Shown in pieces: positions 1-64,000 of a stretch of 64,000 bases of DNA. The stretch covers positions 25,155 to 89,154 of the forward strand of contig JBBSCG010000001.1 in NCBI GenBank assembly GCA_038250515.1, given 5' to 3'. The notes under the pieces were generated by a model. The model saw nothing but the letters and a program-made list of their open reading frames with translations, searched no databases and was not told the origin of the DNA. Position 1 is the first letter of the stretch; each line of letters starts with the position of its first letter. The stretch comes from Candidatus Limnocylindria bacterium (GTDB taxonomy: Bacteria; Chloroflexota; Limnocylindria; QHBO01). The translations under genes were made by a program, and so were the position numbers.

Positions 1-333
1 CTGGTCTTCCCGCTCGGCTCCGCGCTGGTGATGCCGGACTGGTACATCAACGCGGCGCGGGCTCTGCCGCCGTGGAACTACAACTTCCAGTTCCCGCAAC
101 CGCCACAGGGCCATCGTGAGGCGCTGCTCGAGGTGAGCGCCATGAAGCTGATCGCCGGCGTCGCGCTGGCCGCCGCCGCGGGCCTCTTCGCGATCTTCGG
201 TCGGGATCGCCTTGGCCCGTGGCTATCCGGCGTCGTGGCGATGCATCGAGGCGATCAACAGGGCGGCTCCGGCGAGGACGAGGAGGACGGGCCAGAGCCT
301 GCCCCAGGCGATGACCGGCAGATAGTTCCGTAG
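1..333 (+). CDS. C-terminal part of an unidentified, probably membrane, protein that continues from upstream of the window
   Basis: Frame 1 is open from nt 1 and reads LVFPLGSALVMPDWYINAARALPPW...MKLIAGVALAAAAGLFAIFG (a TM-like segment). It overlaps the convergent PspC gene by about 110 nt, so the exact 3' end is uncertain. Confidence 0.3.
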   Translation: MVFPLGSALVMPDWYINAARALPPWNYNFQFPQPPQGHREALLEVSAMKLIAGVALAAAAGLFAIFGRDRLGPWLSGVVAMHRGDQQGGSGEDEEDGPEPAPGDDRQIVP

Positions 334-669
334 CAGGAAGTAGACGCCGAGCCCGATCAGCACAAGCCCGAAGATGAGCCGCATGTTGCCATCGCCGTGG
401 TCGGTACTCATGAACGGCCGTTGCTCGTCGGTGACATCGGGCTCACCGGAGGAAACGCCCTGGGCTGGCGCCCACGTACCGCGGGGTGCCTCGGCAACGA
501 CGATCCACATCACCACGTAGACCAGCAGGAAGAGCCCGCCGGTGACGAAGATCAGGATCGCCCAGACGATGCGCACCAGCGCGGGATCGATGTTCAGGTA
601 GTCCGCCACTCCACCGGCGACCCCGGCGATGACGTGCTCCGTTCGCGACCGATACAGACGTCCGCTCAT
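223..669 (-). CDS. PspC-domain membrane protein
   Basis: The N-terminus SGRLYRSRTEHVIAGVAGGVADYLNIDPALVRIVWAILIF is a typical PspC domain and is followed by TM helices. A GGAGG RBS lies 6 nt upstream of the internal ATG (M6), so the start is set at 669. Confidence 0.7.
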   Translation of the reverse strand: MSGRLYRSRTEHVIAGVAGGVADYLNIDPALVRIVWAILIFVTGGLFLLVYVVMWIVVAEAPRGTWAPAQGVSSGEPDVTDEQRPFMSTDHGDGNMRLIFGLVLIGLGVYFLLRNYLPVIAWGRLWPVLLVLAGAALLIASMHRHDAG

Positions 670-943
670 TGGCAGCCTCCCCATGGGTTCAGCGTGAAGC
701 TCGCCGCATTGCCGTCCATCGACAGCGTCGTTCGCTGCGTGGCGGCGGCGTAGCTCGATGACCGCCAGGTCGTGTCATTGATCGACCCCAGACCACTCTC
801 AGATTGTGGGTGAAAGCGACGCTGTTAGCCGCCAACGCTGCCGAGCAGCAAGGGACCTGCGGCGACCGGGCAGTGTATCTTCCCACTTAGCGCGGCGCGG
901 CCGGTGGGAGCGTGTGCGACATCTACCACCACAGGGGGACTTC

Positions 944-3241
944 ATGCGGCACCCGCGGCTCGTCCTGGCGATCTTCGTCCTGTCCGGCGCTGCCGGATTG
1001 ATGTACGAGGTGGTCTGGTCACGCCAGCTCGTGCTCGTCTTCGGCAATACGACCCAGGCCGTCTCCACGATCCTCACCGGCTTCTTCGGCGGAATGGCGG
1101 TCGGGAGCTTCGTCGGCGGCCGGGTCGCTGATCGCGTCCACTCCCCGCTACGGCTCTACGGCGTCATCGAGGTGGCGCTCGTGGGCGTCGTCCTCGCGAC
1201 GCCGGTCACCTTCCAGCTCCTCCACGAGGTCTACCGGGGCGCCTACCCCTCGCTGGAACGGAGTCCCGGACTGGTCGCTCTTCTCCGCTTCGGGCTGGCG
1301 ATTCTCGCCCTCTCGCCGGCAACGATCCTCATGGGCGCGACCCTTCCCGCGCTGACGCGGTCCTTGAGCGGTGGCGCTCACCTGTCGCGCGCGTTCGGCC
1401 GCCTCTACGCCGCCAACACCGGCGGCGCCATCATCGGAGCGCTCGCGGCCGGCGTCGTTCTGATCGAGGTGTTGGGTCTGACCGGTACGCTCGTGATCGC
1501 CGCCGCGTGTTCCGGAAGCGCTGGCCTGGTCGCCCTCTGGCTCGCCCGGGAGCGCTTTCGGGGAGCGACCCCCGTGGCGGAGGCATCGGAGTTTCGGGCG
1601 ATCGGCGGCTCCGCGCCGCGCCCGACGCTGGCGCTCGGACTCGCATTCGTTTCCGGGCTGACCTCCCTCGGCTATCAGGTTCTCTGGACCCGCCTCCTGT
1701 CGTCGGGGACCGGTAACTCGACGTACGTCTTCACGCTCATCCTGGCGACCTTCCTGCTCGGCATCGCGCTCGGGGCGGTGGTCTTCTCGGCCATACGGCG
1801 TCGGGTGGGGCGGTCGATCGGCCTCATCGCCATCGCCCAGATTCTCGCCGGAGCGCTTGCCATGCTCGGCCTCACGCTGGTCATCAACAGGCCCGAGACG
1901 CTTGCGCCCGCCGAAGCACTGAGATCGGTCGAGGAGAGCATCTGGCCCATCCTCGTCGTGGTGCTGCCCGCAACCATTGTCATGGGGTTCACGTTTCCGG
2001 CCTCGTCGGCCCTGCTCGGAGACGATCCGAAGCGGCGGGCCGCCAGCGCGGGCAGCCTCCTCGCCGCAAACACGCTCGGAGCGATTGTCGCCACCTTCGC
2101 CATCCCGTTCGTGGTCATTCCCCGCATCGGCTCACCCCACGCAGTCGCGCTGCTTGCGCTCACCAACGTCGCCGTGGGACTGCTCCTCATCGCCCTCGCA
2201 AGTGCCATCCCGCCGCTGCGCCGGGTTCTGGGCAGCGTCGTTGTCCTCGCGGTCGCGCTGGCAATCGTTGTCCTGATCGCGGTGCCAGGTGCTCTGATGG
2301 ACCCGAGCGAAGTTCGGATTCGAGCCCTGGGTGCGAAGGTCTTCGCCTCGGCCGAGGACGAGATCGCCTCGGTCCAGGCTGGTCGGCTTGGCCCGCGCAG
2401 CCGGCTCTGGGTGGCAGGCACGTCGATGACGGCGCTCACCGTTGACGCGAAGCTGATGACGGTCCTGCCGCTCATGCTGCGACCACAGTCGAAGAGCGCG
2501 CTCGTGGTGGCATTCGGCATGGGCTCCGCCTTCCGCACGGCCCTCATCGCCGGCCTGAGGGCGGATGCCGTGGAGCTCGTACCGTCCGTCCCGAAGATGT
2601 TCGGGTACTTCTACCCCGACGCGAGGAGGGTCCGGGCGGATCCGAACGGCCGGATCATCATTGCCGACGGTCGCAACTACATGGACCTCACGACCGAGCG
2701 CTACGACATCATCGTGACCGATCCCCCGCCGCCTATCCAGAGTTCTGGCGTCTCGGTCATCTCCTCGCTCGAGTACTACCGGGCCGGCCACGCGCGTCTC
2801 AATCCCGGAGGCGTCATGATGCAATGGACCCCGTTCGGGGCGACCGTCGACGAGCTCCGCGCCCACCTCCGAACCTTCCGTGCGGTCTTTCCCCACGTCA
2901 CGATCGTCTTCGGGCCGGGCCGGTACGGCATCTACATGCTCGGATCGGACGCCCCTATGGTCTTCAGCGGCGAGGCGATCCGCGTCGTCCTTGCCCATCC
3001 CGGCGTGCTGAAGGAGATCTCGTCGGCCTATGACTCGCCGCAGCGGACGGTCGACGGCTGGGCCGCCCTGATCCCGTCACTCGTCTGGATCGCGGACGAC
3101 CAGGTGAATCGGTTCACCGGGGACGGCCCGATGATCAGCGACGACCACCCCCTCCCGGAGTATTTCGTCCTTCGCCAAATCTTCGGAAAAAGATCGGCGC
3201 TCGCCACGCGGGCAGAGCTCCTGCGCCTCGCCGGCCCGTAA
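944..3241 (+). CDS. Fused spermidine-synthase-like protein: N-terminal polytopic membrane domain plus C-terminal aminopropyltransferase/methyltransferase fold
   Basis: The N-terminus MYEVVWSRQLVLVFGNTTQAVSTILTGFFGGMAVGSF is followed by about 12 hydrophobic helices. The C-terminal region (GMGSAFRTAL...IIIADGRNYM...YDIIVTDPPPP...NPGGVMMQW) matches the spermidine synthase fold. The start is taken at ATG 944 (M47 of the ORF). Confidence 0.7.
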   Translation: MRHPRLVLAIFVLSGAAGLMYEVVWSRQLVLVFGNTTQAVSTILTGFFGGMAVGSFVGGRVADRVHSPLRLYGVIEVALVGVVLATPVTFQLLHEVYRGAYPSLERSPGLVALLRFGLAILALSPATILMGATLPALTRSLSGGAHLSRAFGRLYAANTGGAIIGALAAGVVLIEVLGLTGTLVIAAACSGSAGLVALWLARERFRGATPVAEASEFRAIGGSAPRPTLALGLAFVSGLTSLGYQVLWTRLLSSGTGNSTYVFTLILATFLLGIALGAVVFSAIRRRVGRSIGLIAIAQILAGALAMLGLTLVINRPETLAPAEALRSVEESIWPILVVVLPATIVMGFTFPASSALLGDDPKRRAASAGSLLAANTLGAIVATFAIPFVVIPRIGSPHAVALLALTNVAVGLLLIALASAIPPLRRVLGSVVVLAVALAIVVLIAVPGALMDPSEVRIRALGAKVFASAEDEIASVQAGRLGPRSRLWVAGTSMTALTVDAKLMTVLPLMLRPQSKSALVVAFGMGSAFRTALIAGLRADAVELVPSVPKMFGYFYPDARRVRADPNGRIIIADGRNYMDLTTERYDIIVTDPPPPIQSSGVSVISSLEYYRAGHARLNPGGVMMQWTPFGATVDELRAHLRTFRAVFPHVTIVFGPGRYGIYMLGSDAPMVFSGEAIRVVLAHPGVLKEISSAYDSPQRTVDGWAALIPSLVWIADDQVNRFTGDGPMISDDHPLPEYFVLRQIFGKRSALATRAELLRLAGP

Positions 3242-3700
3242 CCTTTTGGACCGTCCAGGCCCTCGATGTCGAGTACTTCTCGAACGCCTGCCTCGCACTT
3301 CTTGGCGAGCAATTCGTAAATCGGAGCATTGTCGCGATACCAGCAGACAAGTTCCTTTTTGCTTCGGGTGCCAACTCGACGATGTGCAGGAACTCATAGA
3401 CCATCCTGACTCATGCATGCGAGAGGTCGTAGCTCCAGGCCGCGGGTTACTCGTTCCAGACTGCGGACCAGCTGTTCGAATTGGGCGATCGCATCCACGA
3501 CCTCAAGCTATCGGGTCGCACCCCCTAGATAGACTTCGAACTCAAACCGTACCTCGTCCAGCTCTTTGTTTCGGACACAGCCGACGTCATTCAGCTGGGG
3601 ATCAAAGAAGCCTTCGCGAAAGTCATGCGGCGCAGAAAGTGATTTACCGCCGGGCCGTTCGGTCTCGGCGCAGGGCGCTATCGTCGACCATCCTCAATGT
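3241..3700 (-). pseudogene. Decayed ORF remnant on the minus strand inside a lower-GC island; family not recognised
   Basis: A single minus-strand frame reads ...HDFREGFFDPQLNDVGCVRNKELDEVRFEFEVYLGGATR(TAG)LEVVDAIAQFEQLVRSLERVTRGLELRPLACMSQDGL(TGA)VPAHRRVGTRSKKELVCWYRDNAPIYELLAKKCEAGVREVLDIEGLDG. There is no start codon and two in-frame stops. Local GC is about 47-58%, against about 68% in the flanks. Confidence 0.3.
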
Positions 3701-4580
3701 GGCATCGCTCGCATTCCCGAACCCTCTGCGGAGCGTCATGCGCGTCGGGAACGGACGTCACTGGGCTTCGCGCCTTGCAGTTGTCGCTGATCCGCGCGTT
3801 GTACATGGCAGAACGCGACGTCGCGATCGACCTCGCGCTTGGCTTTGGCCTACTGATGAACCACCGACGATGGGTGACCCAGTCTTCGTGAATTACCTGG
3901 TGAAGCGGTCGGAGGTCCGAGACAGCATCGATTCTGAGATCCGACGCATTGCGGGAGTGCCGGCGACGTCGCCGCCCACGTGGGTCGATGATGCCTCGGC
4001 CCTTGAGCTTGCGATCGCCGCGCACGGCGCCCGACTCAGACCCGCCCAGTCACGCCGCAGGATCGGATGCACGCAAGCGGCGGCGGCGATGATCTCGACG
4101 CTTCTGATTCCGTCGTGGATCTTGCTCAAGGCACACCGACGAGACGGATGAACGTTGGACGCCCACGGGCGTTGTGGAACCGGCGGGCCGGACCGGCAAC
4201 TTCCCCCGTTCTATCTACTACCCCGAGCTCGTGTTGACATCGGCCGGCATGCGGTCGTAGACTCCCGCGGCGGCCGGTTTGCGCTTCGACGCAAGGACCT
4301 GTTGCCCGGCGAACCCGACTCTAACGAGGAACCAACGAAACGGCCATGAATCTCCTCATCTGCGCGTTCCCGCGCTGCAGTACGGCGCCTATCAACGCCG
4401 TCGCTGACGGGAGATCTGTGCCCACTTCGAGCTGACGCAGCGGCGGCAGGGCCGCCAAGCAGACGCCACGAGCCGTGGGCCGGATCAGGTCCACGGTTTC
4501 TTGTTGCCACCAGCGCAAGGAGCCGCGGACCGCGGAGGTCCAGCGGCTCGTTTTGTTTCTCTACCAATCCAACCCGCGAG

Positions 4581-5486
4581 GTGCCAGCCATGGCCTGCCT
4601 ACTTGAACAATTGAAGACCGATGAGCAGACGGCACCCGCCGTCTTGCCCAGGCCTCAGGCGGACGCCGATGCCGTGCCGGCGCTGCTGATCGAGCACGTG
4701 ACCAAGCGCTTCACTGTCGGCCGCAAGCGCAAGCAGGTGACGGCGGTACATGACGTGTCGCTGCGCATCCAGCGTGGCGAGATCTACGGCGTGCTCGGTG
4801 CGAATGGCAGCGGCAAGTCGACGCTGATCCGGTTGGTGAGCACGCTGCTCACGCTTGACGGGGGGCGTGTCGAGGTGTTCGGCCACGACATCGAGCGCGA
4901 CGAGATGGCGGTCAAGCAGCTCATCAACCGGGTGAGTGTGGACGCGGCCTTCTTCAAAAAGCTCTCGCCGCACGAGAACCTGACGTACGCAGCGCGGCTG
5001 TACGGGATGGATGCCCGACTGGCAAAGGCGGAGGCGATCCGCATCCTGGCGCGGCTGGGCATCGGCGAGAAGCGGCTGAACCGTCCACTCGAGCAGATGA
5101 GCCGGGGGATGCAGCAGAAAGTCGCGATCGCGCGAGCGCTGCTGACGAGTCCAACGCTGCTGCTTCTGGACGAGCCGACGACCGGCCTCGATCCGCGCTC
5201 GAAGCTGGACGTGCAGTCGTTCATCGAGGAGCTGCGGGACAGCCACGACGCCACGATGGTGCTGACCACGCACGACCTCGACGAAGCGGATCGGCTGTGC
5301 GACCGGATCGCGCTGATCAACGACGGTCGCCTGGTTGCAGACGACACGCCGGCTGGGCTCAAGGCGATGGTCGCCGAGCGCTTCGGCCTGCCACCGACGC
5401 TGGAAAGCGTGTTCATGAGGTTCACCGGGCGCTCGCTCGACGACGACCTCGGTGAAAACGACAACAACGAAGACGACACCGAATGA
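4581..5486 (+). CDS. ABC transporter ATP-binding protein (ABC-2/DrrA-like)
   Basis: Walker A GANGSGKST, Q-loop, signature-like MSRGMQQK, Walker B LLLLDEPTTGLD and H-loop TTHD are all present. Confidence 0.85.
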   Translation: MPAMACLLEQLKTDEQTAPAVLPRPQADADAVPALLIEHVTKRFTVGRKRKQVTAVHDVSLRIQRGEIYGVLGANGSGKSTLIRLVSTLLTLDGGRVEVFGHDIERDEMAVKQLINRVSVDAAFFKKLSPHENLTYAARLYGMDARLAKAEAIRILARLGIGEKRLNRPLEQMSRGMQQKVAIARALLTSPTLLLLDEPTTGLDPRSKLDVQSFIEELRDSHDATMVLTTHDLDEADRLCDRIALINDGRLVADDTPAGLKAMVAERFGLPPTLESVFMRFTGRSLDDDLGENDNNEDDTE

Positions 5487-5503
5487 GAAAGGAGGTGAGA
5501 ACC

Positions 5504-5698
5504 ATGATGATCCTGCCGAGCCCGCAGGACCTGGTGCGTGCGAACGAGGAGCGCGTGGTGCAGCTGCACCACGAGATCCACGCGCCGCACAGCCAGGACA
5601 CGCGTCGCCAGGTGCGACGTTGGGTCGGGCGCCAGATGGTGCGCTGGGGCGCACGCCTGGCGGCGGACCCGTCTCTCGAGCCGGCTCGGTCCCTCTAG
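5504..5698 (+). CDS. Small hydrophilic hypothetical protein (64 aa) between the ABC ATPase and permease genes
   Basis: A perfect SD (AAGGAGGTG, 5489-5497) lies 6 nt before tandem ATG ATG. The ORF is MMILPSPQDLVRANEERVVQLHHEIHAPHSQDTRRQVRRWVGRQMVRWGARLAADPSLEPARSL. It starts about 15 nt after the ATPase stop and ends 48 nt before the permease start. Confidence 0.45.
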   Translation: MMILPSPQDLVRANEERVVQLHHEIHAPHSQDTRRQVRRWVGRQMVRWGARLAADPSLEPARSL

Positions 5699-5746
5699 CC
5701 AGGGGCCGGGGTCGGCGTCGCATGACACTGACAGGAGCTATTCGAC

Positions 5747-6547
5747 ATGACACTGATGGCCCGCGAGCTGAAGGCGAGCTACGCCTTCGTCGAGCGGAAC
5801 TTCAACCTGACCAGGCGCTACTGGGGCTGGGAGGTCGCCTTCCTGGTCTATGCCGTGGCTGGCGCGCTCGCCGTGTCGCTCATCGGTCGAGATCAGGCGA
5901 ACGATCGTCTGCTGCTGACCCTGGTGATCGGTGCCGTCTTCTGGAACTACCTGTCGGTCGTCTTCAGCTTCATCGCCGAGACGGTTGCCTGGGAACGTTG
6001 GGAGGGGACGCTCGAGTACACCTTCATGGCACCTGTGCGCCGATACACGCAGATGGTCGGCTCGACGCTGTACGCGATTGCCTACGGGCTCGTCCACACG
6101 GTGGTCGTGCTGGCCGTGCTGGCTCTCTTCTTCGAACTCGATCTGTCACGCGCCAACTTCGCCACGGCCGCGGTCTTCATGGTCCTCGGCTCGGCGAGCT
6201 TCGTCGGGATCGGGATCATGACCGCCATCCTGCCGCTGATGTACGTGGAGCGCGGAGCACAGATGACGTTTGTGCTCCAATCGGTGCTGCTGCTGGTCAG
6301 CGGCGTCTACTACAGCGTTGACGTGCTTCCCGGCTGGATGCAGGTCATCTCCCACTTCTCGCCGGCGACCTACGTCCTCGACGGGGTTCGCGCCGGCCTG
6401 ATCGACGGTGCCGGCACCGGCGCATTGCTCGGCGATGTCTGGCCCCTGCTGCTGATGGGCGTGATCTTCATACCCCTCGGCCTGTGGGCCTTCTCGAAGG
6501 CCGAGCGTTACGCCAAGCGCACCGGCAAGCTGAAGCGTGTTGGATGA
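5747..6547 (+). CDS. ABC-2 family transporter permease
   Basis: About 6 TM helices, with the ABC-2 signature region RYWGWEVAFLVYAVAGALAV. It lies immediately downstream of the ATPase. RBS CAGGAG precedes the ATG. Confidence 0.75.
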   Translation: MTLMARELKASYAFVERNFNLTRRYWGWEVAFLVYAVAGALAVSLIGRDQANDRLLLTLVIGAVFWNYLSVVFSFIAETVAWERWEGTLEYTFMAPVRRYTQMVGSTLYAIAYGLVHTVVVLAVLALFFELDLSRANFATAAVFMVLGSASFVGIGIMTAILPLMYVERGAQMTFVLQSVLLLVSGVYYSVDVLPGWMQVISHFSPATYVLDGVRAGLIDGAGTGALLGDVWPLLLMGVIFIPLGLWAFSKAERYAKRTGKLKRVG

Positions 6548-6624
6548 TCCACGAGACGGATAGCCGGGGTGGCTCTCGGGCGCGCGATCACTCCGAATCT
6601 GACCACGAAAGGTTTGACTGATCG

Positions 6625-7647
6625 ATGACTCAGGACATGATGGCCAATGCGAAGGCCGCGCCTCTCGGTCTGCATCTCTCGCACCCTGATGCCAAGCCAG
6701 CCGTCACCGCGGGGCTCATGGCGCCCATCGCCAATGCCTGCAATGTGGCTGACGGGATTGATGAGCTGACCACCGCCGAGGAGCTGGCCAACTGGCTCGC
6801 CAAGGCCGGCGGTCCGCATTTCGATCCGGTGGGGGATGTGCAGCTCGCCCGCGTCGGCCACGAGCTGGTCGGCTATGCGTGGACGGATTGGGTCGACACG
6901 ACCGATGGACTGCGCGAGTATCGGCTGGGCGGCCACGTCCATCCTGAGTTCCAGCGCCGGGGGATTGGGACCCGGCTGCTGCGGTGGGGCGAGGAGCACT
7001 CCCGCCAGCATCTCGCATCGCATCCCTCGGAGTTGCCGGCTGTCTTCGGCAGCTGGGCGTCGGAGCGACGCATCGCCAAGCTCGTCATGCTCGAGAAGGA
7101 GGGCTACGCGCCGGCGCGCTGGTTCTTCGAGATGCTCCGCCCGAACCTCGACGACATCGATCTGCCGCCGATGCCGGTCGGTCTCGAGGTGCGCCCACTC
7201 GGTGGTGACCCGGTCGTGTGGCGTCAGCTGCTCACGGCCGATGCCGAGGCATTTCAGGACCACTGGGGAGGCTTCGTCGCTGATGATGCCGAGTTCGCCG
7301 AGTGGACCCACAGCCCAAGCTTCGAGCCGTCCCTATTCGTGGTCGCCTGGGACGGCGACGAGATCGCGGGTGCCGTGGAGAATTCCATCCCGAAGGCGGA
7401 GAACGTCCAGTTCGCCCGCGCGCGAGGTTGGCTCGACAGCGTCTTCGTTCGTCGCTCGTGGCGACGTCGCGGTCTCGGCGCTGCGCTGGTGGCGCGGGCG
7501 CTCGGGGTGCTGCGCGATGCGGGCATGACGGAAGCGATGCTGGGAGTCGACAGCGACAACCCGACCGGAGCATTGGGTCTCTACGAGCGAGCGGGCTTCA
7601 CGGTCCACGCGCGCTCCAAGGCGTTCCGCAAGTCAATGAGCTCATGA
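6625..7647 (+). CDS. mshD: Tandem-GNAT acetyltransferase, mycothiol synthase (MshD)-like
   Basis: Two GNAT cores are present. VHPEFQRRGIGTRLL aligns with MshD VHPQSRRRGIGTAMA. VFVRRSWRRRGLGAAL and LGVDSDNPTGALGLYERAGFTV align with the MshD C-terminal domain (LYVESDN...YQSLGFT). Confidence 0.55.
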   Translation: MTQDMMANAKAAPLGLHLSHPDAKPAVTAGLMAPIANACNVADGIDELTTAEELANWLAKAGGPHFDPVGDVQLARVGHELVGYAWTDWVDTTDGLREYRLGGHVHPEFQRRGIGTRLLRWGEEHSRQHLASHPSELPAVFGSWASERRIAKLVMLEKEGYAPARWFFEMLRPNLDDIDLPPMPVGLEVRPLGGDPVVWRQLLTADAEAFQDHWGGFVADDAEFAEWTHSPSFEPSLFVVAWDGDEIAGAVENSIPKAENVQFARARGWLDSVFVRRSWRRRGLGAALVARALGVLRDAGMTEAMLGVDSDNPTGALGLYERAGFTVHARSKAFRKSMSS

Positions 7648-8841
7648 GGGCGGCGGCAGCCGGACGTAGTGGATCTCACTGTGCACGCCGGTGAAGTCGG
7701 TTGCCGCCACCCAGGCAAATAGGTTCCCGGCGAGGCTGGGCCGCATGAAACCGGCCTGTCCCGTTGGGTCGGCCTGTTCGACCGTCACTTCCTCGTTGGT
7801 TTCCAGATCGTAGACGGCGAGCCGGGACCAGTTCGACGGCTCAGCGGTCAGGAACCGGGGCCCGATATTCGGAGCGGCAAGGAAGTACCCAGTCTGCTCG
7901 TGCATGAAGTCGAGGCGGTGCACCTCGCCGGTCGATAGCGAGTAGCGCTCCAGTTGTCCCCAGTTGTTGGCGTTGTACGCCTTCGGCGCAGCCTTCCATA
8001 TCACCGTGTCATGTCCGATCGCTGGCTGGGACGCCTCGCCATCCCCGTCAAGCTGTCGAGGCGAGGCGTCTGGATCGCCGATATCCAGGAGATACACATG
8101 TCGCTCGCCGTCAACCGAGTCGCTCGCGTACTCGACCGTTCCGTACACGAGTCGATCGCCGTCGAGCGACGGATACCAGTACTCAATCCTGTCGAAGTCG
8201 GATTTTGCGATCACTGTCTCTTTCAGTGTGTGCAGGTCGACGGCGACCAGCTGGCTCGTCGCGGACGCGCCGTCGATCGTCTGGAGCGCATAGACCAGGT
8301 AGTCTTCGCTGATCGCCGGCTGCGGGAGGAGGCCAGGTGAATCAATCGGCCGTCGAGCCGATGCGAGCTTCACGGGCAGCGCACCGGGCTTCTCGAGGTA
8401 GAGGAAGTTCCAGCTGATGAAGCCGTCGCCATCTGGACCGCTCTCTGAGAATGCGAGCCGGTCGCCGTGCATTGCTGGCAGTTGCACACCCCGGTCGCGT
8501 TTCGGGTTCTTGAAGACGAGCTGGATGCCCGCTGCGCCAGGTTTCCAGCGGTAGATGTCGGGGCTCGAAACGCCCGTTGGGTCGCCGGTTGCCCAGCCGA
8601 TCCACGTCCCGTCGGTGATCACCGCACCGACAGCACTTTCCGTCGGCACACGCCCGATCGTAGGCTTGACGGTTGATGGCGTCCCCGCCGGTGATGACGT
8701 CGTTGACCGGATCGGCAGCTCGCTACCACGCGATTCGAGAGGGTTACGAGGCACGCTGGTGGGCTGCGAGGTAGCCACGCAGCTCGAAAGCAGGAGCAGC
8801 GCCGCGGCGCCCAATGCGCCGCGGCTGATCATGCGGCTCAC
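7642..8841 (-). CDS. Lipoprotein with beta-propeller (TolB/WD40-like) repeats
   Basis: Signal peptide plus lipobox MSRMISRGALGAAALLLLSSC. The repeat-rich body has recurring D/G-rich blades (LDGDRLVYGT, LDGDGEASQPAIGHDTVIW). Confidence 0.5.
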   Translation of the reverse strand: MSRMISRGALGAAALLLLSSCVATSQPTSVPRNPLESRGSELPIRSTTSSPAGTPSTVKPTIGRVPTESAVGAVITDGTWIGWATGDPTGVSSPDIYRWKPGAAGIQLVFKNPKRDRGVQLPAMHGDRLAFSESGPDGDGFISWNFLYLEKPGALPVKLASARRPIDSPGLLPQPAISEDYLVYALQTIDGASATSQLVAVDLHTLKETVIAKSDFDRIEYWYPSLDGDRLVYGTVEYASDSVDGERHVYLLDIGDPDASPRQLDGDGEASQPAIGHDTVIWKAAPKAYNANNWGQLERYSLSTGEVHRLDFMHEQTGYFLAAPNIGPRFLTAEPSNWSRLAVYDLETNEEVTVEQADPTGQAGFMRPSLAGNLFAWVAATDFTGVHSEIHYVRLPPPS

Positions 8842-8847
8842 CTGTCG

Positions 8848-9777
8848 CTACCAGACCACACGCGCGGTATGCCACGCGTTCAGCTTCCACATCTTCAGAC
8901 TCGAATCGATGTATGACCCGGTGCCACCCCCCTGTCGGTCCGACGAATCGTTGTAGTAGACCTTCGCGTTGTCCGTACCGTCCCAGCGCCCGTTGTAGCC
9001 CCGGATCGCGAGCCAATGCATCACCGTCACACCCGCTGGGATTGGCTTCCAACTGGTAAGCCGGAGTGACGAGCTCGTCATCTTTACCGGTGTCCCGAAG
9101 GCCATGTGCCACTGCTGCGTGTCCGTCACGATCTTCGAGTGCCATGCGGCGCCCGTGCCAGTCGGGACGACGGCGTAGATGAAGTTGGATGGCAGCCGGC
9201 CAAGCTCATTCAGGCCATTCTTGAGCATGTAGGCGTTGGTCGAGCCGATGGTGTTCGTGTTCTCCCATCGCGCGGCGGCATCGTTGTACCAGAGCAGCCG
9301 TGTTCCGATGGCGCTCTGCTTCCTGTAGTTGGTGCCGGCACTCTCGCCGTCGATGGTGCTGCTGTAGAAGTCGCGCGACCGATTGATGATCACCTGGGCG
9401 GTCGCCGGCCCGCAGTAGTAGCCGTTGTTCTGGCGGCGCGCATAGGTCAGCAGGCTGTAGCTGGTGGGTGCGCAAGCGGTGGTCGACGTCGTCGTGTCCG
9501 CGCCATCGGCTGGCGATGCCGTCTGACAGAACGCTGACGGGCTGACGCTGTCGGAAGACTTTGCGCTGGACGTGGCCTCGATGCCCTCAGCCATGGCCAG
9601 CCTTTGATCGATGCTCTGCTGCTCCTCGGCGGTGGGCGGGATCCAGGGCTCGTCGGCCGGTGGACCGCCGCCGATAACCTTCGGGCCGGTGCTCGGTTTG
9701 CCTGCGGCGGCTGGACTGACGACGGAGACGGCCGTGAGCGCGGCCAGCAGCATCGCAAGCATGCCTCGGTGAACCAT
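8848..9777 (-). CDS. Secreted papain-fold (peptidase C39-like) cysteine peptidase candidate
   Basis: Signal peptide MVHRGMLAMLLAALTAVSVVSPAAAG. The Cys motif QNNGYYCGPATAQVIIN and the downstream His in VTVMHWLAIRGYNG resemble the C39/papain-like catalytic dyad. Confidence 0.4.
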   Translation of the reverse strand: MVHRGMLAMLLAALTAVSVVSPAAAGKPSTGPKVIGGGPPADEPWIPPTAEEQQSIDQRLAMAEGIEATSSAKSSDSVSPSAFCQTASPADGADTTTSTTACAPTSYSLLTYARRQNNGYYCGPATAQVIINRSRDFYSSTIDGESAGTNYRKQSAIGTRLLWYNDAAARWENTNTIGSTNAYMLKNGLNELGRLPSNFIYAVVPTGTGAAWHSKIVTDTQQWHMAFGTPVKMTSSSLRLTSWKPIPAGVTVMHWLAIRGYNGRWDGTDNAKVYYNDSSDRQGGGTGSYIDSSLKMWKLNAWHTARVVW

Positions 9778-10003
9778 GAGTGTGTTCCTCCCCTGTGACT
9801 GCCGGCGCCTTGATTGGCGTGCCGCCGATGCTAGTCAAGGGGCCTTACCAGCCAATTGCGCCGCCGCTTACCGGGCGAAGCGAGCACCCGAACGACAGCG
9901 GGTCATCGCTTATCAGCGGGAGGTCCGGCGCAGCTGGGCGGAGGAGCATGGGGCAGAGCCTAGCGACGCTCGCTTACCAGGCGCTTACTGCCGAGGCGCG
10001 TCG

Positions 10004-11158
10004 CTACGTGCGCGTGATATCGCCGGCAGCCACAGCGCGGTCACGGATCTCTCGATAGAAGTCGACGATGCGCTCGGTGACGCGATCCCACGAGTATTCG
10101 GGCGCCCGTTCGCGTCCCGCATCGCCCATGCGCTGGCGCAGATCGGCATCATTGGCCAGGGTGTAGAGCGCCGCGGCCAGTGCGCGTGGGTTGCGCGGCT
10201 CGACCAGCAGGCCCTGCACCCCGCGCTGCACGACCTGCTTGTAGCCATGGATATCGGAGGCGACGATCGGCACGCCGGCCGCCATCGCTTCGAGCAGCAC
10301 CACGCCAAAGCTCTCCTGTCCGGTGGCTGGCGCGCTGAAGATGTCGGCGGAGGCGAAGTAGCGTGCCTTCTCTTCATCAGTCACCCAGCCGAGGAACTCG
10401 ACGTCGCGGATGCCTCGCAGCCCGATATAGCGGCGATACTCGCGGAGCTTGGCGCCGGTGCCCACGATGAGCAGCCGAGCATCGACATGACGCTTGCGCA
10501 GACGGTGGTACGCCTTGAGCAGGTGGATCAGCCCCTTCCGCTCCTCGAAGCGGCCGACGAACAGGATGTTGAGCGTTCCGTCACGCAGCGCTTCGTAGGG
10601 CTGGGCATGGGCGAATCGGTCCAGATCGACGCCATTGGGGATGATGCGGTAGTCGCCGGGAAAGTAACGGCTGATGAAGTGCCGCGCCGCGCCGCTCACG
10701 GCGATGCGGCCGTGCAGCCGGCTGGCGAGCCCGCCTGCAAAGCGCCGGCCGACCCAGTACGACGGGCTGAAGCCGCCGAAGGCATGAAACGTCGCAATGT
10801 TGACTGTGCGAGAGGCCTCGAGCACCGTCGGCGACAGGAATGGCACGAACGGCTCATGGAAGTGCAGGATGTCGAACCGATGCTCGTCGAGCACCTCGCG
10901 GGCCTGCTGCTTGAAGCGCCAGCCGAGCGTCACCCGACCGACGCTGCCGTTGGTCGGGAAGGCCCATCCGGTCCCCAGGCGCAGGATGTGGCCTTCGTCC
11001 TCGCGTTCCTTGCCGTACTTGCTGGTGATGATCCAGGCGTCGTGGCCAAGCCGTCGCATGGCGTCGTAGGTGAAGCGAACGTGCTCGTTGACCCCGCCGG
11101 GATGCGGGTAGCCGTACGGGCTGACGATCCCGATTTTCAGCGGCTCACGCTCGGTCAT
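10004..11158 (-). CDS. pimA: GT4 glycosyltransferase, phosphatidylinositol mannosyltransferase PimA-like
   Basis: LKIGIVSPYGYPHPGGVNEHV...FHEPF...GRIAVSGAARHF...ESFGVVLLEAMAAGVPIVASD aligns along its full length with mycobacterial PimA. The start is at ATG 11158 (M58 of the ORF), which overlaps the PHP gene stop as ATGA. Confidence 0.75.
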   Translation of the reverse strand: MTEREPLKIGIVSPYGYPHPGGVNEHVRFTYDAMRRLGHDAWIITSKYGKEREDEGHILRLGTGWAFPTNGSVGRVTLGWRFKQQAREVLDEHRFDILHFHEPFVPFLSPTVLEASRTVNIATFHAFGGFSPSYWVGRRFAGGLASRLHGRIAVSGAARHFISRYFPGDYRIIPNGVDLDRFAHAQPYEALRDGTLNILFVGRFEERKGLIHLLKAYHRLRKRHVDARLLIVGTGAKLREYRRYIGLRGIRDVEFLGWVTDEEKARYFASADIFSAPATGQESFGVVLLEAMAAGVPIVASDIHGYKQVVQRGVQGLLVEPRNPRALAAALYTLANDADLRQRMGDAGRERAPEYSWDRVTERIVDFYREIRDRAVAAGDITRT

Positions 11159-11928
11159 CGCCACTCTCCTGTGGGCCGCAGAGTATGGCGCACATGGCGT
11201 GCCTTGGCCGCAAGCTGCCGACGGTACACGGACAGGTTGTGGCCGTGGCTCCAGAACGCTCCGGCGGCCTCTGTCCGGGACTCGGCCACGGCGTTCCGGT
11301 AGGCAGCCGCGTCGGCATCGGCGTACCACGTCCAGGCGGTTCCGACTCCTTCGAGAACGTGCGCATCCGAGTTGCCGACGCCCGGCAGCCGCAGCAGCTC
11401 CTCGTTGAGTCGCAGTCGCGCGCGGGCGCGCAGCCGGCCGGCGGTGCTGGGGTTGAACAGCTCGATCGCGTCGAGGTGGTGCGCGGGATCATCATCGGCC
11501 TGCAGGTCGCGCAGGGTTCGCTCGCCGATGCTCGGGATGAGCGTGGCCATGGGATGCGCGGCGATGGCGATGCCGCCCTGCGCGTGCACGCGCTCCAGCG
11601 TCTCGGTGAGCGGCCGCAGCGCAGGGATGCGCTCGGTGAGGAACAGGGCCAGAAGGTGGCCGCGTCGCGTGGTGATCTCCTCGCCGACCACCAGGTCGAA
11701 GCTGTAGCCTCCCGCGGTGTGCAGCTCGGCCGCGCGCTGCGCCCCGTCGATGCGCTCGTGATCGGTGATGGCGATGAGGTCGAGATCGGTCCGCAGCTCG
11801 ACCCAGTCGAGGAGTGCTCCGATGGTCGCGGTGCCGTCGGAGTAGAGCGTGTGCAGGTGCATGTCGGCCTTGCCCCGCGGACCGCCGTTGCGCGGCGGAC
11901 GGCCCGTCGCGGCCGATGCCGCGTTCAT
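11155..11928 (-). CDS. PHP-domain metal-dependent phosphoesterase
   Basis: MHLHTLYSDGTATIGALLDWV...IAITDHERIDGAQRA...AIAAHPMA matches the PHP His motifs. The start is taken at M15 (11928), which gives an ATGA overlap with the upstream acyltransferase stop. Confidence 0.6.
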   Translation of the reverse strand: MNAASAATGRPPRNGGPRGKADMHLHTLYSDGTATIGALLDWVELRTDLDLIAITDHERIDGAQRAAELHTAGGYSFDLVVGEEITTRRGHLLALFLTERIPALRPLTETLERVHAQGGIAIAAHPMATLIPSIGERTLRDLQADDDPAHHLDAIELFNPSTAGRLRARARLRLNEELLRLPGVGNSDAHVLEGVGTAWTWYADADAAAYRNAVAESRTEAAGAFWSHGHNLSVYRRQLAAKARHVRHTLRPTGEWR

Positions 11929-12815
11929 CCGTCGGCCTCCGGCCAGAAGCGTTGGAATGCGCCGAACCACTGCTCGGGTGCGGTCGCGATGTCCGACTCC
12001 ATCCGCGCCGCGATCCGGCGTGTCAGCGCCTCGATGTCGGCGTGTCGATCACCGGTCGGGGTCCACTCCAGCTGATGGGCACGGACCTCGAAGCGTTCTG
12101 GCCCGATGCGCAGACTGCGGCCTACGATCACCGCGGCACCGGTCAGCACGGCCAGCGTGGCCGGACCCTGGGGCATGGTGACCCGATGTCCGAAGAACTC
12201 GACCGGCAGCCCATCGCCGGACAGGTCACGCTCCGCGACCAGGCCGACCACTCCCCCGCGGCGCAGCGCGTCGATCATCGGGCGGCGGGCCCGCGACAGG
12301 GGCACGACGTCGACCCCGCGGCTGCTGCCGCGTCGCGCCCGGAGGAACTCGAACAGCACGGCCGGCTTGATCTCCTCGACCGGGGCCACAGCGCGGAAGC
12401 CATGCGCCGCGAGATACGCACCGAACGGCTCGAAGTTGCCGAGATGGGCACTGACCAGCACGGTCGGGCCGGCGCGCAGGATCGCTTCGAACGTCGCCCA
12501 ACCAGGAACGGTCACGATCTCGCCCACCCGTTCGAGCGGGTAGTGTGGGCCGCGCAGCAGCTCGAGGTAGTAGCGGGCGTGGGCCACAAATGCGGCGCGG
12601 ACCAGGCGTCGCAGCGAGGATCCCGACGTGGGAGGGCCGCTTGCCGCGCAGACGCGGGTGAGGTTCGCGGCAACCAGGGCGCGCCGCTGCGGAGCGAATC
12701 GATACCACAGCCGGCCGGCCAGGTCGGCAATGGCGTACGCCACGCTGCGCGGCAGCCGGGCCATTACGAGGTCAGCGATGTTCAGCGCCGTCCGCAGCGG
12801 GACCTCGGAAAGCAT
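11925..12815 (-). CDS. HtrB/LpxL-family lipid acyltransferase (PIM acyltransferase PatA-like), copy 1
   Basis: LPRSVAYAIADLAGRLWYRFAPQRRALVAANL...GPTVLVSAHLGNFE fits the LPLAT / lauroyl acyltransferase family. It sits in the operon between pimA and pgsA as patA does in mycobacteria. Confidence 0.65.
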   Translation of the reverse strand: MLSEVPLRTALNIADLVMARLPRSVAYAIADLAGRLWYRFAPQRRALVAANLTRVCAASGPPTSGSSLRRLVRAAFVAHARYYLELLRGPHYPLERVGEIVTVPGWATFEAILRAGPTVLVSAHLGNFEPFGAYLAAHGFRAVAPVEEIKPAVLFEFLRARRGSSRGVDVVPLSRARRPMIDALRRGGVVGLVAERDLSGDGLPVEFFGHRVTMPQGPATLAVLTGAAVIVGRSLRIGPERFEVRAHQLEWTPTGDRHADIEALTRRIAARMESDIATAPEQWFGAFQRFWPEADG

Positions 12816-12821
12816 CGGCGC

Positions 12822-13784
12822 CTACAGCCTGGACCAGTCGTCACCGCGTCGAGCGACCTCGAGGGCCGCCCGCGCCTCGGCGCGATCGGAATCGGTCTGT
12901 GGCCAGACGGGTCGGAACATGTACCACTGCCCTGGATCCGCGGCGATGACCCCGCCGAGCGCATCCGCCAACGCCTGGGTCGCCTGGTACAGGTCAGACG
13001 GGGAGACGCTTGCCGCGCGAATCAAGGGCAGGCCACGAGCCACGAACAGATCCGACGGCGTGCGGCGGCAGTCGACGGGGAGCATCGGCGTCGACGTGCG
13101 CGCCGAGAGGCTGGCCGGACCGAGCGGAAACGTGGTCGCCTCGCCGAGGAACTCGACCGGTACGTCGCCGCGGCGATAACCGCCGTCGCAGAAGAGGACC
13201 AGGTTCTCGCCGTCGCGGAGCACGCGGAAGAGCCTGCGCAGGTTGCGCCAGCCGATCAGGAAGAGGCCGTGGCGGGCACGCACCGCTTTGAGGTGAGCGT
13301 ACAGGCGGCCGTAGGTGGTGTCATCGGCGACCACGTGCAGCTTCTCGCCGACGCTGCTGAGGGCGGGGGCGATGAGATCCATGCCGCCCACGTGGACGGT
13401 GCAGATCAGGATGCCGCCGCCCTGCGCGCGGGCCTCGGCCAGGCATTCGACGTTCTCGATGCTGACCAGGCCGGCGACCTGAGCCTGGGTCATCCCGGCC
13501 ATCCGCATCATGTCGACGAGATACTTGGCGTAGTTGCGGAACGCGTGCCGCGCGGCTCGACGGACCCGGCGGTCGCCGAGCGGACGGCTGACGGCGTGGC
13601 CCAGGTTCTCATGCAGCAGCGCACGCTTCGAGCCTGCGAGGTCGTAGGCAACGTTGCCCGCGGCACTGGCCATCGCCAGCAGCGCCCGCCGCGGCAGGAC
13701 GTCGAGCACCTTCTCGCCAGCGCGATACGCCCAGTAGGTGAGCAGCTCGCGCCTGCGTTCCTCGTCGTGGTTGGCAGATGACAA
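12822..13784 (-). CDS. HtrB/LpxL-family lipid acyltransferase (PatA-like), copy 2
   Basis: A paralog of the gene above: RRALLAMASAAGNVAYDLAGSKRALLHENLGHA...GGILICTVHVGGMD. Confidence 0.65.
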   Translation of the reverse strand: MSSANHDEERRRELLTYWAYRAGEKVLDVLPRRALLAMASAAGNVAYDLAGSKRALLHENLGHAVSRPLGDRRVRRAARHAFRNYAKYLVDMMRMAGMTQAQVAGLVSIENVECLAEARAQGGGILICTVHVGGMDLIAPALSSVGEKLHVVADDTTYGRLYAHLKAVRARHGLFLIGWRNLRRLFRVLRDGENLVLFCDGGYRRGDVPVEFLGEATTFPLGPASLSARTSTPMLPVDCRRTPSDLFVARGLPLIRAASVSPSDLYQATQALADALGGVIAADPGQWYMFRPVWPQTDSDRAEARAALEVARRGDDWSRL

Positions 13785-13796
13785 GACGAGGCGCGC

Positions 13797-15056
<1,260 letters not shown>

Positions 15057-15057
15057 G

Positions 15058-15705
15058 CTATCGGTTCTCCTTCGAGTGCTCTTCCGCGCTGACCGATGCC
15101 GCCACTCGCCCCTCGGCGAGCTTCCACACGTGCCAGATTCGCTGGATCACGGTCGCGACCGTCAGAACGGCGATGATGATGATGGCGCCGACGAGACCCA
15201 GGTCGAAGCCCAGTCCTGCGAGCGCGATGCCAGCCACGATCAGCACGATGCGCTCGGTCCGCGGAGCGAGCCCCATCGCGGCGGCGAGCCCGATTCCCTC
15301 GGCCCGTGCTCGAGAGTAGCTGACGATGAACGAGCCGCTGAGCGCCACGAGGATGGCGAGCACCGGTAGCGCAGGGTCATCGCTGAAGCGCAGGTAGTAG
15401 CCGGCGATGCCGGTGAACAGGATCGCCTCGCCGGCGCGATCGAGCGTCGAGTCGAGGAAGCTGCCGAAGGCCGTGCCGCCTCCGCTTGCCCGCGCAAGGG
15501 CGCCATCCACGGCGTCCAGCAGCGAACCCGCTGTCACGATGATCGCCCCCACCAGCAGTTGGCCGCTGGCCACGACGATCGCCGCCACGCTCACGATCAG
15601 CAGCCCGATGACGGTGATCGTGTTCGGCGTGAGATGGAGTGCCAGCGCCAGGCGCACGACCGGCGCAAGCACGGCTCGTCCCGCTTCCTTGACCCAGCCC
15701 GGCAT
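15058..15705 (-). CDS. pgsA: CDP-alcohol phosphatidyltransferase, phosphatidylinositol phosphate synthase (PgsA1-like)
   Basis: The family motif [30 protein letters not shown] is present. [13 protein letters not shown] aligns with PgsA1 GLTPDVVTILG. The start is taken at M29 (15705). Confidence 0.75.
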
Positions 15706-15745
15706 GAGCGAGTCGCCGCGCGCGAGATCGTGTGTCCGCGAGCCG

Positions 15746-16105
15746 CTAGCTGACATTCGGCAGCTCTTCTCCGCTTCGACGGGCGACATTGACGCCGGAG
15801 GTTCCGGCGATCAGGCGTGCCTCCGTCTCATGCAGCTCCTCGAACGCTGCAGTACGCAGCTTGCAGATGACCACGCGACCCTGGCGGCGCGTCTCGATCA
15901 CACCGGCAAGACGCATGATGCGCAGATGCCAGCTGATCAGCGGCTGCGACAGCCCCACGCGCGAGGCGAGCTCGTTCACCGGCATGGGGCCGAACTCGGC
16001 CAGGACACCGATGATCCGCAGGCGGCTCTCGTCGCCGAGCGCCCGGTAGAGCGACCGCAGGCGACGCAAATCGCGCTCGCCGCCGGTCTCGTTGAGCAGG
16101 GTCAT
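15746..16105 (-). CDS. ArsR/SmtB-family transcriptional regulator
   Basis: wHTH LYRALGDESRLRIIGVLAEFGPMPVNELASRVGLSQPLISWHLRIMRLAGVI. The ATG at 16105 is preferred over the upstream TTG at 16180. It heads the PI/PIM operon and is divergent from the ABC-like gene. Confidence 0.7.
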   Translation of the reverse strand: MTLLNETGGERDLRRLRSLYRALGDESRLRIIGVLAEFGPMPVNELASRVGLSQPLISWHLRIMRLAGVIETRRQGRVVICKLRTAAFEELHETEARLIAGTSGVNVARRSGEELPNVS

Positions 16106-16232
16106 TCGTAGTGCTTCTTTATCAAATGGGGGCTTATGTAAGCGGGCGCTTATGGTATCTGCCACGGCGGGGATCGTCAAGACGTCGTGCTAGACTCGGG
16201 CCGGTCACCTTCCGACGCCAGGAGATTGCCGT

Positions 16233-17012
16233 GTGACAACCTCGACGCCGGATGCCCTGTGGGCCTCCCGCTCGGTCCGCCTCCTGCGTCCCGTCGCGGT
16301 CCTGTGCGAGGGCGTGCGCCGATCGGCTGGCGGAGTGCATCTCCTGGCTGGTGTGGATCTGGCCGTGCCCGTCGGAGCGCGCGTACTCATTGTCTCGCGG
16401 CCCGAGTCCTCGGCCGCGCTGCTGCTACGCATCCTTTCCGGCATCGCTCGGGCCGATGCAGGCCGTATCCTGCTGGCGGGCTTGAGCCAGGCTGACGCCG
16501 GGCCGACCGGCTGGGCGCGTCGCGTCGGGTATGTCGGTCCCGACGCCGCGATTCATGCCTGGCTTTCGCCGCGAGAGGCGCTGCATCTGGCGGGAAGGCT
16601 GGGCGAGCTTTCGGGTATGGTGTTGGCCGAGCGCGTCGAGGCGTCACTCGAACGCTACGGATTGGCCGATATCGCCGACCAGCCGATGCGCCGCGGCCGC
16701 CCGGCTGCCACGCAGCGCGTGGCCCTCGCCGCGGCCATGCTCCTCGATCCGGAGGTGCTGCTGCTAGATGAGCCGCTGCGCGCGCTTGATGCCCAGGAAC
16801 GCGCTCGTCAGCTGCGTTTCACCGGCCGCCGACGAACGGTGCTGCTGGCGAGCCGCTATCCGTCCAGCGCGGCGGGTCTCGTCAACCGCATCGTCTTCCT
16901 GCGCGACGGTCGCGTTCGGCTCAATGCTTCGCCGGCTGATCTCGAGCGTAACGGCCTGTCGCTCTCGATGAGTGGGATCGAGGCGCTGGCGGGGATGTCG
17001 GCGGCCGGGTGA
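16233..17012 (+). CDS. ABC-ATPase-fold protein with degenerate catalytic motifs
   Basis: Walker B LLLLDEP and the D-loop are kept. The Walker A position reads SRPESSAALLLRI, with no GKS/T. The signature position reads MRRGRPAATQR, with no LSGGQ. The H-loop position reads LLASRYP, with no His. GTG start with AGGAG RBS. Confidence 0.5.
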   Translation: MTTSTPDALWASRSVRLLRPVAVLCEGVRRSAGGVHLLAGVDLAVPVGARVLIVSRPESSAALLLRILSGIARADAGRILLAGLSQADAGPTGWARRVGYVGPDAAIHAWLSPREALHLAGRLGELSGMVLAERVEASLERYGLADIADQPMRRGRPAATQRVALAAAMLLDPEVLLLDEPLRALDAQERARQLRFTGRRRTVLLASRYPSSAAGLVNRIVFLRDGRVRLNASPADLERNGLSLSMSGIEALAGMSAAG

Positions 17013-17716
17013 CGCGCTTCATGACGCTCGTCGGCCTCGACCTGCGCGAGCTGTGGATGAGCTTCCGGCTGCTGCTCGTCGTCGGCGCGCTGGTTGCCGG
17101 CGGTCTGGCGGCCGTGCTGTTCTCGATGCTCGTGCCGCGCGTCGGTTCGGCGAGTGTCGCGTATTCGGTCTCGCTGGCCGTGGCGTCGATCGTCGCCGCG
17201 GCCGTGGCGGCGTACAGCGTGGCGTCGGAGCGGTGGAACGGCAGCAGCGCGTGGCTGGTGGTGCGTGCCGTATCTCGCGGCTCGCTGCTGGTGGCGTGGC
17301 TGGCTGCCTTCGTCCCACCGGTGCTGGTCGGGCTCAGCCTTTCAGCGCTGGTCGCCTGGGTGGCGATCGTGACCGAGCCGGCGTTCACGTCAACCGCGCC
17401 CGTCTTCGTGGTGGCCGTCGCCGCGGCCGGCGTCGGGGCATTCGTCGCGATCAGCCTCGGCGCCCTGTTCGGCATCCTGCTGACGCCGCGCTTTGCCGCG
17501 TGGCTGGCCGGGTTGCTGTCATCTGCCGCAGCCGTAGCCACCCTGCTGGCGCCGGCAGGCACGCCGCTGCCAACCGGCGGCTTCCTCGTGCTCGCCGACG
17601 TCGCCGCCGGTGGCCGTCCGGTTTCATTCGCGCTCCAGTCGATCGGACTTGGTCTGGTCGCCATCGCGCTGCTTGTCGGCGCCGCGGCCACCTTCCTGCA
17701 ACGCGCCGATCTGTGA
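17009..17716 (+). CDS. Polytopic membrane protein, likely permease partner of the degenerate ABC protein
   Basis: About 6 hydrophobic helices. The start overlaps the upstream stop (ATGA). Confidence 0.45.
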   Translation: MTRFMTLVGLDLRELWMSFRLLLVVGALVAGGLAAVLFSMLVPRVGSASVAYSVSLAVASIVAAAVAAYSVASERWNGSSAWLVVRAVSRGSLLVAWLAAFVPPVLVGLSLSALVAWVAIVTEPAFTSTAPVFVVAVAAAGVGAFVAISLGALFGILLTPRFAAWLAGLLSSAAAVATLLAPAGTPLPTGGFLVLADVAAGGRPVSFALQSIGLGLVAIALLVGAAATFLQRADL

Positions 17717-17736
17717 CGACGCCGGCAAGCGTGCGG

Positions 17737-19335
17737 ATGCATCCGCTGGCCGCGTGGGGGGTGCTGATCACCGCTTCGCTCGGCGTGCTGGTGGCGGGCG
17801 CCGAGCTGATGGTGGTCGCCATCGCGCTGCCGGCGATCGTGGTGGACTTCGGAGGCTGGGGAGATCTCGCCCGAGCGAGCTGGATCGTGAATGCGTACCT
17901 GCTCGCATTCCTGGTGGCCATGCCGCTGGCGGGCCGGGCGGCGGACCTGTGGGGCGCGCGGCGGCTGTACGTCGCCGCGCTGTTGCTGTTCAGCGTTGGC
18001 AGTCTGGCTGCCGGCCTCGCACCGTATGCCGGGGCGGAGCGCGGCCTCGACGCGCTGATCGCCGCGCGCGTCGTGCAGGGCTTTGGCGGCGGCGCCCTGG
18101 TGCCGCTTTCGATGAGCCTGGCCAGCCACCTGTTCGCCGGCCGCACGCGTGCCGCAGCACTGGGCGTGGAGGGCGCCGCCACGTTCGTGGGCATGGCGAT
18201 CGGGCCGGTCTACGGCGCCTGGGTACTGCTCAACGTCCACCTGCCGATCCCCGGCCTGGCGATCGCGCCGTGGCAGTGGATCTTCTTCCTGAACGTCCCG
18301 ATCGGCATCATCACCATGCTGCTCATCTATGTCGTCGCCGGTGGAGTCGAGACGCCGCGGCTGCGTGCGCGGATCGATCTGCCGGGCGCGCTGCTGTTGT
18401 CGCTGGGGTTGGTCGCGGGCGTCGGCGCGGTGACCCTCGCCGGCGAGCGTGGTTGGACGGATCCGTTGATCATCGCCGGATTCGGCGCGGCGGCCGCCTT
18501 GCTCATCTCCTTCCTCGCCGTCGAGCTGCGCCTGCGCTCCCCACTCATCAATCCGCGCCTCTTCACCGATCGCAACTTCTCGGCGGCCAACGCGGTGAGC
18601 CTGCTGACCGGCTACACCCTGGCGACCGCCATCATCGGCGGACCGGTCTTCGTCAATCGTGTCCTCAACGGCCCGGCCGAGCAGTCGGCGGTGGCGCTCA
18701 CCGCTCTGACCCTGGCGATCGCCGTCGGGGCGGTCGTCGGCGGGGGCACGTCGGCGCTGCTCGGCGAACGAATGACGACGGTGGCAGGCGTGCTGGTCAG
18801 CATCGGCGGGCTGTGGCTGGCCCTCGGCTGGGGAACCGATACTGACCTGCCGCGACTCATGCGCGACCTGGCCGTCTTCGGCGCCGGCTTCGGGCTGACC
18901 GTCTCGCCACGGGCCACGGCCGCGGTGGAGGCCGCCGGAGCATCGGCCTATGGCGTTGCCTCCGCGATGCTGCAGATCACGCGCACGCTGGGCATGAGCC
19001 TGGGGCTGGCGCTGCTGACGAGCATCGGTCAGAACCGGATCGACGAGCTCACCGCGCTGATCAACGATCCTCCGCGACGCGACGCCCTGGTCACAAGCCT
19101 GGGACATGCGGAGTTCGTGGGCGTCGATCCGCGGGCCAGCCTGGCGTTGGTCGATCTGCTGGAGGCGTGGTCGCGACAGCAGGCCGCGGAGGTGCTGCAC
19201 CTCGTCTTTCTGATCGCGCTTGGCGTCGCCGGCCTGACGCTGCTGCCGGCGCTGCTGGTGGGCCGCAGCGAACGACGGGCGCAGCCCGCATCCGTCTCCG
19301 AAGCACGCACGGTGGGCGGGGGCGAGGCCGCCTAG
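17737..19335 (+). CDS. MFS transporter, DHA2 (14-TMS, EmrB/QacA-like)
   Basis: MHPLAAWGVLITASLGVLVAGAELMVVAIALPAIVVDFGG...GRAADLWGARRLY...QGFGGGALVPL. The true start is the internal ATG 17737 of the long 16972 ORF. Confidence 0.8.
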   Translation: MHPLAAWGVLITASLGVLVAGAELMVVAIALPAIVVDFGGWGDLARASWIVNAYLLAFLVAMPLAGRAADLWGARRLYVAALLLFSVGSLAAGLAPYAGAERGLDALIAARVVQGFGGGALVPLSMSLASHLFAGRTRAAALGVEGAATFVGMAIGPVYGAWVLLNVHLPIPGLAIAPWQWIFFLNVPIGIITMLLIYVVAGGVETPRLRARIDLPGALLLSLGLVAGVGAVTLAGERGWTDPLIIAGFGAAAALLISFLAVELRLRSPLINPRLFTDRNFSAANAVSLLTGYTLATAIIGGPVFVNRVLNGPAEQSAVALTALTLAIAVGAVVGGGTSALLGERMTTVAGVLVSIGGLWLALGWGTDTDLPRLMRDLAVFGAGFGLTVSPRATAAVEAAGASAYGVASAMLQITRTLGMSLGLALLTSIGQNRIDELTALINDPPRRDALVTSLGHAEFVGVDPRASLALVDLLEAWSRQQAAEVLHLVFLIALGVAGLTLLPALLVGRSERRAQPASVSEARTVGGGEAA

Positions 19336-20126
19336 GGGGTGACCGGCTCCGCCACGACGACGAACTCACCCCAGTTGCGGTTGTAACCCTGGCTGGTCTG
19401 GAGCGTCAACCGCTCGTGGTGAACCTCCGAATTCGTCCAGAAGCCGCCCTCGTTGCAATTCTTGGCGATCTGCAGCGCGAGCGGCAGGGCCCCGGGACCG
19501 GGATTGGACTCCGGGTTCGGCGCGTGGTCGTCCGGGCAGGCGACATTCGGGTGAATCTCGGTGACCCGGTAGGCCAGGACCTCGTCGTTGGACATCTTGA
19601 TCTTGACCGATGCGCCCAGCTGCACGTTCCACAGATTGTGAAAGAGGCCCGCGCGAGCGTGGGCGAAGATATACGAGTTGGTGCCGCGACCCGGCTGCGA
19701 CGAGCTGCTCAGGATGTAGGCCGCATCTTCTGGCGGGAAACTGTCGGTCAGGTTGGAGCGCGATTTGTGCAGTGGGATGTTGATGTCAGTGGGGTAGCTG
19801 TCGATCTGGATCTGGACCGCCTGGGCGTCGGAGTGCACTGTGGGCTGCGGCGTCGGGCTGGCGGTCGCTGAGGCCCTGGCGGTCTGGCTTGCGGGTGGCG
19901 GCTGGACGCTCGGCGTGGCAGTCCGGGTCGGGTCGGGGATCGGTTCCAGGCTGTGCACGGCGGTCGGCTGATCCAGGTCGAGCTGGCTGGCGATAATGAG
20001 CGCCACGCCGGCAATCGCCAGCAGCAGCGGCATCAGCAGACTGGGAGCGAGGATGCGCTTCACCGGGCCGAGTCTAGCAAGGTGGTCTTGAATTGACCGA
20101 TGCGGGCCAGGCCAAGGCCCTTTCAT
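19332..20126 (-). CDS. Sortase-family protein (class E/F-like architecture: N-terminal TM anchor, Pro-rich linker) with Ser at the catalytic Cys position
   Basis: IDSYPTDINIPL, QPGRGTNSYIFAHARAG (the His-loop equivalent of GHR), VKIKMSNDEVLAYRVTEI and ERLTLQTSQG, where the canonical motif is TLxTC. The start is M46 (20126); M77 (20033) is an alternative. Confidence 0.5.
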   Translation of the reverse strand: MKGPWPGPHRSIQDHLARLGPVKRILAPSLLMPLLLAIAGVALIIASQLDLDQPTAVHSLEPIPDPTRTATPSVQPPPASQTARASATASPTPQPTVHSDAQAVQIQIDSYPTDINIPLHKSRSNLTDSFPPEDAAYILSSSSQPGRGTNSYIFAHARAGLFHNLWNVQLGASVKIKMSNDEVLAYRVTEIHPNVACPDDHAPNPESNPGPGALPLALQIAKNCNEGGFWTNSEVHHERLTLQTSQGYNRNWGEFVVVAEPVTP

Positions 20127-20902
20127 TCGCACGGCGCGCACTGGCGTCTGCGCCGGCAGGGCTGTTCGCCGATTTCGACGGCACCCTCTCACCGATCGTG
20201 CGCGACCCGATGGCCGCGCGCCTGGCCGATGGCGCTGGTCCGGCTCTCGTCGCGCTGGCACGGCGACTTGCCGTCGTGTGCATCGTCACCGGCCGGGCGG
20301 CCGCCGATGTGCGCCGCATGACGGGGATCGATGAGGTTTTCGTCGCGGGCAACCACGGCATCGAGTGGCTGGCGCCCGGCGAGTCGGAGGCCTTCGTGCC
20401 GCCGCACCTCGCCGCGATCCCCGTTGAGCTGACCCGCCTGCTGGCCGCGGTGCCCGAGCTGCCAGGGCTGTGGATCGAGCACAAGCAGCTCTCAGCGACG
20501 GTGCACTACCGCCAGGCACCGGATCCCGCTGAGGCGCGCACGCGGATCCTGACCGCCCTGGCCGCTGCGATGTTGGGCTCGGAGATCGGGCTGCGCGAGG
20601 GGCGCATGTCGGTCGAGCTCCGACCGACCGACCTCGGTGACAAGGGAACCGCCGTGCGCGCGCTCGTCGAGCGCTTCGACCTGCGCGGCATCGTCGTGCT
20701 CGGCGACGACCTGACCGATCTCGACATGTTCCACGCCGCCGCCGAGCTGCGGGAGGCGGGCATTGTCGAGGCGGTGATCATCGGCGTGGGCGGCGATGGG
20801 GAGGTGCCGGCGGCCGGTGCCGCGGAAGCTGACCTTGTTTTGGCCGACCCGGCTGCGGTCGTGGCGCTACTCGGGCAGGTCGCACGCATGATTCGGTCGT
20901 GA
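20093..20902 (+). CDS. otsB: Trehalose-6-phosphate phosphatase (HAD family)
   Basis: HAD motif I LFADFDGTLSPIV. Full-length similarity to OtsB (VVLGDDLTDLDMF). TTG start. Confidence 0.7.
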   Translation: MTDAGQAKALSFARRALASAPAGLFADFDGTLSPIVRDPMAARLADGAGPALVALARRLAVVCIVTGRAAADVRRMTGIDEVFVAGNHGIEWLAPGESEAFVPPHLAAIPVELTRLLAAVPELPGLWIEHKQLSATVHYRQAPDPAEARTRILTALAAAMLGSEIGLREGRMSVELRPTDLGDKGTAVRALVERFDLRGIVVLGDDLTDLDMFHAAAELREAGIVEAVIIGVGGDGEVPAAGAAEADLVLADPAAVVALLGQVARMIRS

Positions 20903-20956
20903 CTCACATGAGGACGAGCGCGTGGCTGTCGCGCGTGAGTGACGGTTTATCACTCG

Positions 20957-20979
20957 GTTGAGCCCCTGGGGGACTCAAC
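20957..20979. terminator. Imperfect hairpin between convergent otsB and otsA
   Basis: GTTGAGCCCC-TGG-GGGACTCAAC gives a 9/10-bp stem with a 3-nt loop. There is no T-tract, as expected at high GC. It overlaps the otsA stop. Confidence 0.25.
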
Positions 20980-22582
20980 GGCGCCTGCGGGCCGACCCTC
21001 GCTGCTCGACGATATCGGCCAGGTCGTCGAGCTGGCGAGCCAGCCACCACGTGATGTCTTCCGCCTCCACGCCCGCGCGCAGGCGCGCCAAGCGCTCCTC
21101 GCGGTCGGCGAACGACATCTCCAGCGCGGCGCGCATGGCGTCGGCCGTCCCGACCACGTCCGCCGGGGCGACCGGCAGGACTCCATCGGCCATCTGGTCG
21201 TAGGCGCCGGCCGTCTCGGAAAGAATCAGGACGCCGGGGCGGTCATTGACGACGACGCCCTCCTTGGCGACCAGGTTCATCCCGTCGATCAGGGGGTTGA
21301 CCAGGATCACGTCCGCGATCGACAGGCCGGCCATGGCCTGTGCATAGTCGTTCTCGTAGAAGAGCTGCACGGGACGGTAGCCGGCGCGCCCGTATCGGGC
21401 GTTGATGCGGTCGACCGCACCCTGCACCTGCCGTCCGTAGTGGCCGTACTCGCGCAGGTTGGTGCGTGACGGGACGAGGAAGGCCAGGAATGTGACGCGT
21501 CCCCGATAGCGCGGGTAGCGCAACAGGAGTGCCTCGAACGCGGCGAAGCCGCGCAGGATGTTCTTCGAGGGCTCGAGCCGATCCACCCGCACGATGATCT
21601 GCTCGCGCGCCGTCCCCAGCAGCTCCTCGCGACGTCTCCGCGCCGCCCGCGACGCGGCCGCTCGCCGGGTCGACGCCACGTCGATGGAGATCGGATACGA
21701 GCGCGCGTGGGCCACGTGCCCGTCAGGGCGTGTGGCAGTGCCGTTCGAATAGTCGACGCGCACGTCGGGCAAAAACGATTCCACGCTGCGCAGGAAGTTG
21801 TGCGTGTAGCGGTCGGTCTGGAATCCGACCACGTCATTGGCGACCAGGCCACGGCAGATCGCCTCACGCATCGAGGGCGCCAGCACCTGCCACAGCGACG
21901 ACGGCGGCCACGGGATATGGGTGAAGTGGCTGAGCACGGCGCCGGGGCGAGCGCGTCGGATCGGATCGGCAGCGAGGTACAGGTGGTAGTCGTGAAGCAT
22001 GATCCGCGGGCTCGGATCGCTGCGCGGCGCCTGTGCGAGCACCGCCTCGGCGAAGTCGTCGTTGACGGCCACGTAGCCGTTTTCCCAGGCTCGCATGATC
22101 GCGGCATCGATCACCGGTCGCTCGGGCAGATTCCACATCTGGTGCTGCAGGAACCAGAGCAGCGGGTTGGCGATGACGTTGTAGGCGGCCTCGTAGGCGG
22201 GGCGATCGATCGCGGCGAAGCGCAGCCGCACGTCCTCGAGTGGCTGAGCCTTTGCAATCAGCTTCGGGTCTGCGGCGGCCCGTCGGTCGCCCTCGGTCAT
22301 CGCCGCCGCGACCCACGTGACCGGCACGTGCCGACCGACCTGGCTCAGGGCGGTGACCAGCCCGCCGCTGCCGCGCCTGGGTCGCAGCGTCCCGTCGGCG
22401 GCGGTGGCAAAGGTCACTGGGCCGCGGTTGGTGGCGATCAGCAGGCGGCGGTTGCCGAGCAGACGCGTGGCGGCATCGGCCAGGGCTCCCTCGTGGGCAA
22501 CCTTCGGCGACGGCGGCGCGCCGTGCGGGACCGCAGTGTTCACCGCGGTCGGCGCGCGTCGCTGCTCCCCACGGCCGGTCAT
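20975..22582 (-). CDS. otsA: Alpha,alpha-trehalose-phosphate synthase (GT20)
   Basis: LLIATNRGPVTFA...GSGGLVTAL and GFFLHIPWP-like regions align along the full length with OtsA. Confidence 0.85.
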   Translation of the reverse strand: MTGRGEQRRAPTAVNTAVPHGAPPSPKVAHEGALADAATRLLGNRRLLIATNRGPVTFATAADGTLRPRRGSGGLVTALSQVGRHVPVTWVAAAMTEGDRRAAADPKLIAKAQPLEDVRLRFAAIDRPAYEAAYNVIANPLLWFLQHQMWNLPERPVIDAAIMRAWENGYVAVNDDFAEAVLAQAPRSDPSPRIMLHDYHLYLAADPIRRARPGAVLSHFTHIPWPPSSLWQVLAPSMREAICRGLVANDVVGFQTDRYTHNFLRSVESFLPDVRVDYSNGTATRPDGHVAHARSYPISIDVASTRRAAASRAARRRREELLGTAREQIIVRVDRLEPSKNILRGFAAFEALLLRYPRYRGRVTFLAFLVPSRTNLREYGHYGRQVQGAVDRINARYGRAGYRPVQLFYENDYAQAMAGLSIADVILVNPLIDGMNLVAKEGVVVNDRPGVLILSETAGAYDQMADGVLPVAPADVVGTADAMRAALEMSFADREERLARLRAGVEAEDITWWLARQLDDLADIVEQRGSARRRR

Positions 22583-22586
22583 CGGT

Positions 22587-24050
22587 CTAGAACAGGCTTC
22601 CCGCGGAGACCTTCAGCACGTCCAGGATCACGCCCGGGAAGATGCCGAGCACGATCACGCCGATGACGCTCAGCGCCAGGCCGAGCGTGCCGAATGCCGA
22701 TGCCTCGACGGGCGCCGGCTCGTCCTCTGGGTCGCGCATGTACATGTAGACGATAACGCGCAGGTAGTAGAACGCGGCCAGTGCAGCGTTCAGCACGATG
22801 ATCACTGCCAGCCAGGTGAGGTGGGCGTCGATGGTTGCCAGCAGGATGTACCACTTGGCGAAGAATCCGACGGTCGGCGGGATGCCGGTCAGCGACAGGA
22901 GCAGGATGGCCATCGCCGCCGCGCGACCCGGCGCGCGAGACGCCAGCCCGGCGAACGAGTTGAGGCCGCCGTAGCGCGACGTGTCGCGTTGCAGCATGCC
23001 GACCACCGCGAACGCGGCGACGTTCATCACCGAGTAGCCGGCCAGATAGAACAGGATCGATTCGATCGATTCTTTCTGGATCGCCAGCGAGCCAGCTGCG
23101 GCGAATGCGGCCAGACCGGCGAGGATGTAACCACTGTGCGCGATGGCGCTGTAGGCCAGCATGCGCTTCACGTTGCGCTGGGTGAGGGCCACGATATTGC
23201 CGCCGGTCATGGTCAGCACTGCCAGGATCGCCATGACCACCAGCCAATCGGCGCGAATCGGCCCGAGGGCCTCGGCGAAGAGGCGGATCAGCAGCGCAAA
23301 GGCGCCCAGCTTGGGACCGACCGACAGAAAGCCGGTGATCGGCGTGGGCGCGCCCTGGTAGGCATCGGGCGTCCAGTAGTGGAACGGCACGGCCGCCACC
23401 TTGAACGTCGCACCAACCATGAGCATCCCGATCGCGACCAGCATCGCCGGCCCGAGGTTGGCCCCGGTCAGGGCCTGCGCGATCTCGCTGATGCGGGTCG
23501 TGCCCATGAGGCCGTAGGTCCAGCTGATGCCGAACAGCAAGATGGCGCTGGCGAAGCTCCCCAGCAGGAAGTACTTCAGCCCGCCTTCGTTGCTGTAGCG
23601 GTCGGTCTTGGCAAGGCCGGTGAGCAGGTACGAAGGCATTACCATCAGCTCGAGGCCCAGGAACAGGGTGATCAGGTCGGCGCTGCTGGCGAGAACGCAC
23701 ATGCCGATCAGCGAGAAGATCAGGATCGCGTTGAACTCGCCCAGCGGTATGTGCCGCCTGCGCAGGTACTCCGGCGCGAAGAGCGCCGACAGGATGCCGA
23801 TGCCGACCGTCGCGGCTTTGAGGAAGACCGACAGGTCGTCGACGACGTAGAAGCCGGCGAAGACGACATCGTTCACGCCCCACACCACGAAGCAGGCGAT
23901 TCCGGCGAGGAGCAGCCCGAACACGGTGAGCGGGGTAAGCAGCCACTTGTCGCGCGCCGCCAGGAACAGGTCGGCGGTGATCACGGTGAGCACCAGCACG
24001 ACCAGGATCAGCTCCGGCAGGAGCGTCGACAGGTCGTTGAGGTAGCTCAT
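22587..24050 (-). CDS. nuoN: NADH-quinone oxidoreductase subunit N
   Basis: 14-TM antiporter-like subunit: MSYLNDLSTLLPELILVVLVLTVITADLF... Confidence 0.85.
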   Translation of the reverse strand: MSYLNDLSTLLPELILVVLVLTVITADLFLAARDKWLLTPLTVFGLLLAGIACFVVWGVNDVVFAGFYVVDDLSVFLKAATVGIGILSALFAPEYLRRRHIPLGEFNAILIFSLIGMCVLASSADLITLFLGLELMVMPSYLLTGLAKTDRYSNEGGLKYFLLGSFASAILLFGISWTYGLMGTTRISEIAQALTGANLGPAMLVAIGMLMVGATFKVAAVPFHYWTPDAYQGAPTPITGFLSVGPKLGAFALLIRLFAEALGPIRADWLVVMAILAVLTMTGGNIVALTQRNVKRMLAYSAIAHSGYILAGLAAFAAAGSLAIQKESIESILFYLAGYSVMNVAAFAVVGMLQRDTSRYGGLNSFAGLASRAPGRAAAMAILLLSLTGIPPTVGFFAKWYILLATIDAHLTWLAVIIVLNAALAAFYYLRVIVYMYMRDPEDEPAPVEASAFGTLGLALSVIGVIVLGIFPGVILDVLKVSAGSLF

Positions 24051-24054
24051 CGGG

Positions 24055-25578
24055 TCACCACGGCAGCTGCAGCGAGGTCAGGCCGGGTGAGGCGTTGACC
24101 GCGTCCAGGATGCGTTGCGCCGGCGCGCTGATGGCGTGCAGGATCGGTCCCGGGTAGACGCCGAGCGCCACCACCAGGATGATCAGCGGGGCGAGGGCCA
24201 GCCACTCGTTGCGGCTCATGTCCTTCAGCGTCGGCCAGAACCGGCGCATCCAGCCGGACGGAACCGTGAAGAACATGCGCTGGAACATCCACAGCATATA
24301 GACCGCGCTGGCAATGACGATCAGCGTGGTGATCCCGGCCACGATGCCGTTGTACCTGAACGTGCCGAGCAGGACCAAGAATTCACCGATGAATCCGGCC
24401 AGGCCCGGCAGGCCGATGCTGGCGAAGGTGAACAGCCCGAATATCGCAGCGTAGCGCGGCATCCGGGCATTGAGGCCGCCCATGTGCGCGATCTGCCGGT
24501 CATGTGTGCGCTCGTAGATGATGCCGACCAGCAGGAAGAGGGCACCGGTGATCACGCCGTGGGCCACCATCTGGAACACCGCCCCCTGGATGCCCTGCAT
24601 GTTGAACACGAACATGCCGAGCATCACGAAGCCCATGTGGCTGACGCTCGAGTAGGCGACCAGCTTCTTGAGATCCGGTTGCACCATGGCCACCAGCGCG
24701 CCGTACAGGATGGCAATCACTGCCAGCGTGATCATGATCGGCGCGAACTCCTTGGCGGCATCGGGCAGCAACGGCAGGCTGAAGCGCAGGAAGCCGTAGC
24801 CGCCCAGCTTGAGGAGCACGCCGGCCAGGATGATCGAGCCGGCGGTCGGCGCCTCGACGTGGGCATCGGGCAGCCAGGTGTGCAGCGGCCACATCGGCAC
24901 CTTGATGGCGAAGGCCAGGAAGAAGGCGATGAAGGCCAACGCCTGCAACCCATCGGTATAGCCGAAGCCGCGCAGCTGCTCGTAGGCGAAGGTGAACTCG
25001 TTGCCGGCCGATGCATGCGCGATGGCCACCGCCACGATGGCGACCAGCATCAGCAGCGAGCCTACGAGGGTGTAGATCACGAACTTGATCGTGGCGTAGA
25101 TGCGGCGCGGTCCGCCCCAGATGCCGATGATCAGGTACATCGGGATGAGGCTGATCTCCCAGAAGACGTAGAACAGAAAGAGATCCAGGCTGACGAACAC
25201 GCCCAGCATGCCGATCATCAGCAGCAGCATGGCGATGTAGTACTCCTTGACCCGCACCCTGATCGGATGCCAGGAGTAGAAGATCGAGACGACGCTGAGG
25301 ACCGTGGTCAGCAGGACCAGCACCGCCGAGAGCCCGTCGACGCCCAGCCGGTAGCCCATCCCGAAGGCAGGCACCCATTCGAGATTCTCGCGGAACTGGA
25401 ACTCCGCTCCCGAGGGCTGGTAGCCGAGCAGGAAGAGGCTGAAGCCGAAGCTGGCGAGCGCCGCCAGAAGGGCCACCCAGCGTACGAGGCGCTCATTGCC
25501 TCCCGGCACGCAGAGCAGCGCCAGCACGCCGACCAGCGGCATGAAGACGACGAGCGAGAGCACCGGCAGGCCGGGCAT
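24055..25578 (-). CDS. nuoM: NADH-quinone oxidoreductase subunit M
   Basis: MPGLPVLSLVVFMPLVGVLALL...HTWLPDAHVEAPTAGS. The start at M58 gives an ATGA overlap with nuoL. Confidence 0.85.
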   Translation of the reverse strand: MPGLPVLSLVVFMPLVGVLALLCVPGGNERLVRWVALLAALASFGFSLFLLGYQPSGAEFQFRENLEWVPAFGMGYRLGVDGLSAVLVLLTTVLSVVSIFYSWHPIRVRVKEYYIAMLLLMIGMLGVFVSLDLFLFYVFWEISLIPMYLIIGIWGGPRRIYATIKFVIYTLVGSLLMLVAIVAVAIAHASAGNEFTFAYEQLRGFGYTDGLQALAFIAFFLAFAIKVPMWPLHTWLPDAHVEAPTAGSIILAGVLLKLGGYGFLRFSLPLLPDAAKEFAPIMITLAVIAILYGALVAMVQPDLKKLVAYSSVSHMGFVMLGMFVFNMQGIQGAVFQMVAHGVITGALFLLVGIIYERTHDRQIAHMGGLNARMPRYAAIFGLFTFASIGLPGLAGFIGEFLVLLGTFRYNGIVAGITTLIVIASAVYMLWMFQRMFFTVPSGWMRRFWPTLKDMSRNEWLALAPLIILVVALGVYPGPILHAISAPAQRILDAVNASPGLTSLQLPW

Positions 25579-27809
25579 CAGCGCCAGACCAGGAAGGCGA
25601 TCAGGACCAGCACCAGTCCGGCGGCCATGCCCAGGCCGTAGTTCTCGACGCGCCCGGTCTGCACCTTGCGCAGACCGCCGCCGATCCAGTCGGCGAGCCT
25701 GCCGGTGCCGTTCACCGCTCCGTCGATCACTTTCGCGTCGAACCACCACAGCAGCTCGCCGACGATCACGCCGCCACGGGCGAAGATGAGCTGGTAGATG
25801 TCGTCGACGTAGTACTTGTTCACGCTGGCCCGATACATCCCCGGCCCGAGTCCGAACGGTATGCGCTCGACGAAGCGCGCCGGCTCCTCCGTACGCTGCA
25901 CGTACCAGCGGTAGGCCAGCAGGATCCCCAGCACGCCTGCCGCCGCGCCGACCAGCAGCAGCAGGCCGCCGCCGCCGAACAGCTCGAAGCCGTGATGCTC
26001 ACCGGCGGCGATCGAGCCGGGCAGGATGCCGGCGTGGTCGGACTCCTCGAAGACGCCGCCCAGCCAGCCGTGGATCAGGCCGCCCTCCGGCGGGAGGCCG
26101 AACAGCAGCCCGACCAGCACCGTCGGCACGGCCAGAATGGCCAGCGGCGCGACCATGGTCGCCGCCGATTCGTGCACGTGGCGCCAGACCTCGTGCGGGC
26201 CGCGCCATCGGCCATGGAAGGTCATGAAGATCATGCGGAAGGTGTAGAAGGCGGTCATGAAGGCGACCACGACGCCGACGAGATAGAAGAGCAGGTAGCC
26301 GCGGTTGAACGCCTCACCCAGGATCTCGTCCTTGCTGAAGAAGCCGGCAAAGATCGGAATGCCGGCAAGCGCCAGCGATCCGATGACCATGGTCCAGTAG
26401 GTCCATTTCATCTTCTCGCGCAGCCCGCCCAGCAGGCGCATGTCCTGCTCGCCGCCCGCACCGTGGATCACTGACCCGGAGCCCATGAACAGCAGCCCTT
26501 TGAAGAAGCCGTGGCTGACCAGGTGGAAGATGGCGGCCGCCCATGCGCCGATTCCCAGCGCGGTGAACATGTAGGCCAACTGGCTCACCGTCGAGTATGC
26601 GAGCACCTTCTTGATGTCGTTCTGGGTCAGCGCGATCGCCGCCGCGAAGATGGCGGTGAAGATACCGATGCCGGCCACCACCCACATGGCGATTGGCGCG
26701 TGGGCGAAGATCGGGTTGGAACGCGCGACCATGTAGACGCCGGCGTTCACCATGGTCGCGGCGTGGATCAGGGCGCTGACCGGGGTGGGGCCTTCCATCG
26801 CGTCTGGCAGCCAGACGTGCAGCGGGAACTGCGCGCTCTTGCCCACGGCGCCGGCGAAGAGAAGCAGCGCGATGATCGTCACCTGCATCTGGCTCACGCC
26901 ACCGATCCCCTCGAACACGCCGTCGAAGTTCAGGGTGCCGAGCAGCGTCCAGATCATCATGATTCCGAGCGCAAAGCCCAGGTCGCCGATGCGATTGACG
27001 ACGAAGGCCTTCTTGGCCGCACCGGCGGCTGAGGGCTTCTTGTACCAGAAGCCGATGAGCGCGTAGCTGCACAGGCCGACCGCTTCCCACCCGATGTAGA
27101 GCATCAGATAGTTGTCGCCCAGGATCAGCAGCAGCATGCTGAACATGAACAGGTTCAGATAGGCGAAGAAGCGCCAGAAGCCGCGGTCGCCGTTCATGTA
27201 GCCGATGGAGTAGACGTGGACCAGCAGGCCCACGCTGCTCACCACCAGCAGCAGCATGGCGGTCAGCGCATCGACGAAGAAGGCGATCTCGATCTTGAAG
27301 TCGCCGGATGCGATCCACTCATAGACCGTCACGTGGAACGTCTTGCCACCGAAGATGACGTTGGCGAAGACGACCATCGAGAAGAGCCACATGATCCCCA
27401 CGAGCGCGGTCGGTACGATCCAACTGCGGTAACGCGGCTGCGGCCCATCCGGCGCGACGTGGCCCGACTGGCCCAGGCCATTGTTCAGCTCCTCGGGGAT
27501 GACTCCATCTGCGCCCTGCGCGTTGGCCAGGTCGTCGGCGTGACCGGCGTGCGGGCTGGTTTCGGCCTGCTCCTCCTCGGTGGGCACGGACTCGAGCGCT
27601 TCCTCGACCTCGTCGTGCGCGTCGGGGGCGTGCGCCGCGACGTCGGCCGACTCGTGGACGTCGGCCGCATCGGTATCGGTCGGGTGCGCTTGGGCGTCGT
27701 AGTCGTCGTGCCCGTGTGACGGCACGTGGTCGAGGCGTGAGCCCACCAGCACGCTGAACAGGAAGCCGATCAGCGGCAGCGCCGGGATGAGCGCGATCAA
27801 CAGCTCCAC
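25578..27809 (-). CDS. nuoL: NADH-quinone oxidoreductase subunit L, with an acidic His-rich insertion of about 110 aa after TM1
   Basis: MELLIALIPALPLIGFLF...WLPDAMEGPTPVSALIHAATMV. At 743 aa it is well above the usual ~630 because of the insert HGHDDYDAQAHPTDTDAADVHESADVAAHAPDAHDEVEE... Confidence 0.85.
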   Translation of the reverse strand: MELLIALIPALPLIGFLFSVLVGSRLDHVPSHGHDDYDAQAHPTDTDAADVHESADVAAHAPDAHDEVEEALESVPTEEEQAETSPHAGHADDLANAQGADGVIPEELNNGLGQSGHVAPDGPQPRYRSWIVPTALVGIMWLFSMVVFANVIFGGKTFHVTVYEWIASGDFKIEIAFFVDALTAMLLLVVSSVGLLVHVYSIGYMNGDRGFWRFFAYLNLFMFSMLLLILGDNYLMLYIGWEAVGLCSYALIGFWYKKPSAAGAAKKAFVVNRIGDLGFALGIMMIWTLLGTLNFDGVFEGIGGVSQMQVTIIALLLFAGAVGKSAQFPLHVWLPDAMEGPTPVSALIHAATMVNAGVYMVARSNPIFAHAPIAMWVVAGIGIFTAIFAAAIALTQNDIKKVLAYSTVSQLAYMFTALGIGAWAAAIFHLVSHGFFKGLLFMGSGSVIHGAGGEQDMRLLGGLREKMKWTYWTMVIGSLALAGIPIFAGFFSKDEILGEAFNRGYLLFYLVGVVVAFMTAFYTFRMIFMTFHGRWRGPHEVWRHVHESAATMVAPLAILAVPTVLVGLLFGLPPEGGLIHGWLGGVFEESDHAGILPGSIAAGEHHGFELFGGGGLLLLVGAAAGVLGILLAYRWYVQRTEEPARFVERIPFGLGPGMYRASVNKYYVDDIYQLIFARGGVIVGELLWWFDAKVIDGAVNGTGRLADWIGGGLRKVQTGRVENYGLGMAAGLVLVLIAFLVWR

Positions 27810-27812
27810 GGC

Positions 27813-28118
27813 CTACTCCTTGAGGTCGTGGTACTCGTCGACCTCGGCCGTCTGACGAGTGCGGATGATGGCGATGATCAGCGCCAGACCGACGGTTGCC
27901 TCGGCCGCCGCCACGGCCATGATCATCAGCGCAAAGATGGCGCCATTGACCGATGCCGTCGGCCGATAGGCGTTGAACGCGACCAGGCTCAGGTTCACGG
28001 CGTTCAGCATCAGCTCGATGCAGATCAGCATCAGGATCGCGTTGCGGCGTGCCATGAAGCCGAAGGCACCGATCGCGAAGAGCACCGTGGAGACGATCAG
28101 ATAGCCGGCAAGGCCCAT
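27813..28118 (-). CDS. nuoK: NADH-quinone oxidoreductase subunit K
   Basis: 101 aa: MGLAGYLIVSTVLFAIGAFGFMARRNAILMLICIELMLNAVNL. Confidence 0.8.
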   Translation of the reverse strand: MGLAGYLIVSTVLFAIGAFGFMARRNAILMLICIELMLNAVNLSLVAFNAYRPTASVNGAIFALMIMAVAAAEATVGLALIIAIIRTRQTAEVDEYHDLKE

Positions 28119-28693
28119 CAGCCGGCTCGCTCGTCCTCTTCCGGCCGTCGGGCCAGGAAGATCGCGCCGATGATGGCGGCCAGCAGCAGCAGGCTGAGTA
28201 TCTCGAAGGGCAGGGCGTAGTCGGTGAAGAGCGCCGTGGCGAGGCCCTGCAGGTTCACGGCAACGGCAGCGGTGGCGGTGATCGTGCCCCAATCGGTCTG
28301 GAAGACGGCCCAACCGATCAATCCCACCACGATCAATGCGGCGAGCGCGGCGAACGGCACCTGGCGGTGGAACGGCGCGCGCAGGCTGGCGTCGCCGGCC
28401 TGGGTGAGCATGATCGCGAAGATGATCAGCACGCTGATGGCGCCGAGGTAGATGAGCACCTGTGCAGCGGCCACGATCGGCGCGCCGAGCAGCGCGTACA
28501 TGCCGGCCAGTGAGCCGAAGCAGACCATCATGGCGATCGCCGCGTGGATCACGTTGCGGAGGGTCACGACGGCAAGCCCACCACCGACCACACCGATGGC
28601 GAGCACAACGAACAGGACGCCGGTGATATCCAGGGTTGAACGCTCCCGTTGGAGTTTTTCGAGCGCACAGCGGCTGCCCGCGACGCAACACAA
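28118..28693 (-). CDS. nuoJ: NADH-quinone oxidoreductase subunit J
   Basis: VLFVVLAIGVVGGGLAVVTLRNVIHAAIAMMVCFGSLAGMYALLGA. The start is uncertain (TTG at 28693 or downstream). Confidence 0.7.
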   Translation of the reverse strand: MCCVAGSRCALEKLQRERSTLDITGVLFVVLAIGVVGGGLAVVTLRNVIHAAIAMMVCFGSLAGMYALLGAPIVAAAQVLIYLGAISVLIIFAIMLTQAGDASLRAPFHRQVPFAALAALIVVGLIGWAVFQTDWGTITATAAVAVNLQGLATALFTDYALPFEILSLLLLAAIIGAIFLARRPEEDERAG

Positions 28694-28767
28694 GCGGCCT
28701 GCCCGATTCTAGCGTACGGAACCCGCCGCGAGCCGCCGCCGCGCTCCCGGCGGAACGTTCGCAATTG

Positions 28768-30150
28768 TCACGCGCGAGGCAGGAGGTAGGTCTCCAAACC
28801 TTCCTCGAGTGGTGTGAGGCGCCGCGGCATCCGATCCAGCAGTGGTCGCGTATCGGTCTCGGCCGGCTGGTTCACGAAGTCGACGCCTCCAGGCGTCAGC
28901 GGCCGGCCGGGAACGAATTGCAGCAGCGATGCCGCGAGCTTTACCAGCGGCGCCGGCGCCGGGAGCAGCGGCCGCCGAAGCTTCGCCACGCGGAGCGCAC
29001 GCCGGATCACCTCGCGCATGGACATGGTCTCCGGACCGCCGATCTCGAAGACCCGGTTGTGCGCCGCATCGGCGACCAGCGAGTCGGCGACCAGCTCGGC
29101 GACGTCGCGCACGAAGACGGGGGCCAGCGGCTGTCCGCCGAAGTTGCTGAGCGGGACGAATGGCAGCGTGCGCGCGAAACCGAGGAACCGATTGAGCGCC
29201 ACGTCGCGCGGCCCGAAGATCCACGTCGGCCGGATGATGGTGTAGTCGATCCCGCTGTGCCGGATAGCCTCCTCGGCGCGCCACTTGGCTCGGAACCAGT
29301 GTCGTTCGGCATCAGGCGCCGCGCCCGCGCCGGACATGTAGACCAGCCGGGTAACTCCGGCCTGTTTCGCAGCCGTGGTGAGCCGCTCCGTGCCCGCCGC
29401 GTCGACGGCCTCGAAGGTCCAGCCTTTCGCCGGATCCTCCATCGGCAGATTGGGAAAGGCGAGCGCGATGGCGAGCGCGTCGACGCCGCGGAGGGCGTCG
29501 ACCAAACCGTCGGCCCGGGAGACATCGGCCTCGCGAATCTCGACGCCGTCGGGCAGATTCTCGCCAGCCGTCTTCGGGTTGTGGCTCAGCACCACGACGC
29601 TGTGGCCGCGGCGGTGCAGCTCGGCAGCAATCTCGCCGCCGACGAAGCCTGATCCGCCGGCGACGGCGACGGTCATCGGTTGCTCAAGGCTTGCGCGCAG
29701 GGGCAGCAGGCGCTCCATTGCCGCACCGCGGTAGCCGAAGGTCTGCTCGAGCCGCGGCCGGACGACGAACCGGTTCAGGAGGTCGCCCAGCGGCCCGAAC
29801 GGCAGCCCGTAGGTGACCTCGTCCTCGACGCGGGTCCCGCCCGCCTCCTCGCTGAACGAATGCACGTGGTGCCAGCGCCGGTACGGCCCGCGCAGCTGGA
29901 CGTCGTCGAAATGCGCGTCACTCACGTAGTCGTTGATCACGCTCGTCCAGCCGATCGCGATCCCGAGGAAGGGTCGGATGCGGCAGTCGATGACTAAACC
30001 CGTGCGCATCTGGCGATCTGCCGAGCGCAGCTCAAAGCCCAGCCCGTCCGGGGTCAGCCGTCCGAGGTTCTCGGGCATGGCGAAGAACGTGAAGACTTCG
30101 CGCAATGGCCGATCCACGTGCTGGCTGGCCCGAATGGTGTGTGTGCTCAT
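28768..30150 (-). CDS. Fusion protein: N-terminal SRPBCC (START/Coq10-like) domain plus C-terminal NAD(P)-binding epimerase/NmrA/NDUFA9-like Rossmann domain
   Basis: The N-terminus HVDRPLREVFTFFAMPENL...GPYRRWHHVHSF fits the SRPBCC fold. The C-terminus MTVAVAGGSGFVGGEIAAELHRRGHSVVVLSHNP...YMSGAGA carries a Rossmann GxxGxxG. It sits between nuoJ and the nuoG-like gene. Confidence 0.6.
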   Translation of the reverse strand: MSTHTIRASQHVDRPLREVFTFFAMPENLGRLTPDGLGFELRSADRQMRTGLVIDCRIRPFLGIAIGWTSVINDYVSDAHFDDVQLRGPYRRWHHVHSFSEEAGGTRVEDEVTYGLPFGPLGDLLNRFVVRPRLEQTFGYRGAAMERLLPLRASLEQPMTVAVAGGSGFVGGEIAAELHRRGHSVVVLSHNPKTAGENLPDGVEIREADVSRADGLVDALRGVDALAIALAFPNLPMEDPAKGWTFEAVDAAGTERLTTAAKQAGVTRLVYMSGAGAAPDAERHWFRAKWRAEEAIRHSGIDYTIIRPTWIFGPRDVALNRFLGFARTLPFVPLSNFGGQPLAPVFVRDVAELVADSLVADAAHNRVFEIGGPETMSMREVIRRALRVAKLRRPLLPAPAPLVKLAASLLQFVPGRPLTPGGVDFVNQPAETDTRPLLDRMPRRLTPLEEGLETYLLPRA

Positions 30151-30324
30151 GATCGTGTTGAACTCTCGACTCGCTATGAGCGCGCAGGTGGATCACCAGC
30201 GCGTATACCGGCTACCTTGATGTAGGAAGTATGGGTCCCTATACCGGCTACTGTCAAGGTGCAAGTAAGCCATGAACCGCGCGCTGCCCGCACGCTCATC
30301 AACTTCGACAAAGATGGGATCCGT

Positions 30325-32712
30325 CTAGCGGGTGGGACGCTCCCGATCGGACATCTCCAAGATGTCGAGCATCGGCAGATCACGCTGGTACTCGCTGAAC
30401 TCGAACTCGGGGCCGCAGCGGAGGGCGTCGTACGGGCAGGCATCGGCGCAGATGCCGCAGAAGATGCAGCGCGAGACGTCGAGCTGGTAGGTCTCCAGCG
30501 TCCGCGGCCGCGGCATCAGGGCGCCCACCGGGCACGTTTCGGCGCATCGGCCGCAGGAGACGCATGGCGTCTCGTTCAGAGAAACGAAGTCTGCGGTGGT
30601 GACCAGCGAGTCGAAGCCCTTGCCGATGAAGTCGTAGCAGCCGGCGCCGACGATGTCCTTGCAGACCTGGGCGCATCGGCCGCAGTCGATGCAGCGTGAG
30701 TAGTCGCGCAGGATGAAGGAATGCGTCTCGTCACGCCCGTAGCCGTGGTTGACACCGACATATGGGTTGTCCTGGATCGAACGCTCATCGATCGCCATGT
30801 TGAGCGTCGTCTCGTACTCGATCGCCGCCTCGCGCAGGTCGCAGTGGCCGATCGCCTCGCAGGTGCACTGCAGGCAGCGGTCGGCCTCCGCCATCGCCTG
30901 GTCGTGGGTGTAGCCGTATTCGTACTCGTTGAAGTTGTCGCGTCGCTGTTCCGCGTCGCCCTTGCCCATCAACGCGCGCGGCTCCTTCACGTCGTCGGTG
31001 AAGGGCACGATGGTCAGGAAGCTCGGCTGCGGCTCCGACACGATGCGGCGCACCTGCGGATCGTCGAGGTCGTGGCCGCGGAGCCAGTAGTCCATCGCGT
31101 ACGATGCCCGTCTGGCCTCCCCGATCGCCTCGACCACCGTGGCCGATCCGGTGCGGACATCGCCCGAGACGAAGACTTTCGGCACGTTGGTGCGGAAGAT
31201 GTCCTCCTCGCTGACGAGCGTGCCACGCCGCGAGACCTCCAGGGCGGAACGAATCTCCTCCGGCTCCGTCTCGATCCAATGCAGGTCGGGCCCCTGGCCG
31301 ATGGCGCCCAGCACGGTGTCGCAGTCGACCACGAACTCGGTGCCGGGCATCGGCTCGGGACGGCGGCGACCCTTTTCGTCGGGCTCGCCGAGCTTCATGC
31401 GCTGGAACTCGACGCCGGTCACTCGGTCGTTCTTGTCGGTGACGATGCGCGTCGGCGCGGCCTGGAAGATGACCCGCGCGCCCTCCTCGATTGCCTCATG
31501 CACCTCGTCCTGGGCGGGCATGTCCTTCAGGTCGCGGCGGTAGACCAGGGTCACTTCCGCAGCGCCCTGCCGGATCGAGGTGCGTGTGCAGTCGATTGCG
31601 GTGAACCCGCCGCCGATGACCACCACGCGGGCATCGTGCAGCTTGGGCACGGTCACGCCGCGGGTCGAGTTGTAGAGGTTCTCGAGAGCGTTGACCATCC
31701 CGTCGGCCTCCTCGCCAGGGATGCCGAGCACGTTCGACTGGTAGCAGCCGATCGAGATGTAGATGGCGTCGTAGTCGGGCAGCAGGTCGCCAATGTGGAA
31801 ATCGCGGCCGAGGCGCATATTCGGCTTCAGCCGCGCGCCGAGCTCCCAAACGTGGTTCAGCTCGCGGTCCATCCAGCCCTTCGGCAGACGGTACTGCGGG
31901 ATGCCGTAGCGCAGCATGCCGCCCTGCTCGGGCTCCGCCTCGAAGACGTCGCACTGATGGCCGCGCAGCTGCAGGTAGTACGCGTTGGCCATCCCGGCAG
32001 GGCCGGCGCCGATGACCGCCACGCGCTTGCCCGTCGGCGGGTCCTTGGGCCACGGGATGGGAGCCGGAGCATCGACCTCCAAAACGCGGTCTGCGCAGTA
32101 GCGATGCGAATCGCGGATGGCGATCGCGGTGTCCACCTCTTCCCGGCGGCAATGCGTCTCGCACGGTGCCGGGCACACGCGGCCGAGGATCGCCGGGAAC
32201 GGCAGCGAGCGCTTCAGGATGCGCGTCGCCTCTTCCCAGTTGCCGAGGGTGTTCTGCTTCAGGTAGCCGGGGATGTCGACCCGCGTCGGGCACTTGAACT
32301 GGCAGGGCGGCAGACAGTACGCGTCGTGGTCGGAGAAGATGAGCTCGAGGACCATCCGGCGGTTCTCGATCAGCCGATCCGAGTGGGTGGTGATGACCAT
32401 CCCCTCGTCGATCTTGGTGCCGCATGAGATGGGCGTATCCTCGCGTCCCTCGACCTCGACGACGCAGATGCGGCAGGCACCGTAGGGCGCCAGCTTCGGC
32501 TCGTAGCACAGGGTCGGCACGTCGATGCCCAGCACGCGGCAGGCCTGCAGGATGGTCTGGCCCTCCTCGGCCTGCATCTGCTCGCCGTCGACCGTGACGC
32601 TGATCTTGCGGGTGCCGGGCACCATCGGCCAGGTCGGCGTGTAGTCCTCGATCTTGCCGTTGCCGTGGCCGTTCCCGTTGCGGCCGTTGCCGTTCGTCGT
32701 GCCGAAGGTCAT
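30325..32712 (-). CDS. Multidomain Fe-S flavoprotein (795 aa): NuoG-N/HoxU-like 2Fe-2S domain, GltD-like NAD(P)H:FAD oxidoreductase, NuoG-like 4Fe-4S segment and NuoI-like 2x[4Fe-4S] C-terminus
   Basis: The 2Fe-2S region is KISVTVDGEQMQAEEGQTILQACRVLGIDVPTLCYEPKLAPYGACRICVVEV. The GltD N-terminal cluster region CLPPCQFKCP...GRVCPAPCETHC is followed by FAD/NAD folds VAVIGAGPAGMANAYY and VVVIGGGFTAIDC. RCIDCGRCAQVCKD is the NuoG-like 4Fe-4S motif. The C-terminus CVSCGRCAETCPVGAL...CIFCGICADACPYDAL...PEFEFSEY matches the NuoI C-terminus. The N-terminus carries an (Asn-Gly)n low-complexity run. Confidence 0.6.
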   Translation of the reverse strand: MTFGTTNGNGRNGNGHGNGKIEDYTPTWPMVPGTRKISVTVDGEQMQAEEGQTILQACRVLGIDVPTLCYEPKLAPYGACRICVVEVEGREDTPISCGTKIDEGMVITTHSDRLIENRRMVLELIFSDHDAYCLPPCQFKCPTRVDIPGYLKQNTLGNWEEATRILKRSLPFPAILGRVCPAPCETHCRREEVDTAIAIRDSHRYCADRVLEVDAPAPIPWPKDPPTGKRVAVIGAGPAGMANAYYLQLRGHQCDVFEAEPEQGGMLRYGIPQYRLPKGWMDRELNHVWELGARLKPNMRLGRDFHIGDLLPDYDAIYISIGCYQSNVLGIPGEEADGMVNALENLYNSTRGVTVPKLHDARVVVIGGGFTAIDCTRTSIRQGAAEVTLVYRRDLKDMPAQDEVHEAIEEGARVIFQAAPTRIVTDKNDRVTGVEFQRMKLGEPDEKGRRRPEPMPGTEFVVDCDTVLGAIGQGPDLHWIETEPEEIRSALEVSRRGTLVSEEDIFRTNVPKVFVSGDVRTGSATVVEAIGEARRASYAMDYWLRGHDLDDPQVRRIVSEPQPSFLTIVPFTDDVKEPRALMGKGDAEQRRDNFNEYEYGYTHDQAMAEADRCLQCTCEAIGHCDLREAAIEYETTLNMAIDERSIQDNPYVGVNHGYGRDETHSFILRDYSRCIDCGRCAQVCKDIVGAGCYDFIGKGFDSLVTTADFVSLNETPCVSCGRCAETCPVGALMPRPRTLETYQLDVSRCIFCGICADACPYDALRCGPEFEFSEYQRDLPMLDILEMSDRERPTR

Positions 32713-32717
32713 GGTCG

Positions 32718-34085
32718 CTATGCTACCGGCTCGACGCCGGACACGGGCGTGAGCAGCGGGGGAAGGTCCGCAGTCTGGCACGAGCCGGCCAGGCAGATGC
32801 CGCGCTCCGCGTGGGCGCGGTACTCGTCGGGGAAGCGCTCGAGCGTCGTCAGCATCGGTCCCGGCGCGCGCGCCTCGAGGTGGCACAGCGCCGTGTCGTG
32901 CATCTTGCGCGACAGCTCGCGCAGCAGCGTGAAGTCGTCCGGACGGGGTGTCGCCGCCAGGATCCGGTCGAGCGTTTCGACCAGGCGCTTGGTGCCGATC
33001 CGGCAGGGCACCGCCTTGCCGCACGCCTCGCGGGCGGAGTGGTCCAAAAAGAAGCGTGCCGTGTCGACCATGCAGATGCTCGCATCGGTCACCAGGATGG
33101 ATCCAAGGCCGATGACGGCGCCTGCGGCGCCGAGCGTCTCGAAGTCGTACGGCGTTTCAAGACTGGCCGCATCGATGGCTCCGCCACCCGACCCGCCGAT
33201 GAACAGCGCCTTGGTGCTGCCCGTCCCGCCGCCGGCCGCGGAGAGCAGCTGAATGAGCGGGATTCCGAGCGGCACCTCGATCAGCCCCGCTTCGGGCACC
33301 TTGCCGAAGATGCTGACCAGCTTGGTGCCTTTGCTGGTCTCCGATCCGACCGATGCGAAGGCCTCCGCGGAGTGCGCCAGGATCCATGCCGCGTGAGCTA
33401 GCGTCTCGGCGTTCTGCACCACGGTCGGCGCGTTCATGAAGCCACGTTCGGTGGGGTAGGGCGGACGGATGATCGGCATGCCGCGATCGCCGGCCAGCGC
33501 CGCCAGCAATGCCGTCTCCTCGCCGGCGACCAGCGCACCGGAGCCTTCCCACAGTGCGACCTGCACGCTGACGTCCGTCCCCAGGATGAGATAGCCGGCC
33601 ATGCGCGCGGCCTCGGCCTCGGCGATTGCGCCACGTAGCCGCTCGATCGCCAGCGCCCAGTCACGTCGCACGGCCATGTACGTCTCGCTGGCGCCGACCG
33701 CGAATGCGGCGATCAGCAGACCCTCCAGCACGAGGTGCGGATTGCCCTCGGCGAGTGCGCGATCGCCCAGCGCGGTGGGGTCGGCACCCATCAGGTTGGC
33801 GACGACCACCTTGCGCTCGGCGTCGGCGGAGCGGGCCGCCCGCCATTTGTTGGCGGTCGGGTAGCCCGAGCCGCCCCGGCCGCGCAGCTGCGCCGAGCCG
33901 ATCTCACCGATGGTGGCCTCGGGTCCGAGCTTGCCGATTGCGCGCTCAAGCCCGTCGTAGCCGCCGTGCTGCCGGTAGCTCTCAAGCGACGTGGGATCGA
34001 TCCGACCGATGTCGGTCAGCAGGCGCGGCTCGCCACCACGCAGGATGCGGATCTGCGGCGAGAGGCCGGCGATCTCGTTGGCCAT
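32718..34085 (-). CDS. NuoF (51 kDa)-like subunit with non-canonical FMN motif and a 3-Cys N3 site
   Basis: GRGGSGYPTANKW and GSGALVAGEETALLAALAGDRGMP match the NuoF NADH-binding folds. The FMN loop reads VVANLMGADP where CNADEGEPG is canonical. The N3 motif reads ACGKAVPCR (middle Cys replaced by Ala) plus the distal ALCHL. Confidence 0.65.
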   Translation of the reverse strand: MANEIAGLSPQIRILRGGEPRLLTDIGRIDPTSLESYRQHGGYDGLERAIGKLGPEATIGEIGSAQLRGRGGSGYPTANKWRAARSADAERKVVVANLMGADPTALGDRALAEGNPHLVLEGLLIAAFAVGASETYMAVRRDWALAIERLRGAIAEAEAARMAGYLILGTDVSVQVALWEGSGALVAGEETALLAALAGDRGMPIIRPPYPTERGFMNAPTVVQNAETLAHAAWILAHSAEAFASVGSETSKGTKLVSIFGKVPEAGLIEVPLGIPLIQLLSAAGGGTGSTKALFIGGSGGGAIDAASLETPYDFETLGAAGAVIGLGSILVTDASICMVDTARFFLDHSAREACGKAVPCRIGTKRLVETLDRILAATPRPDDFTLLRELSRKMHDTALCHLEARAPGPMLTTLERFPDEYRAHAERGICLAGSCQTADLPPLLTPVSGVEPVA

Positions 34086-34087
34086 GC

Positions 34088-34942
34088 TCAGTGCGCCCCG
34101 GCCGGCTGGCGAGTACCGGAGGTCGGCTCGGCTGCAGCGTGCCGCCGCTCGTGGACCAGGTGCAGCGCTTGCTCCGTGCTCAGCGGTCCGTAGACCAACG
34201 TGTCGACACGCACGGCTGGCGCGATGGCACCCGCGCCCACATCGCTCGACGTTTCGAGGCTGAAGCGGCCGTCATCGGTCGCCTCGCCGGGAGCGACGCC
34301 CAGCTCGCTGCGCAGCGCAGCCAGGATTTGATCGCCGCCCGCGAAGCGGCAGGCCGCGCAGTCGCACACGGTGATGATGTGGCCTTCGCCGGGAAGCAGG
34401 CGAAAGCCGCCCAAGCCGGCGGCGCCGAAGACCTGCGCCCAGTGGATCGTCGTCCGGTCGCTGATCAGCCGCAGTGCGCGCTCGGGCAGGTAGCCGTAGC
34501 GCGTCTCGACCGCCTGGAAGATGGCGACCAGTGCCTCCGGCTTCGCCCCGAAGCCGTCCACCAGCTCGTTGACCCAGTCGGTGTCGATGGCCTCGTCCCA
34601 GCGGGCCGCGTTGCGCATCGGTCGTGCGGGAAGGCCGGTGCGGCGGTAGGCGTTCGGATCCTTGCGCTCGTCGTAGATCTCCGGCATGCCGTATCGGATG
34701 CGGTTGCCCTGCGAGTCGAAGCCGCTCATGTCGATCGCCTCGACCGGGCATACCATGGCGCACTGGAAGCAGACCTCGCACTTGTGCTCGCCGAACGGGT
34801 CGTAGATGAGGTCGAGGCGGCCACGCCATCGGTCGGAGAGCTGCGGACGCGTCTCGGGATACTGGCGCGTGACCTTCGTCGAGAAGAAGTTGCGCAGGGT
34901 CGTGGCGAAGCCCTTGACAATGCCAGTGCCGGGAATGGCCAT
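34088..34942 (-). CDS. Fusion of the NuoI N-terminal half (one 4Fe-4S motif) with an NuoE (24 kDa)-like thioredoxin-fold domain lacking two of four 2Fe-2S cysteines
   Basis: The N-terminus TTLRNFFSTKVTRQYPETRP...RGRLDLIY...CEVCFQCAMVCPVEAI is the NuoI N-terminus, but the second CxxCxxCxxxCP is absent. The C-terminus YGYLPERALRLISDRTTIHWAQVFG...HIITVCDCAACRFAGGDQILAALRSELGVAPGEATDDGRFSLETSSDVGAGAIAP is NuoE-like, with Cys3 and Cys4 replaced by D and G. Confidence 0.6.
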   Translation of the reverse strand: MAIPGTGIVKGFATTLRNFFSTKVTRQYPETRPQLSDRWRGRLDLIYDPFGEHKCEVCFQCAMVCPVEAIDMSGFDSQGNRIRYGMPEIYDERKDPNAYRRTGLPARPMRNAARWDEAIDTDWVNELVDGFGAKPEALVAIFQAVETRYGYLPERALRLISDRTTIHWAQVFGAAGLGGFRLLPGEGHIITVCDCAACRFAGGDQILAALRSELGVAPGEATDDGRFSLETSSDVGAGAIAPAVRVDTLVYGPLSTEQALHLVHERRHAAAEPTSGTRQPAGAH

Positions 34943-34958
34943 CGGTCTATTTGCGCTC

Positions 34959-35969
34959 CTACAGCTTGAAGACGACGACCACGATGGCCGTCACGAACAG
35001 ATTGACAAGGGCCAGCGGCAAGAGCACCTTCCAGGCCATGCCCATCAGCTGGTCGACGCGCACGCGCGGCAGGGTGGCGCGGGCCCAGATGGAGACGAAG
35101 ACGAAGAAGTACGTCTTGAGCAGGAACCAGAAGAGGCCGTAGATCGTGCCGCCGAAGCCGCCGAGCTGCGCCGGGAACGGCCACGGCGCAAGCCAGCCAC
35201 CGAAGAAGAGCGTCACCAGGATGGCGCTCATGATGAACAGGCTGACGTACTCGGCGAAGAAGAAGAAGCCGAAGCGCATGCCCGAGTACTCGGTCGCGAA
35301 GCCGGCCACGATCTCCGAATCGGCCTCGACCATGTCGAACGGCGTGCGGTTGATCTCCGCGGTCGAGGCGATGAAGAAGACCGGTAGGCCAATCCACTGC
35401 CACAGGATCGCCCAGCCGTGATGGTGCTGCCAGTCGATGATATTGGTGAAGCTCAGCGTGCTGGTCAGGATGACCACGCCCACGATCGACAGCGTCAGCG
35501 GGATCTCGTAGCTGACCATCTGCGCTGCGCTGCGCAGCCCGCCGAGCAGCGAGTACTTGTTGTAGCTGGCCCAGCCGGCGACCAGCAGTCCGACCACCGA
35601 CAGGCCGATGATGGCGAAGAAGTAGATGACGCTGATCTCGGAGTCGAGTGCCACGAGGCCCGGCGCGAAGGGGATCACCAGCATGCTCATGGCGGCCGCC
35701 ATGAACACCATCCAGGGCGCCATGGTGAAGATCGGCCGGTCCGCCTGGTCCGGCGTGAAGTCCTCCTTGGCGAGCACCTTGAACCCGTGAATCGCGCTCT
35801 GGAACACGCCGGCCGGTCCCACCCGGTTCGGACCGATGCGCAGCTGCATCAGAGCGATCACCTTCAGCTCGAGGTAGATGATGATGAAGGCGGTTGGGAC
35901 GGTGAGCAGCAGCAGCAGGGTCGTGGCCAGCACGAAGCGCCCGACGCCGAGCAGCAGGTCGGGCTCCAT
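34959..35969 (-). CDS. nuoH: NADH-quinone oxidoreductase subunit H
   Basis: IIIYLELKVIALMQLRIGPNRVGPAGVFQSAIHGFKVLAKEDF matches the NuoH signature. Confidence 0.85.
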   Translation of the reverse strand: MEPDLLLGVGRFVLATTLLLLLTVPTAFIIIYLELKVIALMQLRIGPNRVGPAGVFQSAIHGFKVLAKEDFTPDQADRPIFTMAPWMVFMAAAMSMLVIPFAPGLVALDSEISVIYFFAIIGLSVVGLLVAGWASYNKYSLLGGLRSAAQMVSYEIPLTLSIVGVVILTSTLSFTNIIDWQHHHGWAILWQWIGLPVFFIASTAEINRTPFDMVEADSEIVAGFATEYSGMRFGFFFFAEYVSLFIMSAILVTLFFGGWLAPWPFPAQLGGFGGTIYGLFWFLLKTYFFVFVSIWARATLPRVRVDQLMGMAWKVLLPLALVNLFVTAIVVVVFKL

Positions 35970-37253
35970 CTACTTGTCGACGCCGCCCATGATCGGATCG
36001 AGGCTGGCCATGATCGCCATGGTATCGGCCAGCAGATGACCGGGCATCAGCTTCGGCATTACCTGGAGCGTGATGTAGCTGGGGTCGCGCATGCGGAACC
36101 GATACGGGTTTGGCCCGCCATCGCTGATCGCATACACGCTGTACAGGCCGCGCGGACTCTCGATCGCGGCGTAGGCGCGCCCCGGCTTCGGACGGATGAT
36201 GCCCGGCACCTGCGCCTGCACCGGGCCGTGCGGCATCCGCTCGACGATCTGGTCGATGAGGTGGATGCTCTGCTTGATCTCGGCCACGCGCTGCAGGTAC
36301 CTGGCGTAGGTGTCGCCGGCCTGCTGGGTCACGACGTCGAACTCGAGCTCGTTGTAGATCGAGTACGGGTGCGCCTTGCGCACGTCGAACGGCACGCCGC
36401 TGGCGCGCAGGTTGGGTCCAGTCACCCCCAGGTTCACTGCGTCTTTGGCGGTCAGGATGCCGAGCCCCTTGGTCCGCGCCGTGAAGATCTCGTTCTGGGT
36501 GAGTAGCAGCTCGTTGTCGCCGATGGTCTTGGCCACGTTGCTGCGCCACGTCGAGAGGCGCGAGATGAACTCATCGCTGATGTCCCAGTTCACGCCGCCG
36601 ACGCGGAAGAAGTTGAAGAGCATGCGCTGGCCGCTGATGCTCGAGAGGAGCTCGACCGTCTCGTCGCGGTTGATGAAGCCATACAGGATGGGCGTGATGC
36701 CGCCCATGTCGAGCGCCAGGAAGCCCATCATCAGGGCGTGGCTGAAGACGCGGTTGAGCTCGACCACCAGCGCCCGGATGTACTCGGCGCGCTTTGGGAC
36801 CTCGACGTCGTATAGCTTCTCGAAAGCGATCGCCGGCGCGTGCTCGTTGTGCATCGCCGACATGTAGTCCATCGGGTCGACGTAGGTCAGGACGGTGGTG
36901 TAGGTCGCGTTCTCGCACAGCTTCTCGATGCCGCGGTGCAGGTAGCCGAGCACCGGGTCGAGATCGGTGACCACCTCGCCGCGCACCTTGACCAGCAGTC
37001 GCATGACGCCGTGGGTCGAGGGGTGCTGCGGACCCATGTTGAGCAGCATCTCGCCCTCGCCGACCGAGAAGAGGCGGCGCTCACGCTCGGTCTGCGGCGG
37101 ACGATCCGGCAGGCCCACCTGTTCGAAGCCGGCGTACTCGCCCCGGCCCTCGCCGCGCGAGCCGAGGCCGGCCGCGGCGCGCAGCCGTTCCTCTTCTTGG
37201 CGGTCGAGATCGATCGGATCGGGGATGCGGACGTCGGGATCGATGGCGGTCAT
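35970..37253 (-). CDS. nuoD: NADH-quinone oxidoreductase subunit D (49 kDa) with an N-terminal extension of about 55 aa
   Basis: EMLLNMGPQHPSTHGVMRLLVKVRGEVV... and C-terminal LADTMAIMASLDPIMGGVDK match NuoD. Confidence 0.85.
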   Translation of the reverse strand: MTAIDPDVRIPDPIDLDRQEEERLRAAAGLGSRGEGRGEYAGFEQVGLPDRPPQTERERRLFSVGEGEMLLNMGPQHPSTHGVMRLLVKVRGEVVTDLDPVLGYLHRGIEKLCENATYTTVLTYVDPMDYMSAMHNEHAPAIAFEKLYDVEVPKRAEYIRALVVELNRVFSHALMMGFLALDMGGITPILYGFINRDETVELLSSISGQRMLFNFFRVGGVNWDISDEFISRLSTWRSNVAKTIGDNELLLTQNEIFTARTKGLGILTAKDAVNLGVTGPNLRASGVPFDVRKAHPYSIYNELEFDVVTQQAGDTYARYLQRVAEIKQSIHLIDQIVERMPHGPVQAQVPGIIRPKPGRAYAAIESPRGLYSVYAISDGGPNPYRFRMRDPSYITLQVMPKLMPGHLLADTMAIMASLDPIMGGVDK

Positions 37254-37849
37254 CGCGGTCGGCTCTTGTCGGCCAGCGTCTTGTCGGCCTCGACCGCGGT
37301 CTCCTCGCTGCCCGGATGGCTGCGGCCCACCGGCAGCGCTTCGCTGAAGCGCGTCAGGTCCCAGGTCTCCGGGCGCTCGAGCGGGTTCACGCCGGCGGCC
37401 GATGAGTCGGCGGCATCATCGGGCAGCAAAAAGTCGCGACGCTGCGGGAAGGATCGGTAATCGGGCGACATGAAGATGCGACGCAGGTCGGCGTTGCCCT
37501 CGAAGACGATGCCCATCATGTCGTACATCTCGCGCTCGTGGAACATGGCGCCCTCCCACAGCCCCGTGACACTCGGCGTGCGCGGGTCCTTGCGATCGAC
37601 AGGGACGCGGATGCGCAGCCAGGCAGGATGACGCTCGCTGTACAGGTGGTAGACGACCTCGAACCAGTTCTCCGGGCCGTAGTCAACGGCGGCGGCATCG
37701 GCCAGGAAGAAGAATCCGAACTCGTCGTCGTCACGCAGCCTGCGCAGCGTCTCCACGATCTGGTCGCGCGGCACCTGGACCTCGACGGTGTCCGCATCGG
37801 TCCAGAGCTGGCTGACCGCGCCCGGGAAGCGGTCGAGCAGCAGGCGCAC
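37250..37849 (-). CDS. nuoC: NADH-quinone oxidoreductase subunit C (30 kDa)
   Basis: FGFFFLADAAAVDYGPENWFEVVYHLYSERHPAWLRIRV...HEREMYDMMGIVFEG. The long ORF runs back into nuoB, so the true start (possibly GTG near 37849) is uncertain. Confidence 0.7.
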   Translation of the reverse strand: MRLLLDRFPGAVSQLWTDADTVEVQVPRDQIVETLRRLRDDDEFGFFFLADAAAVDYGPENWFEVVYHLYSERHPAWLRIRVPVDRKDPRTPSVTGLWEGAMFHEREMYDMMGIVFEGNADLRRIFMSPDYRSFPQRRDFLLPDDAADSSAAGVNPLERPETWDLTRFSEALPVGRSHPGSEETAVEADKTLADKSRPR

Positions 37850-37875
37850 CAGGGTGCCTGCCTGAGCGGGTGCGG

Positions 37876-38532
37876 TCAGCGCACGTCTCCTTCCCAGGCC
37901 TGGCGTTGCGGCCCGCGATCGACGTACGTGCTCCAGTGACCGCGGCGTTCCTTGACGAGCTCCTGCAGCCGCATCAACCCGTGGATCAGCGCCTCCGGGC
38001 GCGGCGGGCAGCCCGGTACGTAGACGTCCACCGGCATCACCCGGTCGACACCCTGCACCACGCTGTAGCTGCGCTTGAAGCGGCCGCCGGAGGTCGTGCA
38101 GGTGCCCATCGCGACGCACCACTTCGGTTCGGGCATCTGCTCCCAGAGGCGAACCAGCGGTCCGGCCATCTTGGTCGTCAGCGTACCGGCCACGATCAGC
38201 ACGTCCGCTTGCCGCGGGCTGGCGCGGAACGGGAACATGCCGAAGCGGTCCATGTCATTCATGCTCGTCGCGGTGCTCATCATCTCGATGGCGCAGCAGC
38301 TCAGGCCGGAGAGCAGCGGCCACAGCGAGTTGGCGCGGATCAGATCGAGCAGGTAGTCCGCCTTGGTGGGAATGACCTCCAGCAGACCATGGAAGCCGCC
38401 GCGCGGATGGTCCTCCAGGTCGAACTCGCGCAGCATGTCATCGTCCGCCGCGGCGTCGGGAATGATGATCGGCATGGGCACGTCGAGCGGGGCGATGCCC
38501 TCGGTGGGCCGGTCGGGTGTCTTCAGCGCCAT
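37876..38532 (-). CDS. nuoB: NADH-quinone oxidoreductase subunit B (20 kDa, N2 cluster)
   Basis: [18 protein letters not shown]...[12 protein letters not shown]...[13 protein letters not shown]. The start is at M65. Confidence 0.85.
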
Positions 38533-38882
38533 CGCAGGTCCCCCTTCTTCCACGCATACAGCTCGCCCCACATCAGGATCCCCAGGAAGATCCCCATCAT
38601 CACGATCCCGGGGCCCTGCACGACGCGCACCACGATGGCCCACAGGTAGACGAAGATGATCTCGACGTCGAACGAGACGAAAAGCAGCGCGTAGAGGTAG
38701 AAGGCGAGCCCGAAGCGGCTCCACGTGTCGCCGATGGTATCGATTCCCGACTCATACGGCAGCCCCTTCTGCGGCCGCTGCCGCCGGTGGGTGATCAGCC
38801 AGGCAAAGAGGATCGTGCCGAAGACGAAAAGCGTCGCGGCGAATCCGAAGCCGATGACGTAGATCAGGCCGGTCTGGTCCAT
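38523..38882 (-). CDS. nuoA: NADH-quinone oxidoreductase subunit A
   Basis: [40 protein letters not shown] matches NuoA. Confidence 0.8.
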
Positions 38883-39006
38883 GTGAGCTCCTCGCAAGGC
38901 GATGCCGTCGCCGGCCGCCTCGCGTCATTGGTGTCAATCGTGTTCCCGCGCTCAGTCTAGCAGTCCCTCCGCCGCACGTCGGTTGCCCCACACGGCGGCA
39001 CAACGG

Positions 39007-40116
39007 TTACCGGGCGCGCCCATGCCACGCGGCGTCGACGAGCACGCGCAGGCCGTCGCTGATCAGCGTGTGACCGCCGAGCAGGAAGGGCGTCGTCGAC
39101 GCCAATGCCGCCTCGGTCAGCTCGCGCAGCCAGCCGGTCTCGACGCGCGCGGCATCGCCGAAGTCCGATGCGAAGCGTTCCTCTGCCGGCGGCCAGGCCG
39201 ATGCCTCCGATGAGCCGCCGAGCGCGGCCATCAGGACCCGCGTGTCGAGGATGACCGCGTCACCCAGTGAGGCGAGCTCGTCGATGAGCTCGGCGGGGGA
39301 TGACCGGCTCAGCAAGGCGGCGAGCAGCGAACGGGGGGCTGCGTCCCGCGCCGAGCGCATGCCGCGCTCCTCGATGAGGAGGCGCACGCGGCAGGCCGTC
39401 TCGGTTTCCAGATACGTCGCGCTCGTTGTCGGAATGCGGCCGGCCACGAGGAGCTGACCGCTGCGGCTGCGCATCACCTCCGCGATCTTCGCCAGGTGCG
39501 GCACCTCCAGTTCGTGGCCGCCGGGGAGCTGCGCCATCTCGAGGAACCCGGTCACCTGCTGGGCCAGCGGGCGGCTCGTGGGCAGCCGGCTGGCGACGCG
39601 CAGCATGGCCGCATCGAGCGCCGTGTCGACGTCGAACCGGGACCAGGCGCCTGCCGTCGCACGTGGCGTGAAGCCGCCCGCCTCGAGGCAGCGGACAGCG
39701 GCGTTGTCGGTGGGGCAGGCCTCAAGGCTCGCCAGCGCCCGATCCAGGTCGCCCGTCACCACGAACGCATCCGCGCTGAATCGGTTGTTGGCAACCACCT
39801 CGCCGGCAAGCGAGGAGAGGAGCTCGTCGAGCGCGTCGTCGGGGAGGAGCGCCAGCGAGCCCGCGCCGATATACCCGATCGCGTCGAGCGTGGCGCCGGC
39901 CAGCGCCGTGCTGGCGGCGGCCGCGAACCAGTGGCCCCAGTGGTTGTCGCCGTTCGGCGTGAGGGGCACGACCGCTGCTCCCAGCCGGCCGAGCCGTATC
40001 GACAGCTCTGCGGCGAGCAGCCGCTGCGTCGTCTCCGCCACCGCGGCGTAGGAGCCGAAGGCCGCCTCTGACGGCGGCACCACGACCAGGACGAGCGGCG
40101 CCGGCCGATCAGCCAT
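39007..40116 (-). CDS. Hypothetical protein
   Basis: A 369-aa Ala/Leu-rich ORF with protein-like codon periodicity and no recognised motif. Confidence 0.4.
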   Translation of the reverse strand: MADRPAPLVLVVVPPSEAAFGSYAAVAETTQRLLAAELSIRLGRLGAAVVPLTPNGDNHWGHWFAAAASTALAGATLDAIGYIGAGSLALLPDDALDELLSSLAGEVVANNRFSADAFVVTGDLDRALASLEACPTDNAAVRCLEAGGFTPRATAGAWSRFDVDTALDAAMLRVASRLPTSRPLAQQVTGFLEMAQLPGGHELEVPHLAKIAEVMRSRSGQLLVAGRIPTTSATYLETETACRVRLLIEERGMRSARDAAPRSLLAALLSRSSPAELIDELASLGDAVILDTRVLMAALGGSSEASAWPPAEERFASDFGDAARVETGWLRELTEAALASTTPFLLGGHTLISDGLRVLVDAAWHGRAR

Positions 40117-40681
40117 TGTCGGCGAGGCGGTGCAGCTGCTCCAGATGCATCAGGTCGTGAACGCCGGCGAAGAGGAGCCACTCCCCGCAGCGCAGGTGGC
40201 CGATCAGCGGATGGTCGAGGGGGCATCGGTCACGCTCGTGGCCCTCGATCGCCGCAGCCGATTCAGCCATTGAGCGGCGGCTCTTGTCGAGGAGGGTATG
40301 CAGCGCAGCACGGTCGAGGTCAGGTGGACCCGGGATGGATGAACGGACGCTCGGCGGCGAGTCGGCCGGCCACTTCCCGGAGGCCGACAGCGCGGCCCAC
40401 GCGGTGAGGGAACGGCGTGCGGCCGTGGTATGGGCGAAGGCCTGCGCCACGTTCCAATTTTCCTCGCCACCGGGCGTCCGCAGCGTCTCCTCGGGCAGCG
40501 CATCAAGCGCCGCCGCCAGCGCGTCGGCGACGGCTTCCTGCTGCGCCAGGATTCGCGGCGCGGACTCCACAGTCGCTCGTCGTCGCAGCTCGCGGTATAG
40601 GTCGCGGGAGTCCGCGACGCGCCAGCAGGCGACGGGATCGGGCGCATCGGCCTCGAGGGAGCGCAGCCACGAATGGATCAC
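40109..40681 (-). CDS. DinB/MDMPI-N-terminal-like (mycothiol-dependent isomerase/metal-binding four-helix bundle) family protein
   Basis: WNVAQAFAHTTA...HERDRCPLDHPLIGHL...LFAGVHDLMHLEQL gives a His-rich DinB_2-like pattern. Confidence 0.45.
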   Translation of the reverse strand: MIHSWLRSLEADAPDPVACWRVADSRDLYRELRRRATVESAPRILAQQEAVADALAAALDALPEETLRTPGGEENWNVAQAFAHTTAARRSLTAWAALSASGKWPADSPPSVRSSIPGPPDLDRAALHTLLDKSRRSMAESAAAIEGHERDRCPLDHPLIGHLRCGEWLLFAGVHDLMHLEQLHRLADNG

Positions 40682-40773
40682 GCTGGCACCATCACACGAT
40701 ATTCCGATCCGTAACGTGCCGTGCGGCGCTCATTTGTCATCTATCGGCCGCGCGCCGCGCCGGGGCATCGGTC

Positions 40774-41103
40774 TCAGAGGCGTTCGAAGCGCTCGACGGG
40801 CAGGACGAAGACGGTGGCGCCGCCCACCTCGACCTCGACCGGGTAGGGCATGTAGAACTCGCCCGGCTCCATGATCGGGGGCATCGGGTTGACGAACTGG
40901 CGCCGCGAATGGCAGTTGGCGCTGACGATCTCGAGCACGGCGTCGACCTGGTCGTCCTCGACGCCGACCAGGATGGTGGCGTTGCCCTGCTTGAGGAATC
41001 CGCCGGACGAATGCAGTCGCGTGGCGCGGTACTCCTTCTCCAGGAGCGCGTCGACGAGGTTCGCGGCGTCTTCGTTGTGCACGATCGCGGTGACGAGCTT
41101 CAT
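40774..41103 (-). CDS. darA: PII-like cyclic-di-AMP receptor DarA/PstA (DUF970)
   Basis: MKLVTAIVHNEDAANLVDALLEKEYRATRLHSSGGFLKQGNATILVGVEDDQVDAVLEIV...YPVEVEVGGATVFVLPVERF aligns nearly residue by residue with B. subtilis DarA. It lies next to tmk, as in Firmicutes. Confidence 0.7.
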   Translation of the reverse strand: MKLVTAIVHNEDAANLVDALLEKEYRATRLHSSGGFLKQGNATILVGVEDDQVDAVLEIVSANCHSRRQFVNPMPPIMEPGEFYMPYPVEVEVGGATVFVLPVERFERL

Positions 41104-41229
41104 GCTGAGCCGATCCTCCGTGGGCACGGGCACGTTGGGCACGCCGATTATGCCACGGGCGACGCGCGGCACAGGCGCCTGGCGGGACCCATGCGCCGGC
41201 GCCGTGCCGGACCCTCGCAGCGCCAAGGC

Positions 41230-41883
41230 TCAGCCGGCCAGCAGCGGTGCCACGAGGTCGCGCACCAGCGCGTCGGACTGCCGCACGCTGCCTGATCCAT
41301 CGATGACCTTCACCCGGTCCGGCTCGTCAGCCGCCAGCGCCAGGTAACCCGCACGCACCTTCTCGAAGAACGCGACAACCTGGGTATCCTCGAACCGGTT
41401 CCAGGCGCCGCCGCGCTTGCGGCTCAATCCGACCTCGACCGGCACGTCGAGCAGCAGGGTCAGGTCAGGGCACAGACCGAAGGTCGCGTACTCCTGGAGT
41501 TGCCGCAGCTCGGTCATGTCGTTGCCGTAACCGGCGCCCTGGTAGGCGAGCGACGAATCGGCGAAGCGCGCGCACACGACCCACTCGCCGCGCTCCAGCG
41601 CTGGCCCGATCACGCGGGCCACATGCTGCGCGCGACCGGCCGCGTAGAGGAGCGCATCGGAACGCGGGTCGAGGTCGTCGCTCACGCCGCGCATGTGCAG
41701 CACGATGCGCCGGATCTCCTCGCCGAGCGGTGTCCCGCCGGGCTCGTGGGTGAGCACAACGCTCAGGCCGCGGCCGGAAAGCCAGTCAGCGAGATGACGC
41801 GCGGCGGTGGTCTTGCCGCTGCCCTCCGGACCCTCGAGCGTGATCAAGCGACCGCGCGCCGGCGTCAGCGGCGTCAGCGCCAC
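41230..41883 (-). CDS. tmk: Thymidylate kinase
   Basis: P-loop [13 protein letters not shown]. The size and layout match Tmk. Confidence 0.85.
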
Positions 41884-43730
41884 GCTTGGCCCTCTTCGGG
41901 AACGAGCTCGACCCGCCGGTTCGGCTCCGAGCCGCGCGAACGCGACATGAGCGCATTGCGCTCGGCCATCTGGTGCTGCAGCCGTCGCACGTAGGCGTTC
42001 TGTGGAGCCAGCTCGACCGCTTGCCCCGAGGCCTGCACCAGGCCGATCGCCTCTGCCGTTTCGCGGAGTGCCGCCTCCTGTGGATCGGCCTCGAGGTCGA
42101 ACAGCGAGGCGAGCATGTTCTCCATCTGCAGAATCGTGTTCGTCTTGAGCACGTAGATCGGCACGCCGTTCGACTCCGCGTCGCGCAGCGCCGCCGGCTT
42201 GCGCTTGTAGTAGTTGCGCAGTGTGACGACCGCGTCCGCCTCGTCGAGGTCGCGCGCCACGCTGATCGGCACGCCGAGCTCGCGCACCGCCTGCTCCAGG
42301 CGCTTGCGGCTCACGCCGAAGACGAAGAGGCTCATCGCGCGCTGGTTGCGCCTGGCGGGTGGCGCCGGTGGCGTCGCGCCCACGGGCCGATCCAGCACCT
42401 CGTCGAGCACCTCATCCAGCGCTGCGCGCCCGTGCTGCGGATTCGTCGTCGCCAGGCGCTCGGCTGTCTGCTCGGTGGCGAGGCGCTCACCCGGCAGCGA
42501 GCGCAGGCCACGCGGCTCGCCGCGGCCACCGCGACCCGGCAACGAGCGCAGCTGGCCGCCGGCGCCAAAGCGCCCGCCGGTGCCGCTGCCGTTCCGTGAG
42601 AATGCTCCGAAGCCGCCGGTCGGCTCGATCGGTGCAAAGGCCGGGTTGCCGGCCGCGGTCTCGCTGATGCGGTAGTCGTACTTGGTGAACGCATGCAGCT
42701 CGCCGCTCTCGTCGCGCGATCGCGACTCGGGCGGGACCATGTGGCCGCGCAGGATGGCGTCGACCGTCTCGGCCACGTTGCGATGCAGGATCACGTGGTC
42801 GCGCTCGACGATCTCGATCAGCACGTCGAAGGTCGGTGGCGCCTTGCGCTCGAGAACCGTCTTCTGCGTGCCGCGCCGGCGCGCCTCCTCATCGCCCAGG
42901 GTCACAGGCTGGATGCCGCCGACGAGGTCGCTCAACGTCGGATTCAGCATCAGGTTGTCGAGCGTGTTGCCGTGCGCCGTACCGACCAGCTGCACGCCGC
43001 GCTCGGCGATGGTGCGGGCGGCTCCCGTGTCCAGCTCGGTACCGATCTCGTCGATCACGATCACTTCGGGCATGTGGTTCTCGACGGCCTCGATCATCAC
43101 GGCGTGCTGCTCGGTCGGCGTGCGGACCTGCATGCGTCGCGCGTCGCCGATCCCCGGGTGCGGGATGTCTCCGTCGCCAGCGATCTCGTTCGACGTGTCG
43201 ACCACGATCACGCGCTTGCCGAACTCATCGGCCAGTACGCGCGCGACCTCGCGCAGCATGGTCGTCTTTCCCACGCCGGGCCGACCCAGGATCAGGATCG
43301 ACTGGCCCGACTCGACGGTGTCGCGGATGATGTCGATGGTGCCGAATACGGCGCGACCGATGCGGCAGGTCAGCCCCACGACCTTTCCTGACCGATTCCG
43401 GATGGCGCTGATCCGATGCAGCGTGCGCTCGATCCCGGCCCGGTTGTCGTCGCCGAAGACGCCGATGTGCTCGACGACGTGCGCGATGTCCTCCTCGGTG
43501 ATCTCGCGGTCGAGCAGCTCCTCCTCCCCGCGGCCGAAGCGCGCCTCCGGCCGGCGGCCGAGGTCCATCACCACCTCGAGCAGGTCGGTCCGATCCGACA
43601 GCGAGCGCAGGCTCGCGCAGATCTCCGGTGGCAGCGCCTCCATCAGCGCGTCGAGGTCGTCGGTCGTCTCGCGGCGTGGCACCGTTGGCTTCGTGCCTCC
43701 TCTGCTCACAAGATGGTTCGCTGTGCTCAC
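41874..43730 (-). CDS. AAA-family ATPase of the SpoIIIAA/Ycf45 type with a C-terminal R3H-like nucleic-acid-binding region
   Basis: Walker [23 protein letters not shown], Walker [14 protein letters not shown] and [17 protein letters not shown] are present. A Gly/Arg-rich linker follows, and the C-terminus reads [22 protein letters not shown]. Confidence 0.55.
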
Positions 43731-44803
43731 CGGATGGCGGGCACCATGGCGGGCTGGCGGACCGTGCCGCGTACTTCGCGCACCAGCATGGTCACGCGTC
43801 CGACCGGCTCGAAGCCGGTCGCGGTGACGGCCCGCATCCCCATCGACTCGTATGTTCGCACCGGTGAGAGGATTCCCGCAGCCATTGCGTCACTCCCCAT
43901 CCGATCGAGCACGCTTCGCAGAAATTGTGCCCCATCGGTCCCTTCGCGGACGAGCACACGCAGGTAGTGTGGGCCAGAGCGGCAGCTGCCGCTCTGGGCG
44001 AAGCCGCCCGCACGCTGATCGCTGGGCAGGAACCAGGCGTCGACGTCGGAGAAATGCATGAGCGGGTTGAGGCTGCTGCGTGGAACGGTCGCCTCGTGCC
44101 CGACCGATTCCCAGTCGGCGGCGCCGTAGCCCTCGACGCGCGCGATCGCCGGCGGGGTGCTGTAGGTCCACAGGTCGAACAGGTGCCAGGCATCCGGAGC
44201 GCCCGCCGCCTGCAGCGCGACTGAGCTCCGCAGCGCTTCGCCGCTTCCGTTGCCCGAGGCCGTTGCGTGACCGTCGGGCGAGAAGACGCGTCGCAGCCAT
44301 GACCGCGCGCCGGCGAGCGCCTCCGGCGGCCGATACATGATCTCCTCCTGCGCGTAGGCCATGAAGCTTGCCTGGCCGAACAGCTCGAGGTTCTCCCGCA
44401 CGTCGGAACAGGCGGCGTGGTAGCGCGCCACGCCCCGCTGCTCGCCCTCCTCGACCACTGCGCCGAGCAGTGCGTGGCGGACCTCGGCGGCCGCCGGTCC
44501 GTCCTCGGCCTCGAGCTCGGTGATGACCCAGTCGTCGCGGTGCGGCTCCTCGAGCGCGCGGCACGAGCCGAGAAGCTCGCCGTCCATCTCCATCACCAGG
44601 TGCAGCGATGGCGCGCGCAATGGCAGCCATGACGGAATCAGCGTTGAGAGACGGAATCGCGGCTGCGAGGTCGACGGCGCGGGCACGCCGAGGCTGCGCC
44701 GATGCCCGTCGGGCGCCTGGTGGACGCGTCGCGACAGGTCGTTCAGCGCCTGCCGATCGGTGATGCGCGCCGCTCGGACCACGCCGCTGCCGGTGTCGAT
44801 CAC
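43727..44803 (-). CDS. Hypothetical protein, possibly GNAT-like
   Basis: A 358-aa ORF translationally coupled to neighbours. Weak GNAT-like N-terminus ([15 protein letters not shown]). Confidence 0.3.
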
Positions 44804-45435
44804 GCCTCTTCTCCGTCGATCATGTCGACCAGCAGCCGGTGCAGCCGTCGGTCGTCGGTCAGCTCGGGATGGAACGCCGTGGCCAGTACGCGGCCCTGGC
44901 GCACCGCGATCGGTCGCCCCTCAGCATCCCGTGCGAGCACCTCGACGTCACGGCCCAGGTCACTGACGACCGGGGCGCGGATGAAGACGCCGTGTAGCGG
45001 CACGTCGCCGAGCACCGGCACGTCGATGTCAGCCTCGAAGGAATCCAGCTGCCGGCCGTAGGCATTGCGCTGCACGGTGGCGTCCAGCAGGCACAGGATC
45101 GGTTCCTCGTCATCGGAGAGCCGTTTGGCCAGCAGGATCATGCCGGCGCAGGTTCCGAGCAGTGGTGCGCCGCTGCGGGCCATGGTCAGAATCGGCTCCC
45201 GCAGGCCATACAGGTCGATCAGCCGGCGCATGGTGGTGCTCTCGCCGCCGGGCAGGATGAGCGCGTCGAGATCCTGCAGGTCGGCCGGGAGGCGCACCAT
45301 CACAGGCTCGGCGCCGACGGCGCGCAGCGCATCGGCGTGTTCGCGGACGGCTCCCTGGAGGGCCAGGATGCCGACACGCGGTGGCCGGCGATCAGCCGGC
45401 TCGAACGGCCACGGGACGGACGCCTGCGACGCCAT
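44800..45435 (-). CDS. pdxT: Pyridoxal 5'-phosphate synthase glutaminase subunit
   Basis: RVGILALQGAVREHADALRAVGAE...ILPGGESTTM...GTCAGMILLAK, with the class I glutamine amidotransferase Cys/His. Confidence 0.85.
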   Translation of the reverse strand: MASQASVPWPFEPADRRPPRVGILALQGAVREHADALRAVGAEPVMVRLPADLQDLDALILPGGESTTMRRLIDLYGLREPILTMARSGAPLLGTCAGMILLAKRLSDDEEPILCLLDATVQRNAYGRQLDSFEADIDVPVLGDVPLHGVFIRAPVVSDLGRDVEVLARDAEGRPIAVRQGRVLATAFHPELTDDRRLHRLLVDMIDGEEA

Positions 45436-45448
45436 CGGTCTGTGCGAC

Positions 45449-46339
45449 CTACCAGCCGCGAACGGCGAGGCGCTCCTCGACGGGGATCTCGGAGAGCTCC
45501 AGGCCGTGCATCGGCTCGCCCAGTCCGGCGCTCACCTCGGCCAGGATGTCGGGGTTGTCGTAGTGCGTCGTCGCCTTGACGATGGCGCGCGCCACGCGCT
45601 CGGGGTTCTCGCTCTTGAAGATGCCGGAGCCGACGAAGACGCTCTGCGCACCGAGCTGGCGCATCAGGCTCGCGTCGGCGGGAGTCGCCACGCCGCCGGC
45701 GCTGAAGTTCGGAACGGGGAGCTCGCCAAGATCGGCGACCTGCTGGACGGCGGCCAGCGGCGCGCGCAGCTCCTTGGCCGCGGCGTACAGCTCGTCCGGT
45801 CGCATGCCCGTCAGCTCGCGGATCCCCTTCTGCACCGCGCGCATGTGGCGCACCGCCTCGACGATATTGCCCGTGCCTGCCTCGCCCTTGGTGCGGATCA
45901 TGGCCGCCCCCTCACCGATGCGTCGCAGCGCCTCGCCCAGGTCGCGGCAGCCGCACACGAACGGAACCTCGAAGCGATGCTTGTCGATGTGGTGCTCCTC
46001 GTCGGCCGGGGTCAGCACTTCGGACTCGTCGATGAAGTCGACGGCAAGCGCCTGGAGGATCTGCGCCTCCGCGATGTGCCCGATCCGGCACTTGGCCATG
46101 ACCGGGATGGTGACCGCGGCCTTGATCTCCTCGATCAGCTTCGGGTCGCTCATGCGCGCCACGCCACCGAATTTGCGGATGTCGGACGGCACGCGCTCGA
46201 GCGCCATCACGGCGACCGCGCCGGCCTCCTCCGCGATCTTCGCCTGGTCGGCGGTGACCACGTCCATGATCACGCCACCGGAGAGCATCCGCGCCAAGCC
46301 GACCTTCGTCGCCCAGGTGCTGGTTTGATTGGTCGTCAT
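45449..46339 (-). CDS. pdxS: Pyridoxal 5'-phosphate synthase lyase subunit
   Basis: [35 protein letters not shown]...[18 protein letters not shown] is nearly invariant PdxS sequence. The start is at M78 of the ORF. Confidence 0.9.
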
Positions 46340-46408
46340 CTGTCGTTCGTTCACCGTGCATGGACCGATGCCGGCGCTGCGCGCCGGACGTCGCTTTATT
46401 GTACTCGG

Positions 46409-46442
46409 GCCTCTGATTGCGCCTGATTGCGCCTGATTGCGC
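46409..46442. repeat. Tandem decamer repeat (CCTGATTGCG x about 3.3) in the pdxS upstream region
   Basis: tctgattgcg cctgattgcg cctgattgcg cc, at 46411-46442. It lies 70-100 nt upstream of the pdxS start on the minus strand and downstream of the SDR gene. Confidence 0.6.
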
Positions 46443-46573
46443 CGGTCAGTTTGGCGTGCGGGATCGGCTTCGTCATCCGCGTCTGGAACGCTGAGCGAGC
46501 GAATTGACGATGGGGCGTTGCGCGCGTGCTGCGTTGCGCGTGAGCGGCCACTGCTTGAGTCGGCCGCCAAAAA

Positions 46574-47263
46574 TCAGCCGGCGGTGAGCGGAATGCGTGC
46601 GCCGTTCACCGCGCCGGCGTCGTCGCTGCACAGGTAGGCGATGGTCGATGCGATCTGCTCGGGCGTGGCCCAGCCGGCCTTGCCGGAGTGCTCCGCGTCG
46701 ATCGCTCGAACGACGACGAGGTTTGCGGTCACGCCACTCCCCTTCAGCTCGCGGGCCAGTGACATGAGCAGCGCGTCCTGCGCAGACTTGGCAGCTGCGT
46801 ATGCGGACAGGTTCGGGCCCGGTGTCGCCACCACGCTCGGCGAAATCGCCACGATGCGTCCCCATCCCGCCGCGGTCATGTGCGGCACCACTGCACGTGC
46901 GAGGTTGAAGGTGGTCCACACATGCTGGTCGAGCATGTCGCGCAGCTCCGTTGGGTCGAGCTCGACCAGGGACGTGCCACCGGCGTAGCCGCCGACCAGG
47001 TGCGCCAGGATGTCAATGCGGCCGAAATGTTCGATCGCGGCATCGACAGACGCCGAGGCGCTCGGCGCGTCTGTCAGATCGGCAACCTGCGTGAGGCATC
47101 GGGCAGGCGAGAGGGAGAGGTCGGATGCAAGCGCGTCGAGCCGCGAGGCATCGGTCCCGAGCAGGACCACTGATGCGCCTTCCTCGGCGAGCCGACGGGC
47201 GACGACCCGGCCGAGGCCGCCGGTTGCGCCACTGATCATCGCGACGCGAGACTGGAGCGGCAT
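46574..47263 (-). CDS. SDR-family short-chain dehydrogenase/reductase
   Basis: AMISGATGGLGRVVARRLAEEGASVVLLG (TGxxxGxG), NAG-like and YxxxK regions. The start is at M34. Confidence 0.7.
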   Translation of the reverse strand: MPLQSRVAMISGATGGLGRVVARRLAEEGASVVLLGTDASRLDALASDLSLSPARCLTQVADLTDAPSASASVDAAIEHFGRIDILAHLVGGYAGGTSLVELDPTELRDMLDQHVWTTFNLARAVVPHMTAAGWGRIVAISPSVVATPGPNLSAYAAAKSAQDALLMSLARELKGSGVTANLVVVRAIDAEHSGKAGWATPEQIASTIAYLCSDDAGAVNGARIPLTAG

Positions 47264-47333
47264 GCAGAGCAGGGTAACAGCGAAGAGCGCGGCTCGAATC
47301 GTTGCTATCATCCGATCCCGAAGGGTCCCGAAC

Positions 47334-47864
47334 GTGATCAACGCACCTGTGCTGGTCCTCAACCAGAATTACGAGCCGCTCAACGTCTGCGACATCAGGC
47401 GCGCCTTTCGGCTGCTTGGCGCGGACAAGGCCGAGCTGCTCGAGCGCAACCACCAGGTCATTCACACGCCGACGGTGGCGATCCCGGCCCCGTCGGTCAT
47501 TCGGCTGATCAGCCTCGTCAAACGGCCGCGGCCGCGCGTCAAGCTCAGCCGGCGCGAGGTGTTCGCCCGTGATCGGCACACCTGCCAGTACTGCGGCACG
47601 GTGAGACGCGACCTGACGATCGACCACGTCATCCCGAAGCACCGGGGCGGGCGCCATGAGTGGGAGAACCTCGTGGCGGCGTGCCGCGGCTGCAACCATC
47701 GCAAGGGCTCCAAGACGCTGGCCGAGGCCCGCATGGCATTGCACAAGGAGCCTCGCGCGCCGCGCGCCGACGTGCGCTACCTGTACGGCACCTACCTCGC
47801 TGACGATCGCAACGATCCCTGGCGCAATTACCTGTTCCTGGGCGACGCATCCGCGCGGAGCTGA
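47334..47864 (+). CDS. HNH endonuclease-family protein
   Basis: HTCQYCGTVRRDLTIDHVIPKHRGGRHEWENLVAACRGCNHRKGSK is an HNH with its zinc-finger Cys pairs. A GTG start at 47334 is preferred; ATG 47262 would overlap the SDR start. Confidence 0.65.
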   Translation: MINAPVLVLNQNYEPLNVCDIRRAFRLLGADKAELLERNHQVIHTPTVAIPAPSVIRLISLVKRPRPRVKLSRREVFARDRHTCQYCGTVRRDLTIDHVIPKHRGGRHEWENLVAACRGCNHRKGSKTLAEARMALHKEPRAPRADVRYLYGTYLADDRNDPWRNYLFLGDASARS

Positions 47865-47926
47865 CGACCACGCCCCGGCCGCGTGATCCCGACCGCCTGG
47901 CGCTCGACCGCCGGCTCCCGCGGCCC

Positions 47927-49249
47927 GTGGCCGCGGTACTGCGCCGGCTGACCGAGGCGGACTTCGAAGCGGCGCTGGTCGGCGGCTGCGTACGCGACCT
48001 GCTGTGCGGTGGCGAGCCGACCGATTGGGACATCGCCACTTCGGCGACCCCCGAGGAGACGGCGGCACTCTTTCCGGGCGCCGTCTGGGAGAACCGATTC
48101 GGGACGGTGACCGTCGATCGGATGGAGATCACCACCTACCGCTCGGAGTCCGCCTATGCCGATCGTCGACGGCCCGATGCGGTGCAGTGGGGAGCGTCGC
48201 TGACAGACGACCTGTCACGTCGCGACTTCACGATCAACGCCATGGCCTGGGTGCCGCTGGACCTGCCACGCCGCCGCGGTCGGCTGGTCGATCCGTTCGA
48301 TGGTCGGGCCGATCTGCGTGCCCGCGTGCTGCGCGCGGTGGGGGATCCGCAGGGCCGCTTCACGGAGGACGCGCTGCGCCTGCTGCGCGCGGTCCGTTTT
48401 GCCACGCGCTTCGGGATGAGCATCGACCCGGCGACCGAGGCGGCCAGTCCCTTGCTGGCGGCGACGGCCACGAGCCTCTCCGGTGAGCGGGTGCGCGACG
48501 AGCTGCTGCGCATCCTCTCGTCGCGCGTCGCGCCGCCGTCACGGGCTTTCCTGCTGATGGAGCATCTCGGCCTGCTTGCCGCCCTGCTGCCCGAGCTCGC
48601 GGCATTACGCGGCGTGCCCCAGGGCAAGCCGCTTCCCGGTGACGCGCTCGATCACTCGCTGCGTACCCTCGACGCGCTGCCAGCGTCTGACCCGCTACTA
48701 CGGCTGACCGGCCTCCTTCATGACCTCGGCAAGGCGACAACGCTGGCCGACGGCCATTTCATCGGTCATGAGGAGGTGGGCGCGGAGCTGTCGAGCGAGG
48801 TGATGCGCCGCCTGCGGTTCGGACGGGATCAGATCAAGCGCGTCAGCCACCTCGTATGGCATCACATGTTCGCCTACACCTCCGACTGGACCGATGCCGC
48901 CGTGCGGCGCTTCATCTATCGCGTGCGAGCCGACGCGTTGGACGACCTCTTCGCGCTGCGTCGAGCCGACAACCTCGCCTCGGGCGTGGCCGAGCCGGCC
49001 CTCGGCGGTGTGCTGGAGCTCCAGGCGCGTCTCTTGCGCGAGCTCAGGGACGCGCCGCTCGACCAGCGACAGATGGCCGTCGATGGCACCGATCTGATGG
49101 AGGCGCTGCACCTGCCGCCCGGTCCGACCATCGGGAGGCTGCTGGAGGTCCTCTTCCTGGCGGTCACCGAGGATCCACGGCGCAACCAGCGCGATGAGCT
49201 GCTGGCCCTGGCGCGCAACGCGCTTCGGGCCGGATTGGCCCGCGACTGA
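47927..49249 (+). CDS. cca: CCA-adding tRNA nucleotidyltransferase / poly(A) polymerase family with HD domain
   Basis: LVGGCVRDLLCGGEPTDWDIATSATPEE...RDFTINAMA...HD region LHDLGK. GTG start. Confidence 0.8.
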   Translation: MAAVLRRLTEADFEAALVGGCVRDLLCGGEPTDWDIATSATPEETAALFPGAVWENRFGTVTVDRMEITTYRSESAYADRRRPDAVQWGASLTDDLSRRDFTINAMAWVPLDLPRRRGRLVDPFDGRADLRARVLRAVGDPQGRFTEDALRLLRAVRFATRFGMSIDPATEAASPLLAATATSLSGERVRDELLRILSSRVAPPSRAFLLMEHLGLLAALLPELAALRGVPQGKPLPGDALDHSLRTLDALPASDPLLRLTGLLHDLGKATTLADGHFIGHEEVGAELSSEVMRRLRFGRDQIKRVSHLVWHHMFAYTSDWTDAAVRRFIYRVRADALDDLFALRRADNLASGVAEPALGGVLELQARLLRELRDAPLDQRQMAVDGTDLMEALHLPPGPTIGRLLEVLFLAVTEDPRRNQRDELLALARNALRAGLARD

Positions 49250-49373
49250 TGGTGCCGCGGAGCAACGCGGACCCTGCGACCGATGCAGGGCATTGGGCTG
49301 GTCGCTGCTACAATCGGCCGTCCGGATCGGTCCTCATCCGACTGCCACGCCGAACGGAGGATTTCATCGCGCG

Positions 49374-50066
49374 ATGACCGCCCTGGGGCGCACCGACGCA
49401 CGGTTGGAGCATCGGCTCACGACGCCAAACGCTTCCCTGGCGGACCTTGACGCTGCGGTTGCCCTGGCCACCGAGCAGGACCTCGCCGCGCTCGTCGTCA
49501 GCCCGTGGCTGCTGCGCGCGGGACGCCGTCTGCTGGGACGCTCGCGCGTTCGGTTGGGAACCGTCGTCGGCTACGGCCACGGCGGCCAGCTGCTCAGCGT
49601 CAAGGCGTTCGAGGCGAGCAAATGTCTCGAGCAGGGCGCGACCCAGATCGACTTCGTGATGAACGGCGGAGCGCTCATCTCGGGGTTGGACGACACGGTC
49701 TCCAACGACATGCTGGCTGTGATCGACATGGCGCATTCTGCGATGGCCATCGCCGGCGTGATCATCGAGGCCGATCCGCTGCGCGACGACCTCGTGAGCA
49801 AGGCCTGCCGACTGGCGGAACGGGCAGGCGCCGACTACGTCGTCAGCTCGACCGGGGGTGCAGCGGCCAAGCGGACGATCGAGCGGGTCGGTCTGCTGCG
49901 CGACAGCGTCGGATCACGCGTCGGAGTCAAGGCCTGCGGCCGGTTCCGCTCTGCCGACGAGGTGCGGGCCGCCAACCTGGCCGGCGCGAGCGTGATCTCG
50001 GCCGAGTTCAGCGCCGACCTGCTGCGGGCCGCGCGCGACGCGGTGGCTGCCGTGGCGGTCGCCTGA
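49374..50066 (+). CDS. deoC: Deoxyribose-phosphate aldolase
   Basis: GTVVGYGHGGQLLSVKAFEASKCLEQGATQIDFVMNGGAL...ADYVVSSTGG...VGVKACGRFRS aligns with DeoC, including the Schiff-base Lys. Confidence 0.7.
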   Translation: MTALGRTDARLEHRLTTPNASLADLDAAVALATEQDLAALVVSPWLLRAGRRLLGRSRVRLGTVVGYGHGGQLLSVKAFEASKCLEQGATQIDFVMNGGALISGLDDTVSNDMLAVIDMAHSAMAIAGVIIEADPLRDDLVSKACRLAERAGADYVVSSTGGAAAKRTIERVGLLRDSVGSRVGVKACGRFRSADEVRAANLAGASVISAEFSADLLRAARDAVAAVAVA

Positions 50067-50122
50067 ACAGCGCGCGACGGCGGCATTGGTCAAGCGCAGA
50101 AACTGATACGAGGAGGCGTGGG

Positions 50123-51178
50123 TTGCGGATTCTGGTCGTCGGCGGGGCAGGGTACGTGGGCTCGACGAGCTCGGAGACGTTCATTGCCGCGGGCCATGCC
50201 GTGACCGTCTACGACAACCTGTCGACCGGGTACCGCGATGCCGTCATCCCGGGCGCGCGCCTGGTGGTGGGCGATATCCACGACGCGGCGCAGGTCGAGC
50301 GCGTGCTGCGCGACGAACGCGTAGACGCGGTACTGCATTGCGCCGCGCGGTCGCTGGTCGGCGAATCCATGGCGGATCCAGGGCTCTACTACCATAGCAA
50401 CGTCGCCGGCGGAGTCGCGCTGCTCGAGGCCATGAAGCACGCCGGCGTGACGCGCCTGGTCTACTCCTCGACCGCGGCGGTGTACGGCGAGCCGCGCCGT
50501 GTGCCGATCGCCGAGGCCGACCGCACCGAGCCGATTAATCCATACGGCGCCACCAAGCTCGCCTTCGAGGGGGCCATGCGCTGGTTCGCCGCTGCGCATG
50601 ACTTCCGCGCCATCAGCCTGCGCTACTTCAACGTGGCCGGTGCCACCCAACGCAACGGCGAGGACCACGAGCCGGAGACCCATCTCATTCCGCTGGTGCT
50701 GCGCGTGGCGGCCGGCGAGGCGAGCCACGTCCAGATCTACGGCCAGGACTACGCGACCCCCGACGGCACCTGCATTCGTGATTTCATCCACGTCCGCGAT
50801 CTCGGCAAGGCCCACCTGCTGGCGCTGGAGGCGACCGGCGAGGGTGATCCGTCGCTCGAGATCTACAACCTGGGTTCCGCGGCCGGCTTCAGCGTCCGCG
50901 AGGTGGTCGAGGCGGCGCGCAAGGTGACCGGTCGCGCCATCCCCGCGCGCGTTGTCAAGCGTCGCGTGGGTGACCCTCCGGTGCTCGTCGCGTCGTCACG
51001 CCGCGCCCGCCGCGAGCTCGGCTGGCAGCAGCAGCACAGCAAGCTCGAGGAGATGCTGGGCGACGCCTGGACCTGGCGCCTGGCACATCCAAACGGCTAT
51101 CCATCGACGGCGGCATTGGCAGAGACCGATGCCGAACGTCAGCAGGTCAGGGCCCGCGCCGTCTCCGCGCCGGCCTAG
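50123..51178 (+). CDS. galE: UDP-glucose 4-epimerase
   Basis: RILVVGGAGYVGS, YSSTAAVYG and a YxxxK region. An AGGAGG RBS lies 6 nt before the TTG start. Confidence 0.85.
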   Translation: MRILVVGGAGYVGSTSSETFIAAGHAVTVYDNLSTGYRDAVIPGARLVVGDIHDAAQVERVLRDERVDAVLHCAARSLVGESMADPGLYYHSNVAGGVALLEAMKHAGVTRLVYSSTAAVYGEPRRVPIAEADRTEPINPYGATKLAFEGAMRWFAAAHDFRAISLRYFNVAGATQRNGEDHEPETHLIPLVLRVAAGEASHVQIYGQDYATPDGTCIRDFIHVRDLGKAHLLALEATGEGDPSLEIYNLGSAAGFSVREVVEAARKVTGRAIPARVVKRRVGDPPVLVASSRRARRELGWQQQHSKLEEMLGDAWTWRLAHPNGYPSTAALAETDAERQQVRARAVSAPA

Positions 51179-51591
51179 CGGCAGTCCGCGCAGCGGCCGT
51201 AGAAGTCGAGCCGCGCATCGTCGATTTCGAAACCAAGTTCAGCACTGAGCCGATCGGCCAGCGAGCGGATGTAGGCCTCACCGATCTCGACGACGCGGCC
51301 GCAGGCGGTGCACGACAGGTGATGGTGGTGCTCCGCTCGGCAGGCGACGTAGCCGTAGACATGGCCCTCCTGCTCCAGGCGTTGTGCGACGCCACTCGCA
51401 ACGAGGGTCTCGAGCGTGCGAAAAATCGTGGCGCGACCGATACTCGGGTGGCGCCGTCGCACGCGTCTGTAGAGCTCCTGCGCGGTGAGCTGGCTGCCGG
51501 CGTCGACCAGCGCCTCGGCGATCGCCAGTCGCTGCGGCGTGACGCGCTCACCGGCGGTCCGCAGCCGTTGCACCGTGGCGGGCGAGCTCAT
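51175..51591 (-). CDS. zur: Fur-family metalloregulator, probably Zur
   Basis: VTPQRLAIAEALVDAGSQLTAQELYRRV...HHHHLSCTACGRVVEI...CADCR. It is cotranscribed downstream of a ZIP zinc transporter. Confidence 0.7.
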   Translation of the reverse strand: MSSPATVQRLRTAGERVTPQRLAIAEALVDAGSQLTAQELYRRVRRRHPSIGRATIFRTLETLVASGVAQRLEQEGHVYGYVACRAEHHHHLSCTACGRVVEIGEAYIRSLADRLSAELGFEIDDARLDFYGRCADCR

Positions 51592-52334
51592 AGCGGTGCG
51601 TTGACGACGCCGGCCAGGATCGAAAACGCGTAGATCGCCAGCACGCCTGCGAGGGTCGCCGCGACGACTCGTGCCGACCGATCGGTGCGGTGCGCCTCCG
51701 GGAGCAGCTCGGCAGCGCCGATATACAGGAAGAAGCCCGCGAAGACGGCGAGCATTCCGCCGAGCACCTGCGGCGGGATGGGGAGCAGGAGACCAACCGC
51801 CACGCCGAACAGCGGCGCAATCGCCACGACGCCGACCCATCGGTACGCGATCGCCGGCGCGGTGTGGCTCGCCAGCAGCAGGCTGACGATACCGATGCCG
51901 TCGCTGAAGCGATGCACGATGACCACCGCGGCCACGACGAGCCCGAGTCCGCCACCCACGTCGAGCGCCGCGGCCAGCGCAACGCCGTCGAGGAAGCTGT
52001 GCAGGCTCATGCCGCTGGCGCCGATGATGCCGACGTGGCGGTGTGAGGCCGCGCCGTGGTCGAGCTCGGTCGCCGTCTCATGGCCGACGTGCAGCTGGGT
52101 CAGCTTCTCGATGGCATAGAACGCCAGGAAGCCGACCGCCGTGAAGATCATCGCGCCATCCAGCGAGCCGAGCTGTTGGACGGATTCCGGAATGAGGTCG
52201 AAGTAGGCAGCGCCGATGCGGATGCCGGCACCGATCGCAATGATCACGCCGATCGAGCGCGTGGCGCGCAGTGCGAAGAGGCCGCCGCCGAGGGCCGAGA
52301 GGAATGCGCCGGCGGACACCAGGAAGGCGGCCAT
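51588..52334 (-). CDS. zupT: ZIP-family zinc transporter (ZupT-like)
   Basis: 8-TM ZIP signature HSFLDGVALAAAL and His-rich loop HGAASHRH. A TTGACG-17-GATACT promoter-like sequence lies just upstream (52342-52371). Confidence 0.7.
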   Translation of the reverse strand: MAAFLVSAGAFLSALGGGLFALRATRSIGVIIAIGAGIRIGAAYFDLIPESVQQLGSLDGAMIFTAVGFLAFYAIEKLTQLHVGHETATELDHGAASHRHVGIIGASGMSLHSFLDGVALAAALDVGGGLGLVVAAVVIVHRFSDGIGIVSLLLASHTAPAIAYRWVGVVAIAPLFGVAVGLLLPIPPQVLGGMLAVFAGFFLYIGAAELLPEAHRTDRSARVVAATLAGVLAIYAFSILAGVVNAPL

Positions 52335-52539
52335 GAGACGGAGTATCACGTAGCCGCGGTCGCGACGTCAAGCGGCCGGCCGTCGAGCTTTCTTCCGTGT
52401 TGGGGCTCGACGGCGCGTGAGCACGCTCCCCGTGGTAGCATCGGGGCGCTGCGCCACTTCCCGGACGTCGAGCCGCGCATCGCGCCCGCCGGGAGCGAGA
52501 AACATTCCCGCAGCGCCATTTACCATCTTCGGAGACCAC

Positions 52540-53826
52540 TTGCCCGACAACGAATCCGCCACGCAGCGGCGCCCGGCCACGCGCCGTCGCGCCCCCAGCG
52601 ACCGGCCCCGCGACACAGTTACGACCAGCGCGCCTGAGACGAACGATCACGAAGACCAGGACTCGCCGCTCCTCGCCGCGGTGCTGGCCGCGGCGCGTGG
52701 GTACACCTTCGGTGAGATTGAGATACCGGTTACCATTGCGCGCGCCCTGGAGAAGATGGCCTACGTCACGCCGACCGAGGTGCAGGCATGCGCGATTCCA
52801 CCCCTGCGCGAGGGCAAGGACCTCATCGGTCAGGCGCAGACCGGAACGGGCAAGACCGCGGCCTTCGGCATCCCCATCGTCGAGAAGATCGACCCCATGG
52901 CCGGTCATGTCCAGGCCCTGGTCCTGACGCCGACGCGCGAGCTGTGCGTGCAGGTCAGCGACGAGCTGGCGGCCATCGGTCAGTTCAGGAACGTGCAGGT
53001 GGTCGCAATCTATGGCGGATCCAGCATGGATCGCCAGATCAGCGCACTGAAGCGCGGCGCACAGGTGGTGGTCGGTACGCCCGGTCGCGTCCTGGACCTC
53101 ATCCGTCGCGGCGAGCTGCGGCTCGATCGGGTGCACACCGTGATCCTCGATGAAGCGGACCGCATGCTCGACATGGGTTTCATCGTCGACGTCGAGACGA
53201 TCCTGTCCCGATGCCCGCGGCAACGCCAGACAGCACTCTTCAGCGCCACCATGCCGTACGCCATCCTGCGCATCTGCGACCGCTTCATGGACCGCGATGC
53301 CCAGCAGATCAGCGTACGGCCCGAGCATCGGACGGTGGAGACCGTACGTCAGGTGGTGTACTTCGTCGCCGAGCAGGACAAGGTGCCCGCGCTTCTCGAG
53401 CTGACCCGCGAGCTGGAGTTTGACCGTCTGCTCGTGTTCCGCCACACCCAGATCGGCGTCGACCGGCTGGCCGCCACGCTGAAGCGGCGCGGCAAGAACG
53501 TCGCGGCGCTGCATGGTGGATTGAGCCAGCGTGAGCGCGACCACACCCTTGCCGATTTCAAGTCAGGCAAGCTCCAGTTCCTGATCGCCACCAATGTGGC
53601 GAGCCGCGGATTGGACATCACCGATCTGCCGTACGTTCTGAACTTCGACATCCCCGAGGATGCCGACACCTACGTGCATCGCGTCGGGCGGACCGCTCGC
53701 GCCGGCAAGGAAGGCACGGCCATCACGTTCGTGGGCGAGTGGGACCTGGACGCCTGGGAGTCGATCCGCTCGCAGGTCGGCGGGAAGATCACCGAGGGCG
53801 AGCTGCGCCTCTATACGGCGAGCTGA
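52540..53826 (+). CDS. DEAD-box ATP-dependent RNA helicase
   Basis: Q-motif TPTEVQ, AQTGTGKTAAF, PTRELC, DEAD (ILDEAD), SAT, HGGLSQRERD, ARGLDI and HRVGRTARAG are present. The start is uncertain (TTG 52540 or GTG 52417). Confidence 0.8.
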   Translation: MPDNESATQRRPATRRRAPSDRPRDTVTTSAPETNDHEDQDSPLLAAVLAAARGYTFGEIEIPVTIARALEKMAYVTPTEVQACAIPPLREGKDLIGQAQTGTGKTAAFGIPIVEKIDPMAGHVQALVLTPTRELCVQVSDELAAIGQFRNVQVVAIYGGSSMDRQISALKRGAQVVVGTPGRVLDLIRRGELRLDRVHTVILDEADRMLDMGFIVDVETILSRCPRQRQTALFSATMPYAILRICDRFMDRDAQQISVRPEHRTVETVRQVVYFVAEQDKVPALLELTRELEFDRLLVFRHTQIGVDRLAATLKRRGKNVAALHGGLSQRERDHTLADFKSGKLQFLIATNVASRGLDITDLPYVLNFDIPEDADTYVHRVGRTARAGKEGTAITFVGEWDLDAWESIRSQVGGKITEGELRLYTAS

Positions 53827-53880
53827 CGACCGCCCTGGTTGTGAACCTTTTACGACGGCAGCGCGTACTCTTCTCACCCC

Positions 53881-54579
53881 ATGCCTGACGCCGAGCGGCT
53901 CGCCCCGCAGAACAGCACCCGCACGAACGCCGTCATCACCAGCGTCGATTGGCTGTTCGAGCCGTCGTGGCAGGGCGAGCGGCTGCTGGCCCGGATCCGC
54001 GGCGAGCGAGTCGAGCTGACCGATCGCTTTGGCGATCCGGCCGACGCGAGCCTGGGCGAGGCCGCCGAGGTGCTCGCCCCATCGGTCGACGCCGAAGAGG
54101 CCGTGCTCGATGGGATCTGGACCGCGCAACCGTTCGTCGGCGTCGGAAGCGCCGCTTACAACCTCGCCGAGGCGTTCGCGGAGGAAGGACTGACCGATGA
54201 GCTGCCCAATCCGATCGAGAACGAGAAGCGGCGTGCGTTCGTGGCCATCGACCTGCTCGAGCTTGACGGCCAGCTGCTGCACGACGTCCCCTACCAGGAA
54301 CGCCGCCGCCTGCTCACATCGGTCGTTGACGAGAACGTGCGCGTGCGGGTCACACCCGCCGTACGGGTGCCGCTGGATCACTGGCTGCACGCCTGGCGGC
54401 AGAGTGGCTTCACGCACTACGTCGCCAAGCAGGTCAACTCGCGTTACCGGCCTGGCCAGACCTGCGAAGAGTGGCTCGAGATTCCGGCAGCTCGCGCGGC
54501 GGAACCCTCGATGGTCGGACGCCTCGTCGGGCAGCGCGGGCCGCGCCTGGCAAAGATCGGGAACGCCCAGAAGCGCTGA
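53881..54579 (+). CDS. ATP-dependent DNA ligase-like protein lacking the adenylation lysine
   Basis: DWLFEPSWQGERLLARIRGERVEL aligns with LigD/LigC DWLFEPKWDGYRVLAY, but the motif I residues K and D are replaced by S and Q. VAIDLLELDGQLLHDVPYQERRRLL and HYVAKQVNSRYRPGQTCEEWLEI match ligase motifs III to V. It is only 232 aa. Confidence 0.45.
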   Translation: MPDAERLAPQNSTRTNAVITSVDWLFEPSWQGERLLARIRGERVELTDRFGDPADASLGEAAEVLAPSVDAEEAVLDGIWTAQPFVGVGSAAYNLAEAFAEEGLTDELPNPIENEKRRAFVAIDLLELDGQLLHDVPYQERRRLLTSVVDENVRVRVTPAVRVPLDHWLHAWRQSGFTHYVAKQVNSRYRPGQTCEEWLEIPAARAAEPSMVGRLVGQRGPRLAKIGNAQKR

Positions 54580-54743
54580 GTCCCGCGGGCCTGCGTGCTA
54601 CCCTTGACGCTCCCGAGCAGCGATCGTCTCGAAGACGAATCCCGAGGAGGTCCGCCCTGACGTCCAACGCAGCCGCTCGGCCAGAGTCGGCGCTCGACGA
54701 GCAGGCCCTCGCCGAGGTCCGCCGCATCGGCAGCGCCGATCTC

Positions 54744-55967
54744 ATGGTCGGCATCCCCAGCTTCGGCAACGCCGAAACGATCGGCTATGTCGTGCGCGCC
54801 GCGACGGCCGGCATGGTGCAGTACTTTCCGGATCTGAAGCCGATCTTGGTCAACTCCGACGGCGGCTCACCGGACGACACGCCGCGCGTCGCCATCAGCA
54901 CCGAGAGCCCTGAGTACATCGAGAAGATCATCCTGATCAGCCCGCGCCACAAGCTGCAGCGGATCAGCTTCACCTACCAGGGAATCAGCGGCAAGGGCAC
55001 GGCGGTGCGCGCCCTGTTCGAGGTGGCGCGCGAGCTGAAGGTCAAGGCCATGGTCATGGTCGACTCGGATCTGCGCAGCATCGTGCCCGAATGGGTGGAG
55101 CTCCTGGCCGGACCGATCCTCAAGGGTGGCTACGACTTCGTCGCGCCGCTCTATGCGCGCTACAAGTACGACGGCACGATCACCAACAACATCACCTATC
55201 CGCTGACCCGGGCGCTCTACGGTGCACGCATTCGCCAGCCGATCGGCGGCGACTTCGCGATCAGCGGCGACTTGGTGAGCCGCTACCTGGAGCTCGATAC
55301 CTTCGACGAGCAGACCGCGCGGTTCGGGATCGACATCTGGATGACGCATTCGGCGATCAATGAAGGCTTCGCCGTCTGCCAGGCGCGACTGGGCGCCAAG
55401 ATCCACGATGCCAAGGATCCGGCGTCGGACCTGGGACCGATGTTCCGCCAGGTGGTCGGCACGCTCTTTCGGTTGGCCGGCCAGTATCAGGACCGCTGGC
55501 TGCGCGTCCGCGGCTCGCACGCGATCCCCGAGTACGGTTTCGAGCGAGTGGTGGCGCCCGAGGCGATCGAGGTCAGCCACGCCAAGCTGATCGACACGCT
55601 CGAGGGCTCGCGGCCGACGAATCGCGACACCTGGGTGCAGATGCTCGCGCCAGAGCAACTGGAGCGGGTCATGACCCTCGAATGCGGGGATCCCGCCACG
55701 TTCCACTTTCCCGCTGAGCTGTGGGTGCGCTGCCTGTACGACACGCTCGTCGCCTTTCACGCGCCTGGCGCGGAGCGCGACAGGCTCCTGGCGGCGCTGA
55801 CGCCGCTCTACTTCGGACGGGTGGCGGGCTTCATCGGTGAGACGATCGAGATGAGCAGTGACCAGGCCGAGCGCGTGATCGATGCACAGGCGCGCGAGTT
55901 TGAGGAGCTCAAGCCGTATCTCGTCGTCCGTTGGCGCGAGATGCAGGTCGGGGTGGACGGCCGCTGA
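54744..55967 (+). CDS. GT78-like glycosyltransferase (mannosylglycerate/glucosylglycerate synthase-like)
   Basis: GKGTAVRALF, VMVDSDLRSIVPEWV, YDFVAPLYARYKYDGTITNNITYPLTRALYG and IRQPIGGDF align with Rhodothermus/plant-type MgS (GKGDGMNTAL, FYDADITSFGPDWI, QPLGGE). The start is taken at ATG 54744. Confidence 0.5.
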   Translation: MVGIPSFGNAETIGYVVRAATAGMVQYFPDLKPILVNSDGGSPDDTPRVAISTESPEYIEKIILISPRHKLQRISFTYQGISGKGTAVRALFEVARELKVKAMVMVDSDLRSIVPEWVELLAGPILKGGYDFVAPLYARYKYDGTITNNITYPLTRALYGARIRQPIGGDFAISGDLVSRYLELDTFDEQTARFGIDIWMTHSAINEGFAVCQARLGAKIHDAKDPASDLGPMFRQVVGTLFRLAGQYQDRWLRVRGSHAIPEYGFERVVAPEAIEVSHAKLIDTLEGSRPTNRDTWVQMLAPEQLERVMTLECGDPATFHFPAELWVRCLYDTLVAFHAPGAERDRLLAALTPLYFGRVAGFIGETIEMSSDQAERVIDAQAREFEELKPYLVVRWREMQVGVDGR

Positions 55968-57952
55968 TGCCGCCAAAGCCCAAGGAGCCGTACCGCATCC
56001 TGCTGCCGCTCGCCAACCCGCGTACGGCGCGCGACCTCGTGCGCATCGGGTCGGGCATCAGCAACGGCCGGCCGACGCAGATCACCGCGCTCGGCGTCGT
56101 CGAGGTGCCGGAGGGCGTTTCGCTGTCGGAGGGCGCCACGCAGGCACGCACTTCGCGGCGATTGCTGCAGCGCGTGCTCGACTTCGGGGACGAGGAAGGC
56201 GTCGCCATTCGAACGATGGTGCGCATCGGCCGTCACGCGGCGGACGGCGTGATCGAGGCCGTTGCCGAGGAGCGCGCCGACCTGGTGATCTTCGGCTGGG
56301 GCGGTCCGCCGACAGCCAGCCAGACCGCGCGCGCGGCCGCCGAGGCCATCGAAAAGCGCCTCTCCGGCGCAACGCTCAGCGACCCGCCGGTCTTCACAGA
56401 GACGATCGACAGGGTGGTCCGCGAATCGCCGTGCGATATCGCGGTCGTCAAGCAGCGCGGCCTGGACAAGGTCGATTCGATCCTGGTGCCGGTGCGCGGC
56501 GGCCCGCACGCCGAGCTTGCCGTGCGCCTGGCACGCGACCTCGGGAAGCGCTTCGACGCCCAGATCGCGGTGCTCCACGTCGTGCCGAAGGGGATCGGTG
56601 ATCGGGCGCTCCAGCGCGAGCGCCAGGCGCTCGAGCGCTTCATCGAGCAGCACGGCGGCGCGCGACGGGTGAAGGGCCTGATCCGCGAGGCCGTATCGGT
56701 CAAGACGGCGATCGTGCGCGAGGCGTTGAACCACGATCTGGTGATCATGGGTGCCGCGGCGCAGCCGTCGGATGCGCGCCCGGCGTCGGACGGCAGGTAC
56801 CTGTTCGGATCGGTACCGGAAGCAGTCGCCAGCCGTGCCAGGCCGACGGTGATCGTGGTCAAGACCAAGCAGCAGCTGGGAATGGCGACGTTCGAGCAAC
56901 TGCGGGCTGCGGAGGGCACGCTCGCCGAGGCCGATGCCTTTGTCGAACGCAGCCGCTCACTGCCGAGCCTCGTTGACAAGTGGTTCGCCGAGAACACCTT
57001 CCACGCCTCCGAGTTCAAGCACATCGGGAAGCTGGTGGAGCTCAAACAGAAGCAGGGGCTGACGATCTCGGTGGGCCTGCCGGCGCTCAACGAGGAGAAG
57101 ACGATCGGCCTGGTGATCAAGCGCATCAAGGGCGCGCTGATGGATCGGTTCCCCTTGATCGACCAGATGGTGGTGATCGACTCCGACTCGACCGACCGGA
57201 CCGCGGACATCGCGACGGAGCTTGGCGTGCCGGTCGTGCGCCACAGCCAGATTCTGTCAGGCTCGGGCAGCTTCGTCGGCAAGGGCGAGGCGCTGTGGAA
57301 GAGCCTGCACGAGCTCGATGGCGACATCGTCGCCTGGATCGACACCGACATCAGCAACATCCAGCCGCGTTTCGTCTTCGGGCTGCTCGGGCCGCTGCTG
57401 CGCGAGCCGCGCATCCAGTACGTGAAGGGCTTCTATCAGCGCCCGATCAGGCAGGGGCTCAAGCTCGTGCCTGAAGGCGGCGGGCGCGTCACCGAGCTGA
57501 TGGCCCGACCGCTCATCAACCTGTTCTTCCCCGAGCTGTCGGGCATGATCCAGCCGCTGTCCGGCGAATACGCCGGGCGGCGCTCGCTGCTCGAGTCGCT
57601 GCCGTTCTTCACCGGCTACGCGGTCGAGACGGGCCTGCTCATCGACATTCTCGAGTCCGAGGGGCTCTCGGCGCTGGGCCAGGTCGACCTCGAGCGGCGC
57701 ATCCATCGCAACCAGTCGCTGCCGAACCTGTCACAGATGAGCTTTGTCATCCTGCAGGCGGCCATCCGCAAGCTCGAAGAGCGCCACCGCATCCAGCTGC
57801 TGACCGAGGTCGGCCATGGCATGAAGCTGATCCACCAGGAGGGCGGCTCTTTCAGCCTGGCCGTCCGCGAGATCGGCGACCAGATGCGGCCTCCGATCAA
57901 GTCGCTGGCGGCCTACCAGGAGAAGCGCAAGGCGCTGAAGGCAGGCCGATGA
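55967..57952 (+). CDS. gpgS: Tandem universal-stress-protein (USP) domains fused to glucosyl-3-phosphoglycerate synthase (GT81)
   Basis: N-terminal two USP folds (ILLPLANPRTARDL...DLVIFGWGG and ILVPVRGGPHAELAVR...FGSVPEAVASRARPTVIVVK). The C-terminus ISVGLPALNEEKTIG...VVIDSDSTDRTADIA...GKGEALWKSL...GGGRVTELMARPL...QPLSGEYAGRR aligns with mycobacterial GpgS throughout. The ATG overlaps the upstream stop (TGATG). Confidence 0.75.
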   Translation: MPPKPKEPYRILLPLANPRTARDLVRIGSGISNGRPTQITALGVVEVPEGVSLSEGATQARTSRRLLQRVLDFGDEEGVAIRTMVRIGRHAADGVIEAVAEERADLVIFGWGGPPTASQTARAAAEAIEKRLSGATLSDPPVFTETIDRVVRESPCDIAVVKQRGLDKVDSILVPVRGGPHAELAVRLARDLGKRFDAQIAVLHVVPKGIGDRALQRERQALERFIEQHGGARRVKGLIREAVSVKTAIVREALNHDLVIMGAAAQPSDARPASDGRYLFGSVPEAVASRARPTVIVVKTKQQLGMATFEQLRAAEGTLAEADAFVERSRSLPSLVDKWFAENTFHASEFKHIGKLVELKQKQGLTISVGLPALNEEKTIGLVIKRIKGALMDRFPLIDQMVVIDSDSTDRTADIATELGVPVVRHSQILSGSGSFVGKGEALWKSLHELDGDIVAWIDTDISNIQPRFVFGLLGPLLREPRIQYVKGFYQRPIRQGLKLVPEGGGRVTELMARPLINLFFPELSGMIQPLSGEYAGRRSLLESLPFFTGYAVETGLLIDILESEGLSALGQVDLERRIHRNQSLPNLSQMSFVILQAAIRKLEERHRIQLLTEVGHGMKLIHQEGGSFSLAVREIGDQMRPPIKSLAAYQEKRKALKAGR

Positions 57953-59115
57953 GGCTGCTCATCGCCCCCGACTCGTTCGGTGGCGCGCTCGATTCGGTGC
58001 AGGCGGCCGATGCGATCGCTCGCGGCTGGACGAACGTCCGCGCCGGCGACGAGATCACGCTTCGACCGATGGCCGATGGCGGCGAGGGAACGCTCGCCGC
58101 GCTTGCCTGCGCACTCGGATCGGACGCGGAGCGCCGGATGGCCTCGGTTCTCGATCCTCTGGGCCGGCAGATCGATGCTGACTGGCTGCTGCTCGATGGC
58201 GGGAAGTCCGCGTTTGTCGAGCTGGCTGCGGCCTCGGGCTTGGCGCGGCTGGATGTCGACGAGCGCTCGTCGCAATCAGCGGCCGTGGCATCGACTCGCG
58301 GCACCGGCCAGCTGGTTATGGCCGCGCTCGATGCCGGCGTGCAGCGCATCACCCTGGGCCTCGGTGGTTCAGCGACCACGGATGGCGGCACCGGGCTGCT
58401 TGCCGCGCTCGGCGTTCGCTTTCTCGACAGCAAGGGTGCGGAGCTGCTCGACGGCGGCGCAGCGCTGGCGAAGCTCGACCGAATCGACGCCTCGAACCTC
58501 GAGCCGCGCCTCGCGTCGGTGGCGTTGATTGTCGCCTCGGACGTCAAGAACACGCTGGTCGGCTCGAGTGGCGCGGCCGCAACCTACGGGCCGCAGAAGG
58601 GCGCCGATCCGACCATGGTCGAGCAGTTGGACGCGGCGCTGGCGCACTACGGCCAGCGCATCGAGCGGGCGACGGGGCGCCTGGTTGCGGACCTGCCCGG
58701 CTCTGGCGCGGCCGGCGGGACGACGGCGGGGCTCATGGGCTTCACCCGCGCAGTGCTGAGGACGGGTTCCGAGGTGGTTGCCGAGCTGGTCGGGTTGCCG
58801 GCAGCACTCGAGGCGGCCGAGCTCGTCATCACGGGCGAGGGGCGAGCGGACGAACAGACCCTGCAGGGCAAGGCCGCGATGAGTGTGGCAACGCTGGCAC
58901 GGGCGCGGAACACGCCGGTGGTGTTGCTGTGCGGCGGCGTGGGTGCCGGAGCTGAGGCGCTGGACGTCGTGGGCGCGATCACCGTGGTGCAACCGATCGT
59001 CGACCGCCCGCTGAGCCTGGAGGAGGCGATGGCCCATACGGCTCGGCTGCTCGAGGCGGCGGGCGGGCGCCTGGCGCGGACCGTCGGCATCGGTCTCGAC
59101 CTGGCCCGGCGCTAG
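57949..59115 (+). CDS. Glycerate kinase (GlxK/GarK family)
   Basis: MRLLIAPDSFGGALDSVQAADAIARGW...ADGGEGT...GLGGSATTDGGTGLLAALG matches the family. ATGA overlap with gpgS. Confidence 0.8.
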   Translation: MRLLIAPDSFGGALDSVQAADAIARGWTNVRAGDEITLRPMADGGEGTLAALACALGSDAERRMASVLDPLGRQIDADWLLLDGGKSAFVELAAASGLARLDVDERSSQSAAVASTRGTGQLVMAALDAGVQRITLGLGGSATTDGGTGLLAALGVRFLDSKGAELLDGGAALAKLDRIDASNLEPRLASVALIVASDVKNTLVGSSGAAATYGPQKGADPTMVEQLDAALAHYGQRIERATGRLVADLPGSGAAGGTTAGLMGFTRAVLRTGSEVVAELVGLPAALEAAELVITGEGRADEQTLQGKAAMSVATLARARNTPVVLLCGGVGAGAEALDVVGAITVVQPIVDRPLSLEEAMAHTARLLEAAGGRLARTVGIGLDLARR

Positions 59116-59128
59116 GCGGCCGCACGGC

Positions 59129-59950
59129 GTGGCGAAGCGCAGGGGGCCGAGCCCGCAGAAGCTGGCCGCTGATCGGCGTCGGCGTCGAGCCAGGATTGAT
59201 GTCGTGCTCGAACGCCTCGGTGAGCGGTACGAGGATCCGCGCTGGGCCGGTTCGCGACTCGATCCGGTGAGCGAGCTGGTGCTCACCATCCTGGCGCAGA
59301 ACACTGCGGACGTGAATTCGCATCGGGCCTTCGTCCTCCTGCGCGAGCGATACCCGACCTGGGACGCTGTGCTGGCCGCACCGACCGACGAGCTGACGGA
59401 CGTGATCCGGCCGGGTGGCCTGGCGCCGACCAAGGCTCCGCGCATCCAGCATGTGCTGGCCGAGATCCTCGATGCGCGTGGCGATTTCGACCTGGCATTC
59501 CTCGCCTCGCTGCCGGTCGAGGCGGCGCGCGAGTGGCTGACCGCGCTTCCCGGCATCGGGCGTAAGACGGCATCCATTGTCCTGATGTTCTGCTTTGGCA
59601 TGCCGGCCCTGCCGGTGGACACCCACGTCTTCCGAGTCGCGCAGCGCCTGGGACTGCTGCCTCCGAAGGCTGATCTCGCCAAGGCGCACGACCTTCTCGA
59701 AGCCTCGCTGCAGCCGGATGAGATGTACCCGTTTCACGTCGAGCTGATCCGCCACGGCCGCGACACGTGTCGTGCGCCTCGACCGATCTGCTCGATCTGC
59801 CCGCTGACCAATGTGTGCGACTACTATCGGCTCGTCGCGGCAGGCAAAGCACCGGCGGCGCCGCCACCCCGCGAGCCGCTGACCGAGCGGACGCCGCGCT
59901 ACCACGACGAGCTGATCCACGGCTGGGAGCCACCGGAGGCCGATAGATGA
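59129..59950 (+). CDS. nth: Endonuclease III-family HhH-GPD DNA glycosylase with 4Fe-4S cluster
   Basis: HhH LPGIGRKTASIVL, catalytic region VDTHVFRV and the C-terminal cluster loop CRAPRPICSICPLTNVC. The start is uncertain (GTG). Confidence 0.7.
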   Translation: MAKRRGPSPQKLAADRRRRRARIDVVLERLGERYEDPRWAGSRLDPVSELVLTILAQNTADVNSHRAFVLLRERYPTWDAVLAAPTDELTDVIRPGGLAPTKAPRIQHVLAEILDARGDFDLAFLASLPVEAAREWLTALPGIGRKTASIVLMFCFGMPALPVDTHVFRVAQRLGLLPPKADLAKAHDLLEASLQPDEMYPFHVELIRHGRDTCRAPRPICSICPLTNVCDYYRLVAAGKAPAAPPPREPLTERTPRYHDELIHGWEPPEADR

Positions 59951-59984
59951 GGAGCCGCGAAGCGATGGCCGGCGTCCGGGCCGC

Positions 59985-60935
59985 ATGAGCCTTCAATTTC
60001 GGCGGGGAAGGGGCAACGCCAGGCCGTTCACCGCGGCCCTAATCGTCCTCCTCGTGATAGCTGCGATCCTGCTGTTCCTGTGGCTCGGTCGCGGCGAGCA
60101 ACCACCGCCTGCGCGCCCGTCAGCGGCGGTGCCTTCGGCGTCGCCATCGCCAACGCTGAACGCGGAGCTGCTGCACGCGCGCCTGACCGTCCTTGTCATC
60201 GGCACCGACGTCAACCAGTCGCGGGCAGCCGCCGGCGCGCCGGTCAACACCGACAGCCTGATGCTGGCCAGCATCAATGCCGATCAGTCGGAGGTGACCC
60301 TCGTCGGCCTGCCACGTGATACCACGGATATTCCGCTGCCCGATGGTGGCAGGTGGGACCGCAAGGTCAATGCCATCGAGCGCGAGAAAGGCGTCGAGGC
60401 GTTTGTCGCCGCCATGTCGCAGCTGTTCGGCGTGCCGATTGACGGTTACGTGCAGGTTGACATGGACGGTCTTTCGGCGCTCGTCGACGCCGTCCAGGGC
60501 CTCGAGGTGAATCCGGACAAGCCACTTGCCGACCCGAAGGTCAGTCTCGACATCCCGGCGGGGAGGCAGACGCTCGACGGCCCGCACGCATTGGCATACT
60601 CGCGCACGCGCATCGACACTGACTACGGTCGTGCGGCTCGCCAGCAGGAGGTCGTGCTTGCCCTTGTCGCCAAGCTCGTCTCTCGCGAAACCGATGTCGA
60701 CGTCGCCTCCCTGCTCGCTGGCCTCGAGTCGCTCAAGACCAACCTGCCCCTCGGCGACCTGCCGACGTTGCTCGAGATCGGTCACCGAGCACAATCGGCC
60801 GATGTCACACGGCAGGTGCTCAAGCCGCCGCAGTTCATCACCTTTGAAGGCGACCGGGGGGACGGGCGTGGCTACATCCTGGAGCCGGACATCAAGGCGA
60901 TCCGCGTCTATATGCAGCAACAGGTCGGCGACTAG
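59985..60935 (+). CDS. LytR-CpsA-Psr (LCP) family cell-envelope polymer transferase
   Basis: An N-terminal TM, then TDSLMLASINADQSEVTLVGLPRDT...GVPIDGYVQVDMDGLSALVDAVQGLEV, which is the LCP core. Confidence 0.75.
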   Translation: MSLQFRRGRGNARPFTAALIVLLVIAAILLFLWLGRGEQPPPARPSAAVPSASPSPTLNAELLHARLTVLVIGTDVNQSRAAAGAPVNTDSLMLASINADQSEVTLVGLPRDTTDIPLPDGGRWDRKVNAIEREKGVEAFVAAMSQLFGVPIDGYVQVDMDGLSALVDAVQGLEVNPDKPLADPKVSLDIPAGRQTLDGPHALAYSRTRIDTDYGRAARQQEVVLALVAKLVSRETDVDVASLLAGLESLKTNLPLGDLPTLLEIGHRAQSADVTRQVLKPPQFITFEGDRGDGRGYILEPDIKAIRVYMQQQVGD

Positions 60936-60972
60936 TCACGGTCAGGCACGGCTGGTAGAATCCGCCTCCGTC

Positions 60973-61047
60973 GCCGAAGTAGCTCAGGGGTAGAGCATCG
61001 GTTTCGTAAACCGACGGCCGTGGGTTCGAATCCCACCTTCGGCTCCA
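60973..61047 (+). tRNA. tRNA-Thr (anticodon CGU), 3' CCA encoded
   Basis: Cloverleaf: acceptor GCCGAAG/CTTCGGC, D-arm GCTC-AGGGGTA-GAGC, anticodon arm TCGGT-TTCGTAA-ACCGA, T-arm GTGGG-TTCGAAT-CCCAC, discriminator T then CCA. Confidence 0.85.
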
Positions 61048-61433
61048 ACATCCCGGCCAGCTCGTCGCGGCAGGCGCGCCACGGCGAGGTCGGTCCGTGG
61101 CTCAGTGTCGCGTTCGCCGTGTCGAACGCCGCGGGCGCCCTGGTCGTGGCCGACCTCCTCGACCGGAGCGACTACTACCTGTTGTATGGCCCCTGGCACC
61201 AGTCGATCGGCGACGTCCTGGCGCCCGTGGGTCCGGGACCCGCAGCCACCGAACCGTCTCGTCGTCGCGTCGCGCTGCGCTGATGACGGCAGCCGAAGCG
61301 GCGGCATCGGTCCAGGATGATGGACGGTACGCCGTCGGCGTGCCAACCGCTATGCTTCTCGCCGCTGCAACACGAACTATCGCTCAATCGTTCAGGCGCA
61401 TGACCGTTGCACCCGAGGGGACCCGATCGACCG

Positions 61434-62303
61434 ATGCGCACTCGCCCGTTACGACTTGTGCCGCTGCTCGTTTTCGCTCTGCTGCTTGGCTCGGTCGTAC
61501 CCGCCAAGGCGTCCAGCGCGCGCATCGTCAGCAACGGTTCTCGGAGTCAGCCCGTCGTGGCGCTGACTTTCGACGATGGCAACTCGCCCGCAAGCGCGCG
61601 CTCGATCCTGGCAACGCTGCGGGCCAACGGCGTGTCGGCCACGTTCTTCCCGTATGCCGATGCCATGCGCACGGATCCCGCGGTCTGGCACGCCATCGCC
61701 GCAGCCGGCTATCCGATCGGCAATCACTCCGTCTCGCACCCTGAGCTGCCCAAGCTCTCCGATGCGGAGCTGGCCTACCAGATTGGCGGCGCGACGAGGC
61801 TGATCACCGAACTTTCTGGGCGCGCGCCGATCAGTATCATGCGACCACCCTACGGCGAATATGACGCGCGGGTCGCGGCCGCGGCTGCAGCGGCAGGCTA
61901 TCCGACCCTGATGCTGTGGGATGTCGATCCGCGTGACTGGTCGGGCATTCCGGCCGCCACGATCAGCCAGCGGGTGCTCGCCGGCGCGCGAGACGGCTCG
62001 GTGATCCTGCTGCACGTCGGCCCGAACCACACGCCCGAGGCGCTGCCGGGAGTCATCGCCAGCCTGCGCGCCCGCGGCTTCGGCTTCGTGACCGTTCCGC
62101 AGCTGCTCGGCGGCCCGCACGCCGTCGGTCCGAGCGGTGAGGCAGCGCCATTGCCGCCTCCGACCCCGCGACCGCATGTCGAGTCGGTCGCCGCGCCACA
62201 GGATCCACAGCCGGGCCGCCCGCTCGGCGACCCGGTGCTGCTCGTTCGAGCGCCGCAGGCTTACCCACTGGCGATCAGCCATCGCTGGGTGCGCCTGCCG
62301 TAG
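61434..62303 (+). CDS. Secreted polysaccharide deacetylase (NodB homology, CE4)
   Basis: Signal peptide MRTRPLRLVPLLVFALLLGSVVPAKA. NodB motifs VALTFDDG, GNHSVSHP and a LLHV region. Pro-rich C-terminal tail. Confidence 0.7.
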   Translation: MRTRPLRLVPLLVFALLLGSVVPAKASSARIVSNGSRSQPVVALTFDDGNSPASARSILATLRANGVSATFFPYADAMRTDPAVWHAIAAAGYPIGNHSVSHPELPKLSDAELAYQIGGATRLITELSGRAPISIMRPPYGEYDARVAAAAAAAGYPTLMLWDVDPRDWSGIPAATISQRVLAGARDGSVILLHVGPNHTPEALPGVIASLRARGFGFVTVPQLLGGPHAVGPSGEAAPLPPPTPRPHVESVAAPQDPQPGRPLGDPVLLVRAPQAYPLAISHRWVRLP

Positions 62304-62334
62304 CGCGCTCCAGTTGCCGCGTTATTCCGCGAGG

Positions 62335-63003
62335 CTACTGTTCTCGAGGACTCTCATCTGAGGACTCTTCGGTTTCAGGCGCGCCTTCCGCGGCTTCGGC
62401 CTCATCCGCGGGCGCCTCCTCGGCGGCCACCTCCGGCTCCTCCTCGACGCGCGGCGGCAGCACGCGGGCGAGCAGCTCATCGGGCTCGTTGAGGATGGTC
62501 ACCTTCTCGTCGACAACCAGATCGCGAACGTGGATCGCGGCGTCCATGTCGACCAGGGTCGAGATGTCCACCATGATCTCGTTGGGCATCTCGCCGGGAA
62601 GCGCCTTGACCTTCAGGTGATCGAGCGGGGTCATCAGGGTCCCGTTCTCCATCTCGACCGCGGGTGCGGTTCCGGCGAAGTTCAGCGGCACGTCGGCCTG
62701 CATCTCCTGGGTCAGGTTGACCAGGAAGAAGTCGACATGCACGGCGCGCCCGCTGAGCGGGTTGCGCTGGATTTCCTTGATGATGGCGCTCTTGGCGGCA
62801 CCTTTGCCGTCTACCTTGATCTTCACGATGCTGGTGCGGCCGGCGGCACGGTAGAGCGTATCGAACGCCTTGGCGTCTACCTGCACGGGGACCGATGGCG
62901 CTCCCTTGCCGAAGACAACGCCCGGCACGATGCCCCGGCGGCGCAGCCGCTTGTTCTCCTTGCCGGAGGCCTGGCGAGCGTCAAGGGCGAGCTCAAGATC
63001 CAT
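62335..63003 (-). CDS. rplY: 50S ribosomal protein L25 / general stress protein Ctc
   Basis: LELALDARQASGKENKRLRRRGIVPGVVFGKG...IVKIKVDGKG...AVHVDFFLV. Acidic C-terminal tail. The start is at M41. Confidence 0.85.
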   Translation of the reverse strand: MDLELALDARQASGKENKRLRRRGIVPGVVFGKGAPSVPVQVDAKAFDTLYRAAGRTSIVKIKVDGKGAAKSAIIKEIQRNPLSGRAVHVDFFLVNLTQEMQADVPLNFAGTAPAVEMENGTLMTPLDHLKVKALPGEMPNEIMVDISTLVDMDAAIHVRDLVVDEKVTILNEPDELLARVLPPRVEEEPEVAAEEAPADEAEAAEGAPETEESSDESPREQ

Positions 63004-63173
63004 GGTCGGTGAGTGATCCTCGAAACAGTTCGGCACACAGCCGAACGCGGGAGTTGTCATTGCGCGAAACCTGATGGTAACAGCGGCGCGGACGAGCAGC
63101 AACACGGCCTGCGCCGTGGCCATCGGCGCAGGTCAGCGGGCCCCAGAAAGGATCTGCCTATAATCGGTGCCCC

Positions 63174-63869
63174 ATGGCCGGCACCATCATGATCGTCGAG
63201 GACGAGCCCGCGGTTGCCCGTGGCGTCCAGGTGGCGCTCGAGCGCGAGGGCTACCAGGTTGACGTGGCGCCCACCGGCGAGGAAGCCCTCAAGCGCTTTC
63301 CGGATCTCGCGCCGGACATCATCTTGCTCGACGTTCGCCTGCCCGGTATCGACGGGTTCGAGGTCTGCCGCCAGCTGCGACGCGAATCGCGCGTGCCGAT
63401 TCTGTTCCTGACGGCCCGAGCCGACGAGGTCGACAAGGTGGTCGGCCTGGAGATCGGCGCCGACGACTACCTGGTCAAGCCCTTCAGCGTGCGCGAGCTG
63501 GTCAGCCGCGTGAAGGCGCTGCTGCGGCGCGCCTACGGCGAGCTCGCGAACACCGAGGCGGGACGGACACTGCGCCGCGGCGACCTGGTGATCGACCTCG
63601 ACCGCCGGCGCGTGACGCGCGACGGCGAGCGGATCTCCCTGACGACCACTGAGTTCGACCTGCTGCGGCACCTCGCCACGCGGCCGGGACGCGTCTACAC
63701 GCGCGTCCAACTGCTGGAGCTCGTGCGCGACTACGAGGCACTCGAGGCTGATGAGCGCACGATCAACGTCCACGTCAGTCACATTCGAGACAAGATTGAG
63801 CCTGACCCAGCCCAGCCGCGCTACATCAAGACGGTCAGGGGCGTCGGCTACGCATTCTCCGAGGATTGA
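63174..63869 (+). CDS. OmpR/PhoB-family two-component response regulator
   Basis: Receiver IMIVEDEPAVARGV...DIILLDVRLPGIDGFEV...K. Winged-helix C-terminus TTTEFDLLRHLATRPGRVYTRVQLLELV. A TATAAT lies 12 nt upstream of the ATG, which may indicate a leaderless transcript. Confidence 0.85.
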   Translation: MAGTIMIVEDEPAVARGVQVALEREGYQVDVAPTGEEALKRFPDLAPDIILLDVRLPGIDGFEVCRQLRRESRVPILFLTARADEVDKVVGLEIGADDYLVKPFSVRELVSRVKALLRRAYGELANTEAGRTLRRGDLVIDLDRRRVTRDGERISLTTTEFDLLRHLATRPGRVYTRVQLLELVRDYEALEADERTINVHVSHIRDKIEPDPAQPRYIKTVRGVGYAFSED

Positions 63870-63897
63870 CGCCACCTCGCGCGCCAATGACGAACCG

Positions 63898-64000
63898 ATG
63901 AACCGGCTGCGTGCCTTCTTCAGCCGGCTCGATGTCCGTCTGGTCCTGACCCTCAGCAGCATCGCGGTCATCAGTCTCATCGTCTCCGGGCTCGCGCTCT
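63898..64000 (+). CDS. Start of probable cognate sensor histidine kinase (runs off the window)
   Basis: MNRLRAFFSRLDVRLVLTLSSIAVISLIVSGLAL is a TM segment, immediately downstream of the response regulator. Confidence 0.4.
   Translation, partial: MNRLRAFFSRLDVRLVLTLSSIAVISLIVSGLAL

What the first reader, a model, noticed from the sequence alone, without database searches (positions are those of the whole stretch)
28768..30150. SRPBCC (Coq10/START-like) plus NAD(P)-binding NmrA/NDUFA9-like fusion gene embedded inside the nuo operon
A 460-aa gene between nuoJ and the NuoG-like fusion combines a lipid/quinone-binding-type SRPBCC domain with a Rossmann-fold epimerase/NmrA-like domain (GGSGFVGGEIAAEL). 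In mitochondria, Coq10 (START fold) and NDUFA9 (NmrA-like, NADPH-binding) are quinone- and complex-I-associated accessory proteins. A bacterial fusion of both folds that sits in-operon could be an accessory subunit or assembly factor of this variant complex. The SRPBCC plus YfcH-like architecture does occur elsewhere in Actinobacteria, so the operon context is the notable point.
Basis: partly seen in the sequence, partly recalled or inferred. Interest (0 to 1): 0.55.

Follow-up and report, generated by a model that had tools for sequence, protein, structure and literature searches.

The report
Light-regulon SRPBCC–NDUFA9-like gene inside nuo cluster
The gene is real and does fuse a lipid-pocket (SRPBCC) domain to a relative of the mitochondrial complex I subunit NDUFA9, but related genomes show it belongs to a vitamin-B12/light-controlled stress gene set that was dropped into a gap in the complex I gene cluster in one Chloroflexota lineage, so its position is weak evidence that it is a complex I subunit.

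Summary
Observation confirmed. Window 28768-30150 (-) encodes a 460-aa protein under purifying selection: an N-terminal SRPBCC helix-grip domain plus a C-terminal atypical SDR. The closest solved relatives of the SDR domain are all NDUFA9 (39-kDa) complex I subunits, including one from an alphaproteobacterial supercomplex. It lies between the NuoG'-GltD-NuoI fusion gene and nuoJ.

The organism is Chloroflexota (Limnocylindria-like), not Actinobacteria. Of about 95 related loci, only one clade (at least 70% identity, 7 distinct loci plus the window) has the gene in the nuo cluster. In four of those it still sits beside a divergent carH gene (B12 photoreceptor repressor) and DUF378. Elsewhere the family neighbours carH, photolyase, heliorhodopsin and CFA synthase, with CarH-type operators (TGTACA-N5-TGTACA) at its promoter. 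In Tepidiforma the two domains are separate genes in a carH/crtD divergon.

More distant Limnocylindria have the same nuo cluster with nothing between the fusion gene and nuoJ, and one closer relative carries only an unrelated lipoprotein gene there. In the slot-bearing clade nuoJ has its own conserved promoter-like element and leader, and the window gene has its own promoter with two 12-bp repeats.

The best reading is a light/photo-oxidative-stress protein that binds NAD(P)(H) and a hydrophobic ligand and was relocated into the nuo cluster. A complex I role is not excluded.

The parts
28768..30150 (-). Two-domain gene (460 aa): SRPBCC domain plus NDUFA9-family atypical SDR domain
   Evidence: ORF and translation. 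Pfam. 1413 homologues, the best 120 of them at 59-100% identity. AF2 pLDDT 91.3, pTM 0.89. dN/dS 0.17-0.25.
29707..30150 (-). SRPBCC / helix-grip domain, residues 1-148. Invariant motif D83-x-Q-xx-G-P-Y-xx-W-x-H-x-H97.
   Evidence: Secondary structure beta-alpha-alpha-beta6-long alpha. Pfam on the family. Profile against PDB: 3oh8 N-terminal domain at 1.4e-11. Foldseek TM 0.65-0.79 to TTHA0849, CV1439 and PYL proteins. Invariant columns.
28786..29676 (-). NDUFA9-family atypical SDR domain, residues 159-455. Has G165-x-x-G168-x-x-G171, S273 and K289, but W285 in place of the catalytic Tyr.
   Evidence: Pfam. phmmer against PDB: 9g83_P at 4e-25 and NDUFA9 chains at 1e-18 to 1e-11. Foldseek TMt 0.72-0.82 to NDUFA9 chains. 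In the residue alignment, W285 pairs with the Y of YAASK in 9g83_P. W285 and K289 are invariant in 120 homologues.
30228..30257 (-). Sigma-70-type promoter of the gene: TTGACA (30252-30257), 18-nt spacer, CATACT (30228-30233)
   Evidence: It is the only promoter-like site in 28300-30700 (10 of 12 matches; 0.3 expected). Both hexamers are conserved in the 83%-identical relative L096.
30240..30251 (-). Direct repeat 1, GTAGCCGGTATA (operator-like). It abuts the -35 hexamer.
   Evidence: The 12-mer occurs twice in the 64 kb window, both times here, against 0.03 expected. It is conserved as GTAGCGGGTAAA in L096.
30204..30215 (-). Direct repeat 2, GTAGCCGGTATA, 12 nt downstream of the -10 hexamer
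   Evidence: It is conserved as GTAGCAGGTATA in L096. Similar elements occur upstream of the gene in L007 and L021.
28634..28711 (-). Conserved -10-like TAGAAT (28706-28711) and ~70-nt leader in front of nuoJ. This marks the start of a separate nuoJ-N unit.
   Evidence: GCTAGAATCG...GAGCGCTCGAA...GGGAGC is conserved in all 7 slot-bearing loci examined and absent from L090 and L091, which have no slot. Structural support is weak and there is no Rfam match.
30325..32721 (-). Upstream neighbour: NuoG-Nterm (2Fe-2S) / GltD-like FAD-NAD(P)H / NuoI (2x4Fe-4S) fusion protein. It ends the first nuo unit. The start coordinate is approximate.
   Evidence: Pfam and NCBIfam. Homologues are 794-811 aa.
28118..28693 (-). 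Downstream neighbour nuoJ. The true start is probably the conserved CTG near 28633. nuoK is a separate gene at 27813-28118.
   Evidence: Translations. Gene calls in relatives.

Best explanation
The gene encodes a soluble or peripheral two-domain protein of a family confined to Limnocylindria-type Chloroflexota.

Shown:
1. Architecture. An SRPBCC hydrophobic-ligand pocket is fused to an NDUFA9-family atypical SDR. The SDR keeps the dinucleotide-binding glycines, Ser and Lys, but has an invariant Trp where the catalytic Tyr should be.
2. Usual setting of the family. It is a CarH (B12 photoreceptor repressor) neighbourhood. The carH gene lies divergently upstream, TGTACA-N5-TGTACA operators overlap the promoter, and the neighbours are photolyase, heliorhodopsin, DUF378 and cyclopropane-fatty-acid synthase.
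3. Separate genes in Tepidiforma. There the SRPBCC and the SDR are separate genes in a carH/crtD divergon, so the two domains work together in that setting.
4. The nuo location. It is derived and confined to one clade. A carH-DUF378-gene cassette, in some loci with PNPOx-like and EamA genes, sits in a break between the nuoA-I and nuoJ-N units. In the window lineage carH and DUF378 have been lost. The gene is left with its own promoter carrying a different repeated operator-like motif, GTAGCnGGTAwA.

Inferred:
- The protein is made in response to light or photo-oxidative stress.
- It holds NADP(H) in the Rossmann domain and a membrane-derived hydrophobic molecule (carotenoid, menaquinone or an oxidised lipid) in the SRPBCC pocket.
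- It acts either as a non-classical hydride-transfer enzyme, like NmrA-type quinone or dye reductases that lack the Tyr, or as a nucleotide-loaded carrier or sensor.
- Its neighbourhood with nuo genes is a by-product of where the island landed, not evidence of a stoichiometric subunit.
For: Domains and fold. W285 in place of Tyr.

Context census:
- nuo genes lie next to the gene only in L005, L007/8 and L009/10, and also in L094, L095 and L096/97.
- About 80 loci at 52-68% identity show none.
- 24 loci have carH, 13 have photolyase, 7 have heliorhodopsin and 7 have CFA synthase (named). These are lower bounds, because many contigs are under 4 kb.

Operator:
- The strict pattern occurs in 14 of 62 upstream regions, against 5 hits in 669 kb of background.
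- Allowing up to 2 mismatches, it occurs in 24 of 61 regions, against 0.018 per 250 bp of background.
- It overlaps the -10 of the DUF378-gene promoter inside the nuo slot in L009 and L094.

Tree: the nuo-linked copies form one clade nested in the family.

Slot contents:
- Empty in L090 and L091.
- A reverse-strand 128-aa lipoprotein-like ORF only in L092.
- Metallophos plus the gene in L007/8.
- PNPOx-like, EamA, carH, DUF378 and the gene in L094 and L095.

Tepidiforma locus L093: crtD-like desaturase plus SRPBCC (34% identity, hhalign 99.4%), divergent from carH plus SDR (49% identity).

Recurrent fusions: the same SRPBCC type is also fused to other atypical SDRs (3oh8; YbjT/DUF2867 types).

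Own promoter and repeats, conserved in L096. Separate nuoJ promoter-like element and leader.
Against: - No carH, photolyase or heliorhodopsin gene lies in the 64 kb window, and no CarH-type operator is at the window promoter. Light control of this particular copy is therefore not shown.
- In L005 the gene follows the fusion gene by 43 bp with no promoter-like sequence. There it is probably co-transcribed with nuoA-I.
- The gene has stayed immediately upstream of nuoJ in 7 distinct related loci while the rest of the island decayed.
- The closest solved relatives are genuine complex I subunits.
- The ligand and any catalysis are inferred only.
- Many metagenome contigs are short, so some 'non-nuo' loci simply lack flanking sequence.
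Confidence: 0.6

Rival explanations
1. First reader's view. The protein is a constitutive accessory subunit or assembly factor of this variant complex I. It docks at the junction of the peripheral and membrane arms as NDUFA9 does, and the SRPBCC domain handles quinone or lipid.
For: - The best PDB matches by sequence and structure are NDUFA9 chains, including a bacterial one.
- The gene is kept directly upstream of nuoJ in 7 distinct related loci.
- In L005 it is apparently co-transcribed with nuoA-I.
- Purifying selection is like that on the nuo genes.
Against: - Most of the family is unlinked to nuo.
- The identical nuo cluster exists with no gene in the slot, and L092 carries another gene there.
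- The gene came with carH and DUF378 and is CarH-operated in L009 and L094.
- The window copy has its own promoter and operator-like repeats, and nuoJ has its own promoter-like element.
- There is no specific Coq10 similarity.
Confidence: 0.13
2. Hybrid view. The protein is a light-induced, sub-stoichiometric modulator that docks on complex I at the NDUFA9 site. Under illumination it would protect, deactivate or re-tune quinone reduction, for example by shielding photolabile menaquinone or limiting ROS. On this view the island's position next to nuoJ is favoured rather than accidental.
For: - NDUFA9-family fold.
- CarH control in relatives.
- The gene is retained at the nuo slot while the other cargo is lost.
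- General knowledge, not tested here: mitochondrial NDUFA9 holds non-catalytic NADPH and has been proposed as a redox sensor, as quoted in PMC10068793.
Against: - No direct evidence of interaction exists.
- Most carH-linked copies are far from nuo.
- Other neighbours (CFA synthase, crtD, photolyase) point to membrane-lipid, carotenoid and DNA protection rather than respiration.
Confidence: 0.12
3. The protein is an enzyme of light-induced carotenoid or lipid tailoring, for example an NAD(P)H-dependent reduction of a carotenoid or lipid carbonyl delivered by the SRPBCC domain. It has nothing to do with respiration.
For: - In Tepidiforma the separate SRPBCC and SDR genes flank carH together with a CrtD-family desaturase.
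- CFA synthase and FAD-dependent oxidoreductases recur nearby.
- The same SRPBCC type is repeatedly fused to different SDRs.
Against: - The catalytic Tyr is invariantly Trp.
- No carotenoid genes were detected next to the Limnocylindria copies among the recurrent neighbour clusters.
- This is a specialised case of the best explanation rather than a true alternative.
Confidence: 0.2

Closest known systems
NDUFA9 / 39-kDa (NUEM) subunit of complex I and its alphaproteobacterial homologue (PDB 9g83 chain P)
   Same: - The atypical extended-SDR fold including the C-terminal extension. Foldseek aligns 316 columns against the 328-residue 9g83_P at TMt 0.79, and mitochondrial chains give TMt 0.72-0.82.
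- phmmer E-values of 4e-25 and 1e-18 to 1e-11.
- The GxxGxxG motif, Ser and Lys are kept.
   Different: - Only 20-27% identity.
- It carries an extra N-terminal SRPBCC domain.
- Trp replaces the Tyr of YxxxK, which 9g83_P retains.
- No evidence of association with complex I.
- The family context is a CarH light regulon rather than respiration.
Stand-alone bacterial 'complex I NDUFA9 subunit family protein' (e.g. Tepidiforma WP_322819283.1; NCBI name)
   Same: 49% identity over residues 159-456. It is also adjacent to carH.
   Different: It is a single-domain protein of 301 aa. Its SRPBCC partner is a separate gene across the divergon.
SRPBCC + YfcH/SulA-type epimerase fusion (PDB 3oh8, Corynebacterium glutamicum)
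   Same: The same domain order and a related SRPBCC domain (profile E 1.4e-11). Foldseek aligns both domains (431 columns).
   Different: - The SDR domain is of another family. TIGR01777 scores 32 bits against a cutoff of 207, and there is no DUF1731.
- The domain arrangement differs (rmsd 10.4 A, TM 0.48).
CarH/LitR B12-dependent light regulons of non-phototrophic bacteria (carotenoid genes, photolyase, CFA synthase, SDRs)
   Same: In relatives there is a divergent carH (NCBIfam CarH 1e-47 to 1e-52), tandem TGTACA-type operators over the promoter, and photolyase and CFA synthase neighbours.
   Different: The window copy has lost carH and the operator. No published CarH/LitR regulon found in the searches lists an SRPBCC-NDUFA9-like protein.
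Coq10 / START quinone-binding proteins
   Same: The helix-grip SRPBCC superfamily. There are weak PF03364 matches in the family.
   Different: No Coq10 chain appears among the PDB sequence hits at E<=1 or in the top 50 structure hits. The nearest are TTHA0849, CV1439, PR-10 and PYL proteins.

Membership tests
NDUFA9-like atypical SDR family | Rossmann fold with an N-terminal GxxGxxG dinucleotide motif | tested here: met
   G165-S-G-F-V-G-G171. G165, G168 and G171 are invariant in 120 homologues. NAD_binding_10 at 4e-25.
NDUFA9-like atypical SDR family | Closer in sequence and structure to NDUFA9 chains than to other SDR families | tested here: met
   The top 27 PDB sequence hits are all complex I NDUFA9-type (39-kDa) chains (4e-25 to 7e-12). 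The best other hit is 3e-11. In Foldseek, 48 of the top 50 hits are such chains; the exceptions are 3oh8 and 3wj7.
NDUFA9-like atypical SDR family | Physically a subunit of complex I | not testable with these tools
   This needs purification or cryo-EM. No multimer modelling was available.
NDUFA9-like atypical SDR family | Gene-neighbourhood association with nuo genes across the family | tested here: not met
   Only one clade, at 70% identity or more, is nuo-linked. About 80 other loci and the Tepidiforma homologue are not.
Classical catalytic SDR | Ser-Tyr-Lys catalytic triad (YxxxK) | tested here: not met
   The motif is W285-F-R-A-K289. W285 is invariant and aligns with the Y of YAASK in 9g83_P.
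SRPBCC / START / Bet v 1 superfamily | Helix-grip fold (beta-alpha-alpha-beta6-alpha) enclosing a hydrophobic pocket | tested here: met
   Secondary-structure order in the AF2 models. TM 0.65-0.79 to SRPBCC structures. Pfam on 31 of 32 members. The pocket itself was not inspected.
Coq10 subfamily | Specific sequence or structure similarity to Coq10 proteins | tested here: not met
   No Coq10 chain at E<=1 and none in the top 50 Foldseek hits.
SRPBCC + YfcH (TIGR01777/DUF1731) fusion family | The C-terminal domain reaches the TIGR01777 threshold and carries DUF1731 | tested here: not met
   TIGR01777 scores 31.9 bits against a cutoff of 207, covering only 43 residues. There is no DUF1731 hit.
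CarH/LitR light regulon member | Adjacent carH gene and tandem TGTACA-type operator over the promoter | tested here: inconclusive
   Met for the family: 24 loci have carH, and the operator occurs in 24 of 61 upstream regions, including nuo-slot copies L009, L094 and L095. Not met for the window copy: no carH in 64 kb and no such operator.

The most novel reading that the evidence does not exclude
A bacterial NDUFA9-family protein, here fused to an SRPBCC ligand pocket, is a light-induced, B12/CarH-controlled add-on. It would dock at the NDUFA9 site of complex I to protect or throttle menaquinone reduction under photo-oxidative stress. The Limnocylindria clade with the gene next to nuoJ, co-transcribed with nuoA-I in L005, would be a snapshot of a conditional partner being recruited into the nuo operon. 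That would be a prokaryotic parallel to the way mitochondria acquired NDUFA9.
Probability: 0.1. Interest if true: 0.8.

Novelty: new variant of a known kind. Interest (0 to 1): 0.35.

Why it matters
For complex I biology, the result is a caution. A gene of the NDUFA9 family sitting inside a nuo cluster looks like a bacterial supernumerary subunit, but comparative context shows an island insertion into a split cluster.

The positive result is modest but new as far as my searches show. An SRPBCC module and an NDUFA9-like SDR module, fused in Limnocylindria and encoded separately in Tepidiforma, belong to B12/CarH light-response neighbourhoods in Chloroflexota. This gives a testable physiological setting, light or photo-oxidative stress, for a large and uncharacterised set of bacterial 'NDUFA9 family / NAD(P)H-binding' proteins. 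If any of them does bind complex I, it would bear on the origin of NDUFA9.

Tried and rejected
- The single-protein scan of genome contigs gave only 4 loci. The alignment-based metagenome scan gave the useful sample.
- I had first labelled the 27813-28691 ORF a NuoJ-K fusion. This was rejected: nuoJ is in another frame and nuoK is separate.
- The paper behind PDB 9g83 could not be found in the library, so only the entry title is cited.
- The afdb50 fold library was unavailable.
- The conserved leader before nuoJ has no Rfam match and only weak covariation.
- The exact 12-mer GTAGCCGGTATA is absent from the 93 loci held at the time. Only degenerate versions occur, in L096, L007 and L021.
- Literature searches for an SRPBCC or NDUFA9-like member of LitR/CarH regulons, or of heliorhodopsin neighbourhoods, found nothing specific.
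- I could not test whether genomes of the nuo-linked clade carry a second copy of the gene.
Full report
**1. What is in the sequence**

The ORF at 28768-30150 on the minus strand is as described: 460 aa, ATG start, and it contains GGSGFVGGEIAAEL. Residues ~160-445 match NAD_binding_10 (4e-25), Epimerase (4e-16) and NmrA (2e-12).

The N-terminal 157 residues on their own reach only sub-threshold SRPBCC scores (Polyketide_cyc2 1.4e-3). The assignment is nevertheless sound:
- 31 of 32 family members match Polyketide_cyc2 and 29 of 32 match Polyketide_cyc.
- A family profile finds the SRPBCC domain of 3oh8 at 1.4e-11.
- AF2 models of the whole protein (pLDDT 91.3, pTM 0.89) and of the N-terminal domain alone (pLDDT 90.2) show the beta-alpha-alpha-beta6-long-alpha helix-grip order.
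- Foldseek pairs the domain with TTHA0849, CV1439, PR-10 and PYL proteins at TM 0.65-0.79.

No Coq10 chain appears in either search. 'Coq10-like' therefore holds only at superfamily level.

**2. The Rossmann domain is of the NDUFA9 family**

- phmmer against all PDB sequences gives 9g83 chain P at 4e-25. Plant, algal, fungal and mammalian NDUFA9 (39-kDa) chains follow at 6e-20 to 7e-12. The best hit outside complex I is 3e-11.
- Foldseek with the model again ranks 9g83_P first. The entry is titled 'Respiratory supercomplex CI1-CIII2-CIV2-(cbb3)1 from alphaproteobacterium', released 2026-02-04; the match has 27% identity and TMt 0.79. About 45 mitochondrial NDUFA9 chains follow at TMt 0.72-0.82.
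- NCBI already names a stand-alone relative with 49% identity, from Tepidiforma, 'complex I NDUFA9 subunit family protein'.
- In the residue alignment, W285 of the window protein pairs with the Tyr of YAASK in 9g83_P. K289 and S273 are kept.
- W285 and K289 are invariant in 120 homologues. The classical SDR triad is therefore incomplete across the family.
TIGR01777 scores 32 bits against a cutoff of 207.

**3. The gene cluster**

On the minus strand the order is nuoA, B, C, D, H, E, F, then a fusion of the NuoG N-terminus, a GltD-like FAD/NAD(P)H domain and NuoI, then the gene, then nuoJ, K, L, M, N, followed by otsA. nuoJ and nuoK are separate genes in different frames. Names attached to homologues place the organism in Chloroflexota, near Candidatus Limnocylindria, not Actinobacteria.

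The neighbouring nuo genes that were checked abut or overlap (coordinates). The gene, by contrast, has 174 bp upstream and 75-135 bp downstream.

**4. Comparative context**

I collected 97 related loci and classified them by tblastn with the window's nuo proteins and with neighbours found in relatives.
- nuo genes flank the gene only in relatives at 70% identity or more: L005 (74%), L007/8 (77%), L009/10 (71%), L094 and L095 (74%), and L096/97 (83%).
- About 80 loci at 52-68% identity show no nuo gene.
- The recurrent neighbours in those loci are a divergent MerR/B12-binding gene in 24 loci, which NCBIfam identifies as CarH at 1e-47 to 1e-52. Others are photolyase (13 loci), heliorhodopsin (7), DUF378, a fasciclin-like gene, cyclopropane-fatty-acid synthase (7) and a GlnA-like gene.
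- Many contigs are short, so these counts are lower bounds.
- A neighbour-joining tree puts all nuo-linked copies in one clade nested within the family.

**5. CarH operators**

- Upstream regions of the family carry tandem TGTACA-N5-TGTACA elements flanking or overlapping a TTGACA promoter.
- A strict pattern occurs in 14 of 62 upstream regions, against 5 hits in 669 kb of other locus sequence.
- Allowing two mismatches, it occurs in 24 of 61 regions, against 0.018 per 250 bp of background.
- Inside the nuo slot of L009 and L094, the promoter of the DUF378-gene pair has TGTACAAACCCT(G/T)TACG across its -10 region.

**6. The slot between the fusion gene and nuoJ is a variable insertion site**

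| Locus | Content of the slot |
|---|---|
| L090, L091 (fusion protein ~60% identical) | Nothing; fusion gene and nuoJ overlap or are 24 bp apart |
| L092 | Only a reverse-strand 128-aa lipoprotein-like ORF, no trace of the gene |
| L094, L095 | PNPOx-like, EamA, carH (reverse), DUF378, the gene |
| L009/10 (contigs start just upstream of carH) | carH (reverse), DUF378, the gene |
| L007/8 | A metallophosphoesterase, a 38-aa ORF, the gene |
| L005 and the window | The gene alone |

All seven slot-bearing loci examined (six with the gene, plus L092) share a conserved GCTAGAATCG...GAGCGCTCGAA...GGGAGC stretch about 85 nt before the NuoJ coding sequence. It is absent in L090 and L091. I read this as a separate promoter and leader for nuoJ-N.

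The simplest history is as follows. The cluster split into two units in this clade. A carH-centred island landed in the gap. The island then decayed, leaving the gene.

**7. The window copy**

- It has the only sigma-70-like promoter in 2.4 kb, TTGACA-18-CATACT at 30257-30228 (10 of 12 matches; 0.3 expected).
- The exact 12-mer GTAGCCGGTATA occurs twice in the 64 kb window, both times here. One copy abuts the -35 hexamer and the other lies 12 nt after the -10 hexamer (0.03 expected).
- The promoter and both repeats are conserved as GTAGCnGGTAwA in the 83%-identical relative L096. Similar elements precede the gene in L007 and L021.
- The window holds no carH, photolyase or heliorhodopsin gene and no CarH-type operator.
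- This copy therefore appears to be independently transcribed and probably repressor-controlled, by an unidentified factor.
- In L005 the gene follows the fusion gene by 43 bp without a promoter. There it is probably read through from nuoA-I.

**8. The two domains work together**

- In Tepidiforma (L093), a 152-aa stand-alone SRPBCC protein lies with a CrtD-family desaturase on one side of a divergon. It is 34% identical to the window's N-terminal domain, shares the DVQ..GP(F/Y)RRW.H.H.F motif, and scores hhalign probability 99.4%.
- carH followed by the stand-alone NDUFA9-like SDR lies on the other side of the same divergon.
- In a library clustered at 50% identity, the full-length fusion collapses to essentially one representative. 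The stand-alone ~300-aa SDRs are numerous: 228 representatives below 1e-30.
- The same SRPBCC type is also fused to YfcH-type (3oh8) and YbjT/DUF2867-type SDRs.

**9. Interpretation**

Shown:
- The architecture.
- NDUFA9-family membership of the SDR domain.
- Loss of the catalytic Tyr.
- Family-wide CarH linkage.
- The derived, single-clade nature of the nuo location.
- Independent promoters.
- Purifying selection (dN/dS 0.17-0.25, like the neighbours).

Inferred:
- The protein is a light or photo-oxidative-stress response protein.
- It holds NADP(H) and a hydrophobic membrane-derived ligand.
- It acts as a non-classical reductase or as a nucleotide-loaded carrier or sensor.

The complex I subunit reading is not excluded. 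The solved homologues are true subunits, the gene is retained next to nuoJ, and L005 suggests co-transcription. A hybrid reading, a light-induced modulator of complex I, gets about 0.12.

**10. Novelty and score**

The domains are known kinds, and NCBI already labels relatives as NDUFA9 family. The newer points are:
- The SRPBCC-NDUFA9-like fusion is confined to Limnocylindria.
- The family belongs to CarH neighbourhoods.
- An island inserted into a split nuo cluster.

I found no paper describing these points. I score interest at 0.35. The striking reading, a bacterial supernumerary subunit encoded in-operon, is mostly explained away. What remains is a testable lead on bacterial NDUFA9-like proteins.

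Noticed in passing
window 30325-32721 (-); also L005, L007, L090-L092, L094: NuoG is replaced by a ~798-aa fusion protein. It has the NuoG N-terminal 2Fe-2S/4Fe-4S part, a GltD-like FAD/NAD(P)H domain (PRK12814, 1e-163) and a NuoI 2x[4Fe-4S] domain. nuoH is moved to a position between nuoD and nuoE. The arrangement is conserved across Limnocylindria, where the 60%-identity homologues are 850-890 aa. It implies a second nucleotide/flavin site in this complex I variant.
   Followed up: partly
window 28634-28711 (-); L005 11446-11530, L007 10442-10525, L009 3265-3350, L092 10954-11035, L094 7411-7495, L095 4545-4630: A conserved -10-like GCTAGAATCG is followed by a ~70-nt leader before nuoJ. The leader has a variable hairpin, then the palindrome GAGCGCTC, then GGGAGC. 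nuoJ appears to start at a conserved CTG codon. There is no Rfam match and covariation is weak.
   Followed up: partly
L019, L020, L028, L030, L032 (upstream of the gene); L007, L021, L096, window 30204-30251: Two further operator-like motif types, apart from the CarH type, occur at promoters of the family. One is TTGCTATC-N5-6-GTATCACGATATACT. The other is GTAGCnGGTAwA. This suggests the gene has been rewired to different regulators in different lineages.
   Followed up: no
L001, L006, L015, L023, L025 and others: A heliorhodopsin gene and a GlnA-like gene recur next to each other downstream of the SRPBCC-SDR gene. From my own knowledge, not checked in the literature here, a heliorhodopsin-glutamine synthetase interaction has been reported.
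   Followed up: no
L007 10135-10440: The 400-bp spacer between the gene and nuoJ holds several copies of a ~18-nt repeat, GAGCATCTGGCGCTCGGA / GAGCATCTGACAA. It may be a small repeat element or a remnant of the island.
   Followed up: no
L093 9803-13684: In Tepidiforma, a NuoF-like gene, a ferredoxin-like (Fer2_4/Fer4) gene and a molybdopterin-oxidoreductase gene lie about 0.9 kb downstream of the carH-SDR pair. The set resembles a soluble NAD-dependent formate dehydrogenase rather than complex I. NuoF-like neighbours can therefore mislead context-based calls.
   Followed up: no
window 20975-22582 (-) and relatives: A GT20 trehalose-6-phosphate synthase gene (otsA) directly follows nuoN in the window, the close relatives and L090, usually with a trehalose phosphatase gene next to it. 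It is absent in L091, where an MFS transporter gene follows nuoN.
   Followed up: no

What the first reader, a model, noticed from the sequence alone, without database searches (positions are those of the whole stretch)
54744..59115. Compatible-solute cluster: GT78-like synthase, USP-GpgS fusion and glycerate kinase
Three translationally coupled genes are present. The first is a plant/Rhodothermus-type GT78-like glycosyltransferase. The second is a glucosyl-3-phosphoglycerate synthase (GT81, strong full-length match) carrying two N-terminal universal-stress-protein domains. The third is a glycerate kinase that could recycle glycerate to phosphoglycerate. A USP tandem fused directly to GpgS suggests that nucleotide or stress sensing is built into synthesis of glucosylglycerate or a mannosyl analogue. 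Combining a GT78 and a GT81 enzyme in one operon is unusual and fits organisms that make mannosylglycerate or glucosylglycerate osmolytes, or the MGLP precursor.
Basis: partly seen in the sequence, partly recalled or inferred. Interest (0 to 1): 0.6.

Follow-up and report, generated by a model that had tools for sequence, protein, structure and literature searches.

The report
Glucosylglycerate synthesis cluster with stress-domain fusion
A soil Chloroflexota genome carries a tightly packed three-gene module for making the protective sugar-acid glucosylglycerate (or a close analogue); the parts are known kinds, but one enzyme is fused to two stress-protein domains and its partner looks like mannosylglycerate synthase, and neither arrangement has been studied.

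Summary
The three genes are real. They overlap as TGATG and ATGA.

- **Gene 2** is a genuine fusion of two USP domains and a GT81 GpgS. NCBIfam GpgS scores 368 bits against a cutoff of 262.
- **Gene 3** is a class-I glycerate kinase.

The gene 1–gene 2 pair is adjacent in 79/79 Candidatus Limnocylindria loci. Elsewhere the two are fused in both orders, once with the USP domains included. Distant homologues sit beside GpgS, GpgP, MscS-like channels and a non-homologous glycerate kinase.

The pairing is therefore recurrent, not unusual. USP–GpgS fusions fill about 60 of the 150 best 50%-identity clusters. The canonical USP ATP-binding motif is absent. No GpgP lies in the window.

Verdict: a new variant of a known compatible-solute system, of moderate interest.

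The parts
54645..54650 (+). Shine-Dalgarno AGGAGG, 6 nt upstream of the gene 1 CTG start
   Evidence: Read directly from the sequence. A GGAG, GAGG or AGGA motif lies within 18 nt upstream of the equivalent codon in 66 of 68 related loci.
54657..55967 (+). Gene 1: 436-aa MGS-fold, GgS-like glycosyltransferase starting at a non-canonical CTG. A GT-A domain spans about residues 26-290 and a helical C-terminal domain about residues 305-436.
   Evidence: Searches support the start. Searches show weak GT2 and GpgS sequence similarity. The AF2 model has pLDDT 85.7. Its best structural match is MGS/GT78 at full length. JGI names 15 of the 120 close homologues and 3 of the 120 distant ones 'glucosylglycerate synthase'. 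K113, the D136-S137-D138 motif, R168, T174-I175-T176 and H250 are invariant across 64 family members.
55967..57952 (+). Gene 2: 661-aa fusion protein of USP, USP and GpgS (GT81)
   Evidence: P0121 is 100% identical.
55991..56461 (+). First USP-like domain of gene 2 (approximate, residues about 9-165)
   Evidence: Pfam Usp reports two stretches. The conserved motifs LGVVEVP, ADL..W and PPCD recur across 41 diverse fusions. There is no G-2x-G-9x-G(S/T) motif.
56474..56863 (+). Second USP domain of gene 2 (residues about 170-299)
   Evidence: This is the best Pfam PF00582 stretch, at 182-311 in the 673-aa ORF numbering. PVRGGP, HDLVV.GA and VKT are conserved. The ATP motif is degenerate, reading GAAA with 14 residues before GS.
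56972..57907 (+). GT81 GpgS/MpgS catalytic domain of gene 2
   Evidence: NF010496 scores 368 bits against a cutoff of 262. Identity is 44% to R. xylanophilus MpgS 3f1y and 43% to M. hassiacum GpgS. The GKGEA, DTD, GGGRVTE, GEYAG and IHRN motifs are retained.
57949..59115 (+). Gene 3: class-I glycerate kinase (GlxK/GarK family), 388 aa
   Evidence: PF02595 scores 411 bits and TIGR00045 scores 391 bits against a cutoff of 168. It falls below the equivalog cutoffs for both the 2-kinase and the 3-kinase, so the product isomer is unknown.

Best explanation
This is a hexosyl-glycerate compatible-solute module, most likely for glucosylglycerate (GG), in an uncultured soil Chloroflexota of the class Candidatus Limnocylindria.

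Gene 2 makes glucosyl- (or mannosyl-) 3-phosphoglycerate from an NDP-sugar and 3-phosphoglycerate. Its catalytic GT81 domain is controlled or scaffolded by an N-terminal tandem USP module. A phosphatase encoded elsewhere then releases the free solute.

Gene 1 is a two-domain enzyme with the mannosylglycerate-synthase fold. It is the counterpart of the single-step glucosylglycerate synthase GgS, and it glycosylates free D-glycerate directly. It is made from a weak CTG start. It is translationally coupled to gene 2, and the two proteins probably act as a unit.

Gene 3, the glycerate kinase, links the free-glycerate and phosphoglycerate pools. It would return glycerate from GG turnover to 3-PG or 2-PG.

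Shown here: the domain identities, the fold, the conserved adjacency, the fusions, and the recurrent neighbours.

Inferred: the donor and acceptor specificities, the regulatory role of the USP tandem, the direction of flux through the kinase, and any physical complex.
For: Family and fold assignments:
- Gene 2 exceeds the curated GpgS cutoff, and all GT81 motifs are intact.
- Gene 3 is an unambiguous glycerate kinase.
- The gene 1 GT-A domain is homologous to GpgS (hhalign probability 98%, E 1.7e-13).

Acceptor-site clues in gene 1:
- It keeps the DxD motif, the GKG lysine, the metal-binding histidine, and the I-T pair. That pair aligns with GpgS V186/T187 and MGS I138/T139, which bind the glycerate carboxylate (PMC2581804).
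- The GpgS 'GGGR' arginine becomes an invariant Thr, and 'HRN' becomes 'HDA'. This is consistent with a non-phosphorylated acceptor.
- JGI names 18 homologues 'glucosylglycerate synthase'.

Linkage between gene 1 and gene 2:
- The gap between them is -12 to +30 nt (median 3) in 79/79 Limnocylindria loci.
- Rosetta-stone fusions exist in both orders: 7 are g1-GpgS and 10 are GpgS-g1 among 120 distant homologues. One further protein reads g1-USP-USP-GpgS (P0243).

Independent contexts in other phyla:
- GpgS (Methanococcoides type), then an MPGP-family phosphatase, then a g1 homologue, then an MscS-like channel (L086, L089).
- A g1 homologue followed by an MscS-like channel (L084, L088); a g1-GpgS fusion followed by an MscS-like channel (L087).
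- A g1-GpgS fusion, then a HAD phosphatase, beside a non-homologous DUF4147/MOFRL glycerate kinase (L090).

Literature:
- GgS makes GG from ADP-glucose and D-glycerate (PMC3736172).
- Glycerate kinase, GpgS and GpgP frequently accompany GG phosphorylase genes (PMC7178133).
Against: - No enzyme activity was tested. The GgS label therefore rests on JGI names, fold and context.
- Fusing two supposedly alternative routes into one polypeptide is odd. It may mean the enzymes act sequentially rather than in parallel.
- No GpgP was found in the 64-kb window.
- Gene 2 is equally similar to a dual MpgS/GpgS (44%) and to a strict GpgS (43%). Gene 1 has the MGS fold. Mannose is therefore not excluded.
- The link to gene 3 is looser. 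In 12 of 66 informative loci, unrelated genes (ECF sigma factor, EAL protein, formate-THF ligase, peptidase) sit between gene 2 and gene 3. Gene 3 also always travels with an unrelated HhH-GPD gene.
- The kinase would consume the proposed substrate of gene 1.
- The USP domains lack the canonical ATP-binding motif.
Confidence: 0.6

Rival explanations
1. Sequential pathway. Gene 1 is not an alternative GG synthase. It is a second-step glycosyltransferase that adds a hexose to GPG or GG made by gene 2. The product would be a di-hexosyl-glycerate such as glucosylglucosylglycerate or mannosylglucosylglycerate. Gene 1 would then be a GT-A analogue of the MggA and MggS enzymes.
For: - Fusions of g1-like and GpgS domains occur in both orders, and there is one triple fusion.
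- The 1-nt overlap and the near-zero gap in 79/79 loci are typical of consecutive steps or of a complex.
- P. marina accumulates glucosyl-glucosylglycerate as well as GG (reference 61 in PMC5381378).
- MGG pathways that extend GPG exist (PMC3736172).
Against: - The best structural match is a single-step glycerate glycosyltransferase.
- The carboxylate-binding I-T pair is retained, and the basic residues of GpgS are lost.
- JGI assigns the name GgS.
- Many family members stand alone beside only an MscS-like gene, with no GpgS within 6-7 kb (L084, L088).
- In GpgS fusions to other glycosyltransferases, the partner carries GT4-type Pfam domains in P0300's neighbours, or a GT4 gene sits beside the fusion (L090). 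A separate second-step enzyme therefore already exists there.
Confidence: 0.17
2. Mannosylglycerate module. Both transferases use GDP-mannose. Gene 2 acts as an MpgS of the GT81 type, as in Rubrobacter. Gene 1 acts as an MGS-like single-step enzyme. The solute is mannosylglycerate rather than GG.
For: - The best PDB sequence hit for gene 2 is R. xylanophilus MpgS (264 bits, 44% identity).
- The best structural match for gene 1 is MGS.
- Pfam MGS_GT hits 37 of 64 family members.
Against: - Gene 2 passes the curated GpgS equivalog model and is 43% identical to strict GpgS enzymes.
- The Rubrobacter enzyme has dual substrate specificity (title of reference 17 in PMC3736172).
- Gene 1 shares only 16-18% identity with MGS, and its GT-A domain is closer in sequence to GpgS (24-27%).
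- JGI names point to GG.
- One homologue sits next to glycogen and ADP-glucose metabolism genes (L088).
Confidence: 0.13
3. Polysaccharide primer. As in mycobacteria, GG made here primes an intracellular methylglucose-lipopolysaccharide-like polymer rather than serving as a free osmolyte.
For: - GpgS initiates MGLP synthesis in mycobacteria (PMC2581804, PMC3240985).
- As in mycobacteria, no GpgP is linked to the cluster.
Against: - No methyltransferase, acyltransferase or extending glucosyltransferase lies in the flanks. The neighbours are a DEAD-box helicase, a ligase-domain protein, an HhH-GPD glycosylase and a LytR-family protein.
- In other phyla the g1 family is paired with MscS-like channels and MPGP-type phosphatases. 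That is the signature of an osmolyte system.
Confidence: 0.05

Closest known systems
Persephonella marina ggs-gpgS-gpgP locus (single-step GgS, EC 2.4.1.268, plus the two-step GpgS/GpgP pathway)
   Same: - A GgS-like glycosyltransferase is encoded next to a GPG synthase.
- JGI labels members of the gene 1 family 'glucosylglycerate synthase'.
- Distant g1 homologues lie in GpgS-GpgP-g1 clusters (L086, L089).
- GgS condenses ADP-glucose with D-glycerate (PMC3736172).
   Different: - Here GpgS is the GT81 (actinobacterial/Rubrobacter) type and carries a tandem USP N-terminus.
- No GpgP is linked, and a glycerate kinase is attached.
- Gene 1 starts at a conserved CTG.
- Direct sequence comparison with P. 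marina GgS could not be done.
Rhodothermus marinus mannosylglycerate synthase (MGS, CAZy GT78; PDB 2bo4, 2y4j)
   Same: - The DxD motif, the metal-binding His and the I-T carboxylate-binding pair are retained.
   Different: - Identity is only 16-18%.
- MGS is not found by sequence or profile search of the PDB.
- Pfam MGS_GT does not hit the window protein.
- The donor is probably glucose rather than mannose.
GT81 glucosyl-/mannosyl-3-phosphoglycerate synthases (M. tuberculosis Rv1208, M. hassiacum GpgS, R. xylanophilus MpgS)
   Same: The catalytic domain of gene 2 is 43-44% identical to these enzymes, with all motifs intact. It scores above the NCBIfam equivalog cutoff.
   Different: - About 330 extra N-terminal residues form two USP-like domains that the characterised enzymes lack.
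- No paper in the searchable library holds both 'glucosyl-3-phosphoglycerate synthase' and 'universal stress protein'.
GG catabolic and recycling clusters around glucosylglycerate phosphorylase (GGaP, GH13_18)
   Same: Glycerate kinase, GpgS and GpgP are reported as frequent neighbours of GGaP (PMC7178133). One metagenomic protein, P0284, fuses GT4, GpgS and a C-terminal extension that I read by eye as sucrose-phosphorylase-like; JGI names the whole protein glucosylglycerate phosphorylase.
   Different: No phosphorylase or hydrolase is present in this cluster or its flanks.

Membership tests
GT81 glucosyl-3-phosphoglycerate synthase (gene 2 C-terminal domain) | Full-length match to the curated GpgS equivalog model, above its cutoff | tested here: met
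   NF010496 scores 368 bits against a cutoff of 262, covering profile positions 5-305 of 307.
GT81 glucosyl-3-phosphoglycerate synthase (gene 2 C-terminal domain) | Catalytic motifs: P-G-K-G lysine, DxD, the GGGRVTE acceptor loop, GEYA, and the metal-binding His in HRN | tested here: met
   GKGEA, DTD, GGGRVTEL, SGEYAG and IHRN all align to 3f1y and 7pdo. Residue roles are taken from PMC2581804.
GT81 glucosyl-3-phosphoglycerate synthase (gene 2 C-terminal domain) | Uses NDP-glucose (rather than GDP-mannose) with 3-PGA | not testable with these tools
   Identity is 44% to the dual MpgS/GpgS of Rubrobacter and 43% to strict GpgS. An enzyme assay is needed.
Universal stress protein family, ATP-binding (UspFG/MJ0577-type) class (gene 2 N-terminus) | Match to Pfam PF00582, with two domains | tested here: met
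   PF00582 scores 64.6 bits with 2 stretches. The architecture is conserved in about 60 of the 150 representative clusters.
Universal stress protein family, ATP-binding (UspFG/MJ0577-type) class (gene 2 N-terminus) | Nucleotide-binding motif G-2x-G-9x-G(S/T) | tested here: not met
   USP1 has no such motif. USP2 reads GAAA followed by 14 residues and then GS. Across 41 diverse fusions only the last Gly is conserved. The motif definition is from my own knowledge.
CAZy GT78 / mannosylglycerate synthase (gene 1) | Sequence membership: Pfam MGS_GT PF21969 above its gathering score, or a detectable sequence match to MGS | tested here: not met
   The window protein gets no PF21969 hit at E<=1. MGS is absent from PDB sequence and profile hits at E<=10. 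However, 37 of 64 family members hit PF21969 at E<=0.01, two of them above the 27-bit cutoff.
CAZy GT78 / mannosylglycerate synthase (gene 1) | MGS fold: a GT-A domain plus a C-terminal alpha-helical domain | tested here: met
   [not shown]
CAZy GT78 / mannosylglycerate synthase (gene 1) | GDP-mannose plus D-glycerate gives mannosylglycerate | not testable with these tools
   An enzyme assay is required.
Glucosylglycerate synthase GgS (EC 2.4.1.268) (gene 1) | Orthology to the characterised P. marina and Petrotoga mobilis GgS | tested here: inconclusive
   The reference sequences could not be retrieved. The genome scan was saturated by Limnocylindria, afdb50 was unavailable, and the paper is not held. 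The support is indirect: JGI names 15 close and 3 distant homologues 'glucosylglycerate synthase'.
Glucosylglycerate synthase GgS (EC 2.4.1.268) (gene 1) | Genomic association with GPG synthase and phosphatase genes | tested here: met
   Gene 1 is adjacent to GpgS in 79/79 loci. GpgS-GpgP-g1 clusters occur in L086 and L089. A g1-GpgS fusion followed by a HAD phosphatase occurs in L090. There are 17 fusions among 120 distant homologues.
Glucosylglycerate synthase GgS (EC 2.4.1.268) (gene 1) | ADP-glucose plus D-glycerate gives GG | not testable with these tools
   An enzyme assay is required. The sequence hint is that the I175-T176 carboxylate-binding pair is retained, while the GpgS Arg of 'GGGR' is an invariant Thr.
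Class-I glycerate kinase (GlxK/GarK, PF02595) (gene 3) | Full-length match above the curated cutoffs | tested here: met
   PF02595 scores 410.6 bits over profile positions 2-371 of 372. TIGR00045 scores 391 bits against a cutoff of 168. The 2-kinase and 3-kinase equivalog models fall below their cutoffs, so the product isomer is unknown.

The most novel reading that the evidence does not exclude
The MGS-fold enzyme and GpgS are not two alternative routes. They form one physically coupled machine. Three observations point that way: fusions in both orders, a g1-USP-USP-GpgS triple fusion, and near-zero spacing in 79/79 loci. In this reading the tandem, non-ATP-type USP module acts as a ligand- or stress-gated switch. 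Gene 1 either extends GPG or GG to a di-hexosyl-glycerate, or channels glycerate and 3-PGA into a single product. That would revise the 'two independent pathways for GG' view. It would also reveal a post-translational control point for compatible-solute synthesis in one of the most abundant uncultured soil lineages.
Probability: 0.2. Interest if true: 0.65.

Novelty: new variant of a known kind. Interest (0 to 1): 0.45.

Why it matters
Glucosylglycerate protects cells against salt stress and nitrogen scarcity, and in mycobacteria it primes MGLP synthesis. Its synthesis has been characterised in only a handful of cultured organisms.

This module is near-universal in Candidatus Limnocylindria, a dominant uncultured soil Chloroflexota class. 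The genome scan found 549 relatives of gene 1, and the 80 best loci kept were at 82-93% identity. That points to GG (or an analogue) as a core stress trait of these soil bacteria.

Two features give concrete experiments:

1. The USP-USP-GpgS fusion fills dozens of 50%-identity clusters yet is absent from the literature I could search. It is a candidate built-in regulator of osmolyte synthesis.
2. Repeated fusion of the GgS-like enzyme with GpgS challenges the idea that these are merely redundant routes.

The MGS-like fold of the GgS family also links GT78 and GT81 in evolution.

Tried and rejected
- The first AF2 run for gene 1 used a shallow alignment at 81-89% identity and gave pLDDT 46.7. 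I discarded it. A 64-sequence alignment that included homologues at 43-48% identity fixed the problem.
- The single genome-contig scan was saturated by Limnocylindria. All 80 kept loci were at least 82% identical, so no cultured reference such as Persephonella or Petrotoga was reached.
- The afdb50 fold library was unavailable. The GgS paper PMC1913396 is not held. A direct comparison with characterised GgS was therefore impossible.
- The look-up of encoding contigs had no record for the identical protein P0121.
- I initially considered MggA, the mannosylglucosyl-3-phosphoglycerate synthase, as the identity of gene 1. I rejected it because gene 1 is GT-A/MGS-like. The glycosyltransferases found fused or adjacent to GpgS in other lineages that look like second-step enzymes carry GT4-type Pfam domains. 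That MggA itself is GT4 is my recollection, and I did not test it.
- Search for a phosphatase: a tblastn with an MPGP-type GpgP found nothing. A motif scan for HAD and histidine-phosphatase signatures found only a trehalose-phosphatase at 20078-20902.
- The promoter and terminator scan of 53800-59400 was uninformative. It found 0 promoters, and the 2 terminator-like sites match the number expected by chance.
- A tblastn of gene 1 against plasmids found only distant paralogues at 25-29% identity in Halorussus and Bacillus thuringiensis, in unrelated contexts.
- The 22.5-37.4 kb stretch is a nuo (complex I) operon, not a solute island.
- I checked by eye for a KdpD-style c-di-AMP motif (SxS-X20-FTAxY, from memory) in USP1. 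It is not conserved across the family.
Full report
**Observation**

The window is about 68% G+C. Between 54.4 and 59.1 kb, three plus-strand ORFs follow one another.

The gene 1 stop (TGA, 55965-55967) shares its last base with the gene 2 ATG (55967). The gene 2 stop and gene 3 start overlap as ATGA at 57949-57952.

The flanks carry unrelated genes:
- a DEAD-box helicase (52417-53826)
- a small ATP-dependent ligase-domain protein (53881-54579)
- an HhH-GPD glycosylase (59129-59950)
- a LytR-family protein (59985-60935)

The three-gene unit is therefore real and discrete.

**Gene 2**

Pfam finds two USP stretches and a GT2-type domain. NCBIfam's GpgS equivalog model NF010496 scores 368 bits against a cutoff of 262, over essentially the whole profile.

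The best solved relatives are R. xylanophilus MpgS (3f1y, 264 bits, 44% identity over 285 columns) and M. hassiacum GpgS (205 bits, 43%). The GKGEA, DTD, GGGRVTE, GEYAG and IHRN motifs are all present.

A 100% identical 661-aa protein exists in NCBI (P0121). The 120 best homologues are all 643-668 aa with the same Pfam pair. NCBI labels them Candidatus Limnocylindria or Chloroflexota GpgS.

An exhaustive HMMER search of 1.84 billion 50%-identity representatives returned 4,761 relatives. I classified the best 150 by local phmmer. About 60 are USP(+USP)+GpgS proteins of roughly 590-680 aa at 34-52% identity, and 51 are GpgS alone.

The fusion is therefore genuine, old and widespread. It is not a frameshift artefact, and it is not peculiar to this genome. 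No paper in the searchable library holds both 'glucosyl-3-phosphoglycerate synthase' and 'universal stress protein'.

Across 41 diverse fusions the conserved USP residues are LGVVEVP, ADL..W, PPCD, PVRGGP, HDLVV.GA and VKT. The canonical ATP-binding G-2x-G-9x-G(S/T) motif is not conserved in either domain. Nucleotide sensing remains a guess.

**Gene 3**

This is a class-I glycerate kinase. PF02595 scores 411 bits and TIGR00045 scores 391 bits. It falls below the equivalog cutoffs for both the 2-kinase and the 3-kinase, so the product isomer is open.

**Gene 1: the start**

The preceding 29 residues (LTSNAAARPESALDEQALAEVRRIGSADL) are conserved in homologues. They form a confident helix in the structural model.

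No ATG, GTG or TTG lies between the upstream stop (54579) and 54744.

In 68 related loci:
- The 87 nt upstream of the ATG show coding periodicity, with 415/305/799 differences at codon positions 1/2/3.
- The 33 nt before that show none (475/433/472).
- The boundary codon is CTG in 59 loci and GTG in 2.
- A GAGGAGG-type Shine-Dalgarno precedes it in 66.
- 24 loci have no canonical start at all within 40 codons.

Gene 1 therefore most likely initiates at CTG 54657, behind AGGAGG at 54645-54650.

**Gene 1: the family**

By sequence the protein is poorly classified:
- Pfam gives only a sub-threshold GT2 hit (18 bits).
- NCBIfam gives a sub-threshold GpgS hit (51 bits).
- The only PDB sequence hits are mycobacterial GpgS, at E about 1e-6.
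- A profile-profile comparison with a GpgS alignment gives probability 98%, E 1.7e-13 and 24% identity over 229 columns.

A first AF2 model from near-identical homologues was unusable, with pLDDT 47. I then recovered distant family members at 43-48% identity from Nitrospirota and Thermodesulfobacteriota MAGs. The new model reached pLDDT 85.7.

- Foldseek gives E 1.7e-14 with about 410 columns and TM 0.63-0.75. The match covers both the GT-A domain and the C-terminal helical domain.

Pfam MGS_GT (PF21969) hits 37 of the 64 aligned family members. Two exceed the 27-bit cutoff. The window protein itself is not hit.

The published GpgS structure paper already notes that MGS is a very close structural neighbour of GpgS (PMC2581804).

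JGI names 15 of the 120 closest homologues and 3 of the distant ones 'glucosylglycerate synthase'. GgS is the single-step enzyme that condenses ADP-glucose with D-glycerate (PMC3736172).

Invariant residues across the family include the GKG lysine, D136-S137-D138, R168, T174-I175-T176 and H250. The I-T pair aligns with GpgS V186/T187, which PMC2581804 equates with MGS I138/T139. These residues bind the acceptor carboxylate (PMC2581804). The GpgS 'GGGR' arginine and the 'HRN' motif are replaced by an invariant Thr and by 'HDA'. I read this, as an inference, as fitting a non-phosphorylated acceptor.

**Linkage**

The genome scan found 549 relatives of gene 1. The 80 best loci are all Limnocylindria-type MAGs at 82-93% identity.

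- Genes 1 and 2 are adjacent in 79/79 loci, with a gap of -12 to +30 nt (median 3).
- Gene 1 is the most conserved gene of the neighbourhood, at median 84% identity. Gene 2 is at 77% and gene 3 at 68%.
- Gene 3 follows within 150 nt in 34 of 66 informative loci.
- In 12 loci, 1.5-2.3 kb of unrelated genes are inserted before gene 3. These include an ECF sigma/anti-sigma pair, an EAL protein, formate-THF ligase and an M28 peptidase.

Because the wider synteny (helicase, ligase domain, HhH-GPD) is also conserved in this class, adjacency within the class proves little on its own. The decisive evidence comes from outside it.

First, there are Rosetta-stone fusions:
- P0243 (1061 aa) reads g1-like, USP, USP, GpgS.
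- P0314 and P0349 read g1-like then GpgS.
- P0265 reads GpgS then g1-like.
- Among 120 distant g1 homologues, 7 are g1-GpgS fusions and 10 are GpgS-g1 fusions.

Second, there are independent gene contexts:
- L086 and L089 carry a Methanococcoides-type GpgS (NF040724, 376 bits), an MPGP-family phosphatase (TIGR02461, 253 bits against a cutoff of 244), a LapA-domain gene, the g1 homologue and an MscS-like channel.
- L084 and L088 pair the stand-alone g1 homologue with the same MscS-like gene, and L087 pairs a g1-GpgS fusion with it. In L088 the pair sits next to glycogen genes.
- L090 has a GT4 gene, a g1-GpgS fusion, a HAD phosphatase, and on the opposite strand a DUF4147/MOFRL glycerate kinase. 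That kinase is a non-homologous replacement of gene 3.

Published work independently reports glycerate kinase, GpgS and GpgP as frequent neighbours of glucosylglycerate phosphorylase (PMC7178133).

**Mechanism proposed**

- The GT81 domain of gene 2 makes glucosyl- (or mannosyl-) 3-phosphoglycerate under the control of its USP tandem.
- An unlinked phosphatase finishes the solute. None is in the window. Mycobacterial GpgP is a histidine-phosphatase type rather than the HAD type (PMC3240985); that its gene is also unlinked to gpgS is my own recollection, not checked here.
- Gene 1 glycosylates free D-glycerate directly.
- The kinase connects the glycerate and phosphoglycerate pools, plausibly for recycling after solute breakdown.
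- Tight coupling and the repeated fusions suggest that the two transferases work as a unit.
- The conserved weak CTG start would set a low, fixed translation rate for gene 1. Through coupling it may also affect gene 2.

Only the identities, the fold and the linkage are shown here. Specificities, regulation and flux direction are inferred.

**Rivals**

- Gene 1 could be a second-step transferase acting on GPG or GG. The fusions favour this. The MGS-like acceptor site, the JGI names and the stand-alone family members argue against it.
- The module could make mannosylglycerate. Gene 2 is as close to Rubrobacter MpgS as to strict GpgS, and gene 1 has the MGS fold.
- GG could serve as a polysaccharide primer. 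No tailoring genes are present, and MscS-like partners occur elsewhere.

**Novelty and interest**

Every part belongs to a known kind, and a ggs-gpgS locus is known from P. marina (my recollection of Fernandes 2007; PMC5381378 Table 2 lists P. marina as the only GG producer with a GgS).

What is new:
- the USP-USP-GpgS architecture, which is common in metagenomes and, as far as I could search, undescribed
- the MGS-fold assignment of the GgS-like family
- the recurrent fusion of that family with GpgS
- the conserved CTG start
- the near-universal presence of the module in an abundant uncultured soil class

A 2026 comparative-genomics paper on these Chloroflexota lineages does not mention glucosylglycerate, compatible solutes or USP.

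I rate this a new variant of a known kind, of moderate interest.

Noticed in passing
window 54645-54659; equivalent positions in L004-L083: Gene 1 appears to use a conserved non-canonical CTG start behind a strong GAGGAGG Shine-Dalgarno. The codon is CTG in 59 of 68 related loci, and the SD is present in 66 of 68. Coding periodicity begins exactly at the CTG. 24 of 68 loci have no ATG, GTG or TTG within 40 codons. Gene callers either truncate the protein at the internal ATG or extend it upstream.
   Followed up: yes
window 20078-20902 (+) and 20975-22612 (-): A second compatible-solute pathway lies about 33 kb upstream. It comprises trehalose-phosphatase OtsB (TIGR00685, 140 bits, cutoff 68) and a divergently oriented OtsA-like trehalose-6-phosphate synthase (TIGR02400, 303 bits, below its cutoff of 565).
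   Followed up: partly
L084 8290-8994; L086 8266-8976; L087 8280-8969; L088 7308-8009; L089 7258-7977 and 10581-11291: In Nitrospirota and Thermodesulfobacteriota-type MAGs, the gene 1 homologue is almost always followed immediately by a small (about 230-aa) MscS-like protein (PF05552; NF033912, 93 bits). L089 carries two tandem copies of the transferase-channel pair. No such gene flanks the Limnocylindria cluster.
   Followed up: partly
L090 9219-10478 (-): Next to a g1-GpgS fusion and a HAD phosphatase lies a DUF4147/MOFRL protein, which is a class-II glycerate kinase family. This looks like a non-homologous displacement of the class-I kinase seen in the window.
   Followed up: partly
proteins P0284 (1383 aa), P0300 and P0319 (about 750 aa), P0351, P0356 and P0381 (about 700-750 aa): Other GpgS fusions occur in metagenomes. 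The extra N- or C-terminal parts were read by eye from the sequences, not scanned against Pfam. They look like: GT4-like then GpgS then a sucrose-phosphorylase-like part (JGI calls the whole protein glucosylglycerate phosphorylase); GT4-like then GpgS; and GpgS then GT4-like. GpgS seems to be a hub for domain fusion with both synthetic and catabolic partners.
   Followed up: no
L010, L037, L038, L046, L047, L051, L069 (between the gene 2 and gene 3 homologues): In 12 of 66 related loci, 1.5-2.3 kb of unrelated genes are inserted between GpgS and the glycerate kinase. These include an ECF sigma/anti-sigma pair, a PAS-EAL protein, formate-tetrahydrofolate ligase and an M28 peptidase. This junction is an insertion hotspot.
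   Followed up: partly
window 22587-37415 (-): This stretch is a NADH:quinone oxidoreductase (complex I, nuo) operon. It includes three Proton_antipo_M subunits, NuoJ, NuoH, 49-kDa and 51-kDa subunits, plus a large Fer2/Fer4/Pyr_redox_2 fusion protein of 943 aa. It appears ordinary apart from that fusion.
   Followed up: no
plasmid hits H3-H13 (for example HM037272.1 50315-50995; NC_017202.1): The GT-A domain of gene 1 has 25-28% identical relatives annotated as glycosyltransferases on Bacillus thuringiensis and B. mycoides plasmids. There is also a full-length 29% relative on a Halorussus salilacus plasmid, next to a SAM-dependent methyltransferase. The contexts are unrelated to glucosylglycerate.
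   Followed up: partly
window 49505-51178 (+): The longest ORF for the NAD-dependent epimerase/dehydratase is 557 aa, but the Pfam domain starts at residue 209. The homologue in L001 is 347 aa. The real start is probably about 200 codons downstream, a typical high-GC ORF over-extension.
   Followed up: no
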